Source: Candidatus Pacearchaeota archaeon (GTDB taxonomy: Archaea > Nanobdellota > Nanobdellia > Pacearchaeales > UBA284). Taken from it: DNA of 64,000 bases. Positions 1 to 64,000 of the stretch are shown here, in pieces; position 1 is the first letter of the stretch, and the number at the start of each line of letters is the position of its first letter. Both the position numbers and the translations under genes were made by a program. The stretch lies in assembly GCA_026395795.1 (NCBI GenBank), contig JAPLYB010000040.1, forward strand, positions 5,464-69,463, written 5' to 3'. The notes under the pieces were generated by a model. The model made no database searches and was not told the DNA's origin. It worked only from the letters and a program-made list of their open reading frames with translations.

Positions 1-248
1 CTCGTAACAGATCAAGTATATTCTGATTTTTTATCATCAGAAGATTATGAACAAGGAAAACAAAAATCTTTTTCAATGGTTGGAGGGGATATCATAAAAT
101 ACTGGAGCAAATGCATCTTTGAGTTGGAAAATCTCGGGCATGGAAGAAAACGAATTTCAATAAAGAAACATCGAAGCCTTCCTGAGAAGAAACTCGAGTT
201 CGAAATTATTGATGAGGGCATAAAGAAGCCAAAATTCAAGTTATTCTG
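1..248 (+). CDS. 3' end of a gene truncated by the window edge (hypothetical protein)
   Basis: Frame-1 ORF runs open from base 1 to TGA at 246-248; Lys/Glu-rich C-terminus; not in ORF track because there is no Met within the window. Confidence 0.35.
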
Positions 249-392
249 AAAATCTGCATAAACAATTCTTTAGCAAGAGATATTATTTATTATTAATTAT
301 GTATAGTACAATAAATAGTTATCAAGATATCATTATGGTATTAAATCATATTCAACACAAAATATTTAAGAAATGTTAAATATTGAAGAATC

Positions 393-1562
393 ATGGCAGA
401 AATAGCAGAATGGGATTTTCCAGTTCTTAAATTTGGCACAGAAGAAAAAGAGTGTATTGTTATCCAAGGAGGGATGGGTGTAGGAGTATCCAAAAATAGG
501 CTTGTTTCTGCTGTTGCTAATGAAGGAGCTATAGGAGTAATCGCTGCAGTAGGTCTTGATGTATTAAGAGATTGGGAACAGACAAGAGAATCAGGCGCAA
601 TGGCACTCAAAGAGGAAATAAAACTAACTCGTTCGATGATGATAAAAGGAAAGGACTGTCTTGGAGTCAATATCATGTATGCGCTTTCAAATTACAAGGA
701 TTTAGTTAGGGCATCACTCGAAGAAGAAGTTGATGTTATTTTTTTAGGAGCGGGAGTTTCTAGAAATTTACCTCGTTATGCTATAGAAATTGGAAACACC
801 CACACAAAATTAGTTCCCATTGTTTCTTCTGCAAGACTAGCAAAGATCGTATGTGAAGATTGGGGGGATAGATATGGTCGTCTTCCAGATGCGATTGTAC
901 TCGAAGGTCCGAAAGCAGGGGGGCATCTAGGTTTTCATAGATACAATCCAAAAAAGCCATTGTTAACAGATAATCTTGATAATCCTGATTTTGTTTCTCA
1001 TGGATTAGAAAGACTTATACCTGAAGTTGTTGAAGCAGTTAAACCATTTGAAACTGAAAGAAAAATCCCAATAATAGTAGCAGGTGGAATTTTTTATGGC
1101 GGAGACATCAAAAAAGTCCGTGATCTAGGAGCCGCAGGAGTCCAGATGGCAACTAGATTTGTAACAACTTATGAATGTGATGCAAGCAAGGAATTTAAGC
1201 AAGCATATCTTGATTGCAAAAAAGAGGACATTGTAGTAACAGACAGCCCTGTTGGGATGCCTATAAGAGTTATTAAAAATAAATTTATAGATAAAGCTAT
1301 AGATGAAGTTATAGCCGGAACAAGAAAACCCATAGACTTCTGTCCTTATCAGTGTCTTAAAACCTGCAATCCTAAAAATCCTGCAAAATCACCTTACTGC
1401 ATCGCTCGCGCACTAGTCGCAGCACAAACAGGAGATTTTGATAATGGTTTTGCATGTGCAGGCTTAAACGCAGATTTATGTGGTGCTGATGGAATGAAAT
1501 CAGTTCATGAACTTTTTAAAAGATTAAAGCAAGAATATAAAGAAGGAAAGAGAAGGGACTAA
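393..1562 (+). CDS. FMN-dependent nitronate monooxygenase / enoyl-ACP reductase II-like (NMO family) oxidoreductase
   Basis: GGMGVGVS glycine-rich FMN motif near N-terminus, EGPKAGGHLG motif mid-protein, 389 aa TIM-barrel-like length. Confidence 0.65.
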   Translation: MAEIAEWDFPVLKFGTEEKECIVIQGGMGVGVSKNRLVSAVANEGAIGVIAAVGLDVLRDWEQTRESGAMALKEEIKLTRSMMIKGKDCLGVNIMYALSNYKDLVRASLEEEVDVIFLGAGVSRNLPRYAIEIGNTHTKLVPIVSSARLAKIVCEDWGDRYGRLPDAIVLEGPKAGGHLGFHRYNPKKPLLTDNLDNPDFVSHGLERLIPEVVEAVKPFETERKIPIIVAGGIFYGGDIKKVRDLGAAGVQMATRFVTTYECDASKEFKQAYLDCKKEDIVVTDSPVGMPIRVIKNKFIDKAIDEVIAGTRKPIDFCPYQCLKTCNPKNPAKSPYCIARALVAAQTGDFDNGFACAGLNADLCGADGMKSVHELFKRLKQEYKEGKRRD

Positions 1563-3034
1563 GTTGCTTTCTTGATAACTCTTCTTGAATACTCTCTATT
1601 ATCTTTTGCTCTTTTGTAAGCATGACCCACATATTTTTCAATATCTCCTAAAAGAATAGAAGATTCTTTTTTTGGAAGTGAGCCAAAAAATTCTCTAAAC
1701 TCATCATCTCTGAGACATATATTCAATAATCCTTTCTTCTTAGTTTTTGCTTCTTTGGCCATAACTTTAACAAAATTATGTCCTTCTCCATACTCAGAAT
1801 GGATAAATTGCCTTGCTCTTAATATGGCAGTCATGGCTTCTGTAGAATTCTCTCTAACATAAGCTAAATTTGCTTGCATTTTATCTGCATTTATTGAAAA
1901 TTGTCCGAGCTCTTTGTATAATCTCGAGAAAGCTTCATATGTCTGGACCATCATAGTCTGTGGTTGATATCTTCCTTGTACAGAGTTTCTTAAATCTCTT
2001 CCAAGATTAGAATCGAGCATTGCATGCAGAACATGCATGCCGCTTGCAATAACTTCTGCTTTTCCCGCAATATTTTCCCAGTTTATTGGATTATTTTTTC
2101 CAGCATCTGCACTTGAGCCCCCTAACCGAGCTGCATCTTTTCTAGAATTAACTTCTCCAACAGCAGAAGAGTAAAGAATTCTCATATCATTTGCAAAATT
2201 TCCTAAAACCTTGGCTAATAATGTTATTCCTTCTCCAGCTAAGCATAATTTCTCTCTTCCAGTTATTTGCGTTGCAGTATAATCTGGTTTTAATCCAAGT
2301 TTTTTCAGAACAGCTTTCTCAAACTTTAATGATTTGCCTTCTCCTATAACCATATCGACACTAGCGCCAGTTCCAACTATTCCAGAAACTTTTCCACGAA
2401 GATCATTAAAAGATCTATCACAATATTCTACCATCTCAGCAAATCTTCTAGCATATCCTGCTAAGGTCATTGAAAATGGAACAGGAGACGTATCTTGTAG
2501 ATGTGTTCTTCCGACCTGTAGAATATTTTCTTTCTCACTCAATTCAGAAAGCTGGCATATTTTCTCTATTCCTTCACATACCTTTCCTCTTATTTTTTCA
2601 AACCAAGCTTTCTTTAATAAATACGCTCTTAAAGTATCAACAATATCATAAGACGTTGTTCCAGGATGCAACAGCGCTTTTGTTTCAAGGGGGACATGTC
2701 TTCCTATTTCATCTATAACTGCAATTTGATCATGATGAGTTACTTCATCTTCAATCAATAAAGCATTTAATGGATCAAATTTATCTAGGCTGGCTTTTAC
2801 TCGTCTCACATGTTTCCTTTCTGCTTTTCCGAATTCTGCTCTTGTTTCTAAAAGAACATATTGAATGTATGCTGCAGTTTTTATTTCAGCCTCATAGCTT
2901 AAATAATCCGCCAAGGCATTTGTAGCAAAAGTATATCTTGCATCGTCTGGAGAAATGCATCTTAGTGCATCCCTTCTTTTTCGGACATCTCGTTTCTTTA
3001 ATCTACCAACAAGATTTAAACTCTTTTTAGCCAT
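1559..3034 (-). CDS. purB: adenylosuccinate lyase (fumarate-lyase superfamily)
   Basis: Fumarate-lyase-like GSSA..GKNNP signature region, ~490 aa, directly downstream of purA in the same operon. Confidence 0.7.
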   Translation of the reverse strand: MAKKSLNLVGRLKKRDVRKRRDALRCISPDDARYTFATNALADYLSYEAEIKTAAYIQYVLLETRAEFGKAERKHVRRVKASLDKFDPLNALLIEDEVTHHDQIAVIDEIGRHVPLETKALLHPGTTSYDIVDTLRAYLLKKAWFEKIRGKVCEGIEKICQLSELSEKENILQVGRTHLQDTSPVPFSMTLAGYARRFAEMVEYCDRSFNDLRGKVSGIVGTGASVDMVIGEGKSLKFEKAVLKKLGLKPDYTATQITGREKLCLAGEGITLLAKVLGNFANDMRILYSSAVGEVNSRKDAARLGGSSADAGKNNPINWENIAGKAEVIASGMHVLHAMLDSNLGRDLRNSVQGRYQPQTMMVQTYEAFSRLYKELGQFSINADKMQANLAYVRENSTEAMTAILRARQFIHSEYGEGHNFVKVMAKEAKTKKKGLLNICLRDDEFREFFGSLPKKESSILLGDIEKYVGHAYKRAKDNREYSRRVIKKAT

Positions 3035-3080
3035 TTTTCCTCAATCTTTTTATCTTTTTAATATTTATTGCGATATTCTA

Positions 3081-4382
3081 CTACCACGTTGCAATCTGAT
3101 CTCTTCTAGGTCCAACCCTAATTGCACTTATTGGCACATCAAGTCTATTTTGGAGAAAGTTCAAGTAAGCTAGAGCATTATCTGGGAGATTATGAATTTT
3201 TCTAACAGAAGAAATATCTTCATTCCAACCATCAAACCTTTCATATACTGGTTTCACCAAACCTAATATATTCATCGGATATTTTACTCCTCTTCCACCA
3301 ATTTCATGACTTACCGCGACTTTTATAACAGATTCTCCGTTTAAAACATCTAATTTTGTTAACACAAATTCAGTAATCCCGTTTAATTTAAATGCATACT
3401 CAAGCAAAGGTAGATCCAGCCAGCCGCAATCTCTTCTTCTTCCTGTTGTCGCACCGAATTCTTTTCCCTTTTCTTGTAATCTCGTGCCAATCTTGCCATC
3501 ATCACCACTCATACCAGTTAATTTAGTTGGGAAAGGTCCTAATCCAACTCTTGTTGTGTATGCTTTAACAATCCCTATAATCCTGTCAAAATTAATTCCA
3601 TTTTCACCCGGTGCAACACCAAGGCTGGTGTAAAATCCCCCGAGTATCGTATTTGAACTAGTAACATCTGGGTAAGTTCCATGATCCTTGTCTAATAGGG
3701 CACCTTGTGCACCCTCTGCTAAGATCGCACCATTATGCGCAAAAAGGGCATCTCTTACCCCCTCAGAAAAAAAGGAATTTAAAAAATCTCTTTCAGCAAG
3801 TAATGGGTCCATGACAGATTCCAAACTAACTGGATTAGCGCCATAAAACTTTAGAACATGATTCTTAAATGCAAGATTTTTTTTAATTTTTTCTTCCAAA
3901 TCATTCTTTGATAAATAGTGAAGATCGGCCATGTCCAAACCGATTCTTTCACATTTGTCTGCATAAGTTGGTCCAATTGCTTTTTTTGTTGTTCCGATTT
4001 GTATTAGTCCAGTAGCACCAACTGTTTCTCTTGCCCCTTCTATAGCTAAATTATAGCCCATAATGATGCCAGCATTTCCAATCATTAAATTATCAGGATT
4101 TATTTCAATTCCCCTCTGTTGCAAATCCCTTATCTCTTGGCGTAAAAGTGTAGGATCAATCACGACATTATTCCCTAGAATGTTTATTGTTCCTTTAGTA
4201 AGAATTCCCGAAGGAAGCTGATGGAGAACATATTTTTCTCCCTGATCATCAATAACAGTGTGCCCCGCATTTGGTCCACCTTGAAATCTCACAACAACTT
4301 TATGGTCTCTTGCTTCTTTATCTACTTGGGCTCCCTTTCCCTCATCTCCCCATTGGGCCCCCACAATTACTGTGTTGACCAT
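3081..4382 (-). CDS. purA: adenylosuccinate synthetase
   Basis: N-terminal GAQWGDEGKG P-loop signature, GHTV motif, 433 aa. Confidence 0.9.
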   Translation of the reverse strand: MVNTVIVGAQWGDEGKGAQVDKEARDHKVVVRFQGGPNAGHTVIDDQGEKYVLHQLPSGILTKGTINILGNNVVIDPTLLRQEIRDLQQRGIEINPDNLMIGNAGIIMGYNLAIEGARETVGATGLIQIGTTKKAIGPTYADKCERIGLDMADLHYLSKNDLEEKIKKNLAFKNHVLKFYGANPVSLESVMDPLLAERDFLNSFFSEGVRDALFAHNGAILAEGAQGALLDKDHGTYPDVTSSNTILGGFYTSLGVAPGENGINFDRIIGIVKAYTTRVGLGPFPTKLTGMSGDDGKIGTRLQEKGKEFGATTGRRRDCGWLDLPLLEYAFKLNGITEFVLTKLDVLNGESVIKVAVSHEIGGRGVKYPMNILGLVKPVYERFDGWNEDISSVRKIHNLPDNALAYLNFLQNRLDVPISAIRVGPRRDQIATW

Positions 4383-4384
4383 TT

Positions 4385-5311
4385 TTATGCCACCTTCTCA
4401 TATCGATTTATTGGCTTAGCATATCTAACAGTTCCATCTCTTCCAATTTCTCTTCCTGCAAGAGAAACCCTGCAATCTTCTGGTGGATTTCCATAAAATG
4501 TTTTTAATGAATCCCAGAATGTCTGCATAACTTGTTCTAATGTCCCTTTCATCGGAACAAGCAATGGCTCTCCTGAGAATGATGGCAAAGTCGCAGCTCC
4601 AGGCATATAAGTTGTTAAGCAATAGCCAAAACCAGGTTCAACTGGCCTTGCAAATTCATCATATAACGTAGGGAATTCACGTCTGTTTAATCCCGCTCTT
4701 CCATCAATTTCATTTAGATACAAATCATTTCTTTCTGTATCTTTTTTGTCTGGGAACGCAATTTTAAAAGATTCCCTAGTCACGCCAGCAACATTTGCCA
4801 ATCTTTCGGATTTCATCCAATGTTCTCTAGCAAAAGGATTTGCTTTCAACACAGAAAGGAGAACTAGGTTCATATCATCTTTACCCATCTCCTCTACGAG
4901 CTGACAACCAGTAATTCTTGGAGTAAAATTTGACGCATCTGGTTCGCAATATCTTTGTCTAAGAGTATTGAAGAATAACTGTCCCTTATCTAATATATAA
5001 GAAACTGCGGGATCTTCAAAAACATTGTTTGTTTGATCTCCGTTACTGACAACATACAATCCGTGATCAGATCTCATCACATTGTAAATAATCAATCTCG
5101 GATCTTCAACTTTACCAGGATCAGCCGCTTCTGTTCTTAATATCCCATTTTTAAGAACGTAAACTCTATTTCTGCTATTCCCACTTCTTCCCATAATCCA
5201 AGCAATTTGCATTCCTAACCCCTGTTCATTTACTCCAAGAACAATTCCCCTACAAGGGTTATCAACAAGATGCGTCTCTAGATTATGTTTTGCTACTTCT
5301 ATTAATCCCAT
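4385..5311 (-). CDS. purO: archaeal IMP cyclohydrolase (PurO-like) with ~100 aa C-terminal extension
   Basis: Segments resembling M. jannaschii PurO as recalled (CRGIVLG..., MGRSGNSRNR, YNVMRSDHGLYVVSNG, FTPRITGCQL); located between purC and purA. Confidence 0.6.
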   Translation of the reverse strand: MGLIEVAKHNLETHLVDNPCRGIVLGVNEQGLGMQIAWIMGRSGNSRNRVYVLKNGILRTEAADPGKVEDPRLIIYNVMRSDHGLYVVSNGDQTNNVFEDPAVSYILDKGQLFFNTLRQRYCEPDASNFTPRITGCQLVEEMGKDDMNLVLLSVLKANPFAREHWMKSERLANVAGVTRESFKIAFPDKKDTERNDLYLNEIDGRAGLNRREFPTLYDEFARPVEPGFGYCLTTYMPGAATLPSFSGEPLLVPMKGTLEQVMQTFWDSLKTFYGNPPEDCRVSLAGREIGRDGTVRYAKPINRYEKVA

Positions 5312-5312
5312 T

Positions 5313-6392
5313 TTATTTCAACATCCCTCTTTTATCAAGTGCAGCAATTACTCTCTCTCTGACAGGATCAGTTGTTATTAGCATCTGTGTTCCAGTTATC
5401 GCTTCTCTCATGTCTCCATATAATTTTACTCCTGTTCTTATAACTTCATCAGGCATCCAATATTTACTGAGTAAATCCTTGTCTAAATGAAGTTTTAACA
5501 TTTCAATGTAATCTCTAAAATGTTGTTTGTCACGCTGAACAGCAACAAATAAATTCTTACTAGGATCATATCTATACTCTTCAGCACTCCAAAATCTAGA
5601 AGAATCAGGAGTGACGCATTCATCAATCAAAGCAATACTTCCATCTGGAAGATATCCAAATTCCCATTTTGTGTCTGCAAGCAAATTTCCTGTTGCTAAA
5701 AGCTCTCGGTTAATCAATTGATACAACTTCCTCGCTGCATTTGTTATAACATCCAAGTCTTCTGGTTTCCTTAATCCAAATGCTTGGTAATTCCTTCTTA
5801 TCATATCTAAAGTTATTGGAGGGTCATCTTTTTCAGGGTTTAATCCGGCAAATTCCGGGATTGGAAAGTCTTTCGCTTGCCCCTTTGCAGTCGGAGTTAT
5901 TATTACACTGTCAAGTCTCGCATTTTTGCAATATCCTGGTCTAAGAGGCACTCCACAGAAGTTCACTCCTTTGTCTGGACCTTCTGCTTGGAGATACGCT
6001 TTCCATCCAGATCCTGTGAGATAAGCACGCAAAACCATTTCCACTAAAATTGGTTCTGCTCTTCGAACAATCCAGGCATTTGGCCCAATTGTTTCCAAAT
6101 AATGATTTGGAATAATTCCACTTGTAAGTTCAAAGAAATGAGAAGATATTGCATCTAGATTTTCTCCCTTGCCATAAACCCTTCTTGGATGCACAACATC
6201 ATGAGTAGAAAGATTATCACTTGAAACCATCAATAACAGACCATCTCCTTCTTTTTTCCCGATGTCGTAGACAGTTCTAACCTTGCCCATCTTTGGGGTT
6301 GTTCCAGGAACAATGCGAACTTTTGTAAAAGTGTCTCTAGCTAATGTATTATCCAAAATATCTGGTGTTAATAGTGCTTCATCAATTGGCAT
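5313..6392 (-). CDS. purC: SAICAR synthetase (long type)
   Basis: GKVRTVYD ... SSDNLSTHDVV motifs typical of PurC; 359 aa. Confidence 0.7.
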   Translation of the reverse strand: MPIDEALLTPDILDNTLARDTFTKVRIVPGTTPKMGKVRTVYDIGKKEGDGLLLMVSSDNLSTHDVVHPRRVYGKGENLDAISSHFFELTSGIIPNHYLETIGPNAWIVRRAEPILVEMVLRAYLTGSGWKAYLQAEGPDKGVNFCGVPLRPGYCKNARLDSVIITPTAKGQAKDFPIPEFAGLNPEKDDPPITLDMIRRNYQAFGLRKPEDLDVITNAARKLYQLINRELLATGNLLADTKWEFGYLPDGSIALIDECVTPDSSRFWSAEEYRYDPSKNLFVAVQRDKQHFRDYIEMLKLHLDKDLLSKYWMPDEVIRTGVKLYGDMREAITGTQMLITTDPVRERVIAALDKRGMLK

Positions 6393-6417
6393 TTTTTATG
6401 TTTCCTTATTTTAAAAT

Positions 6418-7350
6418 CTAATTTTCAATTTCTCCATTTACCATAACAAATCCAGGATGTTGGTTCAATTTTTCAACGCGAGTTTGTCGTTTCTCTTCTA
6501 TTAATTGAATTGCATGCTTATTTCTGATTAATTGTGCAGCTACAATTGCCGCATTAACAGGGAATAAAGATGTTGTCATACCAGTACAGCTCATCCCACC
6601 CATCTCCCTCATTATTCTTTCATAAAATGAAACATCTGCATATATAAGATCAACAGAATAAACAATTTGAATTCCCCCACTTCCTGCAATAGCCCTATCA
6701 AACTTTTTTAATAGTGGGCAAACACCTTGACTGAGTGGGCTGATAACAACCCCTCCATCAGACTCAAGAGCAGATTGATCACGATAAGAAAAAGGGATAT
6801 TAAATTCATTAAGAACTTCTTCTAATTTAAGACAAAAATCTGGTAAAAATCGTCTAGTTTGTTCTGGTATGCCCACTGTTTCTGCTTCTTCAACGCTTGC
6901 TCTATGCATAAATCTGTAAGCAATTTCTAATGCAGCATCTGTGTTGTTCAATCCGACTGTAAAAACAGGATTATAAGGTGGTTTCTCAACAGTTGAAAGA
7001 AAAGCAGTCAATCCTGCAGAACTATTATCTGCTATAGGAACTCCGATTACTAAGTCCTGTAATCTTGCGTATTGAGCTTTACAAACTCCCGTTAAAACAT
7101 TAGACATTCCCGCTCCATTTATAAAAAAAACTCCTTCGTATCCATGATCCTTTGGACTTAGTCTCGATAATATTGCACCTGCTTTTTCAGGAGTATTGTC
7201 CGCAGAAGCATATTGAACAACTATTCTAATTTCAGGATATCGATCAGTAAACTGTTTTATTCCGGGAAGAATGTTGTTCTCATCACTCGTAGAGCCAAAA
7301 GTTACGCAATATATTTCTGGAGTCTTTGTTTCTGTTCTATGTTCACTCAT
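6418..7350 (-). CDS. purE: PurE-like AIR carboxylase (N-terminal PurE domain plus degenerate second domain)
   Basis: GSTSD, SADNTPEKA (cf. SAHRTP), INGAGMSNVLTG (cf. AGGAAHLPG), VIGVPI motifs; 310 aa suggests a tandem-domain archaeal form. Confidence 0.6.
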   Translation of the reverse strand: MSEHRTETKTPEIYCVTFGSTSDENNILPGIKQFTDRYPEIRIVVQYASADNTPEKAGAILSRLSPKDHGYEGVFFINGAGMSNVLTGVCKAQYARLQDLVIGVPIADNSSAGLTAFLSTVEKPPYNPVFTVGLNNTDAALEIAYRFMHRASVEEAETVGIPEQTRRFLPDFCLKLEEVLNEFNIPFSYRDQSALESDGGVVISPLSQGVCPLLKKFDRAIAGSGGIQIVYSVDLIYADVSFYERIMREMGGMSCTGMTTSLFPVNAAIVAAQLIRNKHAIQLIEEKRQTRVEKLNQHPGFVMVNGEIEN

Positions 7351-7416
7351 TTTTCAAGGTTAACCCTGTTTCTCCAGATTATCCCTAGCATTTAGATATT
7401 TAAAGATTATTGTGCA

Positions 7417-7435
7417 CGAAAATGTACAATTTTCG
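7417..7435. promoter_or_regulatory. perfect 7-5-7 palindrome cgaaaat-gtaca-attttcg upstream of purE operon start
   Basis: Seen directly in sequence ~70 nt upstream of purE ATG (7350) on the minus strand. Confidence 0.3.
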
Positions 7436-7530
7436 GCATGCAAAAAATCATTAAAGATTATTGCAGGAGAAAACAACTGTTAGAAATAATAAAGGGATAT
7501 ACAAAAAATTAAAAAATCAGTTTTATAAAA

Positions 7531-9813
7531 TTATATCTTTTTTGCCGTTTTCTTTTCTTTCACCACAGTCTTCTTTACAGTTTCTTTCTTCATTTTTTTC
7601 ACTTTTTCTGGCTTCTTCACTTTTTCTTCTTTTTTCACATCTTTACTTTCTTCAGGCTTCTTTTCTTCTTTGACTTGCCAACAATTTGGATTTATACAGA
7701 AATACCATGGAAGGCGCGACTTCTTTATCAAAACAAGCTGCGGCTGTCCGCACTTTTCACATTTTTTTTCAGAAACCTTGATCATTCCAAATTGAGGAAG
7801 AGGGAAAGTTGTCTTGCAGTCTGGATATTTATCACAGCCAGCAAATCTCTTGCCTTTTCTGCTTCTTAGCATAATAAGGTTTCCTTGTTTGCAAACAGGG
7901 CATGTATAAAGCTTGCTTGATTCTTTTTTTTGTTGCTCAACATGTTTTGTTGCCTCAAGAAGTTCTTTTCCAATTACTTCTTCGTTTTTTTTAAATTGCT
8001 CGGATATTTTAATGATTATGTTCTTTGCTTCTTCAATTATATTTTCTTCGTCTTTCTTCATTTCCTGTTCTGTTTTTTCATCTAATATCTTCTCTGTTTT
8101 TTCTTCAAATCCCCTCGTAAGATTTTCATCAAGAATCAAAGGCGAGTGTTTCTCAAGAGAATCAACAGTTGCAATCCCAAGTTCAGTTGCTTGAATCTGA
8201 GTTCCGGTTATATATCCTCGTTTATATAGGGTATCGACAATCATCGCCCTCGTTGTTTTTGTTCCTAAGTTTCTCTTTTCAAGTTCAGAAACAAGAGAGG
8301 CAGCTGAGAATCTTCTAGGCGGTTCTGTCATTTTTTCTTCAAGCCTAGCTTCTTTCACAATGACCTCTCCATTTAAAACAGGAAGATTTTGTTCATGCAA
8401 TTTATAAGGATAAATATTGAGCCATCCTTGTTCTACTATCTTCTTTCCACTTGCAAAGAATTGTTTCTCTCCAACAGTCACTGTGATCTTTCTATCTTCA
8501 ATCAAAGCATCTTTAGCAAAACAAGCTAAAAACCTTTTAACAATCAAGTCATAAATTCTTTTCTCATCTCCAGTAATCTTTCCTTGTTCTCCTGTTGGGA
8601 AAATAGCCGGATGTGCAGGATCACTTTTAAATCCTTCAACAGGTCTGTTTCTTCTTCCTTCATCCAAGTATTTCATAAGTTTTGGAAATGCTTTTTCAAG
8701 TTTGTCTAAAATTCTATTATATCCTATTGTTGGTGGAAGTTTTTGAGAAGATGTTCTAGGATACGAAATCAAACCATGTAAATACAACTTCTGTGCTATT
8801 GCAAGTGTTTGAGCTGGACTGAATCCAAAGAATTTGTAGCTTTCCATTTGTAAAGCCGTAAGATCAAACGGTGGAAATGGCCTCAACGGATTTTTAACAG
8901 TTTCGGTAACAGCTTGTCCTTTCTTTCCATTTAATCTCAAGAATTTATCAGCTTCTTCTTGCGATGTTATATTCTCTGGAAATTTAACTTCAACAACTGT
9001 CTCAACAGCTTTTCCATCACCAACAGAAAGAAAAACCTGCCAGTAAGGTGTTGGTTTGAATGCCTGAATTTCTTTTTCTTTTTTTACAAGAAGAGCAAGA
9101 GTAGGCCCTTGTACTCTTCCAATACTCATAATCTTGAATGCTCCAGCAGCTTGAACAGCCTGCATTAAAGCTCTTGAGAGATTGATTCCATAGAACCAGT
9201 CAAGATAATGTCTTGTTTCTCCAGCATATGCTTGTCCAAAATTAATGTGCTCCATCATAGAATCAAAACTATTTGTCAAATCCCATTTTGTTAAAGCAGA
9301 AAACTTCATTCTTCTTGCATTCTCTGTTTTTGCAATAAATTTCAAGACATTATATCCAATTAATTCTCCTTCAATATCATAATCAGTTGCAAGTATGTAT
9401 CCATCTGCATTTTTCACAAGAATCTTCATAGCTGTAACATATTTTCTTGAGAATCCTTCTTTTTCTTGCCATTCAATATTAAACATTGGCCATGTTTTGC
9501 TTGTCTCAATCTGTTTTAATCCGTAAAGATGACCGACAGCAGAGGCAATAACATAACTCTTGCCCTTATGATCTAGCTCCCAGTAAGGAACACCATAGAT
9601 GTTTTTCTTAATAGGAGAACCGTCTGCAAGAGAAAACGCAAGCTTAGCTGCTGCGGCAGGTTTTTCTGCGATTATAAGAGTGTATTTCCTAGAAGTTGCT
9701 ACAGGAACTGTTGAATCAGAAATTGGTTCAGTTTTTTCAATAGATGTTTCATTACTTATTTTATTATCAATTACTTCAATCTCATTTTTCTTGAGCAATT
9801 TCTTTTTTGGCAT
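7531..9813 (-). CDS. topA: DNA topoisomerase, type IA (Topo III-like) with two C-terminal zinc ribbons and Lys-rich tail
   Basis: TOPRIM IIAEKP, active-site GLISYPRTSS tyrosine motif, CxxC...CxxC ribbons, KKEEKVKKPEKVKK tail. Confidence 0.85.
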   Translation of the reverse strand: MPKKKLLKKNEIEVIDNKISNETSIEKTEPISDSTVPVATSRKYTLIIAEKPAAAAKLAFSLADGSPIKKNIYGVPYWELDHKGKSYVIASAVGHLYGLKQIETSKTWPMFNIEWQEKEGFSRKYVTAMKILVKNADGYILATDYDIEGELIGYNVLKFIAKTENARRMKFSALTKWDLTNSFDSMMEHINFGQAYAGETRHYLDWFYGINLSRALMQAVQAAGAFKIMSIGRVQGPTLALLVKKEKEIQAFKPTPYWQVFLSVGDGKAVETVVEVKFPENITSQEEADKFLRLNGKKGQAVTETVKNPLRPFPPFDLTALQMESYKFFGFSPAQTLAIAQKLYLHGLISYPRTSSQKLPPTIGYNRILDKLEKAFPKLMKYLDEGRRNRPVEGFKSDPAHPAIFPTGEQGKITGDEKRIYDLIVKRFLACFAKDALIEDRKITVTVGEKQFFASGKKIVEQGWLNIYPYKLHEQNLPVLNGEVIVKEARLEEKMTEPPRRFSAASLVSELEKRNLGTKTTRAMIVDTLYKRGYITGTQIQATELGIATVDSLEKHSPLILDENLTRGFEEKTEKILDEKTEQEMKKDEENIIEEAKNIIIKISEQFKKNEEVIGKELLEATKHVEQQKKESSKLYTCPVCKQGNLIMLRSRKGKRFAGCDKYPDCKTTFPLPQFGMIKVSEKKCEKCGQPQLVLIKKSRLPWYFCINPNCWQVKEEKKPEESKDVKKEEKVKKPEKVKKMKKETVKKTVVKEKKTAKKI

Positions 9814-9847
9814 GATTGTTTTAGAAGTAAGAGGTTAAAAATGTTTT

Positions 9848-11089
9848 CTATTTTAAACTCCAAATCATATTTCCATTCATCTCCCTTCCTTTTTTAATCT
9901 TCCCTTTTGCATTTAACTTGTTCAACCAGTAATTAACTGTAGACTCTTTTCTTTTAAGTTTTTCTTTTATTTCTTGTTTACTAGAATGACCTTCGCTTAT
10001 TAAAGAAAGAATTCTTTTTTCTGTTTCTCCATGCGCGTAGCTTTTTCTCCCGGGATTATTGACTATTTTTTTTAATTTATCCTTCTTTTTAGGATGATAA
10101 AAATTAATTTTCTCGCAGAACTTTTTTAGGTTTTCATAATGTCTGATATAAAAAGTGTATATATCAAATCCTCTTATGGTCTTATGAGTTACATCTTTTG
10201 TATCAATATCAAACTCCTTAAGCAAGATTCTCAACTCCTCTAAAAAAAATTTATTGTTAGTAGCAATTTCTATGTACCTACTTGGTGGACAAAATCTGAC
10301 ATAAGCCTCATCATCAAAAAAAGAACTTAAAAACTCCTTCTTAATGCCTTTTTCTGAATTTTTTATAAATGTTGGAACTTCTGATTTGTTTGATCTAAAA
10401 TCTTTTACGATTTGTAAGAGTATTACTGCAATAGGAGTAGGAATTGGAATATATTCAGTTTGTTTATTTATTTTCTCAACAAAATTATTAAATCTAAAAA
10501 CAGAGTTTATATCCATTTTGAATTGATCTCGGAGCTCTTTATTTTGATTATAATAGGCTGCCGTAATATATCCGTGCTTATCTATGCTCACACAACCATC
10601 ACCAAAAAAATGAGCCAATATTCTTGCTAATTCTTTGCTTAATTCAATCGGAAATTTCGGATTGATTGGTTGGCTTAAATTCCCCCCCGCACATCTTCTT
10701 GGAGGATAGTAACCTGAGCGGAGGCATATTAAATTATCTTGAATTTCTTCTTTTTTTAAATCAACTAGTTCGAATAGTTTAACCAAAACCGAAAGGGGAT
10801 ATTCTTTTTTATTTATCCAAGAATAATAAAGAAGCGAGTTTATTCCTATTTTTTTATAGACCGTCGATAGAGAACCAATCTTCTTTTTTAGTCTTAACAA
10901 AATTTTATTTGATAAATCTTCATTTATTTTAACATAAAATCTTTCTAAAGGGAGATCTAAAAGATTGATTTTAACTTCCTTGTTAGCTACTTGTGTTATT
11001 GCCATAATGATTAATGAAGTATATCGGTGTTTATAAGCTTTTTTTCTTAGAAATAAGAGATTATAAAAATGTTTTGGGAAGAAAAACAA
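9848..11089 (-). CDS. free-standing LAGLIDADG-family homing-endonuclease-like protein with C-terminal winged-helix-like region
   Basis: ILAHFFGDGCV and FLSSFFDDEAYV dodecapeptide-like motifs; C-terminal HTH-like stretch VNYWLNKLNAKGKI. Confidence 0.5.
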   Translation of the reverse strand: MFFFPKHFYNLLFLRKKAYKHRYTSLIIMAITQVANKEVKINLLDLPLERFYVKINEDLSNKILLRLKKKIGSLSTVYKKIGINSLLYYSWINKKEYPLSVLVKLFELVDLKKEEIQDNLICLRSGYYPPRRCAGGNLSQPINPKFPIELSKELARILAHFFGDGCVSIDKHGYITAAYYNQNKELRDQFKMDINSVFRFNNFVEKINKQTEYIPIPTPIAVILLQIVKDFRSNKSEVPTFIKNSEKGIKKEFLSSFFDDEAYVRFCPPSRYIEIATNNKFFLEELRILLKEFDIDTKDVTHKTIRGFDIYTFYIRHYENLKKFCEKINFYHPKKKDKLKKIVNNPGRKSYAHGETEKRILSLISEGHSSKQEIKEKLKRKESTVNYWLNKLNAKGKIKKGREMNGNMIWSLK

Positions 11090-11182
11090 GATTTTCAGAA
11101 ACGTTTATAAACCTACTTTGAATGAATTCCCAACTAATTTAATTCAATATGAATACATCTTTAATAAAAAATAAAATCTAAA

Positions 11183-11554
11183 ATGAGAAAACAAAGTTTA
11201 CTTGTAACGGTCCTGCTCTCAACTGCGTTGTTGGTTACAGGGTGCAAATCTCACATTCCTCGTGATGTTGACAATGATGGTAAACCAGATTCAGCATGGG
11301 TTAATACAGAAGGTAAACAATCAGCTCTAATCATAAAACTAAGCAGTGATTCACAATACTTAAGAGCAATTCATTTGGGGGAATATCCTACAAACCTTGA
11401 AGTGTCTGGTTATATGGACTGTAAAGAAGGGGAACATGAAATAATAGTAACACCAATAGATCACCCAATTCAAGGGCAATATCTCAGATTTTTCAATCCA
11501 AAAGTAAGGATTCGTGTAAACGCTCAAGGCGTGCCTTATAATTTAAGTTATTAA
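11183..11554 (+). CDS. small secreted lipoprotein, hypothetical
   Basis: Signal peptide with LVTGC lipobox-like motif; 123 aa. Confidence 0.4.
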   Translation: MRKQSLLVTVLLSTALLVTGCKSHIPRDVDNDGKPDSAWVNTEGKQSALIIKLSSDSQYLRAIHLGEYPTNLEVSGYMDCKEGEHEIIVTPIDHPIQGQYLRFFNPKVRIRVNAQGVPYNLSY

Positions 11555-11578
11555 TCATATTAGTCTAGCATAAAATCG

Positions 11579-13021
11579 CTAAGCATGTGCAAACCAGAAT
11601 TTGACTTTTTCATCTTTGTTGTATCTGCAATAACCCAATCCAACAAAGTAGATGATTTTTCCATCTTTCAACTTTTTTATATCAATATCAGAATTTCCTT
11701 TGACTGTTGTTGCATCTGGCATTAAAACGGCGAGTTTCCCCCTATCTGATTTTTCAAATGATGCTTTAACTGAGTTTTCTCTTATTAATTTTCGATTTTC
11801 CGAATATAAAATATCAATCGGGACAGTAATTTCATTCTGGTTTATTCCAAGACTTATGATAAATTTTCTGATTGTTTCAGGCAGAATCCCTCGCTTTTCT
11901 AAACTTTGTAGACTCCATAACCTTGGATCATTCCAGCCAAAGTAATTTCCAGATGCGATCTCTTTCTGTCCTTTGCTTTTTGAAAGTTTTACACCTTCAA
12001 ATTGTAATAGTCCAGTGTGAATAAAAACAGGGTGTTTCCAGCCAAAGATGTCCATGATATGTTTTTCCATATCTGTTTCAATCATTAATTCTTTTCCTCT
12101 TAAAACATGAGTCATTTCAAGAACATGATCATCAATTGCCCAAGAAAACTCAAGCAATGGCCAAACTTTATATTTCTTCTTGACTTTTGGATGTTCTCTT
12201 TCTGAAATTCTGAACAATACGCGGTCTCTAAAAGCTGGATTTGGAGAGGACATTGAAGTTTTGATTCTTAATGTAGCTTTTCCCTCTTTCATTTCAAACA
12301 TTTTCTTCCATTCTTTCATTGCTTGCGCAGGAGTTTGTTTCCTATGTTCACATTCTTTCTCATTTTTCCTATTCTCTCTTAATTCATCAGCAGAACAATA
12401 GCAGACATATGCTTGTCCTTTCTTAATAATTTCTTCAGCATATTTGTAATATAATTCAAGCCTGTCTGATTTATGAATTACAGGTTTGTTATACTTGACT
12501 CCTAACCATTTAGCTCCTTCTTCAATCATGCCATATGCTTCAAGAATGATTTGTTTTTCTTCACTTCCTATTGTATCATCTATGATTAACAAAAGTTTTC
12601 CATCATATCTCTTAACATACTCATCATTCAACAACAACTGTCTCGCGTTTCCAATATGCAAGGGTCCAGAGGGATATGGTGCAATTCTCATAACAACTTT
12701 TCCTTTCTTAGCTTCTTTTTTGTCCCCTTTCTCAGTATCAGGAAGTTCTGGAAGCTCGCCCTCTTCTCTGACATCTCTATGAGAAACCTCATCAGATTCT
12801 TTAGCAAATTGTTTTTGCTGCTCTTCAATTTTCATGGAATTAACTTTTTTCAGAGTTTCCTGAATAAAAGGCATTATCTCTTTAACCTGGGCTTTTTCTA
12901 AACCCTCATGAAACAAAGGGCTTAAAACCGCTCCAATTTGGGCCTTGCCCTCGTGCTCAATTGCATTTTTCAAAGCATATGCAAGTATTTTTTCACCATA
13001 TTTCTTTTTCAAGTCAACCAT
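11579..13021 (-). CDS. gltX: glutamyl-tRNA synthetase (archaeal type) with ~100 aa N-terminal appended helical domain
   Basis: RIAPYPSGPLHIGNAR class-I HIGH region closely matching archaeal GluRS, VKLSKSKG KMSKS-like motif. Confidence 0.7.
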   Translation of the reverse strand: MVDLKKKYGEKILAYALKNAIEHEGKAQIGAVLSPLFHEGLEKAQVKEIMPFIQETLKKVNSMKIEEQQKQFAKESDEVSHRDVREEGELPELPDTEKGDKKEAKKGKVVMRIAPYPSGPLHIGNARQLLLNDEYVKRYDGKLLLIIDDTIGSEEKQIILEAYGMIEEGAKWLGVKYNKPVIHKSDRLELYYKYAEEIIKKGQAYVCYCSADELRENRKNEKECEHRKQTPAQAMKEWKKMFEMKEGKATLRIKTSMSSPNPAFRDRVLFRISEREHPKVKKKYKVWPLLEFSWAIDDHVLEMTHVLRGKELMIETDMEKHIMDIFGWKHPVFIHTGLLQFEGVKLSKSKGQKEIASGNYFGWNDPRLWSLQSLEKRGILPETIRKFIISLGINQNEITVPIDILYSENRKLIRENSVKASFEKSDRGKLAVLMPDATTVKGNSDIDIKKLKDGKIIYFVGLGYCRYNKDEKVKFWFAHA

Positions 13022-13071
13022 ATACGATGAATTACAGTAATATATTTAAAGGTGTTGTTTTTCGTTGGTTC

Positions 13072-13401
13072 ATGGGCAACAAAAACACACAAACCATTGT
13101 ATCTCCAACAATAGATGATGCCATAAAGGCAGTAAAGGATTATAATCAATTAAGCGGAAGAACAAAAGTAAACATCGGATTAATTGCCGCAGCAATATCC
13201 ATGGGTTACGTCCGTGTTCAGGATGGAGACAGAGCAGCTGCTGCAGAATCTGCAACTGAAGTAGAGGGGTTATTAAAACAAATGGGAAATTTTGGAAAAG
13301 GACCGTTTGGAAAGAAAGTTAGAGTATACCTTAGAGACTTACGTGCCGGAAAACGAGATTACGAGATTGAATCCGGGGATTATTTTGAAGAATTTGTTTA
13401 A
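13072..13401 (+). CDS. hypothetical protein (start trimmed to MGNKNTQ; ORF-track start 12961 would overlap gltX)
   Basis: ORF; upstream in-frame extension overlaps the divergent gltX start. Confidence 0.35.
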   Translation: MGNKNTQTIVSPTIDDAIKAVKDYNQLSGRTKVNIGLIAAAISMGYVRVQDGDRAAAAESATEVEGLLKQMGNFGKGPFGKKVRVYLRDLRAGKRDYEIESGDYFEEFV

Positions 13402-13430
13402 GACTAGACTTTATTAAACATAATAAAAAA

Positions 13431-13958
13431 ATGTCAAAAGAATTTGAAGCACATGTTCTTGATGTGAATGTTGAAGAGATAAAAAAGAAACTCAGAGACT
13501 TGGGAGCAGAAGAAGAGCCAGAAGTCCTGATAAAACGTTGGGTTTTTAACATTAGTGATGAAAAGAACGAATGGATTAGATTAAGAGATGATGGAAAGAA
13601 GATAACGATAGCATACAAATGTAAAACAGGTCAAGGAATTTCAGAAACAGAAGAAATAGAAATTAAAGTAGAAGATTTTGATAAAACCGCAGAGATTCTC
13701 TCAAAATTAAATTTCAAAGACAGTTATTATCAAGAAAACAAGAGGCATTTCTTCAAATTAAAAGATATTGAATTTTGTATTGATACTTGGCCAAAAATTC
13801 CTTCTCATCTTGAAATTGAATCTTCAAGTGAAGAAAAAGTTATTGAGGGTCTCGGGCTTTTGGGATTAGAAGGAAAAGATGTTGGAAATTTAAGCATAAA
13901 AGACATCTATAAAAAATACAACATTGATTTGCACTCATTTAAAGAACTTAAATTCTAA
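13431..13958 (+). CDS. CYTH-domain protein (class IV adenylate cyclase / triphosphatase-like)
   Basis: N-terminal EFEAHVLDVNVEEIKKKLRDLGA resembling the CyaB/CYTH ExExK core; 175 aa. Confidence 0.5.
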   Translation: MSKEFEAHVLDVNVEEIKKKLRDLGAEEEPEVLIKRWVFNISDEKNEWIRLRDDGKKITIAYKCKTGQGISETEEIEIKVEDFDKTAEILSKLNFKDSYYQENKRHFFKLKDIEFCIDTWPKIPSHLEIESSSEEKVIEGLGLLGLEGKDVGNLSIKDIYKKYNIDLHSFKELKF

Positions 13959-13964
13959 AATTAT

Positions 13965-14513
13965 TTAAGATATTTCTCTGAGGGGTTCTGTTTCATAACA
14001 AATCCTATCATGACAAGAAGTCTTATTAGTCCTTAACACCAGAGTGCCATCATCAATTAATCCTTGATATTCCTTTATTGTAAAAGGAGGATAATCTGCA
14101 TAAGAAGTGTCTCCTGCGTTTCTTGGAATAAATTTTAATCTTTCGTCACATTGGCTCCCGTCTATCCTCACCTCATCTCCACTAACTGTTGCATTTATCC
14201 ACCTTGTGCCTTTGCTTCCATTGATATCATATCTTTCAGCAACGCATTCGTAAAAGCTATGAACTCCAAGAGTGTCATCGCTTGTGTAATCAGCATAACC
14301 ATAACCTAATATTCCGTCTTCAAAGAGAATTCTTGCATTAACTTCCCTTGATGCTCCAGAACTAATCATATCAGAATAAAGTGTTATCACAATGTCATTT
14401 GGCAAATGGCTTTTATTAGTTTCACATCCAAAAATAAAAAAGGAACAAACCAAGGTTAGTCCAATAATCAATAATAAAAAATAATTTTTCATTGTATATA
14501 AACTGTTTATCAA
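13965..14513 (-). CDS. secreted hypothetical protein
   Basis: N-terminal signal/TM LLLIIGLTLVCSFFIFGC; 182 aa. Confidence 0.4.
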   Translation of the reverse strand: MINSLYTMKNYFLLLIIGLTLVCSFFIFGCETNKSHLPNDIVITLYSDMISSGASREVNARILFEDGILGYGYADYTSDDTLGVHSFYECVAERYDINGSKGTRWINATVSGDEVRIDGSQCDERLKFIPRNAGDTSYADYPPFTIKEYQGLIDDGTLVLRTNKTSCHDRICYETEPLREIS

Positions 14514-14525
14514 GATTTTACTTTC

Positions 14526-14903
14526 TTACTTCCTTAGATACAATTCAATCTTTGTTGGATCTTTCTTAATCTCACGAACAACTGTTGCAGGTCCGATAAT
14601 TGTTAAAGAATCCCTATTCCCTACAAGGGCATTAGCCATTTTTTCTCTAAGACCCTGAAAAATAGTCAGGTTCTTTGTCTGAGGCACAAAACTGGTGAGC
14701 TCTATGCCTTTAAATTTGGAAGACCTTCCAATCTTTCTCATTGTCTCTTCAATCAAATCAGCTTCTTCTTGTGGCTCAAGTTTTCCTTGAATAAGAATGA
14801 TTTTATTCTCCTCAGCCATTTCAATTAACTTCTTAACTCTTTTATAACTGCTTAAATACGCGAGTTCTCCAAATGGAATAAACTGAATTGTTACGTCTTT
14901 CAT
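14526..14903 (-). CDS. small conserved protein co-transcribed with GTPase (DUF2073-like)
   Basis: 125 aa ORF 18 nt downstream of GTPase gene on the same strand. Confidence 0.35.
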   Translation of the reverse strand: MKDVTIQFIPFGELAYLSSYKRVKKLIEMAEENKIILIQGKLEPQEEADLIEETMRKIGRSSKFKGIELTSFVPQTKNLTIFQGLREKMANALVGNRDSLTIIGPATVVREIKKDPTKIELYLRK

Positions 14904-14921
14904 TTTATTTTACCTCTTATT

Positions 14922-15560
14922 TTAAACTTTTTTAATTAAATTAAATAACGAGTCATAAAACTCGTCTATGTTCTTTCCTTGTTTTGCTGATATTCCAACT
15001 ACCCCATACTCTGGGAATGCTGCTTCTATTTTTTTTGTATCAGCTCCTCTTAAATCAATTTTATTAGCTGCAATAAGCACTGGAATCTTTCTAGCCACTA
15101 GGTTTCCGATTATTGTAACATTAACTTGAGTGTAAGGATTTTTAGTTGAATCAAGCACAATAACAACAGCATCAACATCATCTAACCATTTAATTGCATC
15201 TATAACCCCTTTTGTGGCTTCCTTAGCTCTTTGTTTAGCTTCCTTTGAATTTAAACCGTATGCTAAGAAGTCTTCATAATCAATTCTAGTTGCAATTCCA
15301 GGAGTGTCAATTAACTTGAATGTGGCTTGTTTTCCATTATGTTTGATATTGACTTTTTCTTTAAATTGAACATTCCTTGTTTCATGAGGAACCTTAGAAG
15401 CTGAACCGAGTTCCTCTCCAATCCAATCTAAACATATCTTGTTTGCAAGTGTTGTTTTTCCAGAGTTTGGGGGTCCATAAAAACCAATCTTTACATTTTT
15501 CTTGGTTTTAAAAACATCTTCGAAAAATCTTTTGAAAAAACTCACAAAATTATTAGCCAT
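14922..15560 (-). CDS. small GTP-binding protein (MMR_HSR1/Era-like GTPase)
   Basis: G1 GPPNSGKTT, G3 DTPG, G4 NKID motifs. Confidence 0.7.
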   Translation of the reverse strand: MANNFVSFFKRFFEDVFKTKKNVKIGFYGPPNSGKTTLANKICLDWIGEELGSASKVPHETRNVQFKEKVNIKHNGKQATFKLIDTPGIATRIDYEDFLAYGLNSKEAKQRAKEATKGVIDAIKWLDDVDAVVIVLDSTKNPYTQVNVTIIGNLVARKIPVLIAANKIDLRGADTKKIEAAFPEYGVVGISAKQGKNIDEFYDSLFNLIKKV

Positions 15561-15700
15561 TTTTTCTTAACACATACCCATTTTAATTTTTATTAAAAGT
15601 GTAGCAATATTTAAACCTTGCTATTTCATAAAGAAGATTTAAAGAATATTTGCCCTCGACAACATCACAAAAAATATTACAATTCAGTAGCAAAATTAAC

Positions 15701-16513
15701 TCACTGTTTTCTTTCTTTAGCAAACAACAAAAATGTGATAGTCATTGCAATAGTTATCAAGATTGCGCTTATAATCCATCCAACATAAGGAATAAACAAA
15801 ACCAGCACACTCATGATTAAAAAAAGAAGCATCAAGAATAACATTGAGAAGAAATTATGCCCGACAATAGAAAAGCTTCGTTTCATTGCTTTCCATACAT
15901 TAGAGTCTTCTAAAATCATAGAATATGATGTTAAAGAGAAGAAAAGATAAAAGATAAAGAGGATTATCACCTCAAAAATAGAATAGATAGATAATGCGGT
16001 CTTAAGGATTGGATCAATAGCAACTGAAGGCAAAGATAGGATAACAGCCAAAATAAAGAAGATTATATTAAACAAGATATTAAACAAAAAGATCCTTCCC
16101 AAGAATTTCATTCCATATTTATTCATCTCGCTTAATCCTGTTTTTTTATTCTTTTCATAAAATTCCTTCATCATCCCAATTATTCCTCCATTGAAGTAGG
16201 ATGTTACAATCAAGAATACTAAGAGGAATAACACAGCCATTACAATCAAAAGGACAATGGTTCCAGGAGTTTCTAGATTAGCTAACATATCATTCACAAT
16301 TTGAGTAGAAGTTGCAGTATCAATTGTTTCTGAAAACAATTGAGTGAATGGTACTCCAAGAATCTTTAAAAAAACAAATATTCCCAAAAGAACAAGTATC
16401 AAAGATAAAATCAAAGAAAATAGGGCTGGAAGTATAACTCTTGGATTTGCAAATACTCCTTTAAAACCTTCACCAATCAATTCGAAAATATTTCTTTTTT
16501 TTGTTTGTACCAT
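15701..16513 (-). CDS. polytopic membrane protein, hypothetical
   Basis: ~6 hydrophobic helices, 270 aa. Confidence 0.45.
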   Translation of the reverse strand: MVQTKKRNIFELIGEGFKGVFANPRVILPALFSLILSLILVLLGIFVFLKILGVPFTQLFSETIDTATSTQIVNDMLANLETPGTIVLLIVMAVLFLLVFLIVTSYFNGGIIGMMKEFYEKNKKTGLSEMNKYGMKFLGRIFLFNILFNIIFFILAVILSLPSVAIDPILKTALSIYSIFEVIILFIFYLFFSLTSYSMILEDSNVWKAMKRSFSIVGHNFFSMLFLMLLFLIMSVLVLFIPYVGWIISAILITIAMTITFLLFAKERKQ

Positions 16514-16559
16514 CTTTTTTATTGATATATTATAATAAAGACCTATTTAAAATGTACAC

Positions 16560-19500
16560 CTAATCTAAGCCTTTTGGAATGATCACAGTGCAGTCTGTTT
16601 CTTTTCCAACACCATTTCCGCAGGTATCATAACACTTAACATACCATGGCTTATCATCCCAACTAGTTCTATGTTCAAAACTTCCAGTTGTTTCAAATTT
16701 TTCTGACTCAAGTGTTTTGTTTGCAGCAAAAATACAAGTGTTTATCTTTTTTCCAAACGAATAATGATATGAACAGATTGCTTCTTCATTTGTTTTCAGA
16801 ACAAGGTCGTTCCCTTCTTTGTAAAGTCTGATTATCTCAGGGGTATCATGATCTTCATAAACATCTAAGTTAATCTGTGCTAAAGCATTATTAAAAGCAG
16901 TATCGACACATTTGATGTAGATTGTTACAGTGCCTCGAACTGGGATATCTTCTATAACCGCATTTGTTGAATGAGTGTTTGCATATGTGATTGAAAACTT
17001 CTTCATTCCTTCATTAAACCCTTTAGTTGACCAATAACATGTCGCATTTCCACTATCAGAGCCATCTGAAGTAGAAACCATTAAAGGAACTGTTGCAGAT
17101 ACATTGCATCCAGATATCTGTGTGCCATTTTCTGGATTAATGCTGGATATTTTTAATTCTGGTGATGCAAAAAGTTTTAATAAATAACTTTGCTGCATTT
17201 CATTTCCAGCTGTATCATTGCATCTGATATAAATCGGATTGACAATTCCACTTGGTTCAGAGATCAGCTCTGTTAGATTTGTTTGACATTTCCATCCGCC
17301 CAATGTCAAGTTTGATTGACATTGAGTAACATTATTCATTATTCCATATTCCTGATCTTCTTTAGCCCATCTGCAGCTTGAGTTCTCATTAACATATATC
17401 GTCAATGGGACTTGAGTCACATTAAATGCAAATTTATTATAATACTCTCTATCAGTAGCTGTGACAACTGGTGGAGTTAAATCAGGACCAGCAGTAACAT
17501 TAAAGATAAATGTGTAAGCTGCAATGTTTGTGTTTCCATAAGCATTTGCACATCTCACATAAACATATGGTATTGATTGATGAATTGGAAACTGTTGTCG
17601 AAGTTCTTTTCTCAAAACCGTGCTTTCATATGGAAAGTCCATATCACTGAAATTTGCAGTCAACTGAATATCCCATTTACAAACAGCATCTTCACTCAAA
17701 TTGATTTTTATCATCAATTGAGTATAATCTGGAATTCCTTTTCCAGTTCCATTTGACATATCAATAAGAATTGTTGTTGGTGTTGTTCCGAGACTTGAGT
17801 TAAGATATACTACTTCATTATTCTGCACATTTCTTGCTTCAACTATAGTTATCCAAGGTGCTTTTCCAGTATTTTGTTGAGCAACACACCTGCCATCTGC
17901 AACAGAATAACTTGTTCCGCTTACATTTACACTATCAACAAACATACATGCCTGCCCTAAACTTTCGCATCTGTATTTTGAACATGGCCTGTTCGCATCA
18001 TTATTGCATAATTCACAATCCTCATTTCCTGCAGGAGGAAGTGAAGGATTACATTGCACTTCGTAATATTTCTCATCATATGAAGCATAATAAATTAATG
18101 CAGTAATAGCAGTAACTAAAACAGTAATTCCCAGCACAACCCAAAAAACAGGCGCAGCACCCGCGGCAAACATTATGATTGTGTAGCCTCCCGAAGCAAT
18201 CATACTCATTCCAGAAGCAATCAATGACCCTTGTTCAAATCCAGGTCCCCTATTGCCAGTAAAAGCTAAGATAATCATGACTATTCCTGCAGCAACCATA
18301 AGAGAACCCATGACTATTCCAGCAAGTTGAGCTGCCTTTGACATTCCAACTGCAGTTGCCTTAGTTGCAATTGTCGCCGCTCCTTCACCAGCAACTTTTG
18401 CATTAATGCCTACAACAGCTTCGTTAACTACAGCATACGGACTGTTTACAGTAACGATACCAGCAGTTTGCATACCAACACTACCAACATTCCCTCCAGC
18501 AATTTCAAAGCCCCCTGTAGCGAGCTGTTTTATGACAAGGGGATTATTTGCAGCAGCCTCAAAAAGCTGATTATTAAACATAACAACTCCTTGCTTGACA
18601 GTTCCAGAAATTATCTGTGTTCCAGTAGCTAATGAACCACTAGCAATCGTTGAACCAACAGTTAATGCAGTTCCGGCCCCTATTACAGCACCCTGTTGAA
18701 ATGTAGTACCTGCCGTGCTTGCAACAGCCGCTGGTGAAAATAATATTTTTCCAACGTGTGATAACTTAGTCGCTCCTGCTAAGACAGCTGTAAGAGCAAG
18801 ATATCCCGCAAAAGACGCACCCATTGTTGTAGCAAACCACCCAACATATCGTCCAAATTTTCCCCAGCCAGTGGCTTCTTTTATAGATGGTTCATTCCAA
18901 CTAGATTCTACATACCCTAAATACTTTCCATACGCTTCTGGCAATCCTAAATCTTTTTTCCCTCTTGTTTGATTTGTTGAATTTTCATCAGGTTTTTTAT
19001 CAAATTCTATAACACTAAATCCAGAAGTATTCTTTTTATTATAATTAAACCATGTTCCACAATCCCCTAAAGATTTACATCTATGAGCCATATAAGTATA
19101 AAATTCATCACTTAAGCATTCTGAATTAAATGTATCTGCTCCCCAAAAAGATTGTTTATATTGACAAATATAACTCCCCAGATTCCCGCAAATCTCTTCT
19201 TTATTGTCAAAACCATTTGTTCCTTCATCTAGTCCAGGAGGATACCTCGGCAAACAAATCGGCTTGATTGGCATCCCTTCTTTTGTTGTTCCGAATACGA
19301 CCCAGTTATTTATTTCAGAGAGACTGGTTGTAACATTCAAGAAAAGGTTTCCTTTACTGTCTTTATAATCTCTGACTTCATCCCACCAATAACAAAAAGT
19401 ATTAGAGTTGCAATCCTCTTTAGTAGATATGTTGCTGCATGATGCCCAAGAATTATCAACACAAACAGAATAACCTAATTGTCCAGATCCATCAGAATTA

Positions 19501-20618
19501 CCCATACAAACTTGTTGTCTGTAATCTGCACAAGGTTCAACATAATCCTTTCCATACAAACAATAGTGTCTCCAATCTCTCGAGCCCATAGGGGCGGTCC
19601 CATTCTCTATATTCCACCGTGTATCATAAACACACCATGCTTCTCCATTTTGTGCTGTTTCTTCATCAGTTTCGTCTGGTGGAAAAATAATCTCCCCCCC
19701 AACTTCCAGGTTTTTATAAGTTGTATTACAAACTCCAGTCTCACATTTATTCGTTGAAATATCACAAAAGCCACCACATCTTTGTGCTGGCTCTTCATCA
19801 ATATAAATATTATTGCAGGTATCTACAAAATACTTATCTGGAAATCCATCGATGCATTTTCCTTTTTCTCTTGGAAGTTTGGTACAATCACATTGAGGAA
19901 CATTGTCATAACACTTTTTATCTGCAAAAAAAGTTCCTAGCCTAGACTCTTTACATTCCTGTCTTGTTATATACTCACAACCAGCAAAGCTTTTACAACA
20001 TCCTAATCTTTCCTTTTCCATAATACTCAAACAATCAAGTTCATTTGTTGTGCCTTGATCCCACACACCACCTTTTAAAAAACAAGTGAAGTTGGTAGCC
20101 ATAAATGATTGCATTCCCTTTATGCAACAAGCCTTACCGCATAATGATATAGAAGTGCAAGTAGCGTCATTTGGAATAAAACTTCCTGTTGCGCATCCTT
20201 CTTGAAAAGTATTTTGTATGCATAATCCTTGAGTATTGATGCAACATCCTAAAGAACACGATTGATTTCTCTGCCAGCAAGGAGGACTAATTTGTCCAGG
20301 ATTCTCGCATTCAGTAACATTGCATTCGTCTAACATAGTTGGTTGATATCTTGCTCCTGTTTTTGTTGTTGGACAGCATCCAAAGTCGCTATCAGCAGAA
20401 ACACTTGGAATCAGATTAAAGGGATTAAAGAATGAAACAACATCTTTCAATGTAGAAGATATAAAGTCAACAGAACTATTCTGTTTTATCTCTCCATTAA
20501 TTATTTCTGGTTGTATTGCTGTAAAAACAACAGGCATTGTTACGACAAGCACAGTCATAAACATTGCGATAAATGCTTCTGACTTGCTTATTCCTGTTTT
20601 ATTCTTTCTAATATTCAT
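16560..20618 (-). CDS. giant (1352 aa) Cys-rich surface protein with N-terminal signal/TM, central Gly/Ala-rich multi-TM block and conserved C-terminal domain
   Basis: Very high Cys content, N-terminal hydrophobic segment, hydrophobic block around residues 590-830, C-terminus paralogous to 21510..24800 protein. Confidence 0.6.
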   Translation of the reverse strand: MNIRKNKTGISKSEAFIAMFMTVLVVTMPVVFTAIQPEIINGEIKQNSSVDFISSTLKDVVSFFNPFNLIPSVSADSDFGCCPTTKTGARYQPTMLDECNVTECENPGQISPPCWQRNQSCSLGCCINTQGLCIQNTFQEGCATGSFIPNDATCTSISLCGKACCIKGMQSFMATNFTCFLKGGVWDQGTTNELDCLSIMEKERLGCCKSFAGCEYITRQECKESRLGTFFADKKCYDNVPQCDCTKLPREKGKCIDGFPDKYFVDTCNNIYIDEEPAQRCGGFCDISTNKCETGVCNTTYKNLEVGGEIIFPPDETDEETAQNGEAWCVYDTRWNIENGTAPMGSRDWRHYCLYGKDYVEPCADYRQQVCMGNSDGSGQLGYSVCVDNSWASCSNISTKEDCNSNTFCYWWDEVRDYKDSKGNLFLNVTTSLSEINNWVVFGTTKEGMPIKPICLPRYPPGLDEGTNGFDNKEEICGNLGSYICQYKQSFWGADTFNSECLSDEFYTYMAHRCKSLGDCGTWFNYNKKNTSGFSVIEFDKKPDENSTNQTRGKKDLGLPEAYGKYLGYVESSWNEPSIKEATGWGKFGRYVGWFATTMGASFAGYLALTAVLAGATKLSHVGKILFSPAAVASTAGTTFQQGAVIGAGTALTVGSTIASGSLATGTQIISGTVKQGVVMFNNQLFEAAANNPLVIKQLATGGFEIAGGNVGSVGMQTAGIVTVNSPYAVVNEAVVGINAKVAGEGAATIATKATAVGMSKAAQLAGIVMGSLMVAAGIVMIILAFTGNRGPGFEQGSLIASGMSMIASGGYTIIMFAAGAAPVFWVVLGITVLVTAITALIYYASYDEKYYEVQCNPSLPPAGNEDCELCNNDANRPCSKYRCESLGQACMFVDSVNVSGTSYSVADGRCVAQQNTGKAPWITIVEARNVQNNEVVYLNSSLGTTPTTILIDMSNGTGKGIPDYTQLMIKINLSEDAVCKWDIQLTANFSDMDFPYESTVLRKELRQQFPIHQSIPYVYVRCANAYGNTNIAAYTFIFNVTAGPDLTPPVVTATDREYYNKFAFNVTQVPLTIYVNENSSCRWAKEDQEYGIMNNVTQCQSNLTLGGWKCQTNLTELISEPSGIVNPIYIRCNDTAGNEMQQSYLLKLFASPELKISSINPENGTQISGCNVSATVPLMVSTSDGSDSGNATCYWSTKGFNEGMKKFSITYANTHSTNAVIEDIPVRGTVTIYIKCVDTAFNNALAQINLDVYEDHDTPEIIRLYKEGNDLVLKTNEEAICSYHYSFGKKINTCIFAANKTLESEKFETTGSFEHRTSWDDKPWYVKCYDTCGNGVGKETDCTVIIPKGLD

Positions 20619-20636
20619 TTTTAATTTTTTTAAGTT

Positions 20637-21416
20637 TTACATTATTCCTGGAGGTATCACCCCTCCTCTAACAGCAAACACAAAAACATGTGATGGATTT
20701 TCTCTTTCTTTCAAAGTAAATATCTTTGTGTCATCACTCGTCCTAAACTTCTCAATATCAACCCAATAATGTCCTAACATATAAGACAATGGATCAAAAT
20801 CTTTTTTATTAAGTTCTTCATCAATAATTTCCTGGCTCAACATCACAAAATCATAAAGCGGCCAGTCCAAAGCAGAATTAACTTTTTCAAAAGTTTTCTT
20901 TTCTTCACCTTTTACCATCGTTATCTTACAATCAATAGGAATAGAGATTTTTCCTTGAATCAGCTCAACAGAAAAATTAGATGCGTCACAGGAGTTTATA
21001 TCATATCCTTTATTTCTTGCATTTTCAACAAAACCATGGACACATCTTGTGACAGTATTCGTTCTTTGTAATTCTCCTTTTATAACACTCTCTATCTTCT
21101 CTTTCAACATTGGTTCTTGATTAACACAAGCTGCATAATACTGAGAAGTATAACAAAGATATCTTCTGCACACACCCTGATAAAAAATACAATTGCTTTG
21201 TTCAAGATAACCGCTTTGATTAGATATCTTTTCAACAAAAGGTTCTAGAACATCTTTTACACAACTGGAAACATAAGCGTCTGGAATAAGTGAATCAACA
21301 GCAGAAATATTTTGGTTTGTCAATTTTGGAATAAAGATTATAGCCAAAATAACAATCGCAATTACTGCAATTGCAATAATAATAAATAAAGTCGCCTGAC
21401 CTCTTTTGCTTCGCAT
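20637..21416 (-). CDS. type IV pilin-like protein (class III signal peptide, KRG|QATLF)
   Basis: MRSKRGQATLFIIIAIAVIAIV: positively charged N-terminus, G-Q cleavage motif, hydrophobic stretch; paralog of 24802..25602 and 46141..46890. Confidence 0.55.
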   Translation of the reverse strand: MRSKRGQATLFIIIAIAVIAIVILAIIFIPKLTNQNISAVDSLIPDAYVSSCVKDVLEPFVEKISNQSGYLEQSNCIFYQGVCRRYLCYTSQYYAACVNQEPMLKEKIESVIKGELQRTNTVTRCVHGFVENARNKGYDINSCDASNFSVELIQGKISIPIDCKITMVKGEEKKTFEKVNSALDWPLYDFVMLSQEIIDEELNKKDFDPLSYMLGHYWVDIEKFRTSDDTKIFTLKERENPSHVFVFAVRGGVIPPGIM

Positions 21417-21509
21417 AATAATCCATGTTTTTCGGCTTTTTAAATTTTATAGTTTAAAAGGCATATTATCATAAAACTATCAAAATAAAAATCAGCTAAG
21501 AGTCTATAT

Positions 21510-24500
21510 TTAACCAAGGTTTTGTGGAACAATAACTGTACAATCGTCATCAGGAGCTGCTCCATTTCCACAAGTATCATAACACTTAACATACCATGGC
21601 TTGTCTCTCCATGAAGTTACATGTTCTAATCCATCTGACGTTCCAAAAGGTTCTGCTCTGCGAATATCAGTAGCATTGAATTTGCATGAGTTTGTATTCT
21701 TATTAAAAGAACATAATGCATTACCATTTGTTTTAATAACAAGTTCACCGCCCTGTTGATAGAATCTGATTATTTCTGGGGCAGAATTATCCTCTTTTAC
21801 ATTGAATGCGGTGCTATTCCACACTTTGCTGCCTGTTGAATCTTCGCATGAGACATTGACATGATTTTCTCCAACAGAAACTTGAACTTTAGTTAAGTGT
21901 GTATTCGAGCCTGTTTCATCAAATTCTTTCCATCTAGTGCTTAAATCACTCTTCCAATAACATGTAGCAGCCCCTTCGTCACTTCCCCCGCTTGTTGTAA
22001 CATTGACTGTTATGTTATCATTCACATTGTCTGCACAAGCTTCGATTGTCAACCCGCTTACAGGTTCAACAGAATCTATGAGCAAGGTTGAAGGATAAAA
22101 TATTATAACATAAGACACAGGATTCACATTCCCAGCACTATCATTGCATTTTAGATAGAATATATTGGCCATCTCTCCTTTCAATGTCAAGTTTGTATAA
22201 CCATAATACAAAACTTCATCTGGTCCGCCAGTGGTTTCATTAACAATAAATTCATTAGTCATGGATTCATAAGGCAGATCACCAGGAGCAGACCATCTGC
22301 ATGTTGCATTTTCATCTAAGTAAACATAGAATGTCAAATTGCTTTCTCCGATTCCCATTGATAAATAGGACGCATTATCAGGAGAGGTCGCATTTAAGAA
22401 AGGAGGGAATCTATTGCTTCCCATTTCGAATTTCTTGATAGTAAAACGAATTTCTTGATCTGGTTGCATTCGATTAGTAGGTATAGCCTTATCTTGACAA
22501 GAATAAGTCAGAACTTCGTGAACATCATTCTCTATTGGAGCGTAACTTAATGTTTTTATGTGTTCTTTTGTGTATCGATTATCTGCCAACCAATATTGAG
22601 GATCAGTTAAATCAGGAGATGTTCCATCATCTGTGTAAGCGCATTGTGCGTCTTCACTCATTGTTAGATTTATTACAATTCTTTCAAAGTTTTCTACATC
22701 TACTCCATCTTCACAAGGAAGGTCTCTAATCCTTACATTCCCTTGTCCATCAATGATATCTTTAGTACATTCAATAACATATGGTGGAATTGGATCATTA
22801 ACAGTTCCATAGGTGCATTCAGCGATCTCGTCAAATACACAACCCTGCCCAAGTGCTTCACATCTAGGTTGGTTACATGGTCTAAAAGGATCTTCATTAC
22901 ATAAATGACAATCTGCTCCTCCCGCTGGTCTAACCCAAGAATCACAATAGAATGAATATAAAGAAACCCTGGCTGCTGTGCCTGCATTAGGGTCATGTGC
23001 ATTAATATATGGACTATTGAGCTCTGGATCATTAAAAAATTCAACACCAATCAACTTCCCAGGAAATCCAGAACCAGCTGTTTCTCTTTGATCTTTTTTT
23101 AATCTTGCACCAACAGAGCTTCTTGTCCCAGCCCAAGTATCATAAGCACCGCAACTTCCAAGTTGTCTGCATCTTTTAGCCATTGCAGTGCTCCATATAG
23201 CCTCTCTATCTAATGAATTTATACAACCTGGATTATTTGCACTTCCTTTAGAATTATCTGCTGGTTCGCACCCTGTATCTGAATTAGAGGTTATATGGGA
23301 GTTTCCTTCAAAGAATATTGAGGATATAGAATCTGGATCAGAATTCAATCCCCAAATAAGCGGGGCTTCAGCACCAAAACGATAACTATAAGTTAATTCA
23401 CTTTCCACACTTGAAGTCCACATGGAACCACCAAGATAGCATCGTGAGTGTTCTCCTTCAAGACAATGCCAAGCATCCCAACCCCATCCTGTTTCAGAAT
23501 AAGTAGCTAATCGGTCCTTTACAGCACTTCCATATTCAATTGTTCCAACAGAACAGTCTTGACCCGATCCATCTTCAGAATTCAAGGGAAATCTAGGCAA
23601 ACAAACATTGTTCGCGAATCCCCTTATATCTGTAAGCCAATTCCATTCAGCATTTTTATCATAAGAAGGATATAAAAAATCTTTTTCTGCTTGTAAAACT
23701 CTAAACTCAGTAAAGTTGTCAATCCACATGCAAAGAGGATTTGTAGTACAACTTAGTTTGTCAGTTAGTTTAGTGCAGTCTTCTGTAATAATATTGGGTA
23801 TTTCTGTAGCTCTCTTCCCATCCATCACACACATCGTGCTTCCATCTGATTTTAAAGGGAATATTTCAACAATATTATTTGGCCCACAAACATAAGAGAA
23901 ATCACTCCATCCAACTCCTGGTTTTTCTTCTTCATAAAGGACTTTAGAGATATTATAATCATATCCACACCAGGAGTCACTAAGGTTATATTGAATTTGT
24001 TTTCCACTATTTCTGCTATCATCATACAAACAACTAGCAAATTTGCAAGATGCATCATTCCCTTTCTGGCTGCAAGCATAACCATCACTGCATTGCATGT
24101 ACTCATCTTCTTGATTTCCGCAAGAATCAAACCAATAAACCTTGCTGGAATTATCTCCGCATCCTTTTCTAAAATGCTCTGAACATTTTGATGAACATCC
24201 GCCTTCTGTCACATTCGAACAAAATTTGCCCAAATGGAATTGTCCATCGTTGCTATTACAAGATTCTCTTGTTGTGTATGAACATTTGTCTTCACGATCA
24301 ATTACACAGCATCCTTTCTCACCCGAATTAAAAAAATCTTGACAAACATCTGGATCACTTGTATAAAATATTTCTGGGATAAATCCGTGCGATTCTGCTC
24401 CTTTTTCACATCCAATCTTAGAAGTTATATCCCATCCGTTATTCAATCCAGGATAAATACAACAAACCTTTTGACAGTTGGTTGCAGTGCACATTGCATC

Positions 24501-24800
24501 ATTTAAAAATTCTCCATTGCATAATTTCTTGGGAGTATTATAAGAACATCCATCATCTGTTACGCAGCATCCCTTTTTACAATTAGCAATATTATCACAA
24601 GAAGTTGGACTGAATGGCCCTGGAACACACGCACTCTCTAAACTCTCGATACAGATAGCTCCACTAAGGTTCTCACAACACCCATACGGTGTCGCGCTGC
24701 TGCGCGACCCAGAGAGCAAAAATGAAAAGATAAAAAGTAATGATACTGCAAATATCAATTTTCCTAAACTCTTTTTTTTGTTTGATAAGTTGGATTTCAT
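21510..24800 (-). CDS. giant (~1096 aa) Cys-rich secreted surface protein, paralogous C-terminal half to 16560..20618
   Basis: Signal peptide after MKSNLSNKKK; shared blocks CHLCNEDPFRPC, RCEALGQGC, PEIIRFYQQGGELVIKTN, DKPWYVKCYDTCGNG with the 1352-aa protein; start placed at 24800 (3 nt after pilin-like stop) rather than track start 24857. Confidence 0.6.
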   Translation of the reverse strand: MKSNLSNKKKSLGKLIFAVSLLFIFSFLLSGSRSSATPYGCCENLSGAICIESLESACVPGPFSPTSCDNIANCKKGCCVTDDGCSYNTPKKLCNGEFLNDAMCTATNCQKVCCIYPGLNNGWDITSKIGCEKGAESHGFIPEIFYTSDPDVCQDFFNSGEKGCCVIDREDKCSYTTRESCNSNDGQFHLGKFCSNVTEGGCSSKCSEHFRKGCGDNSSKVYWFDSCGNQEDEYMQCSDGYACSQKGNDASCKFASCLYDDSRNSGKQIQYNLSDSWCGYDYNISKVLYEEEKPGVGWSDFSYVCGPNNIVEIFPLKSDGSTMCVMDGKRATEIPNIITEDCTKLTDKLSCTTNPLCMWIDNFTEFRVLQAEKDFLYPSYDKNAEWNWLTDIRGFANNVCLPRFPLNSEDGSGQDCSVGTIEYGSAVKDRLATYSETGWGWDAWHCLEGEHSRCYLGGSMWTSSVESELTYSYRFGAEAPLIWGLNSDPDSISSIFFEGNSHITSNSDTGCEPADNSKGSANNPGCINSLDREAIWSTAMAKRCRQLGSCGAYDTWAGTRSSVGARLKKDQRETAGSGFPGKLIGVEFFNDPELNSPYINAHDPNAGTAARVSLYSFYCDSWVRPAGGADCHLCNEDPFRPCNQPRCEALGQGCVFDEIAECTYGTVNDPIPPYVIECTKDIIDGQGNVRIRDLPCEDGVDVENFERIVINLTMSEDAQCAYTDDGTSPDLTDPQYWLADNRYTKEHIKTLSYAPIENDVHEVLTYSCQDKAIPTNRMQPDQEIRFTIKKFEMGSNRFPPFLNATSPDNASYLSMGIGESNLTFYVYLDENATCRWSAPGDLPYESMTNEFIVNETTGGPDEVLYYGYTNLTLKGEMANIFYLKCNDSAGNVNPVSYVIIFYPSTLLIDSVEPVSGLTIEACADNVNDNITVNVTTSGGSDEGAATCYWKSDLSTRWKEFDETGSNTHLTKVQVSVGENHVNVSCEDSTGSKVWNSTAFNVKEDNSAPEIIRFYQQGGELVIKTNGNALCSFNKNTNSCKFNATDIRRAEPFGTSDGLEHVTSWRDKPWYVKCYDTCGNGAAPDDDCTVIVPQNLG

Positions 24801-24801
24801 T

Positions 24802-25602
24802 TTAAACATATTTTGGATTTTTAATAGCAAATAAAAATTCGTTATCACTTGGATCATTGATATAAGTTATATTGTACACTCTGATTCCTAAAGTTGGTGT
24901 TCGAGAATTTAGTAAGATATCATCATGAGTACTCGCGTACTGTATTGCAAAATTAACTCCGTTTCCAACAATTTCTTCGTTCACCACGTCTTTAGCGAGC
25001 ATAACCTGTCCATAAAGGTTAGAATCAATTGAAATATCAAAGTCGTTAAAATTTAAGTTTTCATCTTCTTTAGTAACAATCTTTATTGGACAAGTAATAT
25101 CAATTGTAACACTTTCTGGCTTAAGCGCAACACCCAACAACAACGTTCCGCATGTAGTAACAATATCTCCTTTGTTTTCAGTTTGTAATTTAAAAGAATT
25201 AATACAAGACCTTGTAATGGAATCAACCTTGACCAACAATTGATTTTCAATGTCTTCTTTTAACATTGGTTTCTGATTAACACAATCATCGGTTTCATTT
25301 TCGCTGTAACAAAGAAATTGAAGATTATTCCCATACCATGTGTAATAAGGCGATGGGTCAAGATATCCCCCTTGTTTAGAAAGTTTACTTAAAATAGGCA
25401 ATACCTCGTCTGTGACACAACTAGAAATATAAGCCCCTGGATTTAATGTAGACGTTTGTGGAGTTGTTGGTCTGCTTATTCTTGGAACGAGAAAGATGGC
25501 AAGAAGCACAACAGCAACTATAACTATTCCAATAATAATAAACAGGGTTACTTGTCCTTTCTTATTGCCTCTTTTGTACATTTTAATTGAAAGATACTTC
25601 AT
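24802..25602 (-). CDS. type IV pilin-like protein (class III signal peptide, KKG|QVTLF)
   Basis: MKYLSIKMYKRGNKKGQVTLFIIIGIVIV; internal starts at 25602 or 25581 preferred over track start 25701, which overlaps the divergent gene. Confidence 0.5.
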   Translation of the reverse strand: MKYLSIKMYKRGNKKGQVTLFIIIGIVIVAVVLLAIFLVPRISRPTTPQTSTLNPGAYISSCVTDEVLPILSKLSKQGGYLDPSPYYTWYGNNLQFLCYSENETDDCVNQKPMLKEDIENQLLVKVDSITRSCINSFKLQTENKGDIVTTCGTLLLGVALKPESVTIDITCPIKIVTKEDENLNFNDFDISIDSNLYGQVMLAKDVVNEEIVGNGVNFAIQYASTHDDILLNSRTPTLGIRVYNITYINDPSDNEFLFAIKNPKYV

Positions 25603-25699
25603 ATAATCTATAATTTTGGTATTTAAAAAAGTTATTGAACACAGATTTTGAGGATAAGTTCTCAAAAAGATTTTTAAATACATCTTACATAAAGAAAAC

Positions 25700-28132
25700 A
25701 TGGAAAAGAGGATCCAGAAATTAAGATTGACCTTTCTAATAACGGTTTTTACTATATTTACTATTGTATTACTATTTAATGATGTGATAGCAGTAGAACA
25801 ATCTCAACTAGATAGATCATATAACTTTTTAAAAAATAGGTGCGTGGGAAAATGGGCTAGTATTGGTCTAGACGCCCACATATTTTGTTTAGAAGCATTA
25901 GAAGAAAAATTAACCTCAAGACAGGTAAATGCCTCAGTATTTAACTTAAATGCTAAAAGTTATAACAGCACCTGTTGGCCAGGTCCGTCAGAAGGTGTTT
26001 GCAATGTTTTAGAAACAGCAAGAGCCAAGATGGTATTGTATGAAACAGGATATGCAGATAACATGGATTCTATTGATGAATGGATCATTAATCATACATC
26101 AGCCTACAATGGTGTTGATTGGCGTTTACAAATTTCTTCTTCAACAAACGCAGTGAACTGTTTGATTAGGTATGACAGCATGGAAGGTGAATCAGAAGGG
26201 GAGTTTATGATTAATTCCCAAGGGATAATCGAAAGTATGACCGATAATATGAAAAGTTGTTTTTATAACATAACATTAACTCCATACTGGTTAGGATTAA
26301 AAAATATTTCTAGTTGTTTAAACCAAACATTTGAATTAAGTTGTGATGAAGACGTAAACGCAAATTTCTTTTTCATGAAAGGATCAAAATATTATATTAC
26401 AAGTGATTTGATTATTCCATACAAAATAGGAGATCCATTTAACATGACTCTTTCTAGTAGATGCGCTGGGAAAGATGGGCAGTGTAATTATGAATCTACT
26501 CTATGGGCAGCGTATTCATTCTATAGAACAAATCAACAAGAGAAAGCTAAATCCTTTATTCCATACTTAGTTATGCTAGAAGAAGAAAATCAAGCATTAA
26601 TGCCTTCTGCATTTCTTTATGCAATAACACAACAAGAAAATTATGCAGAAGATATCTCTGCTTTACAAGATAGTACGGGATTGATAATTGTTCCAGGTTC
26701 AACACATTGCAAGTATTACAACAACGGGCTTTCTAGAATAACCGGGGCTGCAAAAGAACCAGGCACGAACACAACAAAGATGGAAAATAGATTATTCTCA
26801 AATCTAGAACAAAAAACAGAAGGAAGTTATCGTTACTGGTCCTGCACTTCAGAACCGAATGACCAGATAGAAGATACCTCATTAATTCTTCTAGGAACAT
26901 CCTCCTCTTCTCAACAACCACCAACAGACCCTTGCCTTTCAGCAGGTTTAGGTTTTAGTTGTGTAGCAAATTGTACTACCGCTGGAGGTTCTCGCATAAT
27001 GTTCTGTAATGATGGTAGTGAGTGTTGCAATTTAACAACAAGCAATTATGAGTGTACTTCAAGATCTGGAAGTTGCAAACCAACATGTTATTCAAATGAG
27101 ACTCAAACATCTTACAATTGTGAAGCAGGAACAATTTGTTGTAAACAGATAGGAATTTCTCTTTGTGTTTCAGAAATTCATGGACAGATTTGTTCATCTA
27201 GTTCAGATTGCATAAACAATTTAACAGGAGCAATTATCCCATTCATTACATCAGCAGATAGTGCTTATTGCTGTAAAGGCAACTGTTCTTCTGGGAATGG
27301 ACAAAGACAATCCTGCGCTTCTCTTTATGGAACAATCTGTAATCCATCAACAAGTTCATGTCAAGACAATTGGCTTTCAGCAATTGAACCAAATTGTTGC
27401 CGTTTAGGTTTCTGTGTTGCAGGACAATTGACCTGTGCACAACAAGGAGGCACAAGATGTGCTTCTGGAGAAGGATGTAAAGATGGCACATTAGTAATAG
27501 CTTCTGATACAAACAATCAAGCAACATGTTGTATTCAAGGAGGAAGATGTATTTCTCAATCATGTACAGGCGCATCTTGTGAAGAAGGAGAAGCATGTTA
27601 TGGTGGAACAATGAAAGAAACATTAGATGTCATAAGATGCTGTGAAGGAGGAAACTGCTTAAAAACATGTAATGGTTATGGTGGAAATCCTTGTGGTTCA
27701 GACCTTGTTTGCAAAGGAACAAAGAAACCATCAAGTGATTTTGCAAACTGCTGTGTTGGAACTTGTGAAAAGAAAACCTTCCCATGGTTGATTGTAATAA
27801 TTATCGCAGCAGTTGTACTTGGAATACTAGCATTCTTCTTATTAAGAAAAAAAGGTGGAAAAGAGAAAAAAGAAAGTGATTCAGAATTAATGTATGGCTT
27901 CCCGCCAGCATCCAGCCCATCACCTTCAGCTATTCCCGCATCATACTCTCAGCCATCACTTCCTAAACAACGAGCTCCAGCATCTCCATCTGTTCCAATG
28001 GCGCCAAGAGCAATGTCAAGATCTCAACCTTCTCAATCTTCAGCTAAGAAAAGACCAACAAAAGCAAAGACATCTCGAGAGAATGATCTCGACGATACAT
28101 TAGAAAAACTCAAAAAGATGAGCGGTCAATAA
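25700..28132 (+). CDS. type I membrane-anchored surface protein with seven CC-doublet Cys repeats, C-terminal TM and Pro/Ser-rich cytoplasmic tail
   Basis: N-terminal TM, repeated ~35-aa modules each with a CC doublet (ECCNLT, ICCKQ, YCCKGNC, NCCRLGFC, TCCIQGG, RCCEGGNC, NCCVGTC), TM PWLIVIIIAAVVLGILAFFLL then KKGGKEKK and PSPS-rich tail. Confidence 0.5.
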   Translation: MEKRIQKLRLTFLITVFTIFTIVLLFNDVIAVEQSQLDRSYNFLKNRCVGKWASIGLDAHIFCLEALEEKLTSRQVNASVFNLNAKSYNSTCWPGPSEGVCNVLETARAKMVLYETGYADNMDSIDEWIINHTSAYNGVDWRLQISSSTNAVNCLIRYDSMEGESEGEFMINSQGIIESMTDNMKSCFYNITLTPYWLGLKNISSCLNQTFELSCDEDVNANFFFMKGSKYYITSDLIIPYKIGDPFNMTLSSRCAGKDGQCNYESTLWAAYSFYRTNQQEKAKSFIPYLVMLEEENQALMPSAFLYAITQQENYAEDISALQDSTGLIIVPGSTHCKYYNNGLSRITGAAKEPGTNTTKMENRLFSNLEQKTEGSYRYWSCTSEPNDQIEDTSLILLGTSSSSQQPPTDPCLSAGLGFSCVANCTTAGGSRIMFCNDGSECCNLTTSNYECTSRSGSCKPTCYSNETQTSYNCEAGTICCKQIGISLCVSEIHGQICSSSSDCINNLTGAIIPFITSADSAYCCKGNCSSGNGQRQSCASLYGTICNPSTSSCQDNWLSAIEPNCCRLGFCVAGQLTCAQQGGTRCASGEGCKDGTLVIASDTNNQATCCIQGGRCISQSCTGASCEEGEACYGGTMKETLDVIRCCEGGNCLKTCNGYGGNPCGSDLVCKGTKKPSSDFANCCVGTCEKKTFPWLIVIIIAAVVLGILAFFLLRKKGGKEKKESDSELMYGFPPASSPSPSAIPASYSQPSLPKQRAPASPSVPMAPRAMSRSQPSQSSAKKRPTKAKTSRENDLDDTLEKLKKMSGQ

Positions 28133-28219
28133 AGAATTCTGAAAATTATAAAATTAGAGGATTGTTCATACCCAAGAGGTGTATTAAATTTTTAATGGGG
28201 GCTGTTTTATATTAATATA

Positions 28220-28657
28220 TCACTTAATTTCGCATATCTTTCTTAATTTAGAATACATCACATTCAAAAAATTTAAGACTTTTTTTGCGTATTCTTCTGT
28301 AAGCATCGTTCCATAATATTTTATTCCATTCCTATAATATCTTACCTCATCTAGAAAGCGTATTTCAAATTCAGAAAACCCTAAATTTTCTAGATAGGAA
28401 ACTTCTGCTTCATGTGAATTCCCTGCATTGTAACCATCTAAAAACATTTTTGCCCTTATAAGTTCAAGAATAACGTCATAGCAAGAATCAACAACAAAAT
28501 TTGAGCTCATTTTTTCTTGAGTAATTGTTTTGAGTGTGACCTCCAAAAATTCTTTCTTTTTATCAGCTTCTTTTACCAAACTTTTTGCCCTTGCCTTATT
28601 GGGCATTTGTTTTTTTACAATTCCATCTTTTAGTAATTCATCAAAATTTTTTATCAT
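28220..28657 (-). CDS. HEPN-domain protein (toxin partner of upstream MNT)
   Basis: 145 aa helical ORF overlapping the 3' end of the MNT gene by 4 nt; HEPN-like composition. Confidence 0.45.
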   Translation of the reverse strand: MIKNFDELLKDGIVKKQMPNKARAKSLVKEADKKKEFLEVTLKTITQEKMSSNFVVDSCYDVILELIRAKMFLDGYNAGNSHEAEVSYLENLGFSEFEIRFLDEVRYYRNGIKYYGTMLTEEYAKKVLNFLNVMYSKLRKICEIK

Positions 28658-29202
28658 AGTTCAATTGCTCCTTTAAGTGTGATTCCACTTAAAATATTCT
28701 CCTTTAAATTCTTTATGATGGTTTTGAACGAATCATAATAATTTAAAATAATCTCTCTTCCTAATAACTCCTCAAAATTTTTTAGATTAACCTTTTTTTC
28801 TTTTGCACCAATAATGGCTATATCTACATCAGAGTTTATAGTATCTTCTCCAAAAGCATAAGATCCAAATAAGATTATGGTTGCGGAATGAAAATTATCA
28901 TAAAAAAATTGCACGAGTCCTGATTCATATATCTGTTTAAAATTGTCTGCTCTTTTTAACCAAATTATACGCTGACTATCTCTGTTTAATTCTATTAGCC
29001 ATCTCTTAGACTCTTTATCTTTTTTTATTTTTAAGAAATTCTCTTTTTCAAGTAAAGGTAATGCCTTTGCTACTGCTGGTGGCGACACTTTCAAAGCCCG
29101 AGCTATGTCTCTAGCATTTAGAGATTTTCCCGCTTTAATGAAAAACAATCTCAAAATCTGTTGTTGAAGGATTGTTAACTTAGGTTTATATGTGTAAATC
29201 AT
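28654..29202 (-). CDS. minimal nucleotidyltransferase (MNT) with N-terminal HTH
   Basis: GSYAFGEDTINSDVDIAII nucleotidyltransferase motif (GS...D.D); N-terminal ARDIARALKVSPPAVAKAL HTH. Confidence 0.65.
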   Translation of the reverse strand: MIYTYKPKLTILQQQILRLFFIKAGKSLNARDIARALKVSPPAVAKALPLLEKENFLKIKKDKESKRWLIELNRDSQRIIWLKRADNFKQIYESGLVQFFYDNFHSATIILFGSYAFGEDTINSDVDIAIIGAKEKKVNLKNFEELLGREIILNYYDSFKTIIKNLKENILSGITLKGAIEL

Positions 29203-29272
29203 AATTTATACATATAAACTTTAGTTTATAAATCTTTTGTATTTCTTCTTATTCCCTTTCTTAAATTCGGAT

Positions 29273-32002
29273 CTATGTTCTTGTTTGTTTGAATCCTTCT
29301 TTAATCTGTTCTTTAGTCCAGCCAGACTCTAAAAGTTCTTGTTCAATCAAGTTCTTGTCTTTTCCTTCTGCAAGGCTTGATTGAATATATCCAACAAGAC
29401 CTATCAAATCATCTGGATTAGCAAATAAACTTCCTCCAGGATTTCCATAATTCTGGCCTAATTCAAATCCTTGAGATGTATCGCCAGAACTCTTTTTTTT
29501 CCATATAAAAAGCAAAACAACAATGACTGCAATAAAAATGACCGCTGCAACTATAATCGGAAGGACGATGCCTGGCTCGCCAGTTCCTCCACCGCCATTA
29601 TTTCCTCCAACATTCAAGGTGCTGAATTCAGGGGATGCATAGAACACAATTTGTGAAAAGTCCTGTGAAGAGGGGATTGCTAGGTTCATCACTTGACTTT
29701 GAGTCAAAGTTATTCCAAGAGCATCACTAAATTCATGGAATTGTAAGTTTTCTTGGGATTTTATCTGTTGTCTAGTAGTTCCAGAAGGTATATTCAAAAC
29801 AAAATAAATATTTTGTGAAGTAGACGGAGAAACTCTTATTATCATCAAACTTATTTCTTGAGTCAATCCATCATCAAATGTAACTCTTTTATTACTCCCG
29901 CCAAGTCTGTAATTAATATCTCCCTGCCAGTTTCCTATTGCATTCTTATACTTATCTTCTAAACTTGAATCATAAAATCCTGCCCCTATATCACTTAAAT
30001 GACTTAAATCAATCTGATCGATATCAGGGAAGTATGTGCTTTCTTGAAAAACAAGCGTGTCATTTATTGCAACAGGAATTTTTAATTCATCAAGTTGTGT
30101 CTTCAAAGCATTAAGATTAGCAGAAGGATTTGTTAACTGAGATTCAATATAACTCAATGCTGCACTGATTTGACTCGCATTATATATCAAATCTTTATAC
30201 CACAAAGAGCTAATTTGGCTTCCGATGCTGTTATACGCACTTTTTTTCTGCATAAGACTTTGATTGACGGTGTCTATTGAGAGAGAAGCATTCACAACAA
30301 AGGTTCCAGTTGCAGTTAATCCAGCAGAATCAGTCACCTTAACAACAAGATTGTGCGGTCCTTCACTATAAGAATGGCTTGCTTCAGGAATAATTGTAGT
30401 CTCACTAGGCGTTCCATCCCAACCCCAGTTATATGATACAATCGGTGTTCCAGCATTTTGTACAGTAACACGAAAAAGAGTGTTGACATTCGGAGCTACA
30501 TTTAGAGGAGTCACGCTTTGCACAACAGGAACACTTGCTACTTTAAAATTGATTATTTGAGATAATGTTCCACTTATGTTTAAACTAAGATGATATACCG
30601 CATTGCTTTGTTCAGGAGCAGTAACATTCATTGCCTTGAATGGAAGTGATTGCTTAGTCATATTTATCTTGGGTTGGGTAACACCAACCTCATAAAGCAA
30701 CTTGCTAGATGATGGTCCCGTAAATTCGGGTTGAAATTCTAATAATAAATTGTTTAGTATTAGGGTTTGTGTAGTTAATGATCTAATCTTCATGGGGATT
30801 ACACACTCATTAGTGCAATTTCCCCCATATCTTGTGTCAATATAATTTTGTATATAAGGTAAAAGCCCAAGCCCATTCTTCCCTATCGTGTTAGTTTCAT
30901 TGAATATTATGTCATCATCAAAGACCGCAAATTTTGCTTCTTTCACATATATTCCATAATCTTCAACAAAATTTTGTGTTGGGGGCGTTCCATAAAATCC
31001 ACATACGGGTGAATGAGACTCTTTTTGTATTTCATACTTTGGTGTAGCAATGTAATGCGAAAGTTTAACACAAACAAAGTAATCACCAGCATGATCAATG
31101 TAAAAGTTGGTTGGTTCTCCAGATTCATCAATACCGATGTCACAACTTACATTTGTAAATGATAAATCCTCTACACTCGTGTTACAATTTCCTTTCTTAT
31201 TTCCCTGTGCATCCCATACAGAAAAATCAATATCATTCTCACCAGAAGGATCTCCCTGAGAGACTCTCAACAAAACAGAGACTTCGAGTAAAGCTGTTTT
31301 ATTTAGTTTAATTTTTTCACAATATGACGTTGTTGTTAATTGAGATGATTGAGTTGCATAAAGAGGATCAAAACAGGAACTTAATCTGGGCTCACCACAC
31401 CAGGAATTATCTATGGCATGATCATATTCGAACTCGCTACTTCCATCGTCTAATAAATCAACTTTAAAAGGAGATTCTCCGCAGACACCTTCCCCTACAT
31501 TTCCAATTCCAGTTACTTCAAAACTCAAATCCACAATTTGGGGGTGCATTCCATTAACCTTTAATCCCAAATATCTTTCTTCATTTCCAAGAGAGAGTAT
31601 CTTCTCTTCTTCGCCACTAGTCGCAGTGTACACTGCAATACAGTCCTGCGAGCAATTGAATATAGCACTAGCATTTCTTAAAAAATCAACAAGAAACATT
31701 TCTTTAACAATAGACCCGGGGTTGATTGTCGCCGTTACGATTGCATCAGCAGGATGATTTGTTAAAGAAAAATTAACAAATCCTTCAAGTACGCTCCCTG
31801 CAGCAAATCCCGATTGGCTTAAATTAAAAAAAGGATCTCCTTTTCCAACAGTTGCTGAACTTAAGTTAATAGATAAAACAGATAAAAAAAGCAGAGATAA
31901 TATTAAGAAAACAGACCATGAGATTCTATAATATAATCTATATCTATTTCTTATAAGACTTTCTTTAATTTTCATACTAGCCTCTTTTTCTAACATAAAC
32001 AT
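29273..32002 (-). CDS. type I membrane-anchored surface protein (909 aa) with PKD-like domain
   Basis: N-terminal TM, PKD-like block VSYNWGWDGTPSE...YSEGPHNLVVKVTDSAGLTATG, C-terminal TM IVLPIIVAAVIFIAVIVVLLFIW + KKK. Confidence 0.5.
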   Translation of the reverse strand: MFMLEKEASMKIKESLIRNRYRLYYRISWSVFLILSLLFLSVLSINLSSATVGKGDPFFNLSQSGFAAGSVLEGFVNFSLTNHPADAIVTATINPGSIVKEMFLVDFLRNASAIFNCSQDCIAVYTATSGEEEKILSLGNEERYLGLKVNGMHPQIVDLSFEVTGIGNVGEGVCGESPFKVDLLDDGSSEFEYDHAIDNSWCGEPRLSSCFDPLYATQSSQLTTTSYCEKIKLNKTALLEVSVLLRVSQGDPSGENDIDFSVWDAQGNKKGNCNTSVEDLSFTNVSCDIGIDESGEPTNFYIDHAGDYFVCVKLSHYIATPKYEIQKESHSPVCGFYGTPPTQNFVEDYGIYVKEAKFAVFDDDIIFNETNTIGKNGLGLLPYIQNYIDTRYGGNCTNECVIPMKIRSLTTQTLILNNLLLEFQPEFTGPSSSKLLYEVGVTQPKINMTKQSLPFKAMNVTAPEQSNAVYHLSLNISGTLSQIINFKVASVPVVQSVTPLNVAPNVNTLFRVTVQNAGTPIVSYNWGWDGTPSETTIIPEASHSYSEGPHNLVVKVTDSAGLTATGTFVVNASLSIDTVNQSLMQKKSAYNSIGSQISSLWYKDLIYNASQISAALSYIESQLTNPSANLNALKTQLDELKIPVAINDTLVFQESTYFPDIDQIDLSHLSDIGAGFYDSSLEDKYKNAIGNWQGDINYRLGGSNKRVTFDDGLTQEISLMIIRVSPSTSQNIYFVLNIPSGTTRQQIKSQENLQFHEFSDALGITLTQSQVMNLAIPSSQDFSQIVFYASPEFSTLNVGGNNGGGGTGEPGIVLPIIVAAVIFIAVIVVLLFIWKKKSSGDTSQGFELGQNYGNPGGSLFANPDDLIGLVGYIQSSLAEGKDKNLIEQELLESGWTKEQIKEGFKQTRT

Positions 32003-32148
32003 AATTTAATAATATAAAAACTCTTCGATTTCTTGAATTAATAAGTTATCATATTATTAATATTAACTGATTTGATTATTGACCTTAGTTTTTTGTGATA
32101 TCTTTTAATCTAGTCTTATTTTATTCCTCTTATTGTATCTCTAATTAT

Positions 32149-35100
32149 TTATATTATATTTATAATTCTTTTTTTCTTCTTGATAATAAAAAATGAATAA
32201 TACGCAGCAAGCAATCCCAAGACAATTAATATTTGCCAAGGTGCAAAGAAAGGCATCCTCTCAGTCTCAACTCCGCATCTCACACATGAAGTTTGATCTG
32301 GTAAAAAGCAAGTTCCAGGATTTGTTGCATTACTATATTGATAAATCACCATCTTTTTATTTGTTCCACATGCTCCGATGCTACATTCTTCAACTGTAAG
32401 ATTAAGTGTACACGCTTGTGAACCACCACTACCGCCTCCTGAAGACAAATTAAAGCTTAGTTGGCATGCATTTGCCTTCCAAATACAGTTACAATCGTAC
32501 GCACCAGAAGGTGCTCCTGGACATCCTGATCCGATTTCGCAGGCATCCTGAAGAGGAGATGTTGTTTTTTCACATGCACTTCTGTTAATATAATTACTAC
32601 AAGATATTGGTGTTCCGTTTACCGCAAAACAACGTTCACAATGATAAGAGTCATTAAGCGGGGGATTTCTTCCCAAATCCCAGAAGCAAGTGAATTGGTT
32701 GTTGTTACCTTGACAATTGCCAGGAGAATTGCTATGTAGCATATCATGACAAACATCAATCCCTCCCCCAGCACATTTATTATAGTTTTGTTTAGTTGGA
32801 TCTGTTATGCATGTTCCATGTGCAGAATTGCATGTACAACCATGACTATCACAAGCAAACATAAATCTGCCATGAGTCGCGCTCTCTGCTTCACAAAAAC
32901 GCCCAGTTCCGTCACCAATGCAAGATCCACAAAGAGTTCCATCATCACAAAAACAAGGTCGATTGCCAGAAGATTGATAAATTCCGTTGAAAATGTATAT
33001 TCCATTTCCAGTTAAGCTGAAACTTATGTTTCCAGGAGTTGTGTAATATGAAGCCACGTTTCTAAATTCTATAGTAAATACAGCAGGCCATCCAAAATTT
33101 CCATCATACTCATATTTTGTTTCATTATTTCCAGAGGCAACTATTCTAGATTCGTTCCAAATTCTTATAAGGGCATTTATGAATTCCCCCTCTTCGTTTC
33201 TTGCAAATACAATAATTGTTGCATTGTTCATAGGATCTTTTGTATAAATCCCAGTATAGTTTGTGTCTTCTATTAGATTAAGTAAGATATCAGATGGTTT
33301 ATACCAAGGTGAAGCATCTCCAAAAGAAATGTTTTCCCATCCAGACTCAGTCATTTTCCATTTAGGCGTTTTCCCCCAAGGAGTTCCATTTACAGAGACT
33401 GCCCCATTTATTGTAAAGTTTTCACACTTTCCATTTAGATTTTCATCTCCACAAGTGTATAAAGAAAGGTTAAACATAAACGGCACCGGTGCTCCTGCAA
33501 AAACAAATGTGCCAAAACTTCCAATCTTTTCTCCAATCTGATTTGCAGAATTTGTTCCATTATATAATGCCGCTTTTGTAACATTCATGTCTCTGCCAGC
33601 ACATTTCTGAGAAATAGACGAGATTGTCCAATTTGAATAGAAAGATCCCCCAAATCCAGGGCCATATGTTTTACGGATATAAGTAGAATTTCTTAAAGAT
33701 ACTTTACAAGGATCCCCATTGGGGTGTTCTGGATCTAGAATTTCAGTTGCATTCAATTCTATCTTATTGACTTTATCAGGAGTGCATGCAGTCATATTTT
33801 CAACAGAAATATTTATCGTGATATTATTCCCAACTTTACAACTTCCAGACTCACCAGTACAATATATATCCAGGATATTTGCATTTGTTATATTGCAGAC
33901 AAATCTAGATAATCCACAAGTCTTTGTACATCCAGTTGTTCCAGTATCATTCCAGCCATCTGGCTTGTCACAGAAGTTGTTGTCTCCTGTACTGCCGAAC
34001 CAATCAGGGAAATAATCACCTGAAAGAAAATCAATGTACGTATTATTGCAGATTTTATTATTATTTATTGTTGATTTTGAAAGTATAGAGCGTATTCCAC
34101 TGCTTCCAGCATTAATTATTGTGTTGTTCAGAATAGAATTATTCATTGCATTCCTTAGATAAATTCCTGAACCAAAACTATTATTGATGATATTGTTAAA
34201 TATAATATTATTGCTTCCACCAAGCAAGAGGCCATAATAAAAATGATTGATTATACAATTCTTAACAGTAGCATTTGATGTACCGTGAAAATCAATCGCT
34301 CCTCCTTGAGTATAGAATCCTCTAGTCCCATTAATAGTGTGTCCCTGACAATCAAAGACCTTGTTGTTAAAAGAATAATCAAGGCACCTTTCATCATTTG
34401 TGTTTATGTTGCTAGTTAAATTCACAGTGATGCAAGAGGGATCAGTCAAATTTTGTTTACAGCCAAGACAGCTATTGCAGATGCATATTCTTGGTTGCTG
34501 ATTATTTGTACATCCTGAAAGATCATAACTCAAACAATCAGAATGACAAGATAAACTCCCCCCCGTGTAACCGAAATCCAAACAGGTTTTTCCAGAAAGG
34601 TTTGATCCATCACAAATCTCTAGAGGTTCAATGATATTATTTCCGCATACCGGCCCAGGCAATGGAGAAACAATAAGAGTATTTTTCTCTGATTCAACAA
34701 GACTGCCTATTTCTCGTATTAACGCAACACAACTCCAGATATAACTCTCTTGTTGACCTGTTTTAGGCAGGATAACATTCTCAAAAACATTTTCCTCTAG
34801 ACCAGGAGAGATTATTCTTTCTGCATGTCTCCCTCCTCCCCAAGAACCATAAAGGGTAACATAAGTTGGAGGTTCATTTATTCCGTAAACATCGCATTTA
34901 AAGTCGGTTGGCGTTCCTTCCAAAACCCGAGTATTATTTTCTGGAGAGATTAATACCACGATTGGATTTGTTATTTCAACGCATGCCCCGTTTCGACAGA
35001 CTTTTTTAGTTCCACAATCTTCTTTATGGTTGCCCCCGCAACCATTACAATCGTAGACTTTGTTATTTTTGCAAGTTTTATAAGAATCTAATTTGCCAGT

Positions 35101-36111
35101 ACAATCAATAGCTTCTTTTGATAAACCAACAAACAAACATTCATTGCCCAGAGGAAAAAAAGTATTTTTTAAAGATGGATCAAAATTGCTGCCTGTCTCT
35201 GGATTAATTGAGCATCTATAGCCCTGAGAACCATATAATGAAAGACAAGAATTAAGTATGCGGGTTGGACTATACAAACATTGGAAATTGCCTTTACCAT
35301 TACAGTCTACTTTATTCTGATCACATCCATTGCCTGAAGAATCTTGCAATTGCATGCATGTGGCTCGATCAGCAACAAATGCCTTATCATAATCAATATA
35401 ATTGCCTTTTATGGTATTGCCCATAGCACCATCATCTCTTAAAACAATTCCCACTCCTCCCTGACCAGGAGTTTGTTTTATAACGTTGTAACTCACAATA
35501 TTGTTATCTGCTTTTGAACCCCAAAGATAAATTCCACGGTATTTTGCATTTATAATTAAATTCCGTATTATATTTGTGTTAACACAATCTACTAGAAAAA
35601 TTCCATTTTCTCCAGCATCGGTTATTTTGTTTTGAGTAATTAAATATCCCCCTTTCTCACAGGATGTAATTTGGATGCCGTGCATTTTAGAATCACTAAT
35701 AACATTATTTTCAATAGTCACATTTGGACTTTGCCCATTATTAATATAAATACCAACATCCCATCCCTGCAAGGAACAATTTTTAATGGCAACATCATTA
35801 GAATATATCCACACACCCGCATTTGACTTAGTATAACCCCCATATATGATAGAATGCCCTTGACAATCCAACATTCTTGGACAAGGGTCATACAGTGAAT
35901 GTACCGTAATCCCATAATCAACCTCGGATCCGCAATTTAAATTTCTAGTAAGGTAATTTCTCCCACAACCAAGTTCAAAATGGCATCCTGTAACTTCTGT
36001 ATCTGCTAACACAATCACAATATTGTTAATAAAAATCACAACCAATAATACAAAAACAAATGAAGCAAAAACAGATAATTTTGACGCCTTTTTCCTTTCC
36101 TCTTTTACCAT
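32149..36111 (-). CDS. giant (1320 aa) surface protein with right-handed parallel beta-helix (PbH1/NosD-like) repeats, Cys-rich modules and C-terminal TM anchor
   Basis: Repeated ...NN.I..N.I.....GI.. beta-helix-like repeats, N-terminal TM, C-terminal FAPWQILIVLGLLAAYYSFFII + KKKKR. Confidence 0.55.
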   Translation of the reverse strand: MVKEERKKASKLSVFASFVFVLLVVIFINNIVIVLADTEVTGCHFELGCGRNYLTRNLNCGSEVDYGITVHSLYDPCPRMLDCQGHSIIYGGYTKSNAGVWIYSNDVAIKNCSLQGWDVGIYINNGQSPNVTIENNVISDSKMHGIQITSCEKGGYLITQNKITDAGENGIFLVDCVNTNIIRNLIINAKYRGIYLWGSKADNNIVSYNVIKQTPGQGGVGIVLRDDGAMGNTIKGNYIDYDKAFVADRATCMQLQDSSGNGCDQNKVDCNGKGNFQCLYSPTRILNSCLSLYGSQGYRCSINPETGSNFDPSLKNTFFPLGNECLFVGLSKEAIDCTGKLDSYKTCKNNKVYDCNGCGGNHKEDCGTKKVCRNGACVEITNPIVVLISPENNTRVLEGTPTDFKCDVYGINEPPTYVTLYGSWGGGRHAERIISPGLEENVFENVILPKTGQQESYIWSCVALIREIGSLVESEKNTLIVSPLPGPVCGNNIIEPLEICDGSNLSGKTCLDFGYTGGSLSCHSDCLSYDLSGCTNNQQPRICICNSCLGCKQNLTDPSCITVNLTSNINTNDERCLDYSFNNKVFDCQGHTINGTRGFYTQGGAIDFHGTSNATVKNCIINHFYYGLLLGGSNNIIFNNIINNSFGSGIYLRNAMNNSILNNTIINAGSSGIRSILSKSTINNNKICNNTYIDFLSGDYFPDWFGSTGDNNFCDKPDGWNDTGTTGCTKTCGLSRFVCNITNANILDIYCTGESGSCKVGNNITINISVENMTACTPDKVNKIELNATEILDPEHPNGDPCKVSLRNSTYIRKTYGPGFGGSFYSNWTISSISQKCAGRDMNVTKAALYNGTNSANQIGEKIGSFGTFVFAGAPVPFMFNLSLYTCGDENLNGKCENFTINGAVSVNGTPWGKTPKWKMTESGWENISFGDASPWYKPSDILLNLIEDTNYTGIYTKDPMNNATIIVFARNEEGEFINALIRIWNESRIVASGNNETKYEYDGNFGWPAVFTIEFRNVASYYTTPGNISFSLTGNGIYIFNGIYQSSGNRPCFCDDGTLCGSCIGDGTGRFCEAESATHGRFMFACDSHGCTCNSAHGTCITDPTKQNYNKCAGGGIDVCHDMLHSNSPGNCQGNNNQFTCFWDLGRNPPLNDSYHCERCFAVNGTPISCSNYINRSACEKTTSPLQDACEIGSGCPGAPSGAYDCNCIWKANACQLSFNLSSGGGSGGSQACTLNLTVEECSIGACGTNKKMVIYQYSNATNPGTCFLPDQTSCVRCGVETERMPFFAPWQILIVLGLLAAYYSFFIIKKKKRIINII

Positions 36112-36151
36112 CTTTCTTATAAGAATAAAGGGTTTATAAAAATGACGAAAA
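36098..36151. repeat. 54-bp direct repeat copy 1 (promoter + first 5 codons of giant gene 32149..36111)
   Basis: Identical 54-mer tcctcttttaccatctttcttataagaataaagggtttataaaaatgacgaaaa also at 37444..37497. Confidence 0.9.
36128..36141 (-). promoter_or_regulatory. archaeal BRE/TATA-like element (TTTATAAACCCT on coding strand) ~25-30 nt upstream of giant-gene ATG
   Basis: Same motif recurs upstream of ORFs at 37357, 53781 and 57149. Confidence 0.4.
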
Positions 36152-36252
36152 TCAAAAGATTTTCGGACATGCAGAAAAATCTCATTTTTCTAGCATTTAT
36201 ATTTTTTACCAATTAACAGAAATTAATATGACAAAAATCTCGCACAATGAAT

Positions 36253-36504
36253 TCACACTTCCCAAACAGTTTCTTTCTCATTTATCTTTTCAAAAACTTT
36301 TTTTATATCTACTATTTCTATAGTCTTTTTACCATTGATAGCTGCCTCTTTTGCCAAAAGTTCGATTATTTTAATTATGAATTCATTAAAATACTTGTTT
36401 AAAGATTCTGCTGCTTTTTTCTTTATTCGTATATCTTTCTTATGAATCCTGCTTAAAACATTCCTTTTAATTAACAGATTATTTAAATTTTCTTTATTTT
36501 TCAT
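36253..36504 (-). CDS. small hypothetical protein (83 aa) in HEPN/MNT cassette
   Basis: ORF immediately downstream of the MNT gene on the same strand. Confidence 0.3.
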   Translation of the reverse strand: MKNKENLNNLLIKRNVLSRIHKKDIRIKKKAAESLNKYFNEFIIKIIELLAKEAAINGKKTIEIVDIKKVFEKINEKETVWEV

Positions 36505-36510
36505 TTTTAA

Positions 36511-37065
36511 TTAATGCATTAGAATGTAACTTTTCTTATATTTTATTTTAAGATTATTAAAAAATTCTTCGAATAAACTATCTGCAAAAATAGGAACAGT
36601 AAATGCTTGATTAACAATCCACTCGCCATTGTTTTTTTTAACCATTCCAGGTTTTCCCTTTTTTCCTCTTAAAGCATTAACAACTTTGACTTTATTTGAA
36701 GCAGATAAAGAAGATAAACTATAAGAGAATAAAACTCTGCTTGAAAATTTTAAATTTTCAGACAAAGATTTTTTGTTTTTTATGCTATATCCCTCTCTTA
36801 AAAGAGCATTTATTAATAAATGCGGATTAATAAAAAAGTCTTTTGCAGTAACAACGCTAATATGGAATTGATCAATCTTCTGTATATTATCCAGTATATC
36901 CCTTGTAGGAGAATGATAAAACAAGACAGCAAGATCTATATCTCTTGGAAGAGATTTGCCTTTTACAGCAGATCCAAACACAATTAAGTCTATTACTTCT
37001 TTATTACTAAGTAAAAAACCCAATTTATTTTTTATTTTTGATATAATCTCTGATTTCATAAGCAT
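36511..37065 (-). CDS. minimal nucleotidyltransferase (MNT)
   Basis: LIVFGSAVKGKSLPRDIDLAVL motif (GS...D.D). Confidence 0.6.
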   Translation of the reverse strand: MLMKSEIISKIKNKLGFLLSNKEVIDLIVFGSAVKGKSLPRDIDLAVLFYHSPTRDILDNIQKIDQFHISVVTAKDFFINPHLLINALLREGYSIKNKKSLSENLKFSSRVLFSYSLSSLSASNKVKVVNALRGKKGKPGMVKKNNGEWIVNQAFTVPIFADSLFEEFFNNLKIKYKKSYILMH

Positions 37066-37357
37066 ATTTTTTCAGATTTAAACCATCTGTTTTATTTAAT
37101 TTTTGATTATATGACTGGGTGTAGGTTTTGAATAAACTAGAAATTTTGTTATAAATTTCTTTAAAATGAGTATTCAATAAAGAAAATCGATCTACATGAT
37201 TTTTAGGCAAAATTTTAATTTCTTTATAAATTAAGTAATCACAAAAAATAACAATTGCTTTAAAAAAATCAGAAACAGCAACATTAAATCTGTTTTTTTC
37301 TAAATTTTCTTCACCAGATTTTAAAAATTCTTCAGCAGTGTTTAATAAATCTTCCAT
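37025..37357 (-). CDS. HEPN-domain protein
   Basis: 110 aa helical protein upstream-overlapping the MNT gene; NVAVSDFFKAIVIFCDYLIY region HEPN-like. Confidence 0.45.
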   Translation of the reverse strand: MEDLLNTAEEFLKSGEENLEKNRFNVAVSDFFKAIVIFCDYLIYKEIKILPKNHVDRFSLLNTHFKEIYNKISSLFKTYTQSYNQKLNKTDGLNLKKYAYEIRDYIKNKK

Positions 37358-37443
37358 TAATATATTAATCTATTTTGCTATTTATAAACTTTTCGGTTAA
37401 TGCATTAATCGGATAGGTCTAAGTGCTCACTCGCTTCTTCCGA

Positions 37444-37497
37444 TCCTCTTTTACCATCTTTCTTATAAGAATAAAGGGTTTATAAAAATGACGAAAA
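37444..37497. repeat. 54-bp direct repeat copy 2, followed by a degenerate remnant of the giant-gene N-terminus (MVKEDRKKRVST*)
   Basis: Identical to 36098..36151; the minus-strand reading downstream continues with diverged homology to MVKEERKKASKLS. Confidence 0.9.
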
Positions 37498-37532
37498 CTT
37501 AGATGGGTTTATGATTGATTAAGTTATGCAAA

Positions 37533-38147
37533 TCATACAAACAATTTTATTCCAGAGATAAGCTCTACCCAGTTACAAGAATTGACTAAGACTATATGAT
37601 CTTTTAAAATTTGTTTTGCAAATCCATCTTCTTTACGAAGTGCATCAATAAAATTTTCCTTAGTAACAAACCTTATTGAAGGCTTATTCTTAATAGTTAT
37701 AAAACAGTTTTCAACTGCTTTTTCAACTTTTTTTCTGGTTTGAGTTTCTGCAATAATCAAAAGATCCAAATCACTTTCTTTGGTTTCGCTATATCTTGAA
37801 AAAGAACCAAAAACTAGTGCACAAGAGATATAATCTGAAACTTCATTTTCAAATTGAAAAAAAGGGCCTTTTAATTCTTTGTGTTTTTCTAAAAACTTTA
37901 ATCTTTTTTCTTCTTCAATTAAAGAAAAAATAATCTTTCCAGTCACACTAAACTCCGGTTTTATGATTCTTAATGGAGGTTCAATTTTTTGAGAGATTAT
38001 TTTTGCATCTAATAATTCATTGATGTATCTATACCCTATTTTTTGAGACACTTTTGCTTTTTTCAGCAAATCAGATATTCTGATATTAAAACTTTCATAA
38101 ACAATCTTCAAAAGATTATACTTCGCTTTTGAAATTGGGAATATCAT
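37533..38147 (-). CDS. nucleotidyltransferase (MNT) with N-terminal HTH
   Basis: LVFGSFSRYSETKESDLDLLII motif; N-terminal HTH-like KIGYRYINELLDAKII. Confidence 0.6.
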   Translation of the reverse strand: MIFPISKAKYNLLKIVYESFNIRISDLLKKAKVSQKIGYRYINELLDAKIISQKIEPPLRIIKPEFSVTGKIIFSLIEEEKRLKFLEKHKELKGPFFQFENEVSDYISCALVFGSFSRYSETKESDLDLLIIAETQTRKKVEKAVENCFITIKNKPSIRFVTKENFIDALRKEDGFAKQILKDHIVLVNSCNWVELISGIKLFV

Positions 38148-38653
38148 TCAAAACACCTCTTTTCTACAAAAGAAACAAATTCTTTTGTAAAATTATATAT
38201 CTTTGAAGCATCTTCTTTAGATAATTGTTTCCATTTTGTTACATCATATTGACCAATTTTTCTTAAAGAATAAGAAATTTCAAAACCGGTAAAATCAGAA
38301 AACTTTGTGCTTATCTTTCTAAGATTTTCATAAATATTTTGTGGAACTAAATCAAAATTTTTTAATGCTAAAATAGCACAAAAATGATCTTTAGAATAAA
38401 AACCTTGGAATTTAATTAGCAAAGCATTTATTGCATGATGAATGGCGTAATACGCTTTTATCACAACCCAATCCCAAGCTTCATTTTCATAATCTACCAA
38501 AATTTGAGATAGATCACTTTTAGCTTTTTCCAAATGAAGATTAAATTCTTCTTTTGAAACAAGGATATACTTTTTTAATTTTCTACAATTGCAAAATCCC
38601 TTGCTAATCGACTCTTTATTTTTTGGAAGTGTCGAAATAATATTATCTATCAT
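38144..38653 (-). CDS. HEPN-domain protein
   Basis: AYYAIHHAINALL HEPN-like helix; overlaps the downstream MNT gene start by 4 nt. Confidence 0.5.
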   Translation of the reverse strand: MIDNIISTLPKNKESISKGFCNCRKLKKYILVSKEEFNLHLEKAKSDLSQILVDYENEAWDWVVIKAYYAIHHAINALLIKFQGFYSKDHFCAILALKNFDLVPQNIYENLRKISTKFSDFTGFEISYSLRKIGQYDVTKWKQLSKEDASKIYNFTKEFVSFVEKRCFE

Positions 38654-38725
38654 GGATAATTGTGTCTATTGCGATATATAAATCTATCTATCTCAATCTA
38701 AACTTCTCTGAAGAATAAAAAATAA

Positions 38726-39481
38726 CTAAATTAAAAATTCCTTCAGCATCTCTTCTTCAGAAAAATGCATTTCGCTTGGAATTATAAGACAAAAAGGTTC
38801 TTCTGCTTCAATTTTGCCTTTTTCTATATTAGAAACAATATCTTTCATATTTCCATAAAAAATCTTTTGATTTTTAGTTCCCCCACGTGACATGATCACT
38901 ATGTTCTTATCAATAAGCTCTCCTTGCGAAGCTTCATTCAATTCTTTTATGGTTTCTTTCAAACTTAGCCCAATGTCAACAAGCACAAGAGAATGCGCTT
39001 TTATTGAAAGATTTTCTTTGATTATATCAAAAAAGCTTGTTGGTTTAAAATTATCCTGCCATTTTGGAATGCTGGTTGTCTTGCCGAATTTATAAAGCTG
39101 CAAACCAGTTTGTGAAATTGCATTGAAAACAGAAGCATTATGCAGCACCTCTGTCTTTAATCTTAACTTTCTTGCTTCCTTAAGAACAGTCATGTGTGTT
39201 GTAGCAGCGAGAGGGTCTCCATAAACAAGAATAGATGTATCAACCATCTTTGCTTCCATCAATATCTTATTTAGTTTATTTTCCATCAATTCTCTATTAG
39301 CAATAGAAATCTCTATTCTCTTCCCAACTATCTTGAACAAAAATTCTTCAAGTTCTTTCAAAGAATAGGGAAATCCGATTGTATAGGCCTCTATATAGAC
39401 TTTTTTTGATCTCTCAATTCTTTCAATAGCTTTCAGACTTAAATCATTTAAATCAAGCCCCAATCCTATTAAATACAACAT
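38726..39481 (-). CDS. dph5: diphthine synthase
   Basis: MLYLIGLGLDLNDLSLKAIERIERSKKVYIEAYT N-terminus typical of diphthine synthase; 251 aa. Confidence 0.85.
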   Translation of the reverse strand: MLYLIGLGLDLNDLSLKAIERIERSKKVYIEAYTIGFPYSLKELEEFLFKIVGKRIEISIANRELMENKLNKILMEAKMVDTSILVYGDPLAATTHMTVLKEARKLRLKTEVLHNASVFNAISQTGLQLYKFGKTTSIPKWQDNFKPTSFFDIIKENLSIKAHSLVLVDIGLSLKETIKELNEASQGELIDKNIVIMSRGGTKNQKIFYGNMKDIVSNIEKGKIEAEEPFCLIIPSEMHFSEEEMLKEFLI

Positions 39482-39494
39482 TTTGTTTCTTATC

Positions 39495-39818
39495 CTATTT
39501 TCTTACTTTTCTAGATTTGCTGGAAAACGTTCTCGTTTTCGGCATACCAAAAAACTTATGTTTTTTTAGCATTATAAAACTTGCTAGAGCAAGTAAAAAG
39601 ATAAAACCAAGTATAGACAGCAAGAACATTAGGACAATAGGTTGTCCTAAGAATCGGATCAAAGTTAAAACAATTAGTATAAAACTGACAAGAAGGATTA
39701 ACTTGAACCATTTTCTTCCTGATCGAAGTTCTTCAGGAGTAAACTTTGCGATTATCAATCCAATGGGATACCCAAGTAATGCTATAACAACTGCAAGTAT
39801 AATTTGCAACGGATTCAT
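39495..39818 (-). CDS. small membrane protein (3 TM), hypothetical
   Basis: Three clear hydrophobic helices; preferred over overlapping antisense ORF 39517..39834. Confidence 0.4.
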   Translation of the reverse strand: MNPLQIILAVVIALLGYPIGLIIAKFTPEELRSGRKWFKLILLVSFILIVLTLIRFLGQPIVLMFLLSILGFIFLLALASFIMLKKHKFFGMPKTRTFSSKSRKVRK

Positions 39819-39924
39819 TTTCTGTTCTACATAAAAGAAGGATTAGGTTTTTATATTCTTCTCACAATTTGATTAAGCAAGTAATATAGATAATAGATAA
39901 TACATAATAAAAAAGGGGCAGTGT

Positions 39925-42000
39925 ATGAAAGATATGAAGAATATGAAAGATGATATTGAAAAAAAGATTGAAAAGCCGGTGTTTGATGATGCAAATTATA
40001 AAAAGAAAAAAATCAAAAAGAGACTTTTTTGGTTGATAATAATCTTATTTGTTGTTTTGGTTATTCCTTTTACACCAAAATTAATTTCTGAGTTTAATGA
40101 TCTTTCTGGAAAAGATATTGTGATAAAGGTTGATTCAAATAAACAAGACTTCTTTCTAAAAAACGGGGAGCAAGAAAATGTAAGTTTCAAAATTTCATTA
40201 AGAGGTAATTCTCTTTGTACCGCTAAATGTTCCCATAAATTTTTAGACATAAGCACAAACCAATCAGTAAAGAAAGAAAATTTTACACTTGGAGCATTAT
40301 CACAGACAGTTTCTTTTGCTTTATCTCCAAAACACTTGGGAAAAGGACAAGAGTTATATAGACTTGACTTGGTTTGCCAAGGCAGATATACTGCCCTATG
40401 CCACACAAGCCAAAGAGAGTCGTCAATAAAGATACTTGTAACACTGCAACATAATCTTAATGATGAAGAAAATATAATAAAAGATAATTCCATTCTAAAG
40501 TTGACTGCATTCAATGATAAAGTAAACAACTGGCACACTAACTTAGATTCTTTTATAGTACTACTAAATGAAATGAATAAGTCAACATATGTTGACAAGT
40601 TATTAAATGAAACCTCAGTTTTGGAAGAAAACCTAAAAGACATTGATAAAAACATAGTAAAACTGCAAAAGCTATGGAAAGAACAAGACTTGTTTGCATT
40701 AGAAACAGAAATCACTTCCAGTCAATCTCTTTTTGAAAGTTACGGAAAGAATTTTTCTAGGATAAATGAGAAAATTGATGAAAATGTATCTAGATACAAT
40801 GAATTAGTATTCAAGGTAAATTCAGTTATAAGCATGTTAGACGAAATGAGAACTGCAATTATTCTTAACTTAACAAATTTCTCAAGGGGACAAGAAGTCA
40901 ATCAGACAATAAATGAGTTTAACGCTGCTTTGATAATCCTTGAACAAAAGAATTATCTTGAAATAAAAGAACAATCAATTCTTCCTGTTCTCCAAAAAAC
41001 AACAGAACTTTATTCAGATTTCAAGTCTCAGACCTTTGGGATAATTGTAAAGCCGAACCCTATGCCAGAGAAGGATTATACAGAGATTAACAAAACAAAG
41101 CTGACTAAGATAGAAATAATACAAATTCCTTTCTCAAATCACATCACCTTTGAAAAGCCTGCTGAACAATGCTGCATCAAAAATGAATGTGAAGACTGTT
41201 GTTTATCAGGAATTTGTCAAGAAGAAAACCTTCCGATACTTTTTGTTCACGGTCATGATTTTAGTAAATACGCTCCAGCAGAATATAATTTAGATATTCA
41301 AAGCAAGATACAAGAAAGATTAGAAGAAGAAAACTTCATAGACGCAGGATCGATATACATCGACTCAAAAATAGATTATCCAGGAGTATGGGGAAATGCA
41401 AATGTTCCCATAACATTGAGATCAAGCTATTATTTTGGTTTGAAAAACGAATCTGGGCAATACATCTTAGTACAGACAAAAGAGGAGAATATCACAGAAT
41501 ATGCGACCAGATTAAAACAATTGATTGATATTATAAAATATAAAACCGGCAAACCAAAAGTTGTCATTGTTGCGTACAGCATGGGTGGTCTCGTTTCTCG
41601 AAGATACTTGCAGTTGTTCGGAGAACAGGATGTTGATAAACTCATTCTTTTTGCAACACCAAACCAGGGGATTGAGGGAGAGATTTCAAGTGCTTGTCCA
41701 TTAATTGGGGGCAAGAAAGAATGTGAAGATATGAATGTTAACAGCACATTCATGAAAGAATTAAGTCAAGCTCCAAAAATACAGATTTCGGTTTACGCGA
41801 TAATTGGAACAGGATGTACAATGCTGCAAGGGAAGGGAGATGGTATTGTTCTTGAAAAGAACGCAAGGCTTGAAGGAGCAAAAACTTTTGTAGTAAAGGG
41901 TGATTGTTCTGAAGGATTTTTACACACAAAAATTAATGATCCAGATCTTTATCCTCAAGCATATGGGATTATAGAAGAAATTCTGAAGGGTGAAACTTGA
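39925..42000 (+). CDS. membrane-anchored protein with C-terminal alpha/beta-hydrolase (PGAP1/DUF676-like lipase/esterase) domain
   Basis: N-terminal TM, LFVHGHD oxyanion-hole-like motif, AYSMGG GxSxG nucleophile elbow. Confidence 0.5.
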   Translation: MKDMKNMKDDIEKKIEKPVFDDANYKKKKIKKRLFWLIIILFVVLVIPFTPKLISEFNDLSGKDIVIKVDSNKQDFFLKNGEQENVSFKISLRGNSLCTAKCSHKFLDISTNQSVKKENFTLGALSQTVSFALSPKHLGKGQELYRLDLVCQGRYTALCHTSQRESSIKILVTLQHNLNDEENIIKDNSILKLTAFNDKVNNWHTNLDSFIVLLNEMNKSTYVDKLLNETSVLEENLKDIDKNIVKLQKLWKEQDLFALETEITSSQSLFESYGKNFSRINEKIDENVSRYNELVFKVNSVISMLDEMRTAIILNLTNFSRGQEVNQTINEFNAALIILEQKNYLEIKEQSILPVLQKTTELYSDFKSQTFGIIVKPNPMPEKDYTEINKTKLTKIEIIQIPFSNHITFEKPAEQCCIKNECEDCCLSGICQEENLPILFVHGHDFSKYAPAEYNLDIQSKIQERLEEENFIDAGSIYIDSKIDYPGVWGNANVPITLRSSYYFGLKNESGQYILVQTKEENITEYATRLKQLIDIIKYKTGKPKVVIVAYSMGGLVSRRYLQLFGEQDVDKLILFATPNQGIEGEISSACPLIGGKKECEDMNVNSTFMKELSQAPKIQISVYAIIGTGCTMLQGKGDGIVLEKNARLEGAKTFVVKGDCSEGFLHTKINDPDLYPQAYGIIEEILKGET

Positions 42001-42117
42001 TTATTCTAAACCTCTAGAGATGAAAAAACTCTTTAGCATTTTTATCTGTTTGCTTTTCAATTTCTTCATTTTTAAATTAAAACATAAGTATAAATAACCC
42101 AGAGATAGTAATTTAAT

Positions 42118-43092
42118 ATGGTCCAATATCCTTCAACAGCTCTTGCTATTCTTAAAAAAGCCAGATGTCCTAATTGTAATAACAAGGTATTGGGTTGGAA
42201 TGAAGAGGTATATTCTTCTTGGTTAAAATATCTAAACGGTAAAAACCGCGATCAACTGATAAAAGATACCTCTTTTTCAAACTATGTATCTTTAAAGTAT
42301 CATTTCAAAAAACACCCTTGCTATAAAAAAATTGCATATATTAGAAAGAGATACTTTAGGATAGTTAAAACAACAGTTAAAAATAACATTGAAGATCACC
42401 CTTGGTTACTGGGTTTTTATTACGCGGATGGATTTACCCGTACAAACAGAACTCAATTGGCTTTTGTCCCAAGTAAAAACGAGGAAATCATAGCCGATCG
42501 TATAGAAAAAGAGTTAAAAAGTCTTCTAGAAGGAGAAATTTGTATTAATCGTGATTATATTGATAATATGATTCAAGTGCGTACTCACAGTTGTGAACTT
42601 GCTCGATCTTTCCCAGATAAAAAATCTGAAAAACAATTTAAGAAAATTTGGGATTCCTTGAACACTGAATCTAAAAAGAAGTTAATAGCCGGATTTATTG
42701 ACGGGGACGGTTCTTGTCAATTTGATGTGGGAGTAAATTCCATTCAGGTATACAGTAAAATTGTTCCCTTTATTTTGAGACCATTTAAAGAATTTTTATC
42801 TTATTTTGGCCATGTATCACAACAAAACTATAATTTATACCTATCTCCCAACATCGGAAAGCTATTAAAACCATATATAGAAAAAAGAAACATATCTTCA
42901 CCTTATGAAGGGAAGGTAGATACAAAGAAAGCCTTTAACTTCCTAAAAAATGACATACCAATGCGAGAAATAGCTAGACAGATGCACAAAGACCGAAAAA
43001 CTATTTCCTTGGCTCTAAAAAAGGTGTATGGTCCATCAAAAATACAAATCTATTTGAATAGGTATAACACCAAATTAAACTCGAATAGGTAA
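42118..43092 (+). CDS. free-standing LAGLIDADG-family protein with N-terminal CxxC zinc-finger-like motif
   Basis: LLGFYYADGF and LIAGFIDGDGSCQ motifs, CPNCNNK near N-terminus. Confidence 0.5.
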   Translation: MVQYPSTALAILKKARCPNCNNKVLGWNEEVYSSWLKYLNGKNRDQLIKDTSFSNYVSLKYHFKKHPCYKKIAYIRKRYFRIVKTTVKNNIEDHPWLLGFYYADGFTRTNRTQLAFVPSKNEEIIADRIEKELKSLLEGEICINRDYIDNMIQVRTHSCELARSFPDKKSEKQFKKIWDSLNTESKKKLIAGFIDGDGSCQFDVGVNSIQVYSKIVPFILRPFKEFLSYFGHVSQQNYNLYLSPNIGKLLKPYIEKRNISSPYEGKVDTKKAFNFLKNDIPMREIARQMHKDRKTISLALKKVYGPSKIQIYLNRYNTKLNSNR

Positions 43093-43854
43093 GGAAAAAA
43101 GATTAACTGCATTTTTGCCACAGATTTCAAAGACTTCTTTTAAGGAAACTTTTTTTATTTTAGCTATTTCTTCAGCAGGGATTAGGATATTAGTGGGATC
43201 TCCCCTTAAAACTTTGCCTTCAGAATCATTACCCCCAAACCAAGGAGAATCAGTTTCTAACATCAATCTTTCAATAGGCATATCTCTTACTACTTTTTTG
43301 TGCTTCTTTGAATGTGCAATTACTGGTCCAACAGAAACATACCAGTTGTTATCAATAATTTCCTTAACAAATTTGTTATCTCCCCACATATGCAATTGTA
43401 CTTTTTTAGCCCCATTTTCTTCAAGGATTCTTATAACTTCCTCGTGTGCATCTCTTGTATGTACTACAAGAACTTTATCCAAATCCTTAGCTAATTTTAT
43501 AGATTTTACAAAAAGTTCTTTTTGTTTTTCTCTTAATTTTTGATCTTTAATCCAAAAATAATCCAAACCTTGTTCTCCTATTCCATAAAGGACATCTTTA
43601 TTTTCTCTCAACCAATTAAAAGCTTTTTCTATTTTTCCATCTGTTAAATTTTCTACTTCTGCTGGATGAACCCCCCCAACAAGAAAAACAAAATCTTTAT
43701 AGTCTTGACTTATCTTTTTTGCTTTTTCAAAATCCTTTGGGTGCGCACAATTAGAAATTATTGCTTTAATCCCGAAATCTTTACATTTTTTTATAACTTT
43801 ATCTAAATCTTGGTCATATTCTTTCTGTTCTAAATGACAATGTGCATCTATCAT
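43075..43854 (-). CDS. tatD: TatD-family metal-dependent hydrolase/DNase
   Basis: MIDAHCHL N-terminal His motif, 259 aa TIM-barrel length. Confidence 0.8.
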   Translation of the reverse strand: MIDAHCHLEQKEYDQDLDKVIKKCKDFGIKAIISNCAHPKDFEKAKKISQDYKDFVFLVGGVHPAEVENLTDGKIEKAFNWLRENKDVLYGIGEQGLDYFWIKDQKLREKQKELFVKSIKLAKDLDKVLVVHTRDAHEEVIRILEENGAKKVQLHMWGDNKFVKEIIDNNWYVSVGPVIAHSKKHKKVVRDMPIERLMLETDSPWFGGNDSEGKVLRGDPTNILIPAEEIAKIKKVSLKEVFEICGKNAVNLFSLPIRV

Positions 43855-43909
43855 GTTTTAATTAAGATAAGGGTTAAATTTAAAAGTTTCTAATTCATGA
43901 GTGAGTTGA

Positions 43910-44032
43910 GGACCCGTAGCTCAGTTTGGATAGAGCACTTGCCTTCTAAAGGCTCTCTTTAAAAAAGAGACCCTGGAGAGAAATCTCAAAAAAGACAGCA
44001 AGGGGTCGCAGGTTCAAATCCTGTCGGGCCCG
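43910..44032 (+). tRNA. tRNA-Arg (anticodon TCT) with ~48-nt intron at canonical position 37/38
   Basis: Manual fold: acceptor GGACCCG/CGGGCCC (one A:C at 3:70), D-arm GCTC...GAGC, anticodon stem CTTGC/GCAAG around loop CTTCTAA, T-arm GCAGG-TTCAAAT-CCTGT, discriminator G; 48 nt between the anticodon loop and the 3' anticodon-stem strand. Confidence 0.7.
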
Positions 44033-44082
44033 TACCCCTTTGGGTTCGGAACCTTTATATAGTCGAGGAATGTGCTATATAC

Positions 44083-45357
44083 ATGGTTAAGAACATCGAG
44101 GAATATTCAGAACTTCTCGAGGACAAAGACCTCAGAAGATGGTACGAGAATGTTGGTAGAGGATCAAAGATAACTGCGGATGTTTATCTGAGAAGACTTG
44201 GCAACTTCTATAGAACTTATAAGAAAACTCCGAAGGAACTAATCAAGTTAAGTGAGAGAGGTGTTTACAACTTGATTCTGGATGTTATCGGAGATATGGA
44301 AAGCAAGAAATTTTCTGGGAGTTATATTCATTCTGTTATAAAGGCAATAAAGTCATGGTTAGCATTCAATGGCAAGGATATAAAGCGAAAAATAAGAATT
44401 AAGGGAGTTCAGGAAACCCCAACACTAGACAACGAAAGAATCCCTACACAAGACGAATTAAAAAAGATATTTTTGGCAGGGGATGAAAAAACAAGAACAG
44501 CATGCGCATTTCTTGCTCATTCTGGCTTGAGGCCCGAGGTGCTTGGGAATTATCGTGGAGATGACGGATTAAAAATAAGCGATCTTCCTGAACTTGAGAT
44601 TAAGGGCGATAAAGTTGAATTTAAAAAAATACCCGCCTTAATAAGAGTAAGGCCAACTTTAAGCAAAACAGGAAAAGAATACCTTACTTTCCTAAGTGAA
44701 GAAGGTTGTGAATATCTTAAAGCATATCTTGAAATGAGATTAAGAACAGGGAAATTAACAGAAAATTCAGCGATTATAACGCCAAAGCTGGCAAATAAAG
44801 AATTTATTACATCAATTAACATTGGAGATGCAATCAGGAAAGCCTTAAGAAAATCTGGTTTTCCTTGGCGTCCTTATGTTCTTAGGTCTTATTTTGATAC
44901 TCAAATGATGATAGCTGAATCAAAAGGCTTGATAATAAGGGATTACAGAACCTTCTTTATGGGGCATAAAGGAGATATCGAGCATGTTTATACACTCAAC
45001 AAAAAAAGGCTTCCAGAAAACATAGTAGAGAACCTCAGAGAATCCTATAAGAAAGCGCAAAAATACCTGCAAACAGGAGAAACTGGGAAGGATGAAGAAA
45101 TAACTAAATCATTCAAAAAACAACTATTGCTTGTCGCTGGCTTTAAAACTAGTGAGATTGAAGATAGCCAGTTAGCCCTTAATGATGATGAGTTTCAGAA
45201 GTTAGTAAGGGGGAAACTTCTTAAGAGTATGGAGAACAATGGCATCAAGCAAAAAATAATTCCCACAGCGCATATTGAAAATTATATAACGCAAGGATGG
45301 GAATTTGTATCAAACCTGCCGGATAATCGTGCAGTTATCCGAGTGCCCGAGAATTAA
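44083..45357 (+). CDS. int: tyrosine recombinase / integrase (intact, tRNA-adjacent)
   Basis: C-terminal catalytic region with AHSGLRPEVLG (Arg), HKGDIEHVYT (His..Tyr) motifs; 51 nt downstream of tRNA-Arg. Confidence 0.75.
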   Translation: MVKNIEEYSELLEDKDLRRWYENVGRGSKITADVYLRRLGNFYRTYKKTPKELIKLSERGVYNLILDVIGDMESKKFSGSYIHSVIKAIKSWLAFNGKDIKRKIRIKGVQETPTLDNERIPTQDELKKIFLAGDEKTRTACAFLAHSGLRPEVLGNYRGDDGLKISDLPELEIKGDKVEFKKIPALIRVRPTLSKTGKEYLTFLSEEGCEYLKAYLEMRLRTGKLTENSAIITPKLANKEFITSINIGDAIRKALRKSGFPWRPYVLRSYFDTQMMIAESKGLIIRDYRTFFMGHKGDIEHVYTLNKKRLPENIVENLRESYKKAQKYLQTGETGKDEEITKSFKKQLLLVAGFKTSEIEDSQLALNDDEFQKLVRGKLLKSMENNGIKQKIIPTAHIENYITQGWEFVSNLPDNRAVIRVPEN

Positions 45358-45677
45358 TCTCCCTTTTCTTTTTCTTTATACAAGAAAAACAATATAGGAA
45401 TAGCATCTTTGGATTTTTTCATTTTTCTTAATTCTTTTTCAAAATCTTTCTGATTCTCATGAAAAATCATCTTGTAAGAGAATTTTGATTTTTTATCTTC
45501 TAATTGAGGGAATTTATCTAAAAACTTTTTCTTAAGCCTTATTAAATTCCATGCGCCTTGATTAGTGGTATAAGAGACTATTCCTTTAACACAAACACTT
45601 GGAGTAACTGGTCTTAATACCTGTAAATCACTATCTTTAATTTCCTCATCTCTAAGGTCTTCTTTTACAAGAGTCAT
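45354..45677 (-). CDS. hypothetical protein (107 aa)
   Basis: ORF only, convergent with integrase. Confidence 0.3.
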   Translation of the reverse strand: MTLVKEDLRDEEIKDSDLQVLRPVTPSVCVKGIVSYTTNQGAWNLIRLKKKFLDKFPQLEDKKSKFSYKMIFHENQKDFEKELRKMKKSKDAIPILFFLYKEKEKGD

Positions 45678-46140
45678 TCTTTCACCACCTTGTAAGCAGA
45701 ATTTAGATAATTCTCACATAAAATGCAACACAGAACATAAACATAAAACCCCAAACATGAAATGAATGGGGTTGGCATGTTACATGCCCTCCTTAAAGTA
45801 CATAACAGGAATCTTAAATACAAGAAAGTTAATATAAAACAGAACTGACTCTAATTTCTCATTCTTCAAATTACTCTGAAGCTTGATCATGTTTTTCCTA
45901 TCAAACTCTTTAACGCCATCAAGGGTTTTTATCTACTCTAACATATATTTTCAAGTATATATAAAGCTTTCTAATAGTATCACTGCAAAATGACAAACGA
46001 TAGAAAAATTTAAAAGAGCTGAAGTCTTATTTTATGAATCGCCCATTTTTTAAAAACCAGAATATAAAGAGGTTCAACTATTGACCGAAGATTTACATAA
46101 TTTTTATAAAGCTCGACAACTATACTTCATTAATAGGAAA

Positions 46141-46890
46141 ATGAGTAAAAGAGGACAAGTTACTTTATTTGTAATTATCGCGATTATTATAGTTGCTTTA
46201 GCTTTGTCCTTCTTTTTTATATTTAAAGAAAAGATTGCTATCCCAAGAATAGATCCAAAACAAATCATAGAAACGAGAACAAGAATGGATTACATCTCTG
46301 AGAAGTCAACTTATGATATTCTTTACAAAATTGGTGAACAAGGGGGTTATTTAGATTTACCCCCACAGTCTTTAATAACTGAAAACAAACAAATAGCCTA
46401 TTCACTTTATGATAATAAGAATAATCTTCCTTCTTTGAGTTTTATTGAAAACGAAATTTCAGATTATACGGAAAAAACCATTGTTTTTTATTTAAATGAT
46501 TATTACAGAACAAATTCAACAAGTTCAAACATAAACTCAACAAATTTTGATTTTGATAATATAAGTGTCCAAACAATCATACAAAATGAGGAGATTATAA
46601 TTAAAACTAGTCTTCCAACAACAATTCAGGGCAAAAATGATGAAACTTTTCACATAGATTCTTATACAACGACAGTTCCATTTCAGTTTGGTTATGTTTA
46701 TTCTATTGCTAAAGATATTACAGAAAGAAGATTAAGACATCAAGCAATAGACGAATCTTATTTCAGAAACAAGGCTCTTTCAGTTGATGTAATTCCTATA
46801 GACTCAACAAAAATCATCTATAGTTTAAAGAAGTTCGATAATGCAAACAATAAAACCTTTGTCTTCAATGTAGCTTTTTTTGAACCATGA
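46141..46890 (+). CDS. type IV pilin-like protein (class III signal peptide, SKRG|QVTLF)
   Basis: MSKRGQVTLFVIIAIIIVALALSFFFIF; ATG at 46141 preferred over TTG at 46081; shares GGYLD block with the other two pilin-like proteins; stop overlaps the giant-gene start (ATGA). Confidence 0.5.
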   Translation: MSKRGQVTLFVIIAIIIVALALSFFFIFKEKIAIPRIDPKQIIETRTRMDYISEKSTYDILYKIGEQGGYLDLPPQSLITENKQIAYSLYDNKNNLPSLSFIENEISDYTEKTIVFYLNDYYRTNSTSSNINSTNFDFDNISVQTIIQNEEIIIKTSLPTTIQGKNDETFHIDSYTTTVPFQFGYVYSIAKDITERRLRHQAIDESYFRNKALSVDVIPIDSTKIIYSLKKFDNANNKTFVFNVAFFEP

Positions 46891-49800
46891 AAAGAAAAAC
46901 AAACCAACAGATGATTAAAAGTGTAATTTCAATGTTTATAATTATCCTAATTATATCCACAACTTTTTCAAGTTCAGTCCAGATTGCAAAAGCAGATGAA
47001 ACCTTAAATCCTGAACAAAGCACAAAACTATTGGAACTTTTACATGATAAAACTTCAGCTTCAGCATATTTTTCAAACAAAGCAAACTTTAATCAAGATC
47101 CTTTTCTAAGCCAAGCTTATTTTGGAAACATTTCTACTTCTACATTTTCTTTTTGGAGAGATAAAAATTTAGTGTATAATAGCCAGAATAATGAGATAAG
47201 CAATAGCAAGTTCGTAATAAACTTAAATGATTTTTACCAAGACTCTTTGTTTTTTTATGGGGATAAAAGCATTGAGCTTAATGGAAACAAAATTTATGGA
47301 AATGCATATATATCAAAGGCAAATGATACTTTTGAAGAAACATTTATTCTTAAAACTAATTTTCCAAATCTTGATAAGATTCTTGTAACTTTCAAAAGCA
47401 ATAATGCAACAATAAATATCACCCCCGACAGCCTAGTTTTTCAGGGGCATGTTGTTGTAGATGTTTTCCTAAAAACCAAAAGAAAAATCTCTTTTGAATC
47501 ATTTAGTATCACAAAAATAAATAAAGACCTAAAAATAGAATCAAGAGATTCTTCATTAACTTTGTCAAAAATCTTTGAGCCAACTCAAAATAACTTTGAG
47601 TTTTATTTTCCAGAACACAAATTTCAAGGAACATCAATAATCTTCTTCAAAAATGCGAGCATTGACTCAATAGATAAAGCACAATTAATAAACTCTTCAT
47701 ATTTTGACGATAATTTTTATGCCAATTATAATAGTGGCTTCTTTTCTTATACTTTAAACAAGCAAAACTTATTTTTTAATTCAAAACCAACAACCTCGGG
47801 AATATTCATAGATTCAAATAAAATAACTGCTCGGGGAATTTTCTCAATATTTATTGACAAATCGCGCTTAAATATAAACTCTGAAAATGGAAATTCGGTT
47901 TTAGAGTATTCATGGACAAAAACGAATGATAATTATAACTATGAATATAGTGCAAATGGGAATTTAAGTATAGATACGAGAGATTATAGCACTAGAGGAG
48001 ATTTAAAAATTTCTGAGAAAACAACAGATAATATAAAAAATTTAGATGTCTCTTTACAATCAAGCCAATCAGCTGTATTAAAAATAAAAGTGTATTCTGA
48101 TGATTCTTACTTTTCAGAAGCTTTAGATATTCCTATAACCCTCAAAAAATCTACTAGTTCCTTTTTAATTGATGAAAAAACACTAAAACAGATAACTGAG
48201 TTAAAAACGAAAAACGGAATAGGTCTTTATTATTCAAAGATAAAAGTAACTACAGGAAATAATGTTCTTAATATAGACCCAGAGACTAGTTGGTTTAATA
48301 CAATTCAAATAGACAAATCAATTACGGGTCAGACTATAATAAACATTATTGGCAAAGCAATTCAAAATAATCCTGAAACAGAACCAGAAGGCAAGTTTAA
48401 TGTTCTTTCCCCAGACCAAGTTTCTCAAGAAATAGGACAAGTTAATGATGAAATTTGGATTGATGGTGTGCAAAATGCAAAACTTGAGACTTTTGCTCGA
48501 GCATTAAGGGAAGCAAAATGGCAACAAGCCTCTTCAATTCTTTCAGGGTTTAAGTCTTCAGGGGATGAAACAAACTTAGCCATATACAGTAGAATAAAAG
48601 AAAATGACCCCATTCTTGTTGAACAACTAGAGTCGAATCAATTTTCCTCTACCTTTTTTAAGAACCTCGCAAATTCTATAGATTATCTAAAAAAATCAGA
48701 AACAGCTGAACAAGAGTATTCTAATATTCAAAAACAGTTTTCAGCTAAAAATCTAAAGTATGATGTTTCTCCAGTAGAACTAGAATGCAAGAATAAATAC
48801 CTTCTTTATAACAGATTTCAGATTATTTCTCAGTCTGGAGAAAATTCAGAACAATCTCCAGTAGAATACAAAGCAAGTGAGATTGCAAGTTCAATTGGAG
48901 TTTCAGTTTATCAGCTATATCAATTAAACAAAGATCAATTACTTGGTGCTATTTATGATTTTGATAAAAACGAGATAATTGATTCAAAAACAAATGAACC
49001 TTTCTTATTTAATGAAAATATTACTTTTCTTGCTCCAGACACGCCCCTTACTTTGTCGGCAAAAGAACAATTTGTTGAATCTCTAAGAACACAAGTTTAT
49101 GCTTCAAGATACTACAAAACAGCTTATTCTGGGATAAAAAGCTTAACAACTGCGGATGAAGACGCAAGACAGCAAGTAGATAATCTAAATAATCAAATCG
49201 CAAATGACAAGAAAGTTTATGCTTTCCACAAATTCTTAAGAGATAATCAAATAGACAAAAAAATTCACGATAAAAAATATAGTGAAGCTTCTCAATTACT
49301 TGATAAATACCCTGAAAAATCATTTGTTTCTCAGTATATAAAAGAAAAACTGCAAGATAAAGAAATTGATTTTTCGCAAGGGGATATTTATGCTATGCCC
49401 ATAGATGAACAAACTCCTGGATTTGGTTTTACTGGAATGATTGTTGCTAATACAGAAACATTTTCAAGAAATCCCCTAATTCAAACTTTAATGGGAGTAG
49501 ATTCTTCTGTAAAATCTGGATTAGAGTCAGGTATAATTAAAAATTTCAGAGAGCAACTTGGATTAAATAAAGAAAGTTTATTGGATTCAGATGCATTAGA
49601 ACTTCTTGCTTCATACAACGCTCTTGAAGAGTATACTAACAAATACAAACAAATAGAAGTAGGCATTAATGACAAAACAATTATTCCTAGCGAAGCACTT
49701 GAAGAAGAAATTGCTATAATCAATCAAAAAATAGCAGATTACACTAAAAAAAGCGATAATCTTTGGTTTAATGCTTACAGAAAGTTTATGCTTTCTTCAA

Positions 49801-52577
49801 GCAATATCCCAACAAAAACAGTAAAATCTCCTTTAACAAATATTATTTATGATACTACAAAAACCTTTGAACAAAATAATTTTGACAAGCAAGCTAAAGA
49901 TGCGATTAAATTTGTTGTTTCTGTCGGAGTTATTGTCATAGCAGGAATAATTTCTGGAGGAACAGGCGCAGCAGTTGCTGGCTATTTAATAGAAGGACTT
50001 GGAGCAACTGCAACTTATGCAGCAACTTGTGCATTTGTAACAAATGTTGTTGTTTTTAGCGTTATAGCTTCTTATGGAAATGCTGCAATTCAATCTTCTT
50101 TTGAAAATGAAGATATCTTAACTGCATGGAACAATGAAATTGGCTGGAATCCTGAAAAAGGTCAAATTGGACAAAAATTTGTAAGAGATATTTCTTGGAA
50201 TTTCGTAATGTTTGGAGTCTTGCAAGGAACAAGCCAGTTTTTTAGAGAATGTAAATTCAATTATAATGCTTATAGCACATTAAAGACACAAGGATTGTCT
50301 GAAACAGAGATAAACTCTTTACTGAAAACTTCTGATGGAAAATTATTAGTCTCCAAATTTCTTGGCTCTGGAACAGGACAATTGCTTGCTCCAGTTTCTG
50401 AATTGGCTATATTTGATTTAATTGGGATAGGGCAACAAGGAACAGAAGTTGTTTTATCAAATGAGCTTTCTAAAGATGAAAAATTACAAGCAATAAAACA
50501 GTCTTTAGAACCATCAAGCATAGCAAAAATGTCTATTGATAATGCCAAATTTTTAATTGGACTTAAAACGGCAAATTCTGTTTTTTACAGTTTGACAAAA
50601 TCAATGCAATTAACAAATGAATTAAAGGCAAATTATCCACAAATGGAAGCAACAAGACAAGCACAATTAAAGGAGCTTGTCTCAACTGATTTACAAATCA
50701 GAGATAAGCTTTATGAATATGTCCAACAACCAACGAATGACAATCTAAGACAAAAATTAATCGACTTACAAGGGCAGGCACAACTTTTAAGGCAAAGTGC
50801 ATTAAGCCAACTCGGGAATTCTCCAGAAGATATACTGTTAAAATCAGAAATTTTGGATAAAGCGGGGAATGTTCCATTTACTTCTAGTAAAACATATCAG
50901 TTAGCTGAAAGATTAACCATTGATTCAAGAGTTGAAAGAACTTTCCTTTATGATGAAAAAAATCCAATAACAAGAGAAAATTTAGAAGAAATATTCCCCA
51001 ACGCTTTAATTCTAGAAGGCAAGGATAGAATCTTTACAATAATTAAAGAGGGAAACTCGTGGAATGTTGCAAAAACAACAGCAAGCGCTGAACAAATAAA
51101 TGCAGAAAAAAGTTCAGCAGAAACTTATAAGAAAACTGTTGTTGATGCGCCAGGAGTTGGAATGCTGGCGCTTCCTGCCTCAAATACCGTTCCTATCTCA
51201 GAAATTATGCAAAAATACTCCAATCAGGGAGTTGTTTTTATACACGCCTTAGACCCAATCGGTTTTAGCGGATATGAATCTTGGAGTTTAATAAGAAAAG
51301 GAGTTAGTTTGCAAGACAGGATGAATATTCTTTTAGGTTTAGAACCGTATATCGCAGCCTCAACAATTACACCAGGAGTTGGAGATAAAATCTGGAAAGG
51401 AATCGGCGTTATATTAAATGGAGGAGATATTACCTATGCATGTCCTGGCTCTGCCTGCTCAATATCAAAAGGAATATATGACCGAGTAACTTCTATCGGT
51501 GCACAAATTCCAAGAGGGCAATTAGATACAGACATAGATGTTGCAGTGAAGAGAGAGTATGAAAGCCCCACCACTCTTTCATCAGAATATTTGATAAAAG
51601 AGTATAATGAATTTGGGGTTAAAAATCCCAAAGTTGCGGCATTTTATATATCATTGGATTCTAAATTTAAGAATAGTATATCCACCTCTACGGCATTGAA
51701 GTATATACAAGAAATCTGTGCTAATCTGGGCTTGCCATTATATACTATCAAAGACGGAAGAATTTACGAAATAAAGAGCATAGAATATAAAACAAATAGC
51801 AATGGCGATTCAATTAGTTGGGAATTTATTCTTGGTAAGGAAATTTCAAATCAAGAAATTCTTCAAAGTGATTTTGAATTGTCTCCTCAAAATAAACAGA
51901 AGATGATGAGAGATTTATTTGCAATCTTTCCATTTTCAAATAATGAAATACAATTATACAGAATGTGGAGTATGGGCAGAGAAGCTTATATTGATATAAA
52001 TTCTTTAAAAAATCCTTCTGAATTTGAGGGGGAAAAGATTAATGTTAATGGAGAAGTAAACATTGCTTATATAATAAAAAATGGTCAGATTTTTAAGTCA
52101 GCTAGCACAACAACTTCTATGGGATTATGGGAGAATTATGGATTTCCTCCCAAAGCGATTTCTTTAAGATTAAATGGTGGATGCTTTACTTTTTTATTCA
52201 GTCCCAGAGAAATTCCACATCCCTCATCTAGACCTCCCCTTCTGGAAAGCAAGGATTTCTTAACTTCTATTCAGTCTCTTTCTAAATCAAAATTAGAAGA
52301 TGTAACGCGAGAAGATTTAGCTTATGCATTGTATGGATTCGGTGAAGAAGCAGCAAAACATAAGGATTTTGCAACCCAAAAAGTTGCATTTGAGATGGCA
52401 GAAAGAATGGGTTTTTCTGAAGCCAAATATGAAAATATAAGAGACTCTAGAGGATTTTTAAATAATGAATTTAAGATGTTCTTAGAAGACTTTAGTGATA
52501 AAGATGTAGGATTAGTAAAGGAAAAAATTGCAGCGGTATTTGGCTATATCCCTAGAGAATTTTATAAAAGTGAATAA
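46887..52577 (+). CDS. giant (1896 aa) low-Cys secreted protein with signal peptide and central Gly/Ala-rich TM block
   Basis: Signal peptide MKRKTNQQMIKSVISMFIIILIISTTFSSSVQIAKA; hydrophobic block AIKFVVSVGVIVIAGIISGGTGAAVAGYLIEGLGATATYAATCAFVTNVVVFSVIASYG; Asn/Ser/Lys-rich. Confidence 0.55.
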   Translation: MKRKTNQQMIKSVISMFIIILIISTTFSSSVQIAKADETLNPEQSTKLLELLHDKTSASAYFSNKANFNQDPFLSQAYFGNISTSTFSFWRDKNLVYNSQNNEISNSKFVINLNDFYQDSLFFYGDKSIELNGNKIYGNAYISKANDTFEETFILKTNFPNLDKILVTFKSNNATINITPDSLVFQGHVVVDVFLKTKRKISFESFSITKINKDLKIESRDSSLTLSKIFEPTQNNFEFYFPEHKFQGTSIIFFKNASIDSIDKAQLINSSYFDDNFYANYNSGFFSYTLNKQNLFFNSKPTTSGIFIDSNKITARGIFSIFIDKSRLNINSENGNSVLEYSWTKTNDNYNYEYSANGNLSIDTRDYSTRGDLKISEKTTDNIKNLDVSLQSSQSAVLKIKVYSDDSYFSEALDIPITLKKSTSSFLIDEKTLKQITELKTKNGIGLYYSKIKVTTGNNVLNIDPETSWFNTIQIDKSITGQTIINIIGKAIQNNPETEPEGKFNVLSPDQVSQEIGQVNDEIWIDGVQNAKLETFARALREAKWQQASSILSGFKSSGDETNLAIYSRIKENDPILVEQLESNQFSSTFFKNLANSIDYLKKSETAEQEYSNIQKQFSAKNLKYDVSPVELECKNKYLLYNRFQIISQSGENSEQSPVEYKASEIASSIGVSVYQLYQLNKDQLLGAIYDFDKNEIIDSKTNEPFLFNENITFLAPDTPLTLSAKEQFVESLRTQVYASRYYKTAYSGIKSLTTADEDARQQVDNLNNQIANDKKVYAFHKFLRDNQIDKKIHDKKYSEASQLLDKYPEKSFVSQYIKEKLQDKEIDFSQGDIYAMPIDEQTPGFGFTGMIVANTETFSRNPLIQTLMGVDSSVKSGLESGIIKNFREQLGLNKESLLDSDALELLASYNALEEYTNKYKQIEVGINDKTIIPSEALEEEIAIINQKIADYTKKSDNLWFNAYRKFMLSSSNIPTKTVKSPLTNIIYDTTKTFEQNNFDKQAKDAIKFVVSVGVIVIAGIISGGTGAAVAGYLIEGLGATATYAATCAFVTNVVVFSVIASYGNAAIQSSFENEDILTAWNNEIGWNPEKGQIGQKFVRDISWNFVMFGVLQGTSQFFRECKFNYNAYSTLKTQGLSETEINSLLKTSDGKLLVSKFLGSGTGQLLAPVSELAIFDLIGIGQQGTEVVLSNELSKDEKLQAIKQSLEPSSIAKMSIDNAKFLIGLKTANSVFYSLTKSMQLTNELKANYPQMEATRQAQLKELVSTDLQIRDKLYEYVQQPTNDNLRQKLIDLQGQAQLLRQSALSQLGNSPEDILLKSEILDKAGNVPFTSSKTYQLAERLTIDSRVERTFLYDEKNPITRENLEEIFPNALILEGKDRIFTIIKEGNSWNVAKTTASAEQINAEKSSAETYKKTVVDAPGVGMLALPASNTVPISEIMQKYSNQGVVFIHALDPIGFSGYESWSLIRKGVSLQDRMNILLGLEPYIAASTITPGVGDKIWKGIGVILNGGDITYACPGSACSISKGIYDRVTSIGAQIPRGQLDTDIDVAVKREYESPTTLSSEYLIKEYNEFGVKNPKVAAFYISLDSKFKNSISTSTALKYIQEICANLGLPLYTIKDGRIYEIKSIEYKTNSNGDSISWEFILGKEISNQEILQSDFELSPQNKQKMMRDLFAIFPFSNNEIQLYRMWSMGREAYIDINSLKNPSEFEGEKINVNGEVNIAYIIKNGQIFKSASTTTSMGLWENYGFPPKAISLRLNGGCFTFLFSPREIPHPSSRPPLLESKDFLTSIQSLSKSKLEDVTREDLAYALYGFGEEAAKHKDFATQKVAFEMAERMGFSEAKYENIRDSRGFLNNEFKMFLEDFSDKDVGLVKEKIAAVFGYIPREFYKSE

Positions 52578-52726
52578 AAGAAACCGAGAGCCTCCGCGAA
52601 ATGGAATTCGTGGCAAAATCTTGTCTATTGAACTTTTATCAAAGAACTAAACCCTAGACCGGTCTTAAGTGAATGCAACTTAAAAAAATTACAAACGAAA
52701 AATGCTTCAAATTTAAGTCTTTATTT

Positions 52727-53242
52727 TTAAGCGTGGATTATACCCTCAAGTCTTTCTTTGCTATATCTAGTCTCTAATTCACTATCAACGTCTTGTTCAG
52801 TTCTAGTTAGTTGAGTACCAAGACTTTCATCTCCACTTAAACTATTATATTCGTCAAACTTTGTGGCATAAACCCTTAGTTCTCGTATGTTTCTTTTATT
52901 TTCTTGTTTTGCGCGTTTTTTATCTAAACTTTTTCCCTTTGCAATTCCGATTGCCGTACCAGAAATACAACCAACAAGACCACTGAATCCCATCAAAAAT
53001 GGAATGTTAATTGGGGTGTATTCGGGATAAGAAGAACCTCCCGGGCTGATATTCATGAGTATGCCTATCCCTATTCCAGCCAAAGTCCCCAAAACTGCGC
53101 CAGTAACACCACATGCTCTTGCTTCATATGGTTTTTTTGTTTTACATGTTCCTATTTTTTGTCTATAAACTGCTGTTCTATAAGCTTGAATAACTTCATC
53201 CCTTCTTGAAGGGTCATAAATATCTAGGTTTTCTGTTGTCAT
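52727..53242 (-). CDS. glycine-zipper two-TM membrane protein (paralog of 53239..53781)
   Basis: YDPSRR N-terminal motif, two GxxxG-rich helices, charged C-terminal tail. Confidence 0.45.
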   Translation of the reverse strand: MTTENLDIYDPSRRDEVIQAYRTAVYRQKIGTCKTKKPYEARACGVTGAVLGTLAGIGIGILMNISPGGSSYPEYTPINIPFLMGFSGLVGCISGTAIGIAKGKSLDKKRAKQENKRNIRELRVYATKFDEYNSLSGDESLGTQLTRTEQDVDSELETRYSKERLEGIIHA

Positions 53243-53781
53243 CTTAAATTTGCCTCCAATTCCATTCTTTCCCGTTGTTCTTCGAATCTAGCTTTTTCAT
53301 TTATCCCTATTTGTTTAAATAGAGCAACAAGACCTTCACTTTCAGAAAGACCATTCACTTGATCAAATTCTTGAGCATATTGTTCAAAATAATCAGTTTG
53401 TGATTTGTTTTGTTTTATTGCGGCATTCTTATCTGCTTTTCTTCCTTCTAAGACTCCGAATATGCTACAAATGGCTCCAATACCGAGACCACCTAACAGA
53501 AACTCAAGATTAAAATTTGGGTCTGGAGTAGAATAACTTTGATAAGGTCCAGTTGAAACTGCACCAATGGCAAGAGTCTCCAAGAATAGTCCACCCAAAG
53601 TTCCAAAAAGACCAGCCTGAAGTCCACCAGCGATTGCTAGCTTATGATTTTTTACATTATAATTTCCAGTCAATCTTGCGTTAATTAAATCTGTATAAGA
53701 ATTTTTCATTTCTTGCCATCTTGATGGATCATAGACTCCTCTTGATTCTTGCTCTTGTATAAATTGATTTTTCTTTGTCAT
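53239..53781 (-). CDS. glycine-zipper two-TM membrane protein (paralog)
   Basis: VYDPSRW motif, GLQAGLFGTLGGLF and LGGLGIGAICSIFG helices; overlaps the downstream paralog by 4 nt. Confidence 0.45.
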   Translation of the reverse strand: MTKKNQFIQEQESRGVYDPSRWQEMKNSYTDLINARLTGNYNVKNHKLAIAGGLQAGLFGTLGGLFLETLAIGAVSTGPYQSYSTPDPNFNLEFLLGGLGIGAICSIFGVLEGRKADKNAAIKQNKSQTDYFEQYAQEFDQVNGLSESEGLVALFKQIGINEKARFEEQRERMELEANLR

Positions 53782-53882
53782 TTTAATCTACAATCTCTAA
53801 GTATTTAGGGTTTATAAACTTTTCGTTTAATTATCTCTTTATAGTAGTAACAAAAGTATAAACCCTAAAAAGTTAATAAAAA

Positions 53883-53908
53883 GAAAAAAGGGCTTTCGCC
53901 CTTTTTTT
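53883..53908 (-). terminator. GC hairpin (gggc-gaaa-gccc) followed by T-run immediately after stop of 53907..54185
   Basis: aaaaaagggctttcgccctttttttaa seen directly; minus-strand reading gives hairpin then TTTTTTT. Confidence 0.4.
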
Positions 53909-54185
53909 AATCCTCGCCAAATCGAATGATTTGGTATTTTGTTCGAGGATCTGTTGCAGATTGCCTGCGTTTTACTCCACACGCATTCTGCCAGACTTTT
54001 CTTTTCTGGTTCCATCTAAAGCCAAGTTCTTTCAAGAACGAAAGTTCTTCTTGGCTTAGTCGCTGTTTGAACTCAGCCCAAATCCATAATCCTACTGCGT
54101 AGCAGTTTCTTACGAACTCTGGATTGTGCTTTTCAATAGCTTCTATCACTTCAATCTGTTTTGGATTTTCTTCATCGTTTTCCAT
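53907..54185 (-). CDS. hypothetical protein (92 aa) with LGFRWNQKRKVWQ motif
   Basis: ORF with promoter-like upstream region. Confidence 0.4.
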   Translation of the reverse strand: MENDEENPKQIEVIEAIEKHNPEFVRNCYAVGLWIWAEFKQRLSQEELSFLKELGFRWNQKRKVWQNACGVKRRQSATDPRTKYQIIRFGED

Positions 54186-54705
54186 TTTTCAAATTACCTC
54201 CTTTCAGCTTTTTGCTAAATTTATTTATCATACCCGACTTGAAACGAACTGATTTTTACATTTTTAGAAAAAATTATCTCTGGAAGAATGACGAGCTATA
54301 ATTTTTACGACCCTGCACCTTTCTGAAGCTTGCGAAAGAAAGACAAAGCAGATAAGCCCGAAGCCCGCGAAAATTAGGATTAAAGCGAAGCGTGTCTTGT
54401 GGGAACCCTCTGGGGCTAGACTTAATCTTTATTTTCGGGCTGGCGAGGAATAGCTTATTTGCTTTAAGGGGAAAAATCTAAAATGAGGGAGTTTAGGGTA
54501 TGTAAGATAAATAAATGAAAAAAGCGACAAAAAGGAGTGTAAGAAAATAGAAACTAGAAAATGCAATTAGTGAATAGAATCTATCTTTAAAGACAGAGTT
54601 CTGAATAAGGAGTGCAGTAGGTTGGATTTGGGCGTAGAAAAGATTAAAAAGAAGGAGTAACAGAGGCTGTATTGGTGCGTTAAAGGTTGGTAAAGGGGGT
54701 TAAAA

Positions 54706-55674
54706 ATGGAAAATAGTTTAAAAAAGAAAGTCTTAAAAAGTAGAAAATTGATAGTTATAATAGGAAAAGAGAGAAAAAAGATGGTTAAAAATATAAATCT
54801 TAATCTAAGATTTCTAAAAATTAACTATCTAAATAATATTTGTTATTATATCAAAGAAAAAAATCCTAAAGAAGTATTTACTTTAAAACTAATAAATTTT
54901 TTCAAAGAAAACTTTGATAGTAAGTCTATATTTAATTTTCAAGGGATGAACTATCGTTTTGGAGCAGTTGAAATTGGACAAAATCATATTTGTGGTAAAT
55001 TGTGGGAATTAAAAAAGAAACATGAAAAAGATTATCCTTGGACTGGAACGGATTATGAAATAAAACCACAGCTTGGAGCAGATTATCGTTTTGCTTGGTT
55101 TTATATAGACATTCAAACAAAACATTTAGTTTTACAGGATGAAAGAGATTTAACTCCAGATAAAGCTATTCAAGTTTTATGCTCATGGTTTGATGATTTT
55201 CATGGAATAAAAGAAGGGATAAATATTCAATACCTCAAAAGTAAAAAAGACTTTTTAAATGAATTGAAAGAAGCATATAAAATAGTTTATGCTAAATTTA
55301 TTTTGTATCCTAGTAATTTTGACTATGATGGTATAAGCAAACCATTAGATGATAGTCTTCATGCTTTAGAAATAAGTGAAATGAAACAAGAAATAAAAAG
55401 TAATAATGGGGTTAAATTGGAATTAGATAAGCCAAATGTTTTTTCTTCTTCGTTGGCTCAGGCATTAAGGGGTAATGGTAAAGACCCAGAAATAAAAACT
55501 CAAGATAAAAAAGGGAATATTACTATATTAACAAAAAAGATGAAGCATATAAAAAAGCAAATTCAAGGGTTTAAAGATATAAATGATATTAAGAAAATTA
55601 AACCACATCTTATTGCACAACTCAAAGAAGTTATTAAAGAAATGGATAATAAAAATGAAAGCAAAAGTGATTAA
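54706..55674 (+). CDS. hypothetical cytoplasmic protein (322 aa), first gene inside transposon
   Basis: ATG inside the left TIR; no recognisable motifs. Confidence 0.45.
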   Translation: MENSLKKKVLKSRKLIVIIGKERKKMVKNINLNLRFLKINYLNNICYYIKEKNPKEVFTLKLINFFKENFDSKSIFNFQGMNYRFGAVEIGQNHICGKLWELKKKHEKDYPWTGTDYEIKPQLGADYRFAWFYIDIQTKHLVLQDERDLTPDKAIQVLCSWFDDFHGIKEGINIQYLKSKKDFLNELKEAYKIVYAKFILYPSNFDYDGISKPLDDSLHALEISEMKQEIKSNNGVKLELDKPNVFSSSLAQALRGNGKDPEIKTQDKKGNITILTKKMKHIKKQIQGFKDINDIKKIKPHLIAQLKEVIKEMDNKNESKSD

Positions 55675-56140
55675 AGAATTTTTTAAAGCTAAGGCATTTA
55701 CTATTTCAGTGGTTATACTCTTACTTTATGCAATATTTTTTCATGGTAAAATAATAATTGATAAAGACAACTTAGAACACATATTTGGTTTTTTTCTTAC
55801 TCTATTTCCCTTAATAATAGCAATATTTACAATATTAATATCGTTTACAGATAATAAGTTTTTGAAATTCTTAAAAGATACAAAGGGAGCAGATAAAAAG
55901 ACGAGCATATATGATGAAATACTTGCTTATTTCATTATTAATACTATTTTAAGTTTGATAGCAGTTTTAATTGCTGGATTTGTCTTTTGTTTTAAACTAT
56001 CTGAATATGCTTTCTTGCAGTATATAATGATTTTTGTTTTTTCTTATACCATAATTTCATTTATTCAGTTAATCAGATTTATATTCTATTTTGCTAAGAA
56101 AAAAGCAGATTTTGTTAGTATAACTGAGAAGACATTTTGA
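55655..56140 (+). CDS. small 4-TM membrane protein, hypothetical (start trimmed to MKAKVIKEFF)
   Basis: Four hydrophobic helices; overlaps the stop of the upstream gene by 20 nt. Confidence 0.4.
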   Translation: MKAKVIKEFFKAKAFTISVVILLLYAIFFHGKIIIDKDNLEHIFGFFLTLFPLIIAIFTILISFTDNKFLKFLKDTKGADKKTSIYDEILAYFIINTILSLIAVLIAGFVFCFKLSEYAFLQYIMIFVFSYTIISFIQLIRFIFYFAKKKADFVSITEKTF

Positions 56141-57044
56141 TAAGTTCCAACCACTTATTATTCTCCTTCAACTTCAAATCAGTAGCCAATTCATAAGGTC
56201 TTTTATTGATAGCTTGATTTATCCTTATGAAATTATAATAAATCTCATAACCTTTCAAGATTAAATTAGCACTTCTCAAGCTTCCATGAAAACCACGAAA
56301 GACCTTAGTTCTCGCTCTTACATTATTATGCAACCTTTCAATAGGATAATTAAAAACATCTTCTTGTTTGCTTGTAACAACCCTATTATGAAAAACACTT
56401 TGTTTGCCCTCTTTCAAAGAATAACCAAAAACTTTCTTTACTGCTCCAATATAAGCATTTAAACCATCTGTTGTAACCATTTGAATTTTATTAGTTGTTC
56501 TTTCTTTTGCAGAGCTAATTATAGCAGTTATCTTCTTCTTACTTCTACATTTTGAATATTCAGAAGCTATCATAAATCTAGTAGTTGGGCAAACCCCATC
56601 TATAAAAAAGTTTTCTTCTGTTCCTTTAGATTTATGGCTTTTTCTTCGGTGATATTCAATTTCATCAAATTGTATTTCTTCTGAAATGTTTAGTCTTAAC
56701 TTATCTGTAAATTTACTTATAACCTTAGCATACTTCCAAACCCATCTTAGAATAGTTGAATGGTCTGCGTTATGTGGGAAGAACATGCCTAGATGTTCTT
56801 GAGTTCCACGAGTAGAAGCACCCCGATAAAATAAATCTACTGCCTGTGTTATCTTCTGTGGTGAGTTTCTCATTCTGAAAAAGCCATCATCAAGGGTAAA
56901 AGTTTTATTACAATCTTTACATTTATATCTCTGTATAAGCCCTCTATTTTCTGTTTTTCTTGTAGTCCATTTTATAGTATTCTCGGACTTGCAGAAGCGA
57001 CATATTATTTTATTCTTGGTATTTTGTGTTTCCATTTTATCCAT
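56115..57044 (-). CDS. IS6-family-like DDE transposase with N-terminal zinc ribbon
   Basis: CRFCKS...CKDC zinc ribbon; VTTDGLNAY (cf. IS26 TDKAPAY), NYPIERLHNNVRAR, FHGSLRSANLILKGYE blocks matching IS6/IS26 transposase architecture. Confidence 0.65.
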   Translation of the reverse strand: MDKMETQNTKNKIICRFCKSENTIKWTTRKTENRGLIQRYKCKDCNKTFTLDDGFFRMRNSPQKITQAVDLFYRGASTRGTQEHLGMFFPHNADHSTILRWVWKYAKVISKFTDKLRLNISEEIQFDEIEYHRRKSHKSKGTEENFFIDGVCPTTRFMIASEYSKCRSKKKITAIISSAKERTTNKIQMVTTDGLNAYIGAVKKVFGYSLKEGKQSVFHNRVVTSKQEDVFNYPIERLHNNVRARTKVFRGFHGSLRSANLILKGYEIYYNFIRINQAINKRPYELATDLKLKENNKWLELIKMSSQLY

Positions 57045-57148
57045 TTACCTTATAGGTATAACCTATTAAGTAATATTGACTATTTAAATCTTTCGCTTTG
57101 GGTATAACTTAATAGGTAAGTTTATAAACCATAAAAATATATATCTAT

Positions 57149-57316
57149 ATGGCAGAAATAAAAATTGAGGTAATGTCCTATAAGTGTGACAGATGTGGTC
57201 ATAAATGGATACCAAGAAATAAAAATAAACCGATTATATGCCCACTTTGTAAATCACCTTATTGGAATATACCTAGAAAAATCTTTAAAAAGGCGGAAAA
57301 TAAAAATGCAAAATAA
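57149..57316 (+). CDS. 55-aa zinc-ribbon protein (CxxC...CxxC), not in ORF track
   Basis: Translated by eye: MAEIKIEVMSYKCDRCGHKWIPRNKNKPIICPLCKSPYWNIPRKIFKKAENKNAK; promoter-like GTTTATAAACC ~25 nt upstream; overlaps MTase start by 11 nt. Confidence 0.45.
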   Translation: MAEIKIEVMSYKCDRCGHKWIPRNKNKPIICPLCKSPYWNIPRKIFKKAENKNAK

Positions 57317-58517
57317 AAATTATCTTGATATTATACTTGCAAAAAGCAAAAAACATCTAATATCTGAATTGGGTATAGCAGAAACTCAAAAGTTTATAGA
57401 AGAAGTTAAATCAAAAATAACATCTAAAGAAAATAAAGAGATTATTAAGCAATTTAATGAAATATATACTAAAAGAATTAAAGACAAATATCAAAAAGAT
57501 ACAAGCCCAGAATACGATAAAAGACTTTTTAGTTTTATAAAGAATAAAAATAACAAAATAAAAATAGTTTGGGGGGATTGTTATGAAAACCTAAAAAAAC
57601 TTCCTTCTGAAAGTGTGCATTTAATGGTTACTTCTCCGCCTTATTATAACGCAAGAGAATATTCGCAATACGGGGATTTAAATAAATATCTTGAAGATAT
57701 GAAAAAGATAATTACTGAGTGTTATAGGGTTTTGGACAATCATCATGTTTTTGTTTTTAATGTTGGCGATATTTTTGATAATGATAATTTAGTTAGTAAA
57801 TCGGTTTGGGGGGATAGAAGGTTGCCCCTTGGGGCTTACTTTATTAAGATATTTGAAGATGTGGGTTTTACTTTTGTTGATGACCTTATCTGGGATAAGG
57901 GAGAAGTAGAAAGTAAAAGGCATAAAAATGGGAATACTCCTTATCCATTTTATCAATATCCTATGAATTGCTATGAACATATTTTAATTTTTCATAAGCA
58001 TAGATTAGATACTACTCATTTTCCTTGCCCTGTTTGTGGCACATTACAAGTAAATGGAAATACCCAATCAGAAATAGGTTTAATGTCTTGGGAATGTAAA
58101 AACTTAGAATGTTTTGAGAGAAGTGCTAGTGACAGAGGAAAAAGATTTTCATTAAAAACTAATATGACTCAAAGTCCATCAATCAGAGAAGGTAATGAAG
58201 TGCCACATGATTTAATTAAAAAGTGGAGACGGGACATAACTAAATTTTCTCCTGTAATAAAAATAAATAGCAAAGGAGAAAACAAATTAGGGCATACAGC
58301 ACCATTCCCAGAAGACATACCCGAAATGGCAATTTGGTTTTATACTTATAAGGGGGATATAGTGCTTGACCCATTTGCAGGAAGTTTTACTACTTGTATA
58401 GTTGCTAATAAATTAAGCAGAATTGGGGTTGGAATGGAATTAAGAAAAGATTTGTTTGAGAAAGCTATAAAAGATAATTTAAATAAGAAGAAACAGGATT
58501 TTGAAGTTTTTAAATAA
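57306..58517 (+). CDS. DNA methyltransferase (N6-adenine/N4-cytosine, beta-class, ParB-MTase-like) with internal Zn-finger insertion
   Basis: MVTSPPYYNAREY (DPPY-type catalytic motif IV), C-terminal AdoMet-binding region LDPFAGSFTT (FxGxG-like), CPVCG...WECKNLEC insertion; start at MQNKNYLD rather than track start 57186. Confidence 0.8.
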   Translation: MQNKNYLDIILAKSKKHLISELGIAETQKFIEEVKSKITSKENKEIIKQFNEIYTKRIKDKYQKDTSPEYDKRLFSFIKNKNNKIKIVWGDCYENLKKLPSESVHLMVTSPPYYNAREYSQYGDLNKYLEDMKKIITECYRVLDNHHVFVFNVGDIFDNDNLVSKSVWGDRRLPLGAYFIKIFEDVGFTFVDDLIWDKGEVESKRHKNGNTPYPFYQYPMNCYEHILIFHKHRLDTTHFPCPVCGTLQVNGNTQSEIGLMSWECKNLECFERSASDRGKRFSLKTNMTQSPSIREGNEVPHDLIKKWRRDITKFSPVIKINSKGENKLGHTAPFPEDIPEMAIWFYTYKGDIVLDPFAGSFTTCIVANKLSRIGVGMELRKDLFEKAIKDNLNKKKQDFEVFK

Positions 58518-59288
58518 TTATTCCAATGCTTTAAAATTATTTTCAAATCTTTTCCATTTTCCATAATCTTTAGAACTAAAATGTTGTCTATCTTGGTCTT
58601 TTAAAAATGATGTTCCTTTCATAGAATTACCCATCGTTTTAATAAAGTCCTGAACAGACATAACTAAAAAATGTGGTTTGTCATCATCATCTATTAAGCA
58701 CCAAATAAAGAAATGGTCTTTAGAAATTATCATGTCTCTTGGTTTATGGTCTGTTGCGTAAGTATTTTTTGATTTTTCACCGATATATTCTACTCTTGAA
58801 GATTTTACTTGTATTGACCTGAATTTTGTTTTATACTCTTTAGAACCACAATTACAATAATAGTTAATCAATTTTACTTCCCCTCCACATTTATCACAAG
58901 TTGGAATAAGAGTAAAATTATCCACGCCTTTATTGTCACATTTTTTACAATTCGTGCTACTTCCTTCTGTTCTTGTTTTACATTTATTGCATATTTTTAT
59001 AGGTTTAATATTTCTTTTTTCAGTTTTAGAAAAGTCTTTATGACATTTATTACAAATTAAAGAGGGGGTCATAGCCCAGCTCTTACCACATTTTGCACAA
59101 GCGTATTTATGGGCTATAATATCAATATATTCATCATACATAGGACTATACACATTCCAACCATGTTTAGATAATTCAAAAGAAACTAAAAACTCCCCAT
59201 ATCTTGAAAAGTGTTTTACATTCAAATCAGAAGTCGTTTTATAATGTTCTTCTTGGGCTTCTTCTTGTTCTTCTATATCCTTTTCCAT
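58518..59288 (-). CDS. multi-zinc-ribbon protein with N-terminal PD-(D/E)xK-like region; candidate restriction endonuclease partner of the MTase
   Basis: At least five CxxC pairs (CAKCG, CNKCH, CNKCK, CKKCD, CDKCG); N-terminal YSPMYDEYIDIIAHK; convergent and abutting the MTase 3' end; ATG inside the right TIR. Confidence 0.4.
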   Translation of the reverse strand: MEKDIEEQEEAQEEHYKTTSDLNVKHFSRYGEFLVSFELSKHGWNVYSPMYDEYIDIIAHKYACAKCGKSWAMTPSLICNKCHKDFSKTEKRNIKPIKICNKCKTRTEGSSTNCKKCDNKGVDNFTLIPTCDKCGGEVKLINYYCNCGSKEYKTKFRSIQVKSSRVEYIGEKSKNTYATDHKPRDMIISKDHFFIWCLIDDDDKPHFLVMSVQDFIKTMGNSMKGTSFLKDQDRQHFSSKDYGKWKRFENNFKALE

Positions 59289-59391
59289 TGATAGATTAGG
59301 TAAGACCTATTTTTAATGCTTTCTACCAACCTTTAACGCACCAATACAAACAGAGGCGAACATTTATAAAATAGGAGGTTATCTCGGCTGT

Positions 59392-59892
59392 ATGAGAAAG
59401 GAAGACAAACAAGTAGAGAAGAAAAAATCTTGGATTGAGCGACATAGAACTTTAAGTATAATTTTGGGTGTACTGCTTATTTTTATTGCAATTGGCTGGT
59501 TTATTAATAATAATTTCCCATCTGAGCAAACCCAAACAAATTCAGGTCAGCCTTTGAATAATGATATTTCTCAACAAACAGCCTCTGAATCTTGGCACAA
59601 TGTTACTTCTTTTGATGGAAAAGGAAATGAAAATACAGAATCTTTTATGATTAAAGGAAGTAAAGTAAGAATTACTGCAAGAACATGGGGGTCTCCGGGA
59701 GTTGGAAGTGTTTCTGGCATTCGTTTGGAAAAAGATACTGGAGGATACATTGGAACAGGGCTATCGATTTCTACTCAAGGATATGATGAAGGAAATAGTG
59801 AGACTATTTATCGAAATCTCAAGAGTGGAAATTATTATATCGGTGTCATAAGCGGGATAGAATGGGAAGTTAGAGTAGAGGAGTATTATTAA
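59392..59892 (+). CDS. secreted/membrane-anchored hypothetical protein (166 aa)
   Basis: N-terminal TM LSIILGVLLIFIAIGWFI. Confidence 0.4.
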   Translation: MRKEDKQVEKKKSWIERHRTLSIILGVLLIFIAIGWFINNNFPSEQTQTNSGQPLNNDISQQTASESWHNVTSFDGKGNENTESFMIKGSKVRITARTWGSPGVGSVSGIRLEKDTGGYIGTGLSISTQGYDEGNSETIYRNLKSGNYYIGVISGIEWEVRVEEYY

Positions 59893-59895
59893 TAA

Positions 59896-60309
59896 ATGAA
59901 ACTTTGCAGTGCATGTTTATTGGGAGTAAAATGTAGATGGGATGGAGAAAGTAAATCTTCTGATAAAGTCAATGAGCTTCTAAAGAAAGACCTTTTAATC
60001 CCAATTTGCCCAGAACAACTCGGCGGATTGCCTACACCTAGAACCCCCTCTGAACAAAGAGGTAATAAAGTATTTACAAAAGATGGAAAAGAGGTTACAG
60101 AACAATTTAACAGAGGTGCTGAAGAAGTTCTAAAAATTGCTAAATCATTTGGAATTAAAGAAGCTGTTTTAAAACAAAAAAGTCCTTCTTGTGGTTGTGG
60201 CTTGATCTATGATGGAACTTTCTCTGGAAAATTAATAAGAGGAAATGGAGTAACAACACAATTGTTAAAAGACAATGGGATAAAAGTTATTTCAGAAGAA
60301 GATTTGTAA
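59896..60309 (+). CDS. DUF523-family protein (TudS-like putative 2-thiouracil desulfurase, Fe-S)
   Basis: MKLCSACLLGVKCRWDG N-terminus and conserved Cys residues characteristic of DUF523. Confidence 0.5.
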   Translation: MKLCSACLLGVKCRWDGESKSSDKVNELLKKDLLIPICPEQLGGLPTPRTPSEQRGNKVFTKDGKEVTEQFNRGAEEVLKIAKSFGIKEAVLKQKSPSCGCGLIYDGTFSGKLIRGNGVTTQLLKDNGIKVISEEDL

Positions 60310-60319
60310 AAGAATCAAA

Positions 60320-60778
60320 TTAAAATTTCTTAGAAGTCAAGATAGAATACAACTTTTTGAAAGCATCCTTATTGGTATCCCATTTCATCATTTTTATTGC
60401 ATCTTCAAAACTAACCCACTTGAAATCACTATGATCTCTTTCTAGGTCATTAGTTATGTTTATTTCTACGTTCTCATTTACTTCAAACCCAGATACAATC
60501 TCTTTAACCTCGATTATATCTTCTTGAGTTAAGTAATGCTTAGTTATTACAAAACTATGCACATTTTTAATCACCCTTATTATTTGATTTTTGGATATTC
60601 CTGTTTCTTCTAATATCTCTCTATATGCTCCATCTAGTTCAGACTTATCAGTTTTTTCTAAAGCACCAGTAATGGGTTGCCAAAAATCCCCTTTTTCAGG
60701 AAGTCTTTTTAACAAAAGAAATTCAAAAGAATCTTTTACTTTTCTAAAAATGATACATTCAAGACAAATCCTTTCCAT
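60320..60778 (-). CDS. Nudix hydrolase
   Basis: Nudix box GALEKTDKSELDGAYREILEETGI (REILEETG). Confidence 0.7.
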   Translation of the reverse strand: MERICLECIIFRKVKDSFEFLLLKRLPEKGDFWQPITGALEKTDKSELDGAYREILEETGISKNQIIRVIKNVHSFVITKHYLTQEDIIEVKEIVSGFEVNENVEINITNDLERDHSDFKWVSFEDAIKMMKWDTNKDAFKKLYSILTSKKF

Positions 60779-60902
60779 AAATCCTTAAAAAATAGAAAAG
60801 TTATAAATGTTTCCAGAAAAGATCGCGCCCCGCAGTAAAGCCAAAAATAATTAAACTTGGTTCTCTAGGATTTTGCGTAGCAAAATCCTAATGGAAGATT
60901 TT

Positions 60903-60958
60903 ACTTTAACTTTACTTAAAGTTACTTTAATTTACTAAAAGGAGTTTAAGTAAGAGTA
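60903..60958. repeat. ~56-bp direct repeat copy A (ctttaactttacttaaagttactttaa core) upstream of AbiE-like operon
   Basis: 27-nt perfect core plus ggag-tttaagtaa tail shared with 62703..62766. Confidence 0.8.
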
Positions 60959-61114
60959 TAATAAGAAAACCCACTATTAAACAAAACCGCCTTTTTCTTT
61001 AATAAGAAGATTAGAGATTAAACCCCCTATAAAAAACCGAAAAGTATATAAATATGACTTAAGTCATAATTATACAATAAATGTACAATTATAAACTAAG
61101 TAGAATATGACAAA

Positions 61115-61744
61115 ATGAGCTATAAATTACTAATTAAGAAATTGATGATTGATAAAAAGAAGATTATCACGAGGGAAGAATTAAAAGAATATTGCAAAAA
61201 TTTTAAGATGTCTTATTCTTCTGTAATTGGGTATCTTCTCAGAAATAGGTATGCAGAAAGGATACTAAGAGGAATCTTTTATCTTAAAAGCATAGAAGAA
61301 AGAAAACTTAACAAATCAGACATGAGCTTCTACGAAGCTATCAAAGAAGCTCTAAGGATAAAGGGCGTTAAAAACTGGTATTTTGGCTTAGAAAGTGCTA
61401 TTAAATTAAACAACCTGACTCACGAATACTTTGCCATAGACTTTATTATTTCAGACAAAATAAAAAGAAAGAATACAATTGAGATTTTAGGGCATAAAGT
61501 CAAGTTTCTGACTATTAAAAAAGAGCTAATTAAGTTTGGCATTGAAAAGGGAAAAATCCCTTATTCAGATATTGAAAAAACAATTTTGGATATAGTTTAC
61601 TTGGGGATTTATCGGGGTTATTCGGAATCCACAATAAGAAACGACATAATTGATTATATTGATCTGTGCGACAAGGCAAAGCTTATTAATTATGCAAAAC
61701 ATTATCCTAAGACAATACTAAAGTTCATTCCAAAGACAAAATGA
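61115..61744 (+). CDS. AbiEi-like antitoxin/transcriptional regulator (putative)
   Basis: 209-aa ORF overlapping the start of the AbiEii-like NTase gene by 4 nt; typical AbiEi position. Confidence 0.4.
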   Translation: MSYKLLIKKLMIDKKKIITREELKEYCKNFKMSYSSVIGYLLRNRYAERILRGIFYLKSIEERKLNKSDMSFYEAIKEALRIKGVKNWYFGLESAIKLNNLTHEYFAIDFIISDKIKRKNTIEILGHKVKFLTIKKELIKFGIEKGKIPYSDIEKTILDIVYLGIYRGYSESTIRNDIIDYIDLCDKAKLINYAKHYPKTILKFIPKTK

Positions 61745-62679
61745 TAAGAAAAGAAGCTACTGGATTTATAAAAGAAAAGACAGGAATAAACAAAAGAGAA
61801 TTTATTGAAAAAGACCTTATTCTAAGCCAGCTTCTCTTTCATTTATCAAAAGAAAAATATTTCTTTGATAACTATGCTTTCAAAGGCGGAACTTGTCTAA
61901 TAAAATGTTATCTTGGATATTACAGATTCTCAGAAGACCTTGATTTTACTTACATAAATCAAAAAGAACTTGAAGGAAAAAGCATGAATCAAATGAGGAA
62001 GTTGGTTTCTGATAAAATAGACAAGGTTGCAGAGATACTTGAAAAAATCGCAAAACCCCTTGACTTGAGATTCAAAGCAGACAAACAGGATAAAGATCAC
62101 TTCCAATTTGGCGGAAGCAATGCATTTGTGACTTTTAAGCTCTGGTATAAATCAACCGAATCAGATAAAGAGAATTTCATTAAACTTCAAATCAATTACA
62201 TTGAAAAGCTTAATTATGCGATTAAAGAAATAAAAGCAAAAACTCTGCTATTGAAAGATTTTGAAAAGGAATTTTCTTCATTGTTTCCAGAAGAATTTGA
62301 ATTTTTAAAGCCCGCAAAAATCAAAACTTATGACATAAAAGAAGTTTTAATCGAAAAAATAAGGGCAATCCTGACAAGAAGGGGTGTTAAAGCAAGAGAT
62401 TTTATTGATGTCTATAAAATAACCAAATTAGAAAATCTTAAACTTGAAGATTTTAAGAAAGAAATAATTGACAAAATAAAAGCCATGCTAAAATTTGATA
62501 AATATCAAACTAACCTAGATAAAAAACAGGAAACTAACTTTTCAGCGGATATAGACAAAGAAAAAATAGTAGCTGAAGAAGAAAAGATTCTCCTTGTGCC
62601 TATCCCAGAAGATTTTGCAAAATTTTTGTCTGAATTTAAGGTTTTTCTGAATGAAATTATTTTGTCTTTAAAGAAATAA
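61741..62679 (+). CDS. AbiEii/DUF1814-family nucleotidyltransferase toxin
   Basis: FKGGTCLIKCY...RFSEDLDFTY matches the FKGGTAL...DIDF signature of AbiEii nucleotidyltransferases. Confidence 0.65.
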   Translation: MIRKEATGFIKEKTGINKREFIEKDLILSQLLFHLSKEKYFFDNYAFKGGTCLIKCYLGYYRFSEDLDFTYINQKELEGKSMNQMRKLVSDKIDKVAEILEKIAKPLDLRFKADKQDKDHFQFGGSNAFVTFKLWYKSTESDKENFIKLQINYIEKLNYAIKEIKAKTLLLKDFEKEFSSLFPEEFEFLKPAKIKTYDIKEVLIEKIRAILTRRGVKARDFIDVYKITKLENLKLEDFKKEIIDKIKAMLKFDKYQTNLDKKQETNFSADIDKEKIVAEEEKILLVPIPEDFAKFLSEFKVFLNEIILSLKK

Positions 62680-62702
62680 GAAGGAAGTGCGCCCAGTTTT
62701 CT

Positions 62703-62766
62703 TTAACTTTACTTAAAGTTACTTTAACTTACTTTAACTTACTTAAGGAGATTTAAGTAAACCCCA
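62703..62766. repeat. ~64-bp direct repeat copy B (same core, one extra ttaacttact unit) downstream of AbiE-like operon
   Basis: See copy A; internal short tandem actttaaCtt units. Confidence 0.8.
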
Positions 62767-62842
62767 AATATGACATAAATAATTAGTCTTTTTGGCAAGA
62801 AATAAGTAACATTTTTTAGGAATATCATGTATCATTTAGTAA

Positions 62843-62994
62843 AATTTGACAAATTTACCAAATATCACTGTTTATAATTGTCAAATTTATGCATTTTTTG
62901 CCAAATAGAAATATTTAAATACTTGTATGTCTGTCATATTTTGTATTAATTTGACAAAATGACTTTTGTGAGTATTAAATAATTGTCAAAATTT
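62843..62994. promoter_or_regulatory. four TTTGACAAA sites arranged as two inverted pairs upstream of 62999 gene
   Basis: aatttgacaaattt (62843), aattgtcaaattt (62875), aatttgacaaaatg (62948), aattgtcaaaattt (62981); sites 2 and 4 are the reverse complement of 1 and 3. Confidence 0.35.
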
Positions 62995-62998
62995 CAAA

Positions 62999-63928
62999 AT
63001 GGCTAAAAAAGATTTAGAAAATATCAGAGAAAAATTAAAAGAAATGAAGTCTGAAGACTTGGCAAATGAAAGCTCTATTAAAATAATTAAGGACATAAAA
63101 AAAGAAATTGCAAGAATCCTTAAAGATGCAAGAAAGAAAGAAATAAGAGCTGAAAATAAGATTGGAAAGGAAATTCTTATTCATTTCAAGAAACCGTTTA
63201 CAAAAGAAGATGCCTTTCAGAGATTTATCCCAGAATATTCAAAAGAAGAAATTATTAAAGCACTAAGGAAACTTATACGTGAGAAAAGTTTAGAACTAAT
63301 TAGAAAAGACCTTTATTCAGCACAGATTAGAAATTCTGAGCCCATAATTAGGCTATCCCCCGAAATGGAGAATGTGAGAAAAACACTTAATGATAATGGA
63401 ATCAGTTTTCTCATTACTGGTTTAGACGTGCTTCAAGAATATGTAAATCTTATCCCAAAAAGAATGCTTCATCTAGTCTATGTTGCAGATGGTTCTGGTG
63501 ATTTTGTTAAGAATTTAATTGTAAAAAAGACTGGAAAGATGTGCATTATTAATCCCTCAAGGAAAGAAATAAGAGATATGTTCTCTCATTACGCTGAAGA
63601 TATTATTATAGTCCGGGAAGTTGGAGAAAGTGCGATAGAGTATAATAATAAAGGGATTGCAATGATTGAAAAGGCAATTGTTGATTTATACTTTGAAACA
63701 ACCAGAAAGAGAATTCCCTTTGAAGTCTCGGAACTAACAAGTATTTTAAAGAATACCTTACTTAGATTAAAGATAGATTATAGAAGGTTACTAAGAGCCG
63801 CATCAAGAAGAAACCTGCAATCAGAGTTTATTAGGATTTTTGAGGCTTTAGGGCTTCATATTCCCTATGAAAAAATTAAAGAATCTGCAAACGACCAAGC
63901 AGAAAAAGTAATTAGGATGCTAAAATAA
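62999..63928 (+). CDS. hypothetical protein (309 aa)
   Basis: ORF, Lys/Glu-rich helical; no recognised motifs. Confidence 0.4.
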   Translation: MAKKDLENIREKLKEMKSEDLANESSIKIIKDIKKEIARILKDARKKEIRAENKIGKEILIHFKKPFTKEDAFQRFIPEYSKEEIIKALRKLIREKSLELIRKDLYSAQIRNSEPIIRLSPEMENVRKTLNDNGISFLITGLDVLQEYVNLIPKRMLHLVYVADGSGDFVKNLIVKKTGKMCIINPSRKEIRDMFSHYAEDIIIVREVGESAIEYNNKGIAMIEKAIVDLYFETTRKRIPFEVSELTSILKNTLLRLKIDYRRLLRAASRRNLQSEFIRIFEALGLHIPYEKIKESANDQAEKVIRMLK

Positions 63929-63929
63929 A

Positions 63930-64000
63930 ATGAAAGATGTATTAATTAATGATGAAAGTTATTTTAGTAAAGAGAATATAGAAAAGATAAAAGTAAAGTA
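63930..64000 (+). CDS. 5' end of a gene truncated by the window edge
   Basis: ATG at 63930 (MKDVLINDESYFSKENIEKIKVK...) 2 nt after the previous stop; open to window end. Confidence 0.25.
   Translation, partial: MKDVLINDESYFSKENIEKIKVK

Follow-up and report, generated by a model that had tools for sequence, protein, structure and literature searches.

The locus considered here raised two questions: what a small pilin-like protein and the very large protein encoded directly behind it might do for an archaeon, and whether the pair is cargo of an integrated genomic island. The analyzed window is a 64,000-nt stretch of Candidatus Pacearchaeota (DPANN) contig JAPLYB010000040.1 (assembly GCA_026395795.1).

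Operon layout

The focal pair comprises a gene for a 249-aa small protein (46141-46890, +) and a gene for a 1896-aa giant protein (46887-52577, +), and the small-gene TGA and the giant ATG overlap as ATGA (context ccATGAaa). The locus is a translationally coupled two-gene operon; in three related loci, the small and giant genes overlap by 8 nt. The sequence-only reading had described it as the third small-plus-giant module of the window, with the layout of the other two and an ATGA stop/start overlap, and both statements were borne out. The mechanical open reading frame of the small gene begins at a TTG (46081), and the ATG at 46141 was taken as the likely start because homologues begin with M-x-KRGQ. 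A TTTTTATAAA box approximately 30 nt before this ATG is a candidate archaeal TATA box, judged from its sequence. No Rfam family matched the region upstream of the operon. The small genes of the window and this region are:

45678-46140, +, AT-rich intergenic region of 460 nt, upstream of the operon
46141-46890, +, focal small protein, 249 aa (family, motif and Cys counts, AlphaFold2)
20637-21416, -, paralogous small protein, 259 aa, 8 Cys, with its giant at 16560-20618
24802-25584, -, paralogous small protein of a Cys-rich module, with its giant at 21510-24857

Small protein and its family

The small protein (N-terminus MSKRGQVTLFVIIAIIIVALALSFFFIF) consists of a class III (prepilin-type) signal, MSKRG/QVTLF (slash, predicted cut site), a hydrophobic helix, and an alpha/beta globular domain of ~210 aa. 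The AlphaFold2 model (pLDDT 88, pTM 0.78) has a helix at residues 4-29, followed by the alpha/beta domain. Among 65 family members, [KR][GA]Q[VI]T[LI]F was essentially invariant, and its distance from the start Met varied from 4 to about 50 residues, which fits a prepilin-peptidase site. The protein was thus correctly called pilin-like: it is a true paralogue of the two other small proteins of the window (25-27% identity) with a prepilin-type N-terminus. Neither Pfam nor PDB (Foldseek included) gave a match.

The Pfam-less family has more than 260 members and is confined to Pacearchaeota-type contigs. The small gene was directly upstream of a large secreted protein in 16/16 modules examined, where the downstream gene encoded at least 389 aa, being often cut by the contig end, and at least 1115 aa where a single downstream gene was complete. 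Four more small proteins with class III signals are encoded in the operons of loci L014 and L015. The focal small protein has no Cys at all; members with 0-1 Cys are always paired with the Cys-poor giant family (the focal locus, L001, L002, L006, and L010), and the remaining 61 aligned members have at least four Cys each.

Giant protein

The following parts were distinguished in the giant protein:

46887-46994, +, Sec-type signal peptide, residues 1-36, ending IAKA/DE (hydropathy)
46995-49892, +, ectodomain, residues 37-1002 (composition, homologue identity)
49893-50090, +, Gly/Ala-rich hydrophobic helical hairpin, residues 1003-1068 (Kyte-Doolittle and Hessa-scale scans)
50091-50876, +, conserved amphipathic helices and coiled coil, residues 1069-1330 (three-orthologue alignment)
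51192-52121, +, enzyme-like alpha/beta domain, residues 1436-1745 (HMMER, conservation, AlphaFold2)
52239-52556, +, helical C-terminal sub-domain of the same ~600-aa family, residues 1785-1890 (AlphaFold2, conservation)

A signal peptide and an internal Gly/Ala-rich hydrophobic block had been proposed from the sequence, and both were supported. The signal peptide has a hydrophobic core (residues 5-36, ending IAKA/DE) and a c-region kept in four homologues, in which T25, T26, S30, Q32, A34, K35, and A36 are invariant. The block (residues 1003-1068) contains two transmembrane segments of marginal strength, 1009-1027 and 1042-1060, and the short loop between them has no Lys or Arg; the block is kept in the L006 and L010 orthologues. 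The signal peptide and these two adjacent segments were all that the hydrophobicity scales detected; a weak third segment (1101-1119) does not reach the threshold of the Hessa scale, being too polar.

The ectodomain, the first ~500 aa of which are rich in Asn, Ser, Thr, and Ile, has one Cys in residues 37-1002 and had no Pfam or PDB match; its identity to four homologues is 58%, 42%, 30%, and 30%. The giant is indeed low in Cys, with seven residues (0.4%) vs 4.7% and 5.7% in the 1352-aa and 1115-aa giants of the window. It had also been called rich in Asn, Ser, and Lys, which held for Asn (7.4% vs 4.5% in the housekeeping proteins of the window) and Ser (10.2% vs 4.7%) but not for Lys (8.2% vs 9.6%). 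The description as a divergent, Cys-poor partner stood only in its second part: the two Cys-rich giants are homologous to each other, no similarity of the focal giant to either was detectable, and its origin as a diverged copy of them was rejected. It belongs to a separate protein family, whose partner small protein has likewise lost all Cys. The pair avoids cysteines, unlike every other surface protein in the window, and is a distinct subtype made of a Cys-free small protein and a Cys-poor giant.

N-glycosylation sequons are also depleted, in the ectodomain (8 observed vs 15.0 expected) and most strongly in this family after the hairpin, where the three orthologues had observed/expected values of 0/6.8, 0/7.5, and 1/3.5 (in sum 1 vs 17.8). 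As controls, the non-membrane proteins of the window gave 33/44.2 and the CPR relatives of the focal module gave 272/299.6; in other surface proteins, sequons are enriched 1.6-2-fold. The analogous hydrophobic block of the paralogous 1352-aa giant has Cys-rich and sequon-rich flanks on both sides, which therefore lie outside. The depletion is an indirect signal, taken from three proteins.

C-terminal modules

The homologue search retrieved two full-length orthologous loci from other metagenomes (L006 and L010). The orthologues share the first ~1300 residues: residues 1069-1330 are the last common part, similarity stops at about 1305-1330, and the C-terminal modules that follow are unrelated, of three kinds including the focal one. 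L006 ends in a kinase-like module with the kinase Lys and Asp motifs kept and L010 in a PRTase-like module with a PRPP-loop-like DD-x-S-G kept; in L010, an ADP-ribosylglycohydrolase gene abuts the giant.

The focal module is enzyme-like and spans ~560 aa. Its 1436-1745 domain gave 211 HMMER hits and has an AlphaFold2 core with pLDDT mostly 85-98. The relatives are soluble proteins of ~600 aa, 144 of 149 having no hydrophobic segment; the identified carriers are CPR (Ca. Tagabacteria, Parcubacteria) and Omnitrophota bacteria, and one relative is fused to HTH DNA-binding domains. Family-conserved residues kept in the focal protein are H1453, S1492 (in an S-T-x motif), N1574-E1575, and several Gly, and near-invariant positions at which it departs from the consensus are D1522 (here S) and K1478 (here R). 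In the sub-domain, helices were modeled at model residues 389-486, and G1817, A1822, and R1855 are conserved. The module had no match in Pfam, NCBIfam, PADLOC, PDB, or BFVD; Foldseek searches of PDB and BFVD gave no hit below E 0.04, and no toxin or enzyme fold could be recognised.

Genomic setting

The module had been placed just downstream of a tRNA-Arg/integrase junction, and both elements are real:

43910-44032, +, tRNA-Arg, anticodon TCT, ~50-nt intron after position 37 (Rfam RF00005, 51.3 bits, E 4e-8)
44083-45357, +, tyrosine recombinase (integrase), 424 aa, 51 nt past the tRNA (phrog_1 integrase, E 5.8e-10)

The anticodon loop CTTCTAA was read from the sequence, and ARAGORN missed the tRNA. 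The Pfam Phage_integrase match to the recombinase (22.9 bits) is below the cut-off.

That the module is horizontally acquired cargo of an island, integrated at this tRNA-Arg via the adjacent integrase, is in our view unlikely. The intact tRNA-Arg 51 nt ahead of the recombinase gene is a possible left attachment site of an integrated element, and over the following 18 kb come orphan ORFs, a DDE transposase, an N6/N4 methylase, and AbiEi/AbiEii pairs (transposase, DNA methylase, and AbiE pairs all in the downstream 12 kb), with GC slightly below that of the core (0.28-0.35 vs 0.31-0.38). Other results speak against it: codon usage is host-like (GC3 0.21 vs 0.24, RSCU correlation 0.94 with core genes), tetranucleotide profiles do not differ from those of the rest of the window, and no repeat of the tRNA region of at least 12 nt, which could mark an att site, occurs anywhere in the window. 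The family is confined to Pacearchaeota-type contigs, no relative was found in IMG/VR viral contigs, and both full-length orthologous modules have core genes as neighbours (EF-1alpha and RuBisCO; HisRS and ribosomal protein S2) with no integrase at either locus. The idea of island cargo is accordingly weak; transfer between Pacearchaeota may have occurred, and the window ends before any right-hand boundary.

Possible functions of the pair

The two-gene unit looks less like random island cargo than like equipment with which to touch or manipulate a host cell. Our tentative reading, held at somewhat less than even confidence, is that the giant is a host-contact protein, partnered by the pilin-like protein and anchored by its hairpin, which serves to present or deliver a variable enzyme module. 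The small protein, predicted to be cut by prepilin peptidase, would form a pilus-like stalk or anchor, rooted in the membrane, on which the giant is held or presented. Sec would export the giant, the hairpin would hold it, and its two large parts would both lie outside the cell. The C-terminal module, free of disulfides and glycans, would need a nucleotide cofactor, would therefore work only inside a cytoplasm, and would be transferred to the partner (host) cell upon contact, as polymorphic effectors are. This reading draws on the gene overlap, the prepilin-type signal, the constant synteny, the distinct Cys-poor subtype, the variable C-terminus on a conserved body, the topology suggested by the hydrophobicity scales, and the sequon avoidance after the hairpin. 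The biological context favours it as well: Pacearchaeota are strongly host-attached, and pili-like appendages of ultrasmall cells reach into host cells (PMC7906910). Several observations count against it. All three giants lack an immunity-like gene behind them on the same strand, and the window contains no gene for a pilus ATPase, a platform protein, or a prepilin peptidase. The module has no fold recognisable as that of a toxin or an enzyme, and its bacterial relatives are, in the contexts examined, ordinary-looking soluble proteins among housekeeping genes. The two transmembrane segments are marginal: in L006, just one passes the threshold, and the third segment could place the giant C-terminus inside the cell. 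The sequon signal is an indirect one. To our knowledge, no archaeal contact-dependent effector delivery of such kind has been described.

The main rival, which we consider rather doubtful, is a SPEARE-like receptor that crosses the membrane an odd number of times and keeps the enzyme module in the archaeon's own cytoplasm. The ~965-aa ectodomain, held by the pilin-like partner, would bind the host, the coiled coil and module would be an output or processing domain, and one and the same sensor would be fitted with a different output (kinase-like, PRTase-like, CPR-type domain) in different lineages. It is consistent with module relatives that are soluble and without signal peptides (144/149), one with HTH DNA-binding domains, with the need of kinase-like and PRTase-like modules for ATP or PRPP, with a coiled coil ahead of the module, as in many receptors, and with the net positive flank past the weak third segment (6 K/R vs 4 D/E). 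The single segment of L006 and the lack of an immunity gene fit it as well, and a precedent exists in the SPEARE proteins of Nanohaloarchaeota, which combine a large ectodomain with a membrane anchor and an enzyme domain in the cytoplasm (PMC6642349). A cytoplasmic tail should, however, show the background sequon ratio of 0.75-0.9, whereas the three tails have 1 vs 17.8 expected; moreover, the third segment is too polar for the Hessa threshold, and the Cys loss in ectodomain and partner is left without a reason. Still less probable, and to us very unlikely, is that the giant serves only as a structural adhesin or envelope protein. The pair would then be a variant of the small-plus-giant surface module common in Pacearchaeota, the C-terminal modules would be non-catalytic binding or scaffolding domains, and the low Cys and sequon numbers would reflect drift or another route of folding. 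In complete Pacearchaeota genomes, the general module is core and syntenic; the Cys-rich giants resemble classical glycosylated surface proteins, and the focal module, with its S and R at D1522 and K1478, has no assigned catalytic family. Against this, the family-invariant H, S, N-E, and Gly are all kept, as are the kinase and PRPP-loop-like motifs of L006 and L010, and drift explains neither the coordinated Cys loss in both genes at five loci nor the sequon avoidance in three unrelated C-terminal modules.

Comparison with known systems

The Cys-rich Pacearchaeota module (window 16560-25584; L003, L004, L012, and L013) has the same small-protein family, gene order, and tight spacing, and its 1352-aa giant also has an internal Gly/Ala-rich hydrophobic block. 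Its giants are not homologous to the focal one and, unlike it, are Cys-rich (4.7-5.7%), twofold enriched in sequons, without enzyme-like modules, and encoded at a conserved core locus beside DUF7847, a GTPase, and OapB/OapC.

PilY1, the tip adhesin of bacterial type IVa pili, is a large non-pilin protein co-encoded with minor pilins and proposed to ride the fibre tip and contact other cells. The pairing of a small pilin-like protein with a large non-pilin protein is the same in these bacteria, which belong to another domain of life; there is no sequence or fold relationship, and PilY1 lacks a membrane hairpin or a swappable enzymatic C-terminus. CdiA, Rhs, and MafB are polymorphic toxin or contact-dependent effector proteins. 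They share with the focal family a conserved long N-terminal body, unrelated C-terminal enzyme-like modules, and low Cys, and the ADP-ribosylglycohydrolase gene abutting the L010 giant is a further likeness. The focal giant differs in having no same-strand immunity gene, known pre-toxin motif, recognised toxin domain, or known secretion partner.

Archaeal type IV filament (TFF) loci (PMC4858521; bioRxiv 10.64898/2026.04.22.720090) have the same [KR]G/Q class III signal and hydrophobic helix, and a small protein encoded beside a very large secreted one; the small proteins in a row in L014 and L015 resemble minor-pilin sets. The focal locus differs in having no assembly ATPase, platform protein, or peptidase nearby, its small protein in an unusually large globular part (~210 aa) without a known pilin Pfam match, and its giant in carrying a Sec signal of its own and a hydrophobic hairpin in place of Ig or beta-helix adhesin repeats. 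From SPEARE (PMC6642349), the focal giant differs in its much smaller size, the absence of laminin-G, protease, and restriction-enzyme domains, a pilin-like partner gene, a variable rather than conserved C-terminal region, and sequon statistics that speak against a tail in the cytoplasm. What the two have in common is that they are giant envelope proteins of DPANN archaea with a proposed role in host interaction, in which a large extracytoplasmic part is combined with a membrane anchor near the C-terminal side and a cytoplasm-type enzyme domain.

Gene pair and conserved synteny

The two genes of the pair lie on the forward strand and are translationally coupled; as proposed in the sequence-only reading, the stop codon of the first overlaps the start codon of the second as ATGA.

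46141-46890, forward strand: small pilin-like protein, 249 aa from an ATG
46887-52577, forward strand: giant protein, 1896 aa

A TTG at 46081 was considered as the true start of the small gene and rejected, as homologues begin M-x-KRGQ. Neither gene gave a match in Pfam, NCBIfam, PHROGs, or PADLOC.

Relatives of the small protein were collected with a profile built from the three paralogues of the window (the focal protein among them), which are the only members of the family there. The profile retrieved 261 relatives of 240–310 aa, none with a Pfam domain, and those with a source name were almost all from Pacearchaeota or other DPANN MAGs. Synteny with a giant secreted protein is obligatory: in every module inspected, a large secreted protein was encoded directly after the small gene (three modules in the window, two each in L003 and L015, and one each in L001, L002, L004, L005, L006, L010, L012, L013, and L014, all L-numbers being loci from other genomes or metagenomes). 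The partner was mostly Cys-rich, 1100–1350 aa long, and homologous to the 1352-aa and 1115-aa proteins of the window. The focal giant had no similarity to either one, and its origin as a diverged copy of these was rejected.

The focal giant was confirmed to be low in Cys (7 residues, 0.4%, vs 4.7% and 5.7% in the other two giants). It was also enriched in Asn (7.4%) and Ser (10.2%) relative to the window's housekeeping proteins (4.5% and 4.7%, respectively), whereas Lys, which had been named along with them, was not enriched. The focal small protein has no Cys, vs 4–10 in each of the other 61 aligned family members. Its closest relatives, P0036 (65% identity), P0068 (55%), and the small genes of L006 (47%) and L010 (37%), contain 0–1 Cys, and all have a homologue of the 1896-aa protein encoded directly after them. 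The small and giant genes are thus co-diverging, with a loss of Cys in both.

Relatives of the giant were obtained from a full HMMER scan and synteny look-ups; the word-indexed search with the full giant and with its C-terminus returned only the giant itself, and no relative was found in GTDB genomes. Homologues on truncated contigs were 58% identical over 165 aa and 42% identical over 574 aa, and the full-length orthologues in L006 (2157 aa) and L010 (1728 aa) were 30% identical over about 1300 aa. No description of the small-protein family or of the Cys-poor giant family was found in the searched literature.

Prepilin-type signal of the small protein

The small protein carries a prepilin-type signal. 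Its N-terminus reads MSKRG/QVTLFVIIAIIIVALALSFFFIF (slash, predicted cleavage site; the protein starts MSKRGQVTLFVIIAIIIVALALSFFFIF), with a short basic leader ending in [KR]-[GA], Q at +1, and a hydrophobic helix. The motif [KR][GA]-Q-[VI]-T-[LI]-F-(I/V)-I-I-A was nearly invariant among the 65 members that were aligned, and its distance to the start Met varied from 4 to about 50 residues. Class III (prepilin-type) signals are recognised by this combination of a basic leader of variable length and a predicted cleavage site just ahead of a conserved Gln.

The AlphaFold2 model based on the family alignment (pLDDT 88, pTM 0.78) predicted a membrane helix (residues 4–29) and an alpha/beta globular domain. 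The focal protein had no Pfam match at E ≤ 0.1 and belonged to no curated pilin family, searches of the small-protein family against PDB sequences (phmmer, hmmsearch) gave no match, and the best Foldseek hit of the model in PDB had an E-value of 0.03, which is not significant. It is thus the signal motif by itself that places the protein in the pilin class as a putative member, with predicted processing and assembly. No genes for a pilus ATPase, platform protein, or prepilin peptidase were found within the 64-kb window.

In L014 (11945-14446) and L015 (11637-14003), the small gene is followed by genes for two Cys-rich proteins (about 520–570 aa and 770–800 aa) and then, in the same operon, by four additional small proteins with class-III-like signals. 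This arrangement resembles a minor-pilin operon.

Anatomy of the giant and its C-terminal modules

The anatomy of the giant was derived from the alignment of the three full-length orthologues (focal, L006, and L010). A signal peptide is followed by an ectodomain of ~965 aa, a hydrophobic hairpin, several conserved amphipathic helices, and a coiled coil. The signal peptide that had been suspected was recovered by hydropathy at residues 5–36, ending IAKA/DE, and its c-region is unusually conserved. Hydropathy also located the expected Gly/Ala-rich hydrophobic block, a single one at residues 1003–1068; this hairpin has the sequence IKFVVSVGVIVIAGIISGGTGAAVAGYLIEG-LGATATYAATCAFVTNVVVFSVIASY, in which a small-xxx-small spacing recurs. 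The similarity between the orthologues ends at about residues 1305–1330, and thereafter the C-termini of all three are unrelated. The giant family thus has a conserved body of ~1300 aa with interchangeable enzyme-like C-termini.

The C-terminus of the L006 giant (10001-16474, L006/L007) comprises two tandem atypical kinase-like units and an additional, unassigned region of ~300 aa. The kinase-like motifs are VAIK, LKDL, and IIDWEG, and Pfam Pkinase scored 26.6–29.7 bits, below the cut-off. The gene is flanked by RuBisCO and EF-1alpha genes as well as by small orphan ORFs. The L010 module has a PRPP-loop-like FVVFDDISYSG and a weak match to PRTase-CE (E 0.0085). A further gene was observed at the 3′ end of the L010 giant, with which it overlaps by 4 nt in convergent orientation:

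L010 6045-7034, reverse strand: ADP-ribosylglycohydrolase (PF03747, E 2e-71)

This adjacency could be due to chance or could reflect a functional link to ADP-ribose or NAD chemistry. A phmmer search of the focal giant against PDB sequences was negative.

For the focal C-terminus, a HMMER scan with residues 697–1896 was run against 1.8 billion representatives. All of the 211 matches except the L006 orthologue aligned to residues ~1436–1871. These module relatives (P0123-P0270; loci L008, L016, and L017) were mostly proteins of ~600 aa with an N-terminal coiled coil, an alpha/beta domain, and a helical domain, and 144 of 149 lacked a hydrophobic segment. The identified carriers were Ca. Omnitrophota and, among the CPR bacteria, Ca. 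Tagabacteria and Parcubacteria. All three loci with examined neighbours were in housekeeping neighbourhoods; a NUDIX gene follows the module relative in L008, and one relative is fused to two HTH domains. Within the module family, H1453, S1492, N1574-E1575, and four Gly residues show little or no variation, and the focal protein keeps all of them.

The AlphaFold2 model of the module (pLDDT 78.8, pTM 0.80, core blocks 85–98) predicted an alpha/beta domain and then a helical sub-domain. The module family had no match in Pfam, NCBIfam, PADLOC, or the plasmid and phage collections, Foldseek of the model against PDB and BFVD returned nothing significant, and no recognised toxin fold was found in any of Pfam, NCBIfam, PADLOC, PDB, and BFVD. 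For the giant, the small-protein family, and the module family alike, phmmer and hmmsearch against PDB sequences yielded nothing beyond coiled-coil noise and a short stretch of an orotate PRTase (E 0.003), treated as a chance match.

The ADP-ribosyltransferase fold places His or Arg on strand 1 and an S-T-S or Tyr motif on strand 2, and its catalytic Glu stands at the start of a later strand. The pattern of the module (His ending strand 1, S-T-x with an aromatic residue ten on, Y-N-E opening a long strand) is reminiscent of these enzymes. In the model, H1453 ends strand 1, S1492-T lies in strand 2 with W1503 ten residues on, and Y-N-E1575 begins a long strand; the order of secondary structures is compatible with an ADP-ribosyltransferase, as a resemblance. 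No structural or profile similarity to known ADP-ribosyltransferases was detected, and the likeness may serve only as a lead.

Topology, cysteines, and sequons

Apart from the signal peptide, the Kyte-Doolittle and Hessa scales identified two marginal membrane segments in the giant, next to each other and joined by a loop that contains no Lys or Arg. A third segment (1101–1119) was too polar for scoring, and in L006 only one segment was above the threshold. Since two marginal segments follow the signal peptide, naive topology would place both large parts of the giant outside the cell, a prediction that is not secure. In the 1352-aa giant, the flanks of the hydrophobic block are both enriched in sequons and rich in Cys, so both are outside.

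N-X-S/T sequons were counted and compared with composition-preserving shuffles.

Observed and expected numbers of N-X-S/T sequons (protein or region; observed; expected)
1352-aa Cys-rich giant; 28; 14.2
1115-aa Cys-rich giant; 20; 12.5
Beta-helix giant (1320 aa); 37; 20.3
PKD protein (909 aa); 17; 9.9
Focal giant, ectodomain; 8; 15.0
L006 giant, ectodomain; 6; 12.5
L010 giant, ectodomain; 9; 11.6
Focal giant, after hairpin; 0; 6.8
L006 giant, after hairpin; 0; 7.5
L010 giant, after hairpin; 1; 3.5
Non-membrane proteins of the window; 33; 44.2
CPR relatives of the focal module; 272; 299.6

Sequons were 1.6–2-fold enriched in the window's other surface proteins and depleted in the Cys-poor giant family, above all in the part after the hairpin; taken by themselves, the three unrelated C-terminal modules had 1 sequon vs about 12 expected. 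Cys and sequons are thus avoided in a coordinated manner. Sequon avoidance is what one would expect of a polypeptide that meets the glycosylation machinery yet needs to stay unmodified, and a cytoplasmic tail should have the background ratio. As evidence, the depletion is indirect and drawn from few proteins; it is consistent with the topology of two segments as well as with the loss of disulfide-forming Cys.

Genomic surroundings and the island question

The window has a low GC content of ~33%. Its first 16 kb contain housekeeping genes (purine biosynthesis, topoisomerase, GluRS), including the following neighbours, which share a strand, the ORF being directly upstream of the topoisomerase gene.

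7531-9813, reverse strand: topoisomerase
9848-11089, reverse strand: LAGLIDADG-type homing-endonuclease-like ORF, 413 aa, TTG start

The region at 13.9–36 kb (13965-36111) is a surface-protein locus, syntenic with complete Pacearchaeota genomes; it recurs in L012, L013, and L004. The conserved order is beta-helix giant, PKD protein, Cys-rich protein of ~750–810 aa, small pilin-like protein, Cys-rich giant, DUF7847 membrane protein, GTPase, OapB, and OapC; in the window, the small-plus-giant module of this locus is tandemly duplicated. All large proteins of the locus show the 1.6–2-fold enrichment in N-glycosylation sequons. Small ORFs with a minimal nucleotidyltransferase motif (e.g. GSYAFGEDTINSDVDIAI) were observed beside small helical partners at 28220-29202 and 36511-38653; from their sequences, they look like MNT/HEPN-type toxin-antitoxin pairs dispersed among surface-protein genes.

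A tRNA-Arg/integrase junction was found upstream of the focal pair, as had been reported:

43910-44032: tRNA-Arg(TCT)
44083-45357: tyrosine recombinase ORF

The tRNA was identified as tRNA-Arg(TCT) by its anticodon loop, CTTCTAA. It is interrupted at the canonical position 37/38 by an intron of about 50 nt and has one A-C mismatch in the acceptor stem, and it was detected by Rfam and missed by ARAGORN in bacterial mode. The region at 52–64 kb contains orphan ORFs and the following:

54706-58517: stretch including a DUF4747-like ORF of very low GC (0.25)
56115-57044: DDE transposase with an N-terminal zinc ribbon
57186-58517: N6/N4 DNA methylase
61115-62679: AbiEi/AbiEii toxin-antitoxin pair (PADLOC E 7e-49 and 3e-75)
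62999-63928: additional AbiEi-like/DUF6577 gene

From this position, the focal module had been suggested to be horizontally acquired island cargo, with a deviating composition and an att site as its expected traces. The composition was host-like: GC3 of the giant was 0.210 vs 0.241 in the core, the RSCU correlation was 0.94, and that of tetranucleotides (44–52 kb) was 0.97. No exact repeat of the tRNA region of at least 12 nt was present on either side within the window (the contig continues ~8 kb further), and no match better than chance was found in the window by mismatch search or blastn (word size 7). Relatives of the giant and of the integrase were not found among IMG/VR viral contigs, and the L006 and L010 modules are surrounded by core genes, with no integrase. 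These results speak against recent acquisition, and island cargo is considered an improbable origin of the module.

Possible function and significance

To our knowledge, the attachment of DPANN archaea to their hosts and the exploitation of these hosts are largely not understood, and Pacearchaeota have no cultured member. In the reading that was ranked first, the giant is effector-like. The small protein would be processed and would form a membrane-rooted anchor or a short fibre that presents the giant, and the giant would make contact with a partner cell. The C-terminal module would require ATP, PRPP, or a similar cofactor and would be active only in a cytoplasm; it would be transferred into the host, the hairpin being the membrane-insertion element. 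This effector-like reading was put first because the data on sequons and hydrophobicity speak for a location outside the cell, and it is proposed tentatively, as a real possibility short of an even chance. The giant could instead be a SPEARE-like receptor with its module in the archaeon's own cytoplasm; the scarcity of sequons after the hairpin departs from the ratio expected of a cytoplasmic tail, and this second-ranked reading is doubtful. That the giant is a purely structural adhesin was ranked third and seems distinctly unlikely. Pacearchaeota have been reported as strongly host-attached, and pili-like appendages of ultrasmall cells enter host cells (PMC7906910), so a host-contact role is plausible whether the giant is an effector, a receptor, or an adhesin.

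In its most specific form, the effector-like reading would describe a new type of contact-dependent effector system, in which a pilin-like protein presents a disulfide-free, glycan-free giant, the hairpin of the giant inserts into the membrane of the host, and an exchangeable enzyme module that depends on nucleotides (a CPR-type H/S/E domain, kinase-like, or PRTase-like cargo) enters the host cytoplasm. Taken jointly, these elements are unlikely all to hold. If they did, Archaea would have their first described device for polymorphic-effector delivery, and one of its cargo domains would be common to CPR bacteria, the second great group of ultrasmall episymbionts.

The locus defines an unannotated, lineage-wide family of pilin-like proteins whose members always occur together with giant surface proteins, a subtype in which the giant partner has interchangeable enzyme-like modules and avoids disulfides and glycosylation, and an uncharacterised domain common to CPR or Omnitrophota bacteria and a DPANN archaeon. 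The pilin-like family, the Cys-poor subtype, and the CPR-type domain are testable candidates for host recognition or manipulation. Comparison of sequon and Cys content offers a cheap way of sorting archaeal surface proteins into functional classes.

Comparison with known systems

Bacterial minor pilins function with PilY1, and polymorphic toxins combine a conserved body with C-terminal modules that vary. The focal, L006, and L010 giants are alike over residues 1 to ~1300 (30% identity) and then completely divergent, as in polymorphic toxins; no same-strand immunity gene lies directly downstream, the next genes being convergent at each of the three loci. Large adhesin-like proteins are often encoded in archaeal type IV filament loci (bioRxiv 10.64898/2026.04.22.720090). 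In SPEARE proteins, an ectodomain bearing laminin-G or other adhesion domains is combined with an anchor and with a cytoplasmic enzyme domain of the type III restriction-enzyme kind (PMC6642349); among these and all other Pfam domains, none was found in the 1896-aa protein. A known defence system was rejected for the focal locus with PADLOC. The locus resembles type IV filament loci, minor pilins with PilY1, SPEARE proteins, and polymorphic toxins in part and has the full definition of none. It is classed as a pilin-like protein with a giant surface protein in a DPANN archaeon, a variant of a kind already known.

Follow-up and report, generated by a model that had tools for sequence, protein, structure and literature searches.

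IS1 elements generate target duplications of 8–9 bp, have ends of ~23 bp starting with GGT, and carry insA/insB with a frameshift. IS6 elements are 0.7–0.9 kb long, reaching ~1.8 kb at the most, and the transposase is essentially their sole gene; their ends are 14–20 bp long and display GG tips and cTGTt/caaa motifs (PMC7986276). The IS6 transposase signature is E-DH---K in bacteria and E--F---K-R in archaea, with K/R located seven residues after E, and the known archaeal IS6 transposases have no zinc finger (PMC6807381). Aside from insertion sequences, transposon-like restriction-modification units have been described (Furuta, Abe & Kobayashi 2010, PMC2853133) whose genes lie between terminal inverted repeats and which show a short target duplication. 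These are isolated cases from bacteria; the duplications are 8 bp long and most units have no identifiable transposase, one Neisseria unit also contains a transposase-like gene, and no archaeal case survived the screen (PMC2853133).

The window, which is the whole 64-kb stretch of DNA analysed, contains an element of 4681 bp end to end in an intergenic stretch of a Candidatus Pacearchaeota MAG chromosome. TGTATTGGTGCGTTAAAGGTTGGTA is located at 54668–54692 and its reverse complement at 59324–59348, and both are directly abutted by AACAGAGGC, at 54659–54667 on the left and at 59349–59357 on the right, where an ATG (59392) lies 34 nt downstream. Reading the sequence thus bore out the first-pass annotation, which had claimed a duplicated 9-mer next to a perfect 25-bp inverted repeat. 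It had also claimed an imperfect extension to ~42 bp, and the top pair in a repeat search indeed spans 40 nt with 88% complementarity (54668–54707, plus strand, and 59309–59348, minus strand). TTAAAAAT is present in both sub-terminal regions as claimed, but its claimed position before a start codon is only partly right: the left copy overlaps the ATG at 54706, and ~20 nt separate the right copy from the ATG of the nuclease gene downstream, at 59288. Allowing ≤3 mismatches, the 25-mer occurs at just these two sites in 64 kb, with 0 expected from 100 shuffles. The 9-mer likewise occurs at just these two sites in the window, with 0.36 expected anywhere, and by our own arithmetic the probability of it abutting both ends by chance is ~4^-9. 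The GC content is 28.3% for the element versus 33.5% for the remaining window. A real, intact 4.7-kb transposon in a DPANN archaeon is confirmed. The window holds a single copy of it. We consider it very probable that the element belongs to a DPANN-archaeal family of DNA transposons composed of a chassis and swappable cargo, and that it is intact and autonomous. The chassis would comprise two ~25-bp terminal inverted repeats and a two-gene core encoding a zinc-finger/DDE transposase and a divergent Zn-ribbon protein.

The first-pass annotation had proposed looking for additional copies of the terminal repeat, and the repeat bounds related elements on other Pacearchaeota/Nanoarchaeota contigs. 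In scans of genomes and metagenomes, 5 DPANN MAGs carried the repeat pattern, as did about 29 metagenome contigs. The pattern is absent from viral contigs, and viral carriage of the element was rejected. By our own arithmetic, a pattern with 20 fixed bases should match about once by chance in 596 Gb; L013 (Runella) and L029, both GC-rich and without transposase, were rejected as chance matches. The elements sharing the repeat span 0.86–6.6 kb, and the autonomous ones have 3078–6577 bp and 5–9 ORFs each, in agreement with the earlier remark that the element is far larger than a canonical IS6. The 36 distinct ends give the consensus TGTATTGGTGcgTTAaaGGTTGGTg with TGT or TAC at the tips. They do not fit the description of IS6 ends, and are thus unlike the IS26 type, as had been noted. 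Transposases of repeat-bounded elements at other chromosomal sites are 63–90% identical to that in the window. Insertions are flanked by housekeeping genes, including those of ribosomal proteins, EF-1alpha, and RNA polymerase.

Ten independent insertions, the one in the window included, have a perfect 9-bp duplication, each of a different sequence. The others are TGCCCTGGA in L001, GCAAAATAG in L023, ATCTAATAG in L046, ATTTTATGG in L057, ACTAAAAAG in L069, GCCTTAAGT in L070, and TGGTTTGAT in L072, together with ATCCTCTCA and CTTTTCTCA across the contig pairs L017/L018 and L026/L030, respectively. Two complete elements, L008 and L039, have flanks without matching duplications. For L008/L009, we considered whether another element adjoins the 9-mer that they share, but L016 contains no far end that would confirm this. 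The diversity of the 9-mers identifies them as target duplications rather than att sites. This bears on the notion of an integrative island that is moved by a site-specific recombinase and has the 9-mer as att core. A weak integrase-like gene adjoining a tRNA does lie ~10 kb upstream, yet that tRNA is not repeated elsewhere in the window and the element itself contains no integrase, so the probability of this scenario is negligible. The chassis thus recurs across many sites in chromosomes, a perfect 9-bp duplication of the target accompanies it in nearly every case, and the genes beside the core vary from copy to copy.

The gene inventory of the interior is as described in the first-pass annotation according to ORF layout and profile searches. 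The 309-aa transposase (56115–57044, minus strand) has an N-terminal CxxC...CxxC zinc finger followed by a DDE domain (D127, D193, and E236, with R243). In the family alignment, the zinc-binding residues and D127, D193, E236, and R243 show no or almost no variation, and all of them are intact in the window. The full-length transposase ORF with this catalytic and zinc-binding set, the repeat matching at 25 of 25 positions, and the duplication matching at 9 of 9 argue against a dead relic, that is, an old insertion immobile or mobile only when transposase is supplied in trans. So does the right-end repeat being identical in L002–L007, whose transposase is 87% identical, suggesting recent spread. 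In favour of a relic are the single copy in the window and the flanking-gene look-ups. Joining the two flanks reconstructs the empty site as ...AAGAAGGAGTAACAGAGGCGAACATTTATAAAATAGG..., and exact-protein look-ups of the flanking genes (166 aa and 180 aa, no match) yielded no empty-site allele of the window insertion. One flanking-gene look-up returned only a 1.6-kb contig ending short of the insertion site, and the fetched loci include no empty site for any element. Altogether we regard a relic as unlikely.

We then inspected the relationship of the transposase to known families. It has 1345 homologues, mostly from DPANN and many with a precomputed PF13610 match, and no sequence-level match in the PDB. 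The best-scoring IS family is IS6 (NCBIfam model NF033587), with 65.6 bits against a cut-off of 125. The score is 33.7 bits against the IS1 model NF033558 (residues 15–204, cut-off 100) and 22.4 against Pfam DDE_Tnp_IS240 (threshold 27), and none of the IS family models is matched above its curated threshold. Its N-terminus passes the cut-off of the IS1/IS1595 zinc domain (32.2 bits, cut-off 28). Across 245 aa that take in the D, D, and E residues, the transposase is 27% identical to a zinc-finger IS6 transposase of Clostridium, and its signature E--H---R-R is intermediate between both published IS6 signatures. Could the element be a cargo-carrying member of the IS1 family instead? The zinc domain and the match over residues 15–204 speak for it, as do the match of the plasmid IS1-like ISAcma36 to the N-terminus, the label 'IS1/IS6 family transposase' that NCBI gives to homologues, and the 9-bp duplication, which IS1 also produces. 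However, the catalytic region scores better with IS6 than with IS1 (65.6 versus 33.7 bits) and sustains the 245-aa alignment to the Clostridium enzyme, the 100-bit cut-off of the IS1 model is widely missed, the ends differ in having no initial GG, and the transposase is encoded by a single ORF without frameshift. Membership in IS1 is hence improbable in our estimation.

The second core gene encodes a 55-aa Zn-ribbon protein (57149–57316, plus strand), and its 3' end overlaps the methyltransferase start. Copies with 46–64% identity adjoin the transposase in L001, L008, L039, L012, L045, L027, L034, and L057; in L037, the Zn-ribbon is fused to a P-loop NTPase domain. The transposase is common to all autonomous copies, and the divergent small Zn-ribbon gene is found in almost all. 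The small Zn-ribbon gene is part of the conserved core, not cargo. Between the two genes, the divergent region at 57045–57148 has two TATA-like boxes and repeated (A)GGTATA motifs in an alignment of nine elements, and probably serves as promoter and operator.

The first-pass annotation had offered as an alternative that a larger cargo element moved by another enzyme contains an unrelated, nested IS6-like IS. The transposase is indeed IS6-like, and a typical IS6 of ~0.8–1.3 kb has its own ends (PMC7986276). No credible inverted repeats, however, surround the transposase or the transposase/Zn-ribbon core, and this absence speaks against a nested IS. In addition, its stop overlaps the adjacent cargo gene, and profile searches detect no other recombinase inside the element. 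The outer repeat and this transposase clade (63% to 100% identity) co-occur at every complete locus, and DNA similarity between elements is restricted to the outer repeats and the transposase/Zn-ribbon core. The 855-bp deletion derivative L046, which has its own duplication, still has the outer repeats together with a vestige of the transposase gene. A nested IS is therefore very improbable.

The cargo arm beyond the Zn-ribbon gene is composed of two genes. The 403-aa N6/N4 DNA methyltransferase (57306–58517, plus strand) has an SPPY motif and an internal Cys-rich insert, and scores 123 bits with Pfam N6_N4_Mtase and 308 bits with PADLOC MTase_II. The 256-aa PD-(D/E)xK nuclease (58518–59288, minus strand) has a multi-CxxC zinc-ribbon insertion and is the presumed restriction endonuclease; it matched no named restriction-enzyme family in Pfam and PADLOC profile searches. 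A Zn-ribbon/DNA-methyltransferase/multi-Zn-finger module had been claimed here. Its genes are present, but the multi-Zn-finger protein is the nuclease paired with the methyltransferase, and the Zn-ribbon belongs to the core. A methyltransferase with catalytic motif adjoining an endonuclease gene is the layout of a Type II restriction-modification system, and from fold, motifs, and gene pairing we infer that the arm is such a pair with nuclease and methyltransferase activities. Among 15 sister arms, 13 encode either a methyltransferase or a restriction-modification system (EcoRI and ThaI are among these), and the other two (L034 and L069) have no methyltransferase.

The opposite arm hosts a 322-aa cytoplasmic protein (54706–55674, plus strand) and a 161-aa membrane protein (55655–56140, plus strand). 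Since conservation among homologues of the former begins at M26, its true start may be at 54781. The gene of the latter overlaps the upstream gene at its start and the transposase gene by 26 nt at its end, and the product has four hydrophobic segments, predicted to be transmembrane. This layout agrees with the cytoplasmic plus 4-TM gene pair noted before as unknown, and the pair now looks RexA/RexB-like. The 322-aa protein is assigned as RexA-like (DUF4747-like) by a sub-threshold Pfam match and a low-confidence model, and has no sequence-level match in the PDB. Profile searches give no family above threshold for the 161-aa protein, the putative RexB-like partner, and the PADLOC defence models match none of the 322-aa, 161-aa, and 256-aa proteins. 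The 318-aa protein in the left arm of L001 was rejected as a homologue of the RexA-like protein (hhalign probability 0.09), the resemblance being one of layout only. Lambda RexAB and the actinophage exclusion systems Sbash gp30/31, CarolAnn gp44/43, and Butters gp30/31 share the two-gene layout, in which a cytoplasmic protein (of DUF4747 type, tentatively so in the window) precedes a four-pass membrane protein of ~160 aa (PMC7542560, PMC6426606). The pair in the window differs from them in matching below the Pfam threshold and in having an archaeal host, and it is carried by a transposon instead of a prophage. On this weaker evidence, the two genes are a candidate abortive-infection system.

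The following mechanism is consistent with these features. The transposase would bind the terminal repeats via its zinc-finger/HTH region and join the 3' ends of the element to a target whose strands are cut 9 bp apart; gap repair would then produce the 9-bp duplication. Because the catalytic domain is IS6-like, we slightly favour copy-in through a cointegrate that host recombination resolves, with cut-and-paste being nearly as probable; as the transposase falls below the threshold of every IS family model, the analogy with IS6 is a weak guide to mechanism. In the slot after the Zn-ribbon gene, the Type II restriction-modification pair may defend the host and stabilise the element by post-segregational killing. 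The slot after the transposase gene would provide a candidate abortive-infection function through the RexA/RexB-like pair. Cargo is probably exchanged by recombination between the conserved core and ends. A broader and more tentative proposal, to which we give a little less than an even chance, is that the family is a dedicated defence-cassette shuttle in DPANN archaea: its fixed slot is nearly always occupied by a Type II restriction-modification system that differs between copies, bacterial-type EcoRI and ThaI included, these systems are spread among minimal genomes and act as addiction modules by which the transposon is retained, and the ends, duplication length, and architecture define a new IS/transposon family.

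DPANN archaea are host-dependent and have very small genomes whose gene gain and loss are poorly known, and the family shows a concrete route. One chassis delivers interchangeable defence modules, namely restriction-modification systems and possibly an abortive-infection pair, between core housekeeping genes. The 25-bp ends and the compact transposase could seed genetic tools for organisms that currently have none.

The family, whose members have the same ends and transposase and differing restriction-modification gene sets, is previously unrecognised. The first-pass idea of a distinct archaeal transposon family with an IS6-like DDE enzyme gains support, as the same repeat and 9-bp duplication recur elsewhere and IS6 is unlike the elements in its ends, its duplication length, and its size. 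In our view, the most suitable rank is that of a new variant of DDE transposons at family level. IS6 elements make 8-bp duplications, and just one member is known to carry a passenger gene, a single one, whereas the present family has 9 bp and elements of 3.1–6.6 kb with 5–9 genes; 9 bp by itself does not exclude IS6 because ISH15 is listed with a 9-bp duplication (PMC6807381). The long Clostridium IS6 clades (e.g. the C. botulinum plasmid copies L066/L067) share the order of zinc finger, HTH, and DDE domain and the basic residue 7 after E, but their ends are GTTCTGTTAAGTTAT, in contrast to the 25-bp ends with TGTATTGGTG...GGTTGGT. MITE-type derivatives are found in both. The range of IS6-like enzymes is thereby widened to large elements that carry cargo, have different ends, and make a 9-bp duplication. 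Transposon-borne restriction-modification, known from few bacterial cases, is extended to archaea and to a whole family. Unlike the units of PMC2853133, the whole family uses one chassis with an intact transposase, and many different restriction-modification systems are swapped on it. With one terminal-repeat pair, a target duplication, an internal transposase, and non-transposition genes, the element is organised as a tIS or unit transposon. Tn3- and Tn7-type elements likewise combine a single transposase with a single pair of ends and carry passenger genes that are often defence-related; they differ in that their transposases are unrelated to the one described here, whose element contains no resolvase or targeting proteins and has DPANN archaea as its host range.

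The 4681-bp window element lies at 54668-59348 and is bounded by a 25-bp terminal repeat, TGTATTGGTGCGTTAAAGGTTGGTA (54668-54692), whose reverse complement occupies 59324-59348. Copies of the 9-mer AACAGAGGC at 54659-54667 and 59349-59357 directly abut the two repeats. The duplication and inverted repeat reported in the first-pass annotation are real, as both are present in exact copies; at up to three mismatches, the 25-mer occurs only at the two element ends across the 64-kb window, with zero occurrences expected in shuffles, and AACAGAGGC is confined to the two flanking places in the window. A repeat finder ranks this inverted repeat top in the region and stretches it to 40 nt with 88% complementarity. 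The G+C content of the element is 28.3%, versus 33.5% for the remaining window. Its transposase and two of its cargo products have identical counterparts in a Candidatus Pacearchaeota MAG (locus tags NTX24_048xx). We looked for an empty-site allele of the window insertion and found none.

We then collected ends from the DNA around close and distant transposase homologues, and by scanning with the degenerate repeat TGTATTGGTGNNTTANNGGTTGGT. The homologues number 1345, and most of them belong to metagenomes of groundwater and sediment or to MAGs of Pacearchaeota or Nanoarchaeota. In the scans, the repeat turned up in 7 contigs from genomes and 30 from metagenomes, and in 0 viral contigs. The search for further repeat copies, proposed earlier as a check, yielded 36 distinct ends, with the consensus TGTATTGGTGcgTTAaaGGTTGGTg. 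Ten independent insertions, the window's included, each have their own distinct perfect 9-bp duplication. On the other contigs, designated by L numbers, these are TGCCCTGGA (L001, 4456 bp), GCAAAATAG (L023, the same contig as L010 and L014, 6577 bp), ATTTTATGG (L057, 5518 bp), ACTAAAAAG (L069, 3078 bp), GCCTTAAGT (L070, 4107 bp), TGGTTTGAT (L072, 4920 bp), and ATCTAATAG (L046, 855 bp and without transposase), together with ATCCTCTCA and CTTTTCTCA for insertions split over the same-sample contig pairs L017/L018 and L026/L030, respectively. Because the 9-mers differ, a site-specific mechanism of the att type is ruled out. The insertions are flanked by housekeeping genes encoding ribosomal proteins, EF-1alpha, RNA polymerase subunits, and eIF-2beta; hence, they are chromosomal and at unrelated sites. 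In two further complete elements, L008 (4241 bp) and L039 (4870 bp), the flanks do not match; intramolecular events or inter-copy recombination could account for this, as could, equally, assembly artefacts.

Several elements (L001, L039, L026/L030, and L046) have systematically different ends, the transposase-side end reading ...GTGCATTAAAGG... and the methyltransferase-side end ...GTGAGTTAGCGG... followed by a conserved sub-terminal GAAAGxGTTTTTAA; unlike in these, the two ends of the window element are identical. L058 (7893-7946) matches L057 identically until 17 nt before the right repeat, and continues with a degenerate repeat and another flank (DUF2283 and beta-propeller genes), which suggests recombination or rearrangement at the element end. 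The 9 nt past the right end, CTGATGTAG, are common to the L008 (5316-5350) and L009 (2425-2460) variants and also to L016 and L043, and the L008 and L009 contigs diverge completely thereafter. From there, L008 continues with TTCTCTGGTGCATTAAGTGGTC, which can be aligned in register to the family repeat, and another transposase (51% identical) is encoded 2.6 kb onward. A second related element may abut the same 9-mer; its far end was looked for and not found.

In the transposase, the CxxC...CxxC zinc finger (C15, C18, C42, and C45) is invariant. D127 and D193 are also invariant, and E236 and R243, within the motif IERLHNNVRAR, are nearly so. Of the family models, IS6 fits best (65.6 bits; cut-off 125), the IS1 model scores 33.7 bits (cut-off 100), and the zinc domain model common to IS1 and IS1595 is matched above its cut-off. 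Among 72,556 plasmids, the transposase matches only zinc-finger IS6 elements of Clostridium, at about 25% identity, and an IS1-like element in its N-terminal part. Pairwise, identity to the Clostridium transposase is 27% over 245 residues, and the zinc finger aligns as well.

By protein and DNA comparison, what the elements have in common is limited to their terminal repeats, the transposase, and, in most cases, a small Zn-ribbon gene that diverges from the transposase gene. Identity between elements is 63-90% for the transposase and 46-64% for the Zn-ribbon protein, and DNA similarity to the window element is limited to its internal positions ~1478-2602 and its ends. The 104-bp region between the two genes contains two TATA-like boxes and repeated AGGTATA motifs in a conserved layout, and is a putative promoter or operator. 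A nested IS within a cargo transposon had been considered in the first-pass annotation; we rejected it, because no credible inverted repeat brackets the transposase in the window element and the transposase stop codon overlaps the adjoining cargo gene. In L046, both ends and the 9-bp duplication are preserved, and 63 nt are left from the 3' end of the transposase gene; this deletion derivative presumably moved in trans. In L037 (442-1266), the core Zn-ribbon forms the C-terminal tail of a 274-aa protein whose N-terminal domain is a P-loop NTPase with weak AAA/ORC-Cdc6-like matches. This fusion hints that the Zn-ribbon protein may be a transposition accessory factor.

On the Zn-ribbon side, the 403-aa cargo protein belongs to the N6/N4 DNA methyltransferases, scoring 123 bits in Pfam and 308 bits against the PADLOC model for Type II methyltransferases. 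A convergent gene encodes a 256-aa protein that matches no family; its 182 homologues, 56-85% identical, occur in CPR bacteria, other bacteria, and archaea. As these always adjoin a ~405-aa N6_N4 methyltransferase and retain E38, D52/D56, and Q160-V-K162 around a CxxC-pair block, the pair is predicted to be a Type II restriction-modification system. A copy in another archaeal contig (L051, 4935-7574), with 80% DNA identity, adjoins FtsZ and has no repeats, transposon ends, or transposase nearby; therefore, the pair also moves as its own cassette. There it is followed by a gene for a 209-aa CARF/HTH-type regulator in place of the Zn-ribbon gene. A methyltransferase or restriction-modification system is present in 13 of the 15 Zn-ribbon-side arms seen, L034 and L069 being the exceptions. 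Assigned partly from precomputed domains, this cargo comprises ThaI endonuclease and an N6_N4 methyltransferase (L012), a methyltransferase with a BsaWI-like (L019) or His-Me finger/endonuclease VII (L026) nuclease, ~900-aa Eco57I/MmeI-type fusion enzymes (L023 and L057), N6_N4 and RAMA methyltransferases (L001 and L070), and methyltransferases of the N6_Mtase/TaqI_C (L039), NPPF-motif (L008), and N6_N4 (L072) types with a small partner in the first two and a 330-aa partner in the third. L045 (91-1870) carries a full EcoRI system in the transposon, with the endonuclease (453 bits to the E. coli EcoRI structure PDB 1ckq; Pfam, 494 bits) beside the methylase (426 bits), which implies that DPANN archaea acquired this classic bacterial system by transfer.

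The transposase-side arm usually encodes small membrane proteins. In the window, the 322-aa protein scores 25.4 bits against DUF4747, just under the threshold of 27, and 4 of its 9 homologues match this domain; the product of the gene that comes next has 161 aa and four hydrophobic segments. DUF4747 is described as a domain that RexA has in common with the cytoplasmic components of the exclusion systems Sbash, CarolAnn, and Butters, all of them partnered by a four-pass membrane protein (PMC7542560, PMC6426606). With moderate confidence, the two proteins are best read as a RexAB-like abortive-infection pair. L001 has a 318-aa and four-pass 154-aa pair in the same layout, with no detectable homology to the window pair.

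Defence and mobile-element genes are plentiful in the neighbourhood. A tRNA with an intron lies at 43910-44032 (Rfam, 51.3 bits; missed by ARAGORN), as would be consistent with archaeal DNA. Immediately after it come a 424-aa ORF, which weakly matches tyrosine integrases (22.9 bits; cut-off 27.1), and then 269-aa and 1896-aa ORFs without Pfam match. Possibly, the region 43910-52577 is an integrated element, but the window contains no att-like repeat of the tRNA. Two adjoining paralogous ORFs (171 and 180 aa; 52727-53781) have a YDPSR motif near the N-terminus, glycine-rich hydrophobic stretches, and no Pfam match. About 2 kb from the transposon, a 209-aa ORF and an AbiEii toxin gene (PF08843, 91.6 bits) at 61115-62679 are probably an AbiE toxin-antitoxin pair, and a DUF6577 gene follows (62999-63928).

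The family combines a conserved chassis of core and terminal repeats with variable cargo, has 9-bp duplications at many sites, and includes a non-autonomous derivative. In the mechanism we propose, the zinc-finger/HTH region of the transposase would bind the 25-bp ends, and DDE chemistry would link the 3' ends to target DNA cleaved with a 9-bp stagger. If IS6 is a guide, transposition may yield a cointegrate that host recombination then resolves; cut-and-paste is nearly as likely. Restriction-modification systems are established as selfish addiction modules, and from this behaviour the cargo would protect the cell and also make losing the element costly.

By published definition, the ends of IS6 elements span 14-20 bp and show GG tips and cTGTt/caaa motifs, the duplications are 8 bp, and the elements measure 0.7-0.9 kb, in rare cases up to 1.8 kb; a lone member has a passenger, a single gene (PMC7986276). 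The Clostridium relative is ~1.3 kb, without cargo, and has classic IS6 ends, GTTCTGTTAAGTTAT. Known archaeal IS6 elements are ~0.7 kb and without zinc finger, and their place in IS6 is itself disputed (PMC6807381). The first-pass suggestion of a distinct archaeal family with an IS6-like DDE enzyme is borne out: IS6 is the best model, yet below cut-off, and the ends, duplication length, and size are unlike those of IS6. The family would share IS6-type DDE workings, but should not be filed under IS6. Restriction-modification genes with flanking inverted repeats and 8-bp duplications have been reported from a few separate bacteria and from no archaeon (PMC2853133); the IS-like transposons of Thaumarchaeota contain one or two genes at most (PMC6563490); and a 2026 IS survey of 17,237 archaeal genomes mentions neither passenger genes nor this family (PMC13343696). 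The searchable literature, ISfinder excluded, yielded no description of this family. The window element is a cargo-carrying DDE transposon, probably new at the family level.

What the first reader, a model, noticed from the sequence alone, without database searches (positions are those of the whole stretch)
57149..59288. Transposon-borne Zn-ribbon / DNA methyltransferase / multi-Zn-finger module (candidate mobile R-M or orphan MTase system)
A 55-aa CxxC...CxxC ribbon ORF (not in the ORF track) overlaps the MTase start by 11 nt. The MTase has an SPPY catalytic motif and an internal CPVCG...C..C insertion. Abutting convergently is a 256-aa protein with at least five CxxC pairs and an N-terminal D...E.K-like stretch. 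Small Zn-ribbon controller-like proteins ahead of an MTase, and a heavily Zn-decorated putative nuclease, are not a standard type II layout. Being inside a transposon suggests a mobile defence or addiction cassette.
Basis: partly seen in the sequence, partly recalled or inferred. Interest (0 to 1): 0.6.

Follow-up and report, generated by a model that had tools for sequence, protein, structure and literature searches.

The report
Transposon-carried restriction–modification cassette in an archaeon
This is most likely a complete DNA-cutting and DNA-protecting (restriction–modification) gene pair on a 4.7-kb jumping element in a tiny DPANN archaeon; its cutting enzyme has three zinc-binding modules inserted into a common nuclease core, and the small zinc protein in front of it belongs to the transposon rather than to the restriction system.

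Summary
In detail: all three ORFs, the 11-nt overlap, the SPPY motif, the internal Cys4 insert and the Cys-rich convergent ORF are present.

- **Transposon.** The genes lie in a 4,681-bp element (54668-59348). It has 40-nt inverted ends, whose outer 25 nt are identical, and a 9-bp target duplication.
- **R-M pair.** The methylase and the 256-aa protein are adjacent in 28 of 31 loci from bacteria and archaea, in two orientations. They are 55-94% identical, with dN/dS about 0.08-0.09. I read them as a horizontally spreading Type II-like restriction–modification pair.
- **Methylase.** It is a beta-class N4/N6 enzyme, probably N4-cytosine specific. An invariant Cys4 ribbon sits in its target-recognition region.
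- **Nuclease.** The 256-aa protein has a PD-(D/E)xK-type core (E38, D56, Q160-x-K162). Three Cys4 ribbons are inserted between the D and QxK strands. Relatives of 136-157 aa lack the insert.
- **Zinc ribbon.** The 55-aa protein is not part of the R-M core, and bacterial copies lack it. It belongs to a family of more than 550 loci, and about half of the sampled loci with enough upstream sequence have a divergent transposase next to it. It sits inside cargo transposons carrying R-M, toxin–antitoxin or unknown genes.

No function was tested. Nuclease fold matches are sub-threshold.

The parts
54659..54667 (.). Left copy of the 9-bp target-site duplication AACAGAGGC
   Evidence: Read directly. Recovered by an unbiased TIR+TSD scan.
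54668..54707 (+). Left terminal inverted repeat (TGTATTGGTGCGTTAAAGGTTGGTA...); its inner end overlaps the ATG of the first cargo gene
   Evidence: pair I1: 40 nt, 88% complementary; the outer 25 nt are identical at both ends, with 0 expected by chance. L045 has a related TIR...CCTTAAAGGTTGGTA, also with a 9-bp TSD.
54706..55674 (+). Cargo gene 1: 322-aa DUF4747-like protein, function unknown
   Evidence: Pfam PF15931 at E=1.1e-5, just below the gathering score. No PADLOC or PHROG hit.
55583..56140 (+). Cargo gene 2: 185-aa predicted membrane protein; the listed ORF (first in-frame start codon) overlaps cargo gene 1
   Evidence: weak DUF3611 and ABC2_membrane hits; hydrophobic sequence.
56115..57044 (-). 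DDE transposase, 309 aa, with an N-terminal Zn ribbon; distantly IS6-like
   Evidence: NCBIfam IS6 at E=4.9e-18 (65.6 bits, cut-off 125). The IS1/IS1595 Zn domain is above its cut-off. Pfam DDE_Tnp_IS240 at E=1.4e-4. It is 45-60% identical to the transposases divergent from the Zn-ribbon gene in L044, L090, L040, L103, L080 and L069; the L045 transposase looks closely similar by eye but no identity was computed.
57045..57148 (.). Divergent transposase / Zn-ribbon control region. It has the TATA-like box TTTATAAA (57122-57129) about 20 nt before the Zn-ribbon ATG, the TATA-like CTATTTAAA (about 57082-57090) facing the transposase, and repeated (T)AGGTA(A/T) boxes at 57053-57058 and 57113-57120 (a similar box lies inverted at about 57063-57068)
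   Evidence: Sequence. Alignment of 8 related intergenic regions. AGGTAA, TAGGTA and GGTATA are about 10-fold enriched in 28 such regions. The promoter and operator roles are inferred.
57149..57316 (+). 55-aa Zn-ribbon protein (CxRCxHxWxPR...PxxCPxCKSPYW plus a basic tail); first gene of the Zn-ribbon/methylase operon
   Evidence: at least 552 related loci. AF2 gives a rubredoxin-like knuckle at pLDDT 72, and Foldseek finds only generic Zn ribbons. Context.
57306..58517 (+). Beta-class amino-methyltransferase, 403 aa (motif IV SPPY, then a Cys4-ribbon TRD, then motif I DPFAGSFTT); probably N4-cytosine specific
   Evidence: PF01555 at E=1.8e-35. Nearest solved relatives are TTHA0409, N4-cytosine MTases and M.PvuII. 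PADLOC MTase_II at E=3.9e-92. The four Cys are invariant.
58518..59288 (-). 256-aa putative restriction endonuclease: a PD-(D/E)xK-type core (E38, D56, Q160-x-K162) with three Cys4 ribbons (residues ~63-150) inserted in the D-to-QxK hairpin
   Evidence: invariant residues. (linkage to the methylase). (AF2, pLDDT 82). (top Foldseek hits are PD-(D/E)xK enzymes, none significant). (insert-less relatives; DUF4365 at 2.8e-6; PDDEXK_5 at 0.002-0.008).
59289..59308 (.). Short region upstream of the nuclease gene, containing one more TAGGTAAG box (59297-59304)
   Evidence: 3 copies in 64 kb, of which 2 lie at the Zn-ribbon and nuclease starts. The window-wide count alone is not significant. The regulatory role is inferred.
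59309..59348 (-). Right terminal inverted repeat
59349..59357 (.). Right copy of the 9-bp target-site duplication AACAGAGGC

Best explanation
The region is the right-hand cargo of a 4.68-kb, single-transposase DNA transposon in a Candidatus Pacearchaeota (DPANN) genome. The cargo is a Type II-like restriction–modification pair.

**The R-M pair (inferred from family and linkage).**
- The methylase is a beta-class enzyme with a Cys4 ribbon in its target-recognition region. It marks a specific site, most likely as N4-methylcytosine.
- The 256-aa enzyme cuts unmarked DNA. Its Mg-dependent PD-(D/E)xK-type centre would use E38, D56, Q160 and K162.
- Three Cys4 ribbons are inserted in the hairpin between the D and QxK strands. 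They most likely form the DNA-recognition and/or dimerisation module.
- Loss of the element would leave the stable nuclease without methylation, so the pair would stabilise the transposon (addiction) and also restrict incoming DNA.

**The Zn-ribbon protein (inferred from context).**
- It is a backbone gene of this transposon type. It is transcribed divergently from the transposase, probably from a leaderless archaeal promoter, and is translationally coupled to the first cargo gene.
- I think it most likely (about 0.5) acts as a small DNA-binding regulator of the divergent transposase/cargo promoters, acting on the repeated (T)AGGTA(A/T) boxes. One such box also precedes the nuclease gene, so here it may secondarily time methylase against nuclease expression.

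**Shown versus inferred.** Gene structure, conservation, linkage, transposon ends and fold class are shown. Enzymatic activities, the target site, Zn binding and the Zn-ribbon role are inferred.
For: **Transposon.**
- 40-nt TIRs with the outer 25 nt identical, plus a 9-bp TSD.
- The same scan finds sister elements with TSDs. L045 has a related TIR, a related transposase, a Zn-ribbon gene and a different SPPY methylase with a convergent 234-aa ORF. L075 has an 8-bp TSD, a Zn-ribbon gene, a methylase 67% identical to the window's and a 280-aa nuclease 34% identical with the same E..D..[Zn]..QVK layout. L056 and L059 are further examples.

**R-M pair.**
- The methylase and nuclease are adjacent in 28 of 31 genome loci, spanning Pacearchaeota, Altiarchaeum, Methanosarcinales, CPR, WOR-3, Cloacimonadota, Bacteroidota, Nitrospirae and Deltaproteobacteria. 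Twenty-one are co-directional M-to-R and 7 are convergent. The other 3 are fragments at contig ends.
- Identity is 55-94% across domains, with dN/dS of 0.08-0.09.
- Window and L001 share 88% nucleotide identity over only R, M and the 3' end of the Zn-ribbon gene, next to a different transposase.

**Methylase.**

**Nuclease.**
- Invariant E38, D56, QVK160-162 and 12 Cys; AF2 pLDDT 82.
- Foldseek top hits are DpnI, the SPARDA nuclease domain, I-Ssp6803I, PvuII and NhoI.
- The core with the insert excised hits PDDEXK_5.
- Relatives of 136-157 aa lack the insert and align E/D/QVK in register. They hit DUF4365 (2.8e-6), PDDEXK_5, Mrr_cat, Mrr_cat_2 and UPF0102.

**Zn ribbon.**
- The family has at least 552 loci.
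- 19 of 39 loci have a divergent transposase, of two DDE types, 43-209 bp away.
- Downstream genes include methylases of at least 4 families, often with 4-nt overlaps.
- Some family members are fused to an extra ~60-aa C-terminal domain that I read by eye as winged-helix-like (Pfam found nothing for it).
- The motif is enriched in the control regions.
Against: **General limits.**
- No activity, methylation motif or Zn content was measured.
- I could not query REBASE, so the pair may already be listed there as a putative system.

**Nuclease.**
- All matches to known nuclease families or structures are below curated thresholds (best direct Foldseek E=0.057; PDDEXK_5 E=0.0076 on an artificial insert-excised construct).
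- The link to the nuclease superfamily is therefore transitive, through insert-less relatives.
- No PADLOC restriction-enzyme model matches.

**Zn ribbon.**
- The regulator role rests on context only, and its fold is a generic Zn knuckle.
- The 80 loci analysed are those most similar to the window's protein, so the transposase association may be inflated.
- Some family members sit in unrelated contexts, such as between type IV pilus ATPase and platform genes.
- The AGGTA(A/T) boxes partly abut TATA boxes and could simply be promoter (BRE-like) elements. The intergenic sequences are related, so the enrichment statistics are not independent.
Confidence: 0.8

Rival explanations
1. The 55-aa Zn ribbon is a dedicated controller of this R-M system, acting as a functional analogue of helix-turn-helix C proteins. 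It would delay nuclease expression until the methylase has protected the new host.
For: - It overlaps the methylase start by 11 nt.
- Relatives sit directly upstream of methylases of at least four unrelated families, often with 4-nt overlaps and a convergent unknown ORF behind them.
- A TAGGTAAG box occurs both at its own promoter and just upstream of the nuclease ATG.
Against: - It is absent from all 21 co-directional copies (nearly all bacterial) and from most other copies of the same R-M pair.
- Only 13 of 52 family members have a methylase downstream, whereas 19 of 39 have a divergent transposase.
- It is present in TSD-bounded transposons whose cargo is a RelE/ParE-type toxin–antitoxin pair or unknown genes.
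- Classical C genes usually precede the R gene, not the M gene (own knowledge).
Confidence: 0.25
2. The Zn ribbon is a transposition accessory protein. It would act as a DNA-binding cofactor or inhibitor working with the transposase at the ends, with no role in cargo expression.
For: - It is consistently divergent from, and 43-209 bp away from, transposases of two DDE types that share an N-terminal SWIM/Zn domain.
- It lies inside the TIRs in five TSD-bounded elements.
- GGTAA-like sequence is also present in the TIRs of the window and L045.
Against: - L051 keeps the Zn-ribbon, methylase and nuclease genes behind a TIR-like sequence without any transposase.
- Family members also occur with no transposase nearby.
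- Its translational coupling is to cargo genes, not to the transposase.
Confidence: 0.2
3. The 256-aa protein is not the cognate restriction enzyme. It could be a methyl-directed (Type IV), homing or repair nuclease, or a Zn-finger DNA-binding protein. The methylase would then be an orphan.
For: - The nearest families include homing (I-Ssp6803I/PDDEXK_5), methyl-dependent (DpnI, Mrr-type D...QxK) and effector (DUF4365) nucleases.
- No restriction-enzyme model in PADLOC matches.
Against: - The protein sits next to one particular methylase family in 28 of 31 loci, in two orientations and across both domains, with the two genes showing similar identity levels.
- Both genes are under strong purifying selection.
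- A methyl-directed enzyme paired with a methylase of matching specificity would be lethal to the host.
- There is no intron or intein context, and the protein is absent from viral and plasmid collections.
- Catalytic-type residues are invariant.
Confidence: 0.07

Closest known systems
Type IIP R-M systems with a beta-class N4-cytosine methylase and a PD-(D/E)xK nuclease, e.g. PvuII
   Same: - A two-gene M+R unit, convergent or co-directional.
- A methylase with motif IV S-P-P-aromatic before motif I. M.PvuII is among the nearest solved relatives.
- PvuII nuclease is among the Foldseek hits.
   Different: - No helix-turn-helix C gene.
- The methylase has a Cys4 ribbon in its TRD and an 85-aa N-terminal extension.
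- The nuclease has a 90-aa triple Zn-ribbon insert and QxK instead of (D/E)xK.
- The target site is unknown.
Cys4-containing restriction enzymes of the PD-(D/E)xK class: DpnI, NotI (Fe-Cys4) and BslI (Zn(Cys)4 motifs)
   Same: - Structural Cys4 metal sites combined with a PD-(D/E)xK-type centre (PMC4081073).
- DpnI is the top Foldseek hit.
- From memory, not tested: BslI has a 912-aa beta-class N4-cytosine methylase. The best PADLOC methylase model (E=3.9e-92) is 912 positions long.
   Different: - Three tandem Cys4 ribbons are inserted inside the catalytic hairpin of a single 256-aa chain.
- There is no detectable sequence similarity to any PADLOC restriction-enzyme model.
- BslI is a two-subunit enzyme and DpnI is methyl-dependent.
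- Homology to BslI subunits could not be tested.
PDDEXK_5 (I-Ssp6803I-like), DUF4365 (the nuclease domain found in SPARDA systems) and Mrr-type D...QxK nucleases
   Same: - Core order: helix with E, strand with D, strand with QxK.
- Weak profile hits to all of these, for the excised core or for insert-less relatives.
- Foldseek hits 2ost and 9qcc.
   Different: - All hits are below gathering thresholds, so this is a separate family.
- It has only 71 representatives at 50% clustering.
- The large Zn insert and the linkage to a methylase are particular to this family.
IS6-family insertion sequences and cargo-carrying 'tIS' elements (e.g. ISDsp3)
   Same: - A single DDE transposase with IS240/IS6 similarity and an N-terminal Zn finger.
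- Short TIRs. The sister element L075 has GG tips and an 8-bp TSD, as in IS6 (PMC7986276).
   Different: - The window's transposase is below the family cut-offs.
- Its TIR starts with TG and the TSD is 9 bp (as in L045).
- The element carries five extra genes, whereas only one IS6 member with a passenger gene is listed in the review.
- The divergent Zn-ribbon gene is not described there.
Controller (C) proteins of R-M systems, and the divergently transcribed TnpR regulator of Tn3-family transposons (own knowledge)
   Same: - A small protein encoded at a control region.
- It is positioned to regulate flanking genes: transposase on one side, cargo or methylase on the other.
   Different: - Its fold is a Zn ribbon, not a helix-turn-helix or a serine recombinase.
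- No binding or regulation has been shown.

Membership tests
Type II restriction–modification system | A DNA methyltransferase and a separate nuclease encoded side by side and inherited together | tested here: met
   Adjacent in 28 of 31 loci across bacteria and archaea, in two orientations. R and M move together between different transposon backgrounds.
Type II restriction–modification system | The nuclease cleaves at or near a defined site, and cleavage is blocked by the cognate methylation | not testable with these tools
   Needs enzyme assays or methylome data.
Beta-class N6/N4 DNA methyltransferases (PF01555) | PF01555 match above the gathering score, with motif IV (S/D)PP(Y/F) preceding motif I FxGxG | tested here: met
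   123 bits against a cut-off of 26.7. SPPY lies at residues 110-113 and DPFAGSFTT at 355-363.
N4-cytosine-specific subgroup of beta-class methyltransferases | Produces N4-methylcytosine; SPP(Y/F) rather than DPPY in motif IV is the usual sequence correlate (own knowledge) | tested here: inconclusive
   The SPPY motif is present. The nearest solved relatives include N4C enzymes (8s9n, M.PvuII) but also N6A enzymes (M.MboIIA, CcrM). Chemistry was not measured.
PD-(D/E)xK nuclease superfamily | An alpha-beta-beta-beta core carrying E ... D ... (D/E/Q)xK in conserved order | tested here: met
   - E38, D56 and Q160-V-K162 are invariant.
- They align in register with insert-less relatives.
- The predicted order is helix 24-41, strands 45-47 and 57-64, the insert, then strand 152-169.
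PD-(D/E)xK nuclease superfamily | A significant sequence or structure match to a recognised member family | tested here: inconclusive
   - The best direct Foldseek E-value is 0.057, to DpnI.
- PDDEXK_5 scores E=0.0076 on the excised core.
- An insert-less relative reaches DUF4365 at E=2.8e-6.
- Apart from that DUF4365 hit, whose bit score was not shown, the matches are below Pfam gathering scores.
IS6 family transposon | Transposase matching the IS6 / DDE_Tnp_IS240 models above their cut-offs | tested here: not met
   NCBIfam IS6 gives 65.6 bits against 125. Pfam IS240 gives 22.4 bits against 27. The relationship is real but distant.
IS6 family transposon | GG at the tips of the TIRs and an 8-bp target duplication (PMC7986276) | tested here: not met
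   The window TIR starts TGTATT and the TSD is 9 bp. The sister element L075 meets both criteria: GGTTGTGTTGCG and 8 bp.
R-M controller (C) proteins | A small helix-turn-helix (Xre-type) protein, usually upstream of the R gene, that binds a C-box | tested here: not met
   The 55-aa protein is a Cys4 Zn ribbon with no HTH match. It precedes the M gene. Binding could not be tested.

The most novel reading that the evidence does not exclude
The 55-aa protein founds a previously undescribed class of Zn-ribbon regulators that form the conserved backbone, together with a divergent DDE transposase, of cargo-carrying transposons in DPANN and other archaea. By binding repeated (T)AGGTA(A/T) boxes it would coordinate transposase, methylase and nuclease expression. 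It would thus combine the roles played in bacteria by R-M C proteins and by transposon regulators such as TnpR. This would let these elements shuttle addiction modules (R-M, toxin–antitoxin) between hosts.

In parallel, the 256-aa enzyme would be the first restriction enzyme that reads its site with a triple Zn-ribbon array inserted into the catalytic hairpin.
Probability: 0.3. Interest if true: 0.65.

Novelty: new variant of a known kind. Interest (0 to 1): 0.5.

Why it matters
**A new restriction-enzyme family.** If the activities are as inferred, this is an uncharacterised restriction enzyme and methylase family spread across many uncultivated bacterial and archaeal phyla. Its nuclease is compact, and DNA recognition is probably delegated to an inserted array of three Zn ribbons. 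That design is of interest for enzyme discovery and engineering.

**Cargo transposons in archaea.** The work documents single-transposase, TIR/TSD-bounded transposons carrying passenger genes in archaea. A 2019 survey of thaumarchaeal mobile elements stated that this class had not been detected in archaea (PMC6563490). The IS6 review lists only one IS6-family member with a passenger gene (PMC7986276).

**A context for an anonymous gene family.** It gives a genomic context, and a testable role, to an abundant Zn-ribbon micro-protein family of more than 550 loci.

**What is not new.** Mobile R-M systems, Cys4 motifs in restriction enzymes and small transposon or R-M regulators are all established ideas.

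Tried and rejected
- **Orphan methylase.** Rejected because of the 28-of-31 linkage.
- **Split methylase domain.** I checked whether the Zn ribbon is an N-terminal domain split off the methylase. None of 120 methylase homologues has an N-terminal CxxC...CxxC.
- **Viral or plasmid origin of the nuclease.** No match in IMG/VR, INPHARED phages or PLSDB plasmids.
- **RNA genes or riboswitches around the element.** Only one chance-level Rfam hit, and no tRNA.
- **Direct profile searches against PDB sequences.** Searches with the nuclease (A1), its excised core (A5) and the mixed core alignment (A8) returned only noise.
- **Fold search with the Zn-ribbon model.** It returned only generic rubredoxin, MCM and ribosomal Zn knuckles, which is uninformative.
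- **L011 pair.** A 10-nt inverted repeat plus an 8-bp direct-repeat pair around the L011 R-M genes was judged to be AT-rich chance.
- **BslI papers.** I could not obtain them to test the BslI lead.
- **TAGGTAAG box.** The window-wide count (3 against 1.5 expected) is not significant on its own. Only its positions, and the enrichment across related control regions, are suggestive.
- **The sigma-70 promoter scanner.** Not used, because the host is archaeal.


Full report
**1. What is in the sequence**

The ORF list and raw sequence confirm every element of the finding.
- A 55-aa ORF spans 57149-57316 (+) and carries CDRC...CPLC.
- A methylase ORF follows. Orthologues place its start at ATG 57306, giving 403 aa, rather than at the mechanical 443-aa GTG ORF. 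The overlap with the 55-aa ORF is therefore 11 nt.
- A 256-aa ORF on the opposite strand spans 58518-59288. Its stop codon directly abuts the methylase stop.
- Pfam places the methylase in PF01555 (E=1.8e-35). It finds nothing above threshold for the other two proteins.
- The 256-aa protein is 100% identical to a 'hypothetical protein' of a Candidatus Pacearchaeota MAG. The window is therefore DPANN archaeal DNA, with about 30% G+C.

**2. The transposon is real**

- The longest inverted repeat in the neighbourhood pairs 54668-54707 with 59309-59348 (40 nt, 88% complementary).
- The outer 25 nt are identical and occur nowhere else in the window, with 0 matches expected by chance.
- Both ends are flanked by the direct repeat AACAGAGGC.
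- A scan I wrote for 'inverted repeat plus 8- or 9-bp direct repeat' recovered this pair. It also recovered four sister elements among the fetched loci:
  - L045 has a related TIR, ...CCTTAAAGGTTGGTA, and a 9-bp TSD.
  - L075 has the TIR GGTTGTGTTGCGTTAAAGGG and the 8-bp TSD GTTAGAGT.
  - L056 and L059 both have 9-bp TSDs.
- The window element is 4,681 bp. In order it carries a DUF4747-like gene, a membrane-protein gene, a 309-aa DDE transposase (-), the Zn-ribbon gene, the methylase and the 256-aa gene (-).
- The transposase is only distantly IS6-like. It scores 65.6 bits against the NCBIfam IS6 cut-off of 125, and 22.4 against 27 for Pfam IS240. The TG tips and 9-bp TSD also differ from the IS6 norm of GG tips and 8 bp (PMC7986276).
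- I therefore do not file the element as an IS6 member.

**3. The methylase and the 256-aa protein are one unit**

- A scan of one genome per species found 31 loci encoding a relative of the 256-aa protein.
- tblastn shows the methylase immediately adjacent in 28 of them. The other three are fragments at contig ends.
- The hosts span Pacearchaeota, Altiarchaeum, Methanosarcinales, several CPR phyla, WOR-3, Cloacimonadota, Bacteroidota, Nitrospirae, Calditrichaeota and Deltaproteobacteria.
- Both proteins are 55-94% identical to the window's copies across these hosts.
- Two layouts occur: co-directional M-to-R in 21 loci and convergent in 7.
- Against the closest relative, L001, dN/dS is 0.08 for R and 0.09 for M.
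- Nucleotide similarity between the window and L001 (88% over 2,026 bp) covers exactly R, M and the 3' end of the Zn-ribbon gene. It ends next to a different transposase of 412 aa, 26% identical.
- This pattern indicates a self-contained, horizontally mobile R-M pair. It is not what an orphan methylase next to an unrelated gene would show.
- No relative was found in viral or plasmid collections.

**4. The methylase**

- Motif IV (TSPPYY, residues 109-114) precedes motif I (DPFAGSFTT, residues 355-363). This is the beta-class order.
- The region between them contains C241, C244, C264 and C269, which are invariant in 25 orthologues. The target-recognition region therefore contains a Cys4 ribbon.
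- The nearest solved relatives are TTHA0409, two N4-cytosine methyltransferases and M.PvuII, followed by N6-adenine enzymes.
- SPP(Y/F) is the usual correlate of N4-cytosine specificity (own knowledge). I rate N4mC as likely but not shown.
- PADLOC's best model is a 912-position Type II methylase model (E=3.9e-92). From memory, M.BslI is 912 aa and is a beta-class N4C enzyme, and R.BslI contains Zn(Cys)4 motifs. I could not obtain the sequences or papers, so this remains an untested lead.

**5. The 256-aa protein is a PD-(D/E)xK-type nuclease with an inserted triple Zn ribbon**

- In 37 homologues the invariant residues include E38, D52, E53, D56, K61 and Q160-V-K162-S-S-R.
- Twelve cysteines are also invariant, arranged as three Cys4 units between residues 64 and 147.
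- AlphaFold2 (pLDDT 82, pTM 0.67) predicts helix 24-41 and strands 45-47 and 57-64. A series of short hairpins follows, and then a long strand starting at residue 152.
- Foldseek against the PDB gives no significant hit. Its top matches are nevertheless dominated by PD-(D/E)xK enzymes: DpnI, the SPARDA nuclease domain, I-Ssp6803I, PvuII and NhoI.
- When residues ~63-150 are replaced by a short linker, the only Pfam hit is PDDEXK_5 (E=0.0076).
- An exhaustive profile search of 1.8 billion representatives found only 71 relatives. Several are proteins of 136-157 aa that lack the insert. They align GE..., IDL... and IQVKSS in register, with about 10 residues where the window protein has about 90.
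- These small relatives hit DUF4365 (best E=2.8e-6), PDDEXK_5, Mrr_cat, Mrr_cat_2 and UPF0102. All of these are PD-(D/E)xK families.
- D...QxK is the Mrr-type variant of the motif (own knowledge).
The fold evidence is transitive and sub-threshold, however.
- Cys4 sites in PD-(D/E)xK restriction enzymes have precedents (DpnI, NotI, BslI; PMC4081073). A three-ribbon array inside the catalytic hairpin is, as far as I could check, a new variant.

**6. The Zn-ribbon ORF belongs to the transposon, not to the R-M pair**

Distribution relative to the R-M pair:
- Among the 31 R-M loci, the ORF is found upstream of the methylase only in the two Pacearchaeota loci, L001 and L002.
- No methylase homologue carries it as an N-terminal domain.

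The family itself:
- The family motif is CxRCxHxWxPR...PxxCPxCKSPYW followed by a basic tail.
- It is large: 552 of the first 600 pattern matches in metagenome contigs were confirmed.

Neighbours in the 80 nearest loci:
- The divergent upstream neighbour is most often a transposase. Counts among 46 scanned are DDE_Tnp_1 9, SWIM 9, IS240 8, rve 3, DUF772 2 and Mutator 2.
- 25 of the 46 fall in one BLAST-linked cluster. It comprises two DDE types that share an N-terminal SWIM/Zn domain.
- Among loci with at least 1 kb of upstream sequence, 19 of 39 have such a transposase. Spacing in the clustered loci is 43-209 bp.
- The co-directional downstream gene is a DNA methylase in 13 of 52 loci. The families are N6_N4, N6_Mtase and D12, plus a C5 methylase in L034. 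A 4-nt overlap is common.

Other cargo and variant contexts:
- In TSD-bounded elements the cargo can also be a RelE/ParE-type toxin–antitoxin pair (L059) or unknown genes (L056).
- L051 has a TIR-like sequence directly upstream of the Zn-ribbon, methylase and nuclease genes, with no transposase. This may be a non-autonomous derivative.
- Six family members are fused to an extra ~60-aa C-terminal domain and sit upstream of DUF488 genes. I read that domain by eye as winged-helix-like, but Pfam found nothing for it.
- One member lies between pilus ATPase and platform genes.

Structure and caveat:
- The predicted structure is a generic Zn knuckle.
- The 80 loci are those nearest to the query, so the proportions above are biased towards related elements.

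**7. Control region**

- The 104-bp region between the transposase and the Zn-ribbon gene has the TATA-like box TTTATAAA about 20 nt upstream of the Zn-ribbon ATG. This is compatible with a leaderless archaeal transcript.
- A second TATA-like box faces the transposase.
- The region also has repeated (T)AGGTA(A/T) boxes, one of them within a near-palindrome next to the transposase start.
- Across 28 such regions, AGGTAA, TAGGTA and GGTATA are about 10-fold over-represented. This is inflated by shared ancestry.
- One further TAGGTAAG lies between a TATA-like element and the nuclease ATG.
- These boxes are candidate operators. They could equally be promoter (BRE-like) elements.

**8. Mechanism proposed**

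- The transposon inserts, leaving a 9-bp duplication.
- The Zn-ribbon/methylase operon and the inward-facing nuclease gene are then expressed.
- The methylase protects host sites, and the nuclease cuts unmodified DNA.
- Loss of the element is penalised by post-segregational cutting.
- The Zn ribbon most likely acts as a small DNA-binding regulator of the divergent promoters (about 0.5). The alternatives are a dedicated C-protein analogue (0.25) and a transposition cofactor (0.2).
- All biochemical steps are inferred.

**9. Verdict**

- It is wrong, or at least unproven, about a Zn-ribbon 'controller' specific to R-M, and about the layout being non-standard.
- Novelty: a new variant of known kinds. 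These are an uncharacterised restriction-enzyme family with a triple Zn-ribbon insert, and archaeal cargo transposons with a conserved Zn-ribbon backbone gene.
- Interest is moderate.

Noticed in passing
window 54706-56140: The left half of the transposon carries two overlapping cargo genes of unknown function: a DUF4747-like protein of 322 aa and a 185-aa membrane protein. Neither matches a PADLOC or PHROG model. They may be a second defence or addiction module.
   Followed up: partly
window 61115-63928: About 1.8 kb to the right of the transposon lie an AbiEii toxin gene (PF08843, E=9e-26) preceded by an overlapping 209-aa gene that may be its AbiEi-type partner, and a DUF6577 gene. The element sits beside other addiction or defence genes.
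   Followed up: partly
window 44083-52577: This stretch contains a weak phage-integrase-like gene (44083-45357), a 269-aa ORF and a 1,896-aa ORF with no Pfam match at all (46887-52577). It may be another integrated element.
   Followed up: no
L034/L035 2677-6221: The same design occurs with unrelated parts. A DDE_Tnp_1 transposase is divergent from a 72-aa Zn-ribbon gene, which overlaps a C5-cytosine methylase. A convergent 298-aa unknown ORF follows, and a phage-integrase gene lies alongside.
   Followed up: partly
L059 204-3336 and L056 2481-5995: These are TSD-bounded transposons with a SWIM plus DDE_Tnp_1 transposase and the Zn-ribbon gene. In L059 the cargo is a RelE/ParE-like toxin with an upstream partner and a 304-aa unknown. 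In L056 it is a HARE-HTH protein.
   Followed up: partly
L051 485-2523: A TIR-like sequence (CTGGTGCATTGAAAGTTGGTA) lies about 100 nt upstream of the Zn-ribbon gene; a nuclease copy 77% identical to the window's lies at 1831-2523, with a gap between that is the right size for the methylase (not confirmed). No transposase lies between the TIR-like sequence and the Zn-ribbon gene. This may be a non-autonomous derivative of the element.
   Followed up: partly
L041, L052, L064, L087, L088, L114 (e.g. L052 1815-2705): In these loci the Zn-ribbon domain is fused to an extra ~60-aa C-terminal domain, giving proteins of 106-117 aa. I read that domain by eye as winged-helix-like, but Pfam found nothing for it. 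Each is followed by a DUF488 gene.
   Followed up: partly
window 57045-57148 and 59297-59304; 28 related intergenic regions: (T)AGGTA(A/T) boxes are repeated and about 10-fold enriched between the transposase and Zn-ribbon genes. One copy lies just upstream of the nuclease ATG, and GGTAA-like sequence also occurs in the TIRs. These are candidate operators or promoter elements.
   Followed up: partly
P0137, P0149, P0155, P0165, P0166, P0173, P0181: These are relatives of the nuclease, 136-157 aa long, that lack the triple Zn-ribbon insert. Their genomic contexts, and whether they too are linked to methylases, could not be looked up.
   Followed up: no
L036/L037 (P0122): A close Zn-ribbon homologue (68% identical) sits between an intein-containing type IV pilus/T2SS ATPase gene and a T2SSF platform gene. 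This context has no transposase or methylase.
   Followed up: no
P0201, P0256 (methylase orthologues): Two orthologues of the methylase are named 'restriction endonuclease' in NCBI records, which is probably a mis-annotation. One archaeal orthologue is auto-named 'Modification methylase MjaV'.
   Followed up: no
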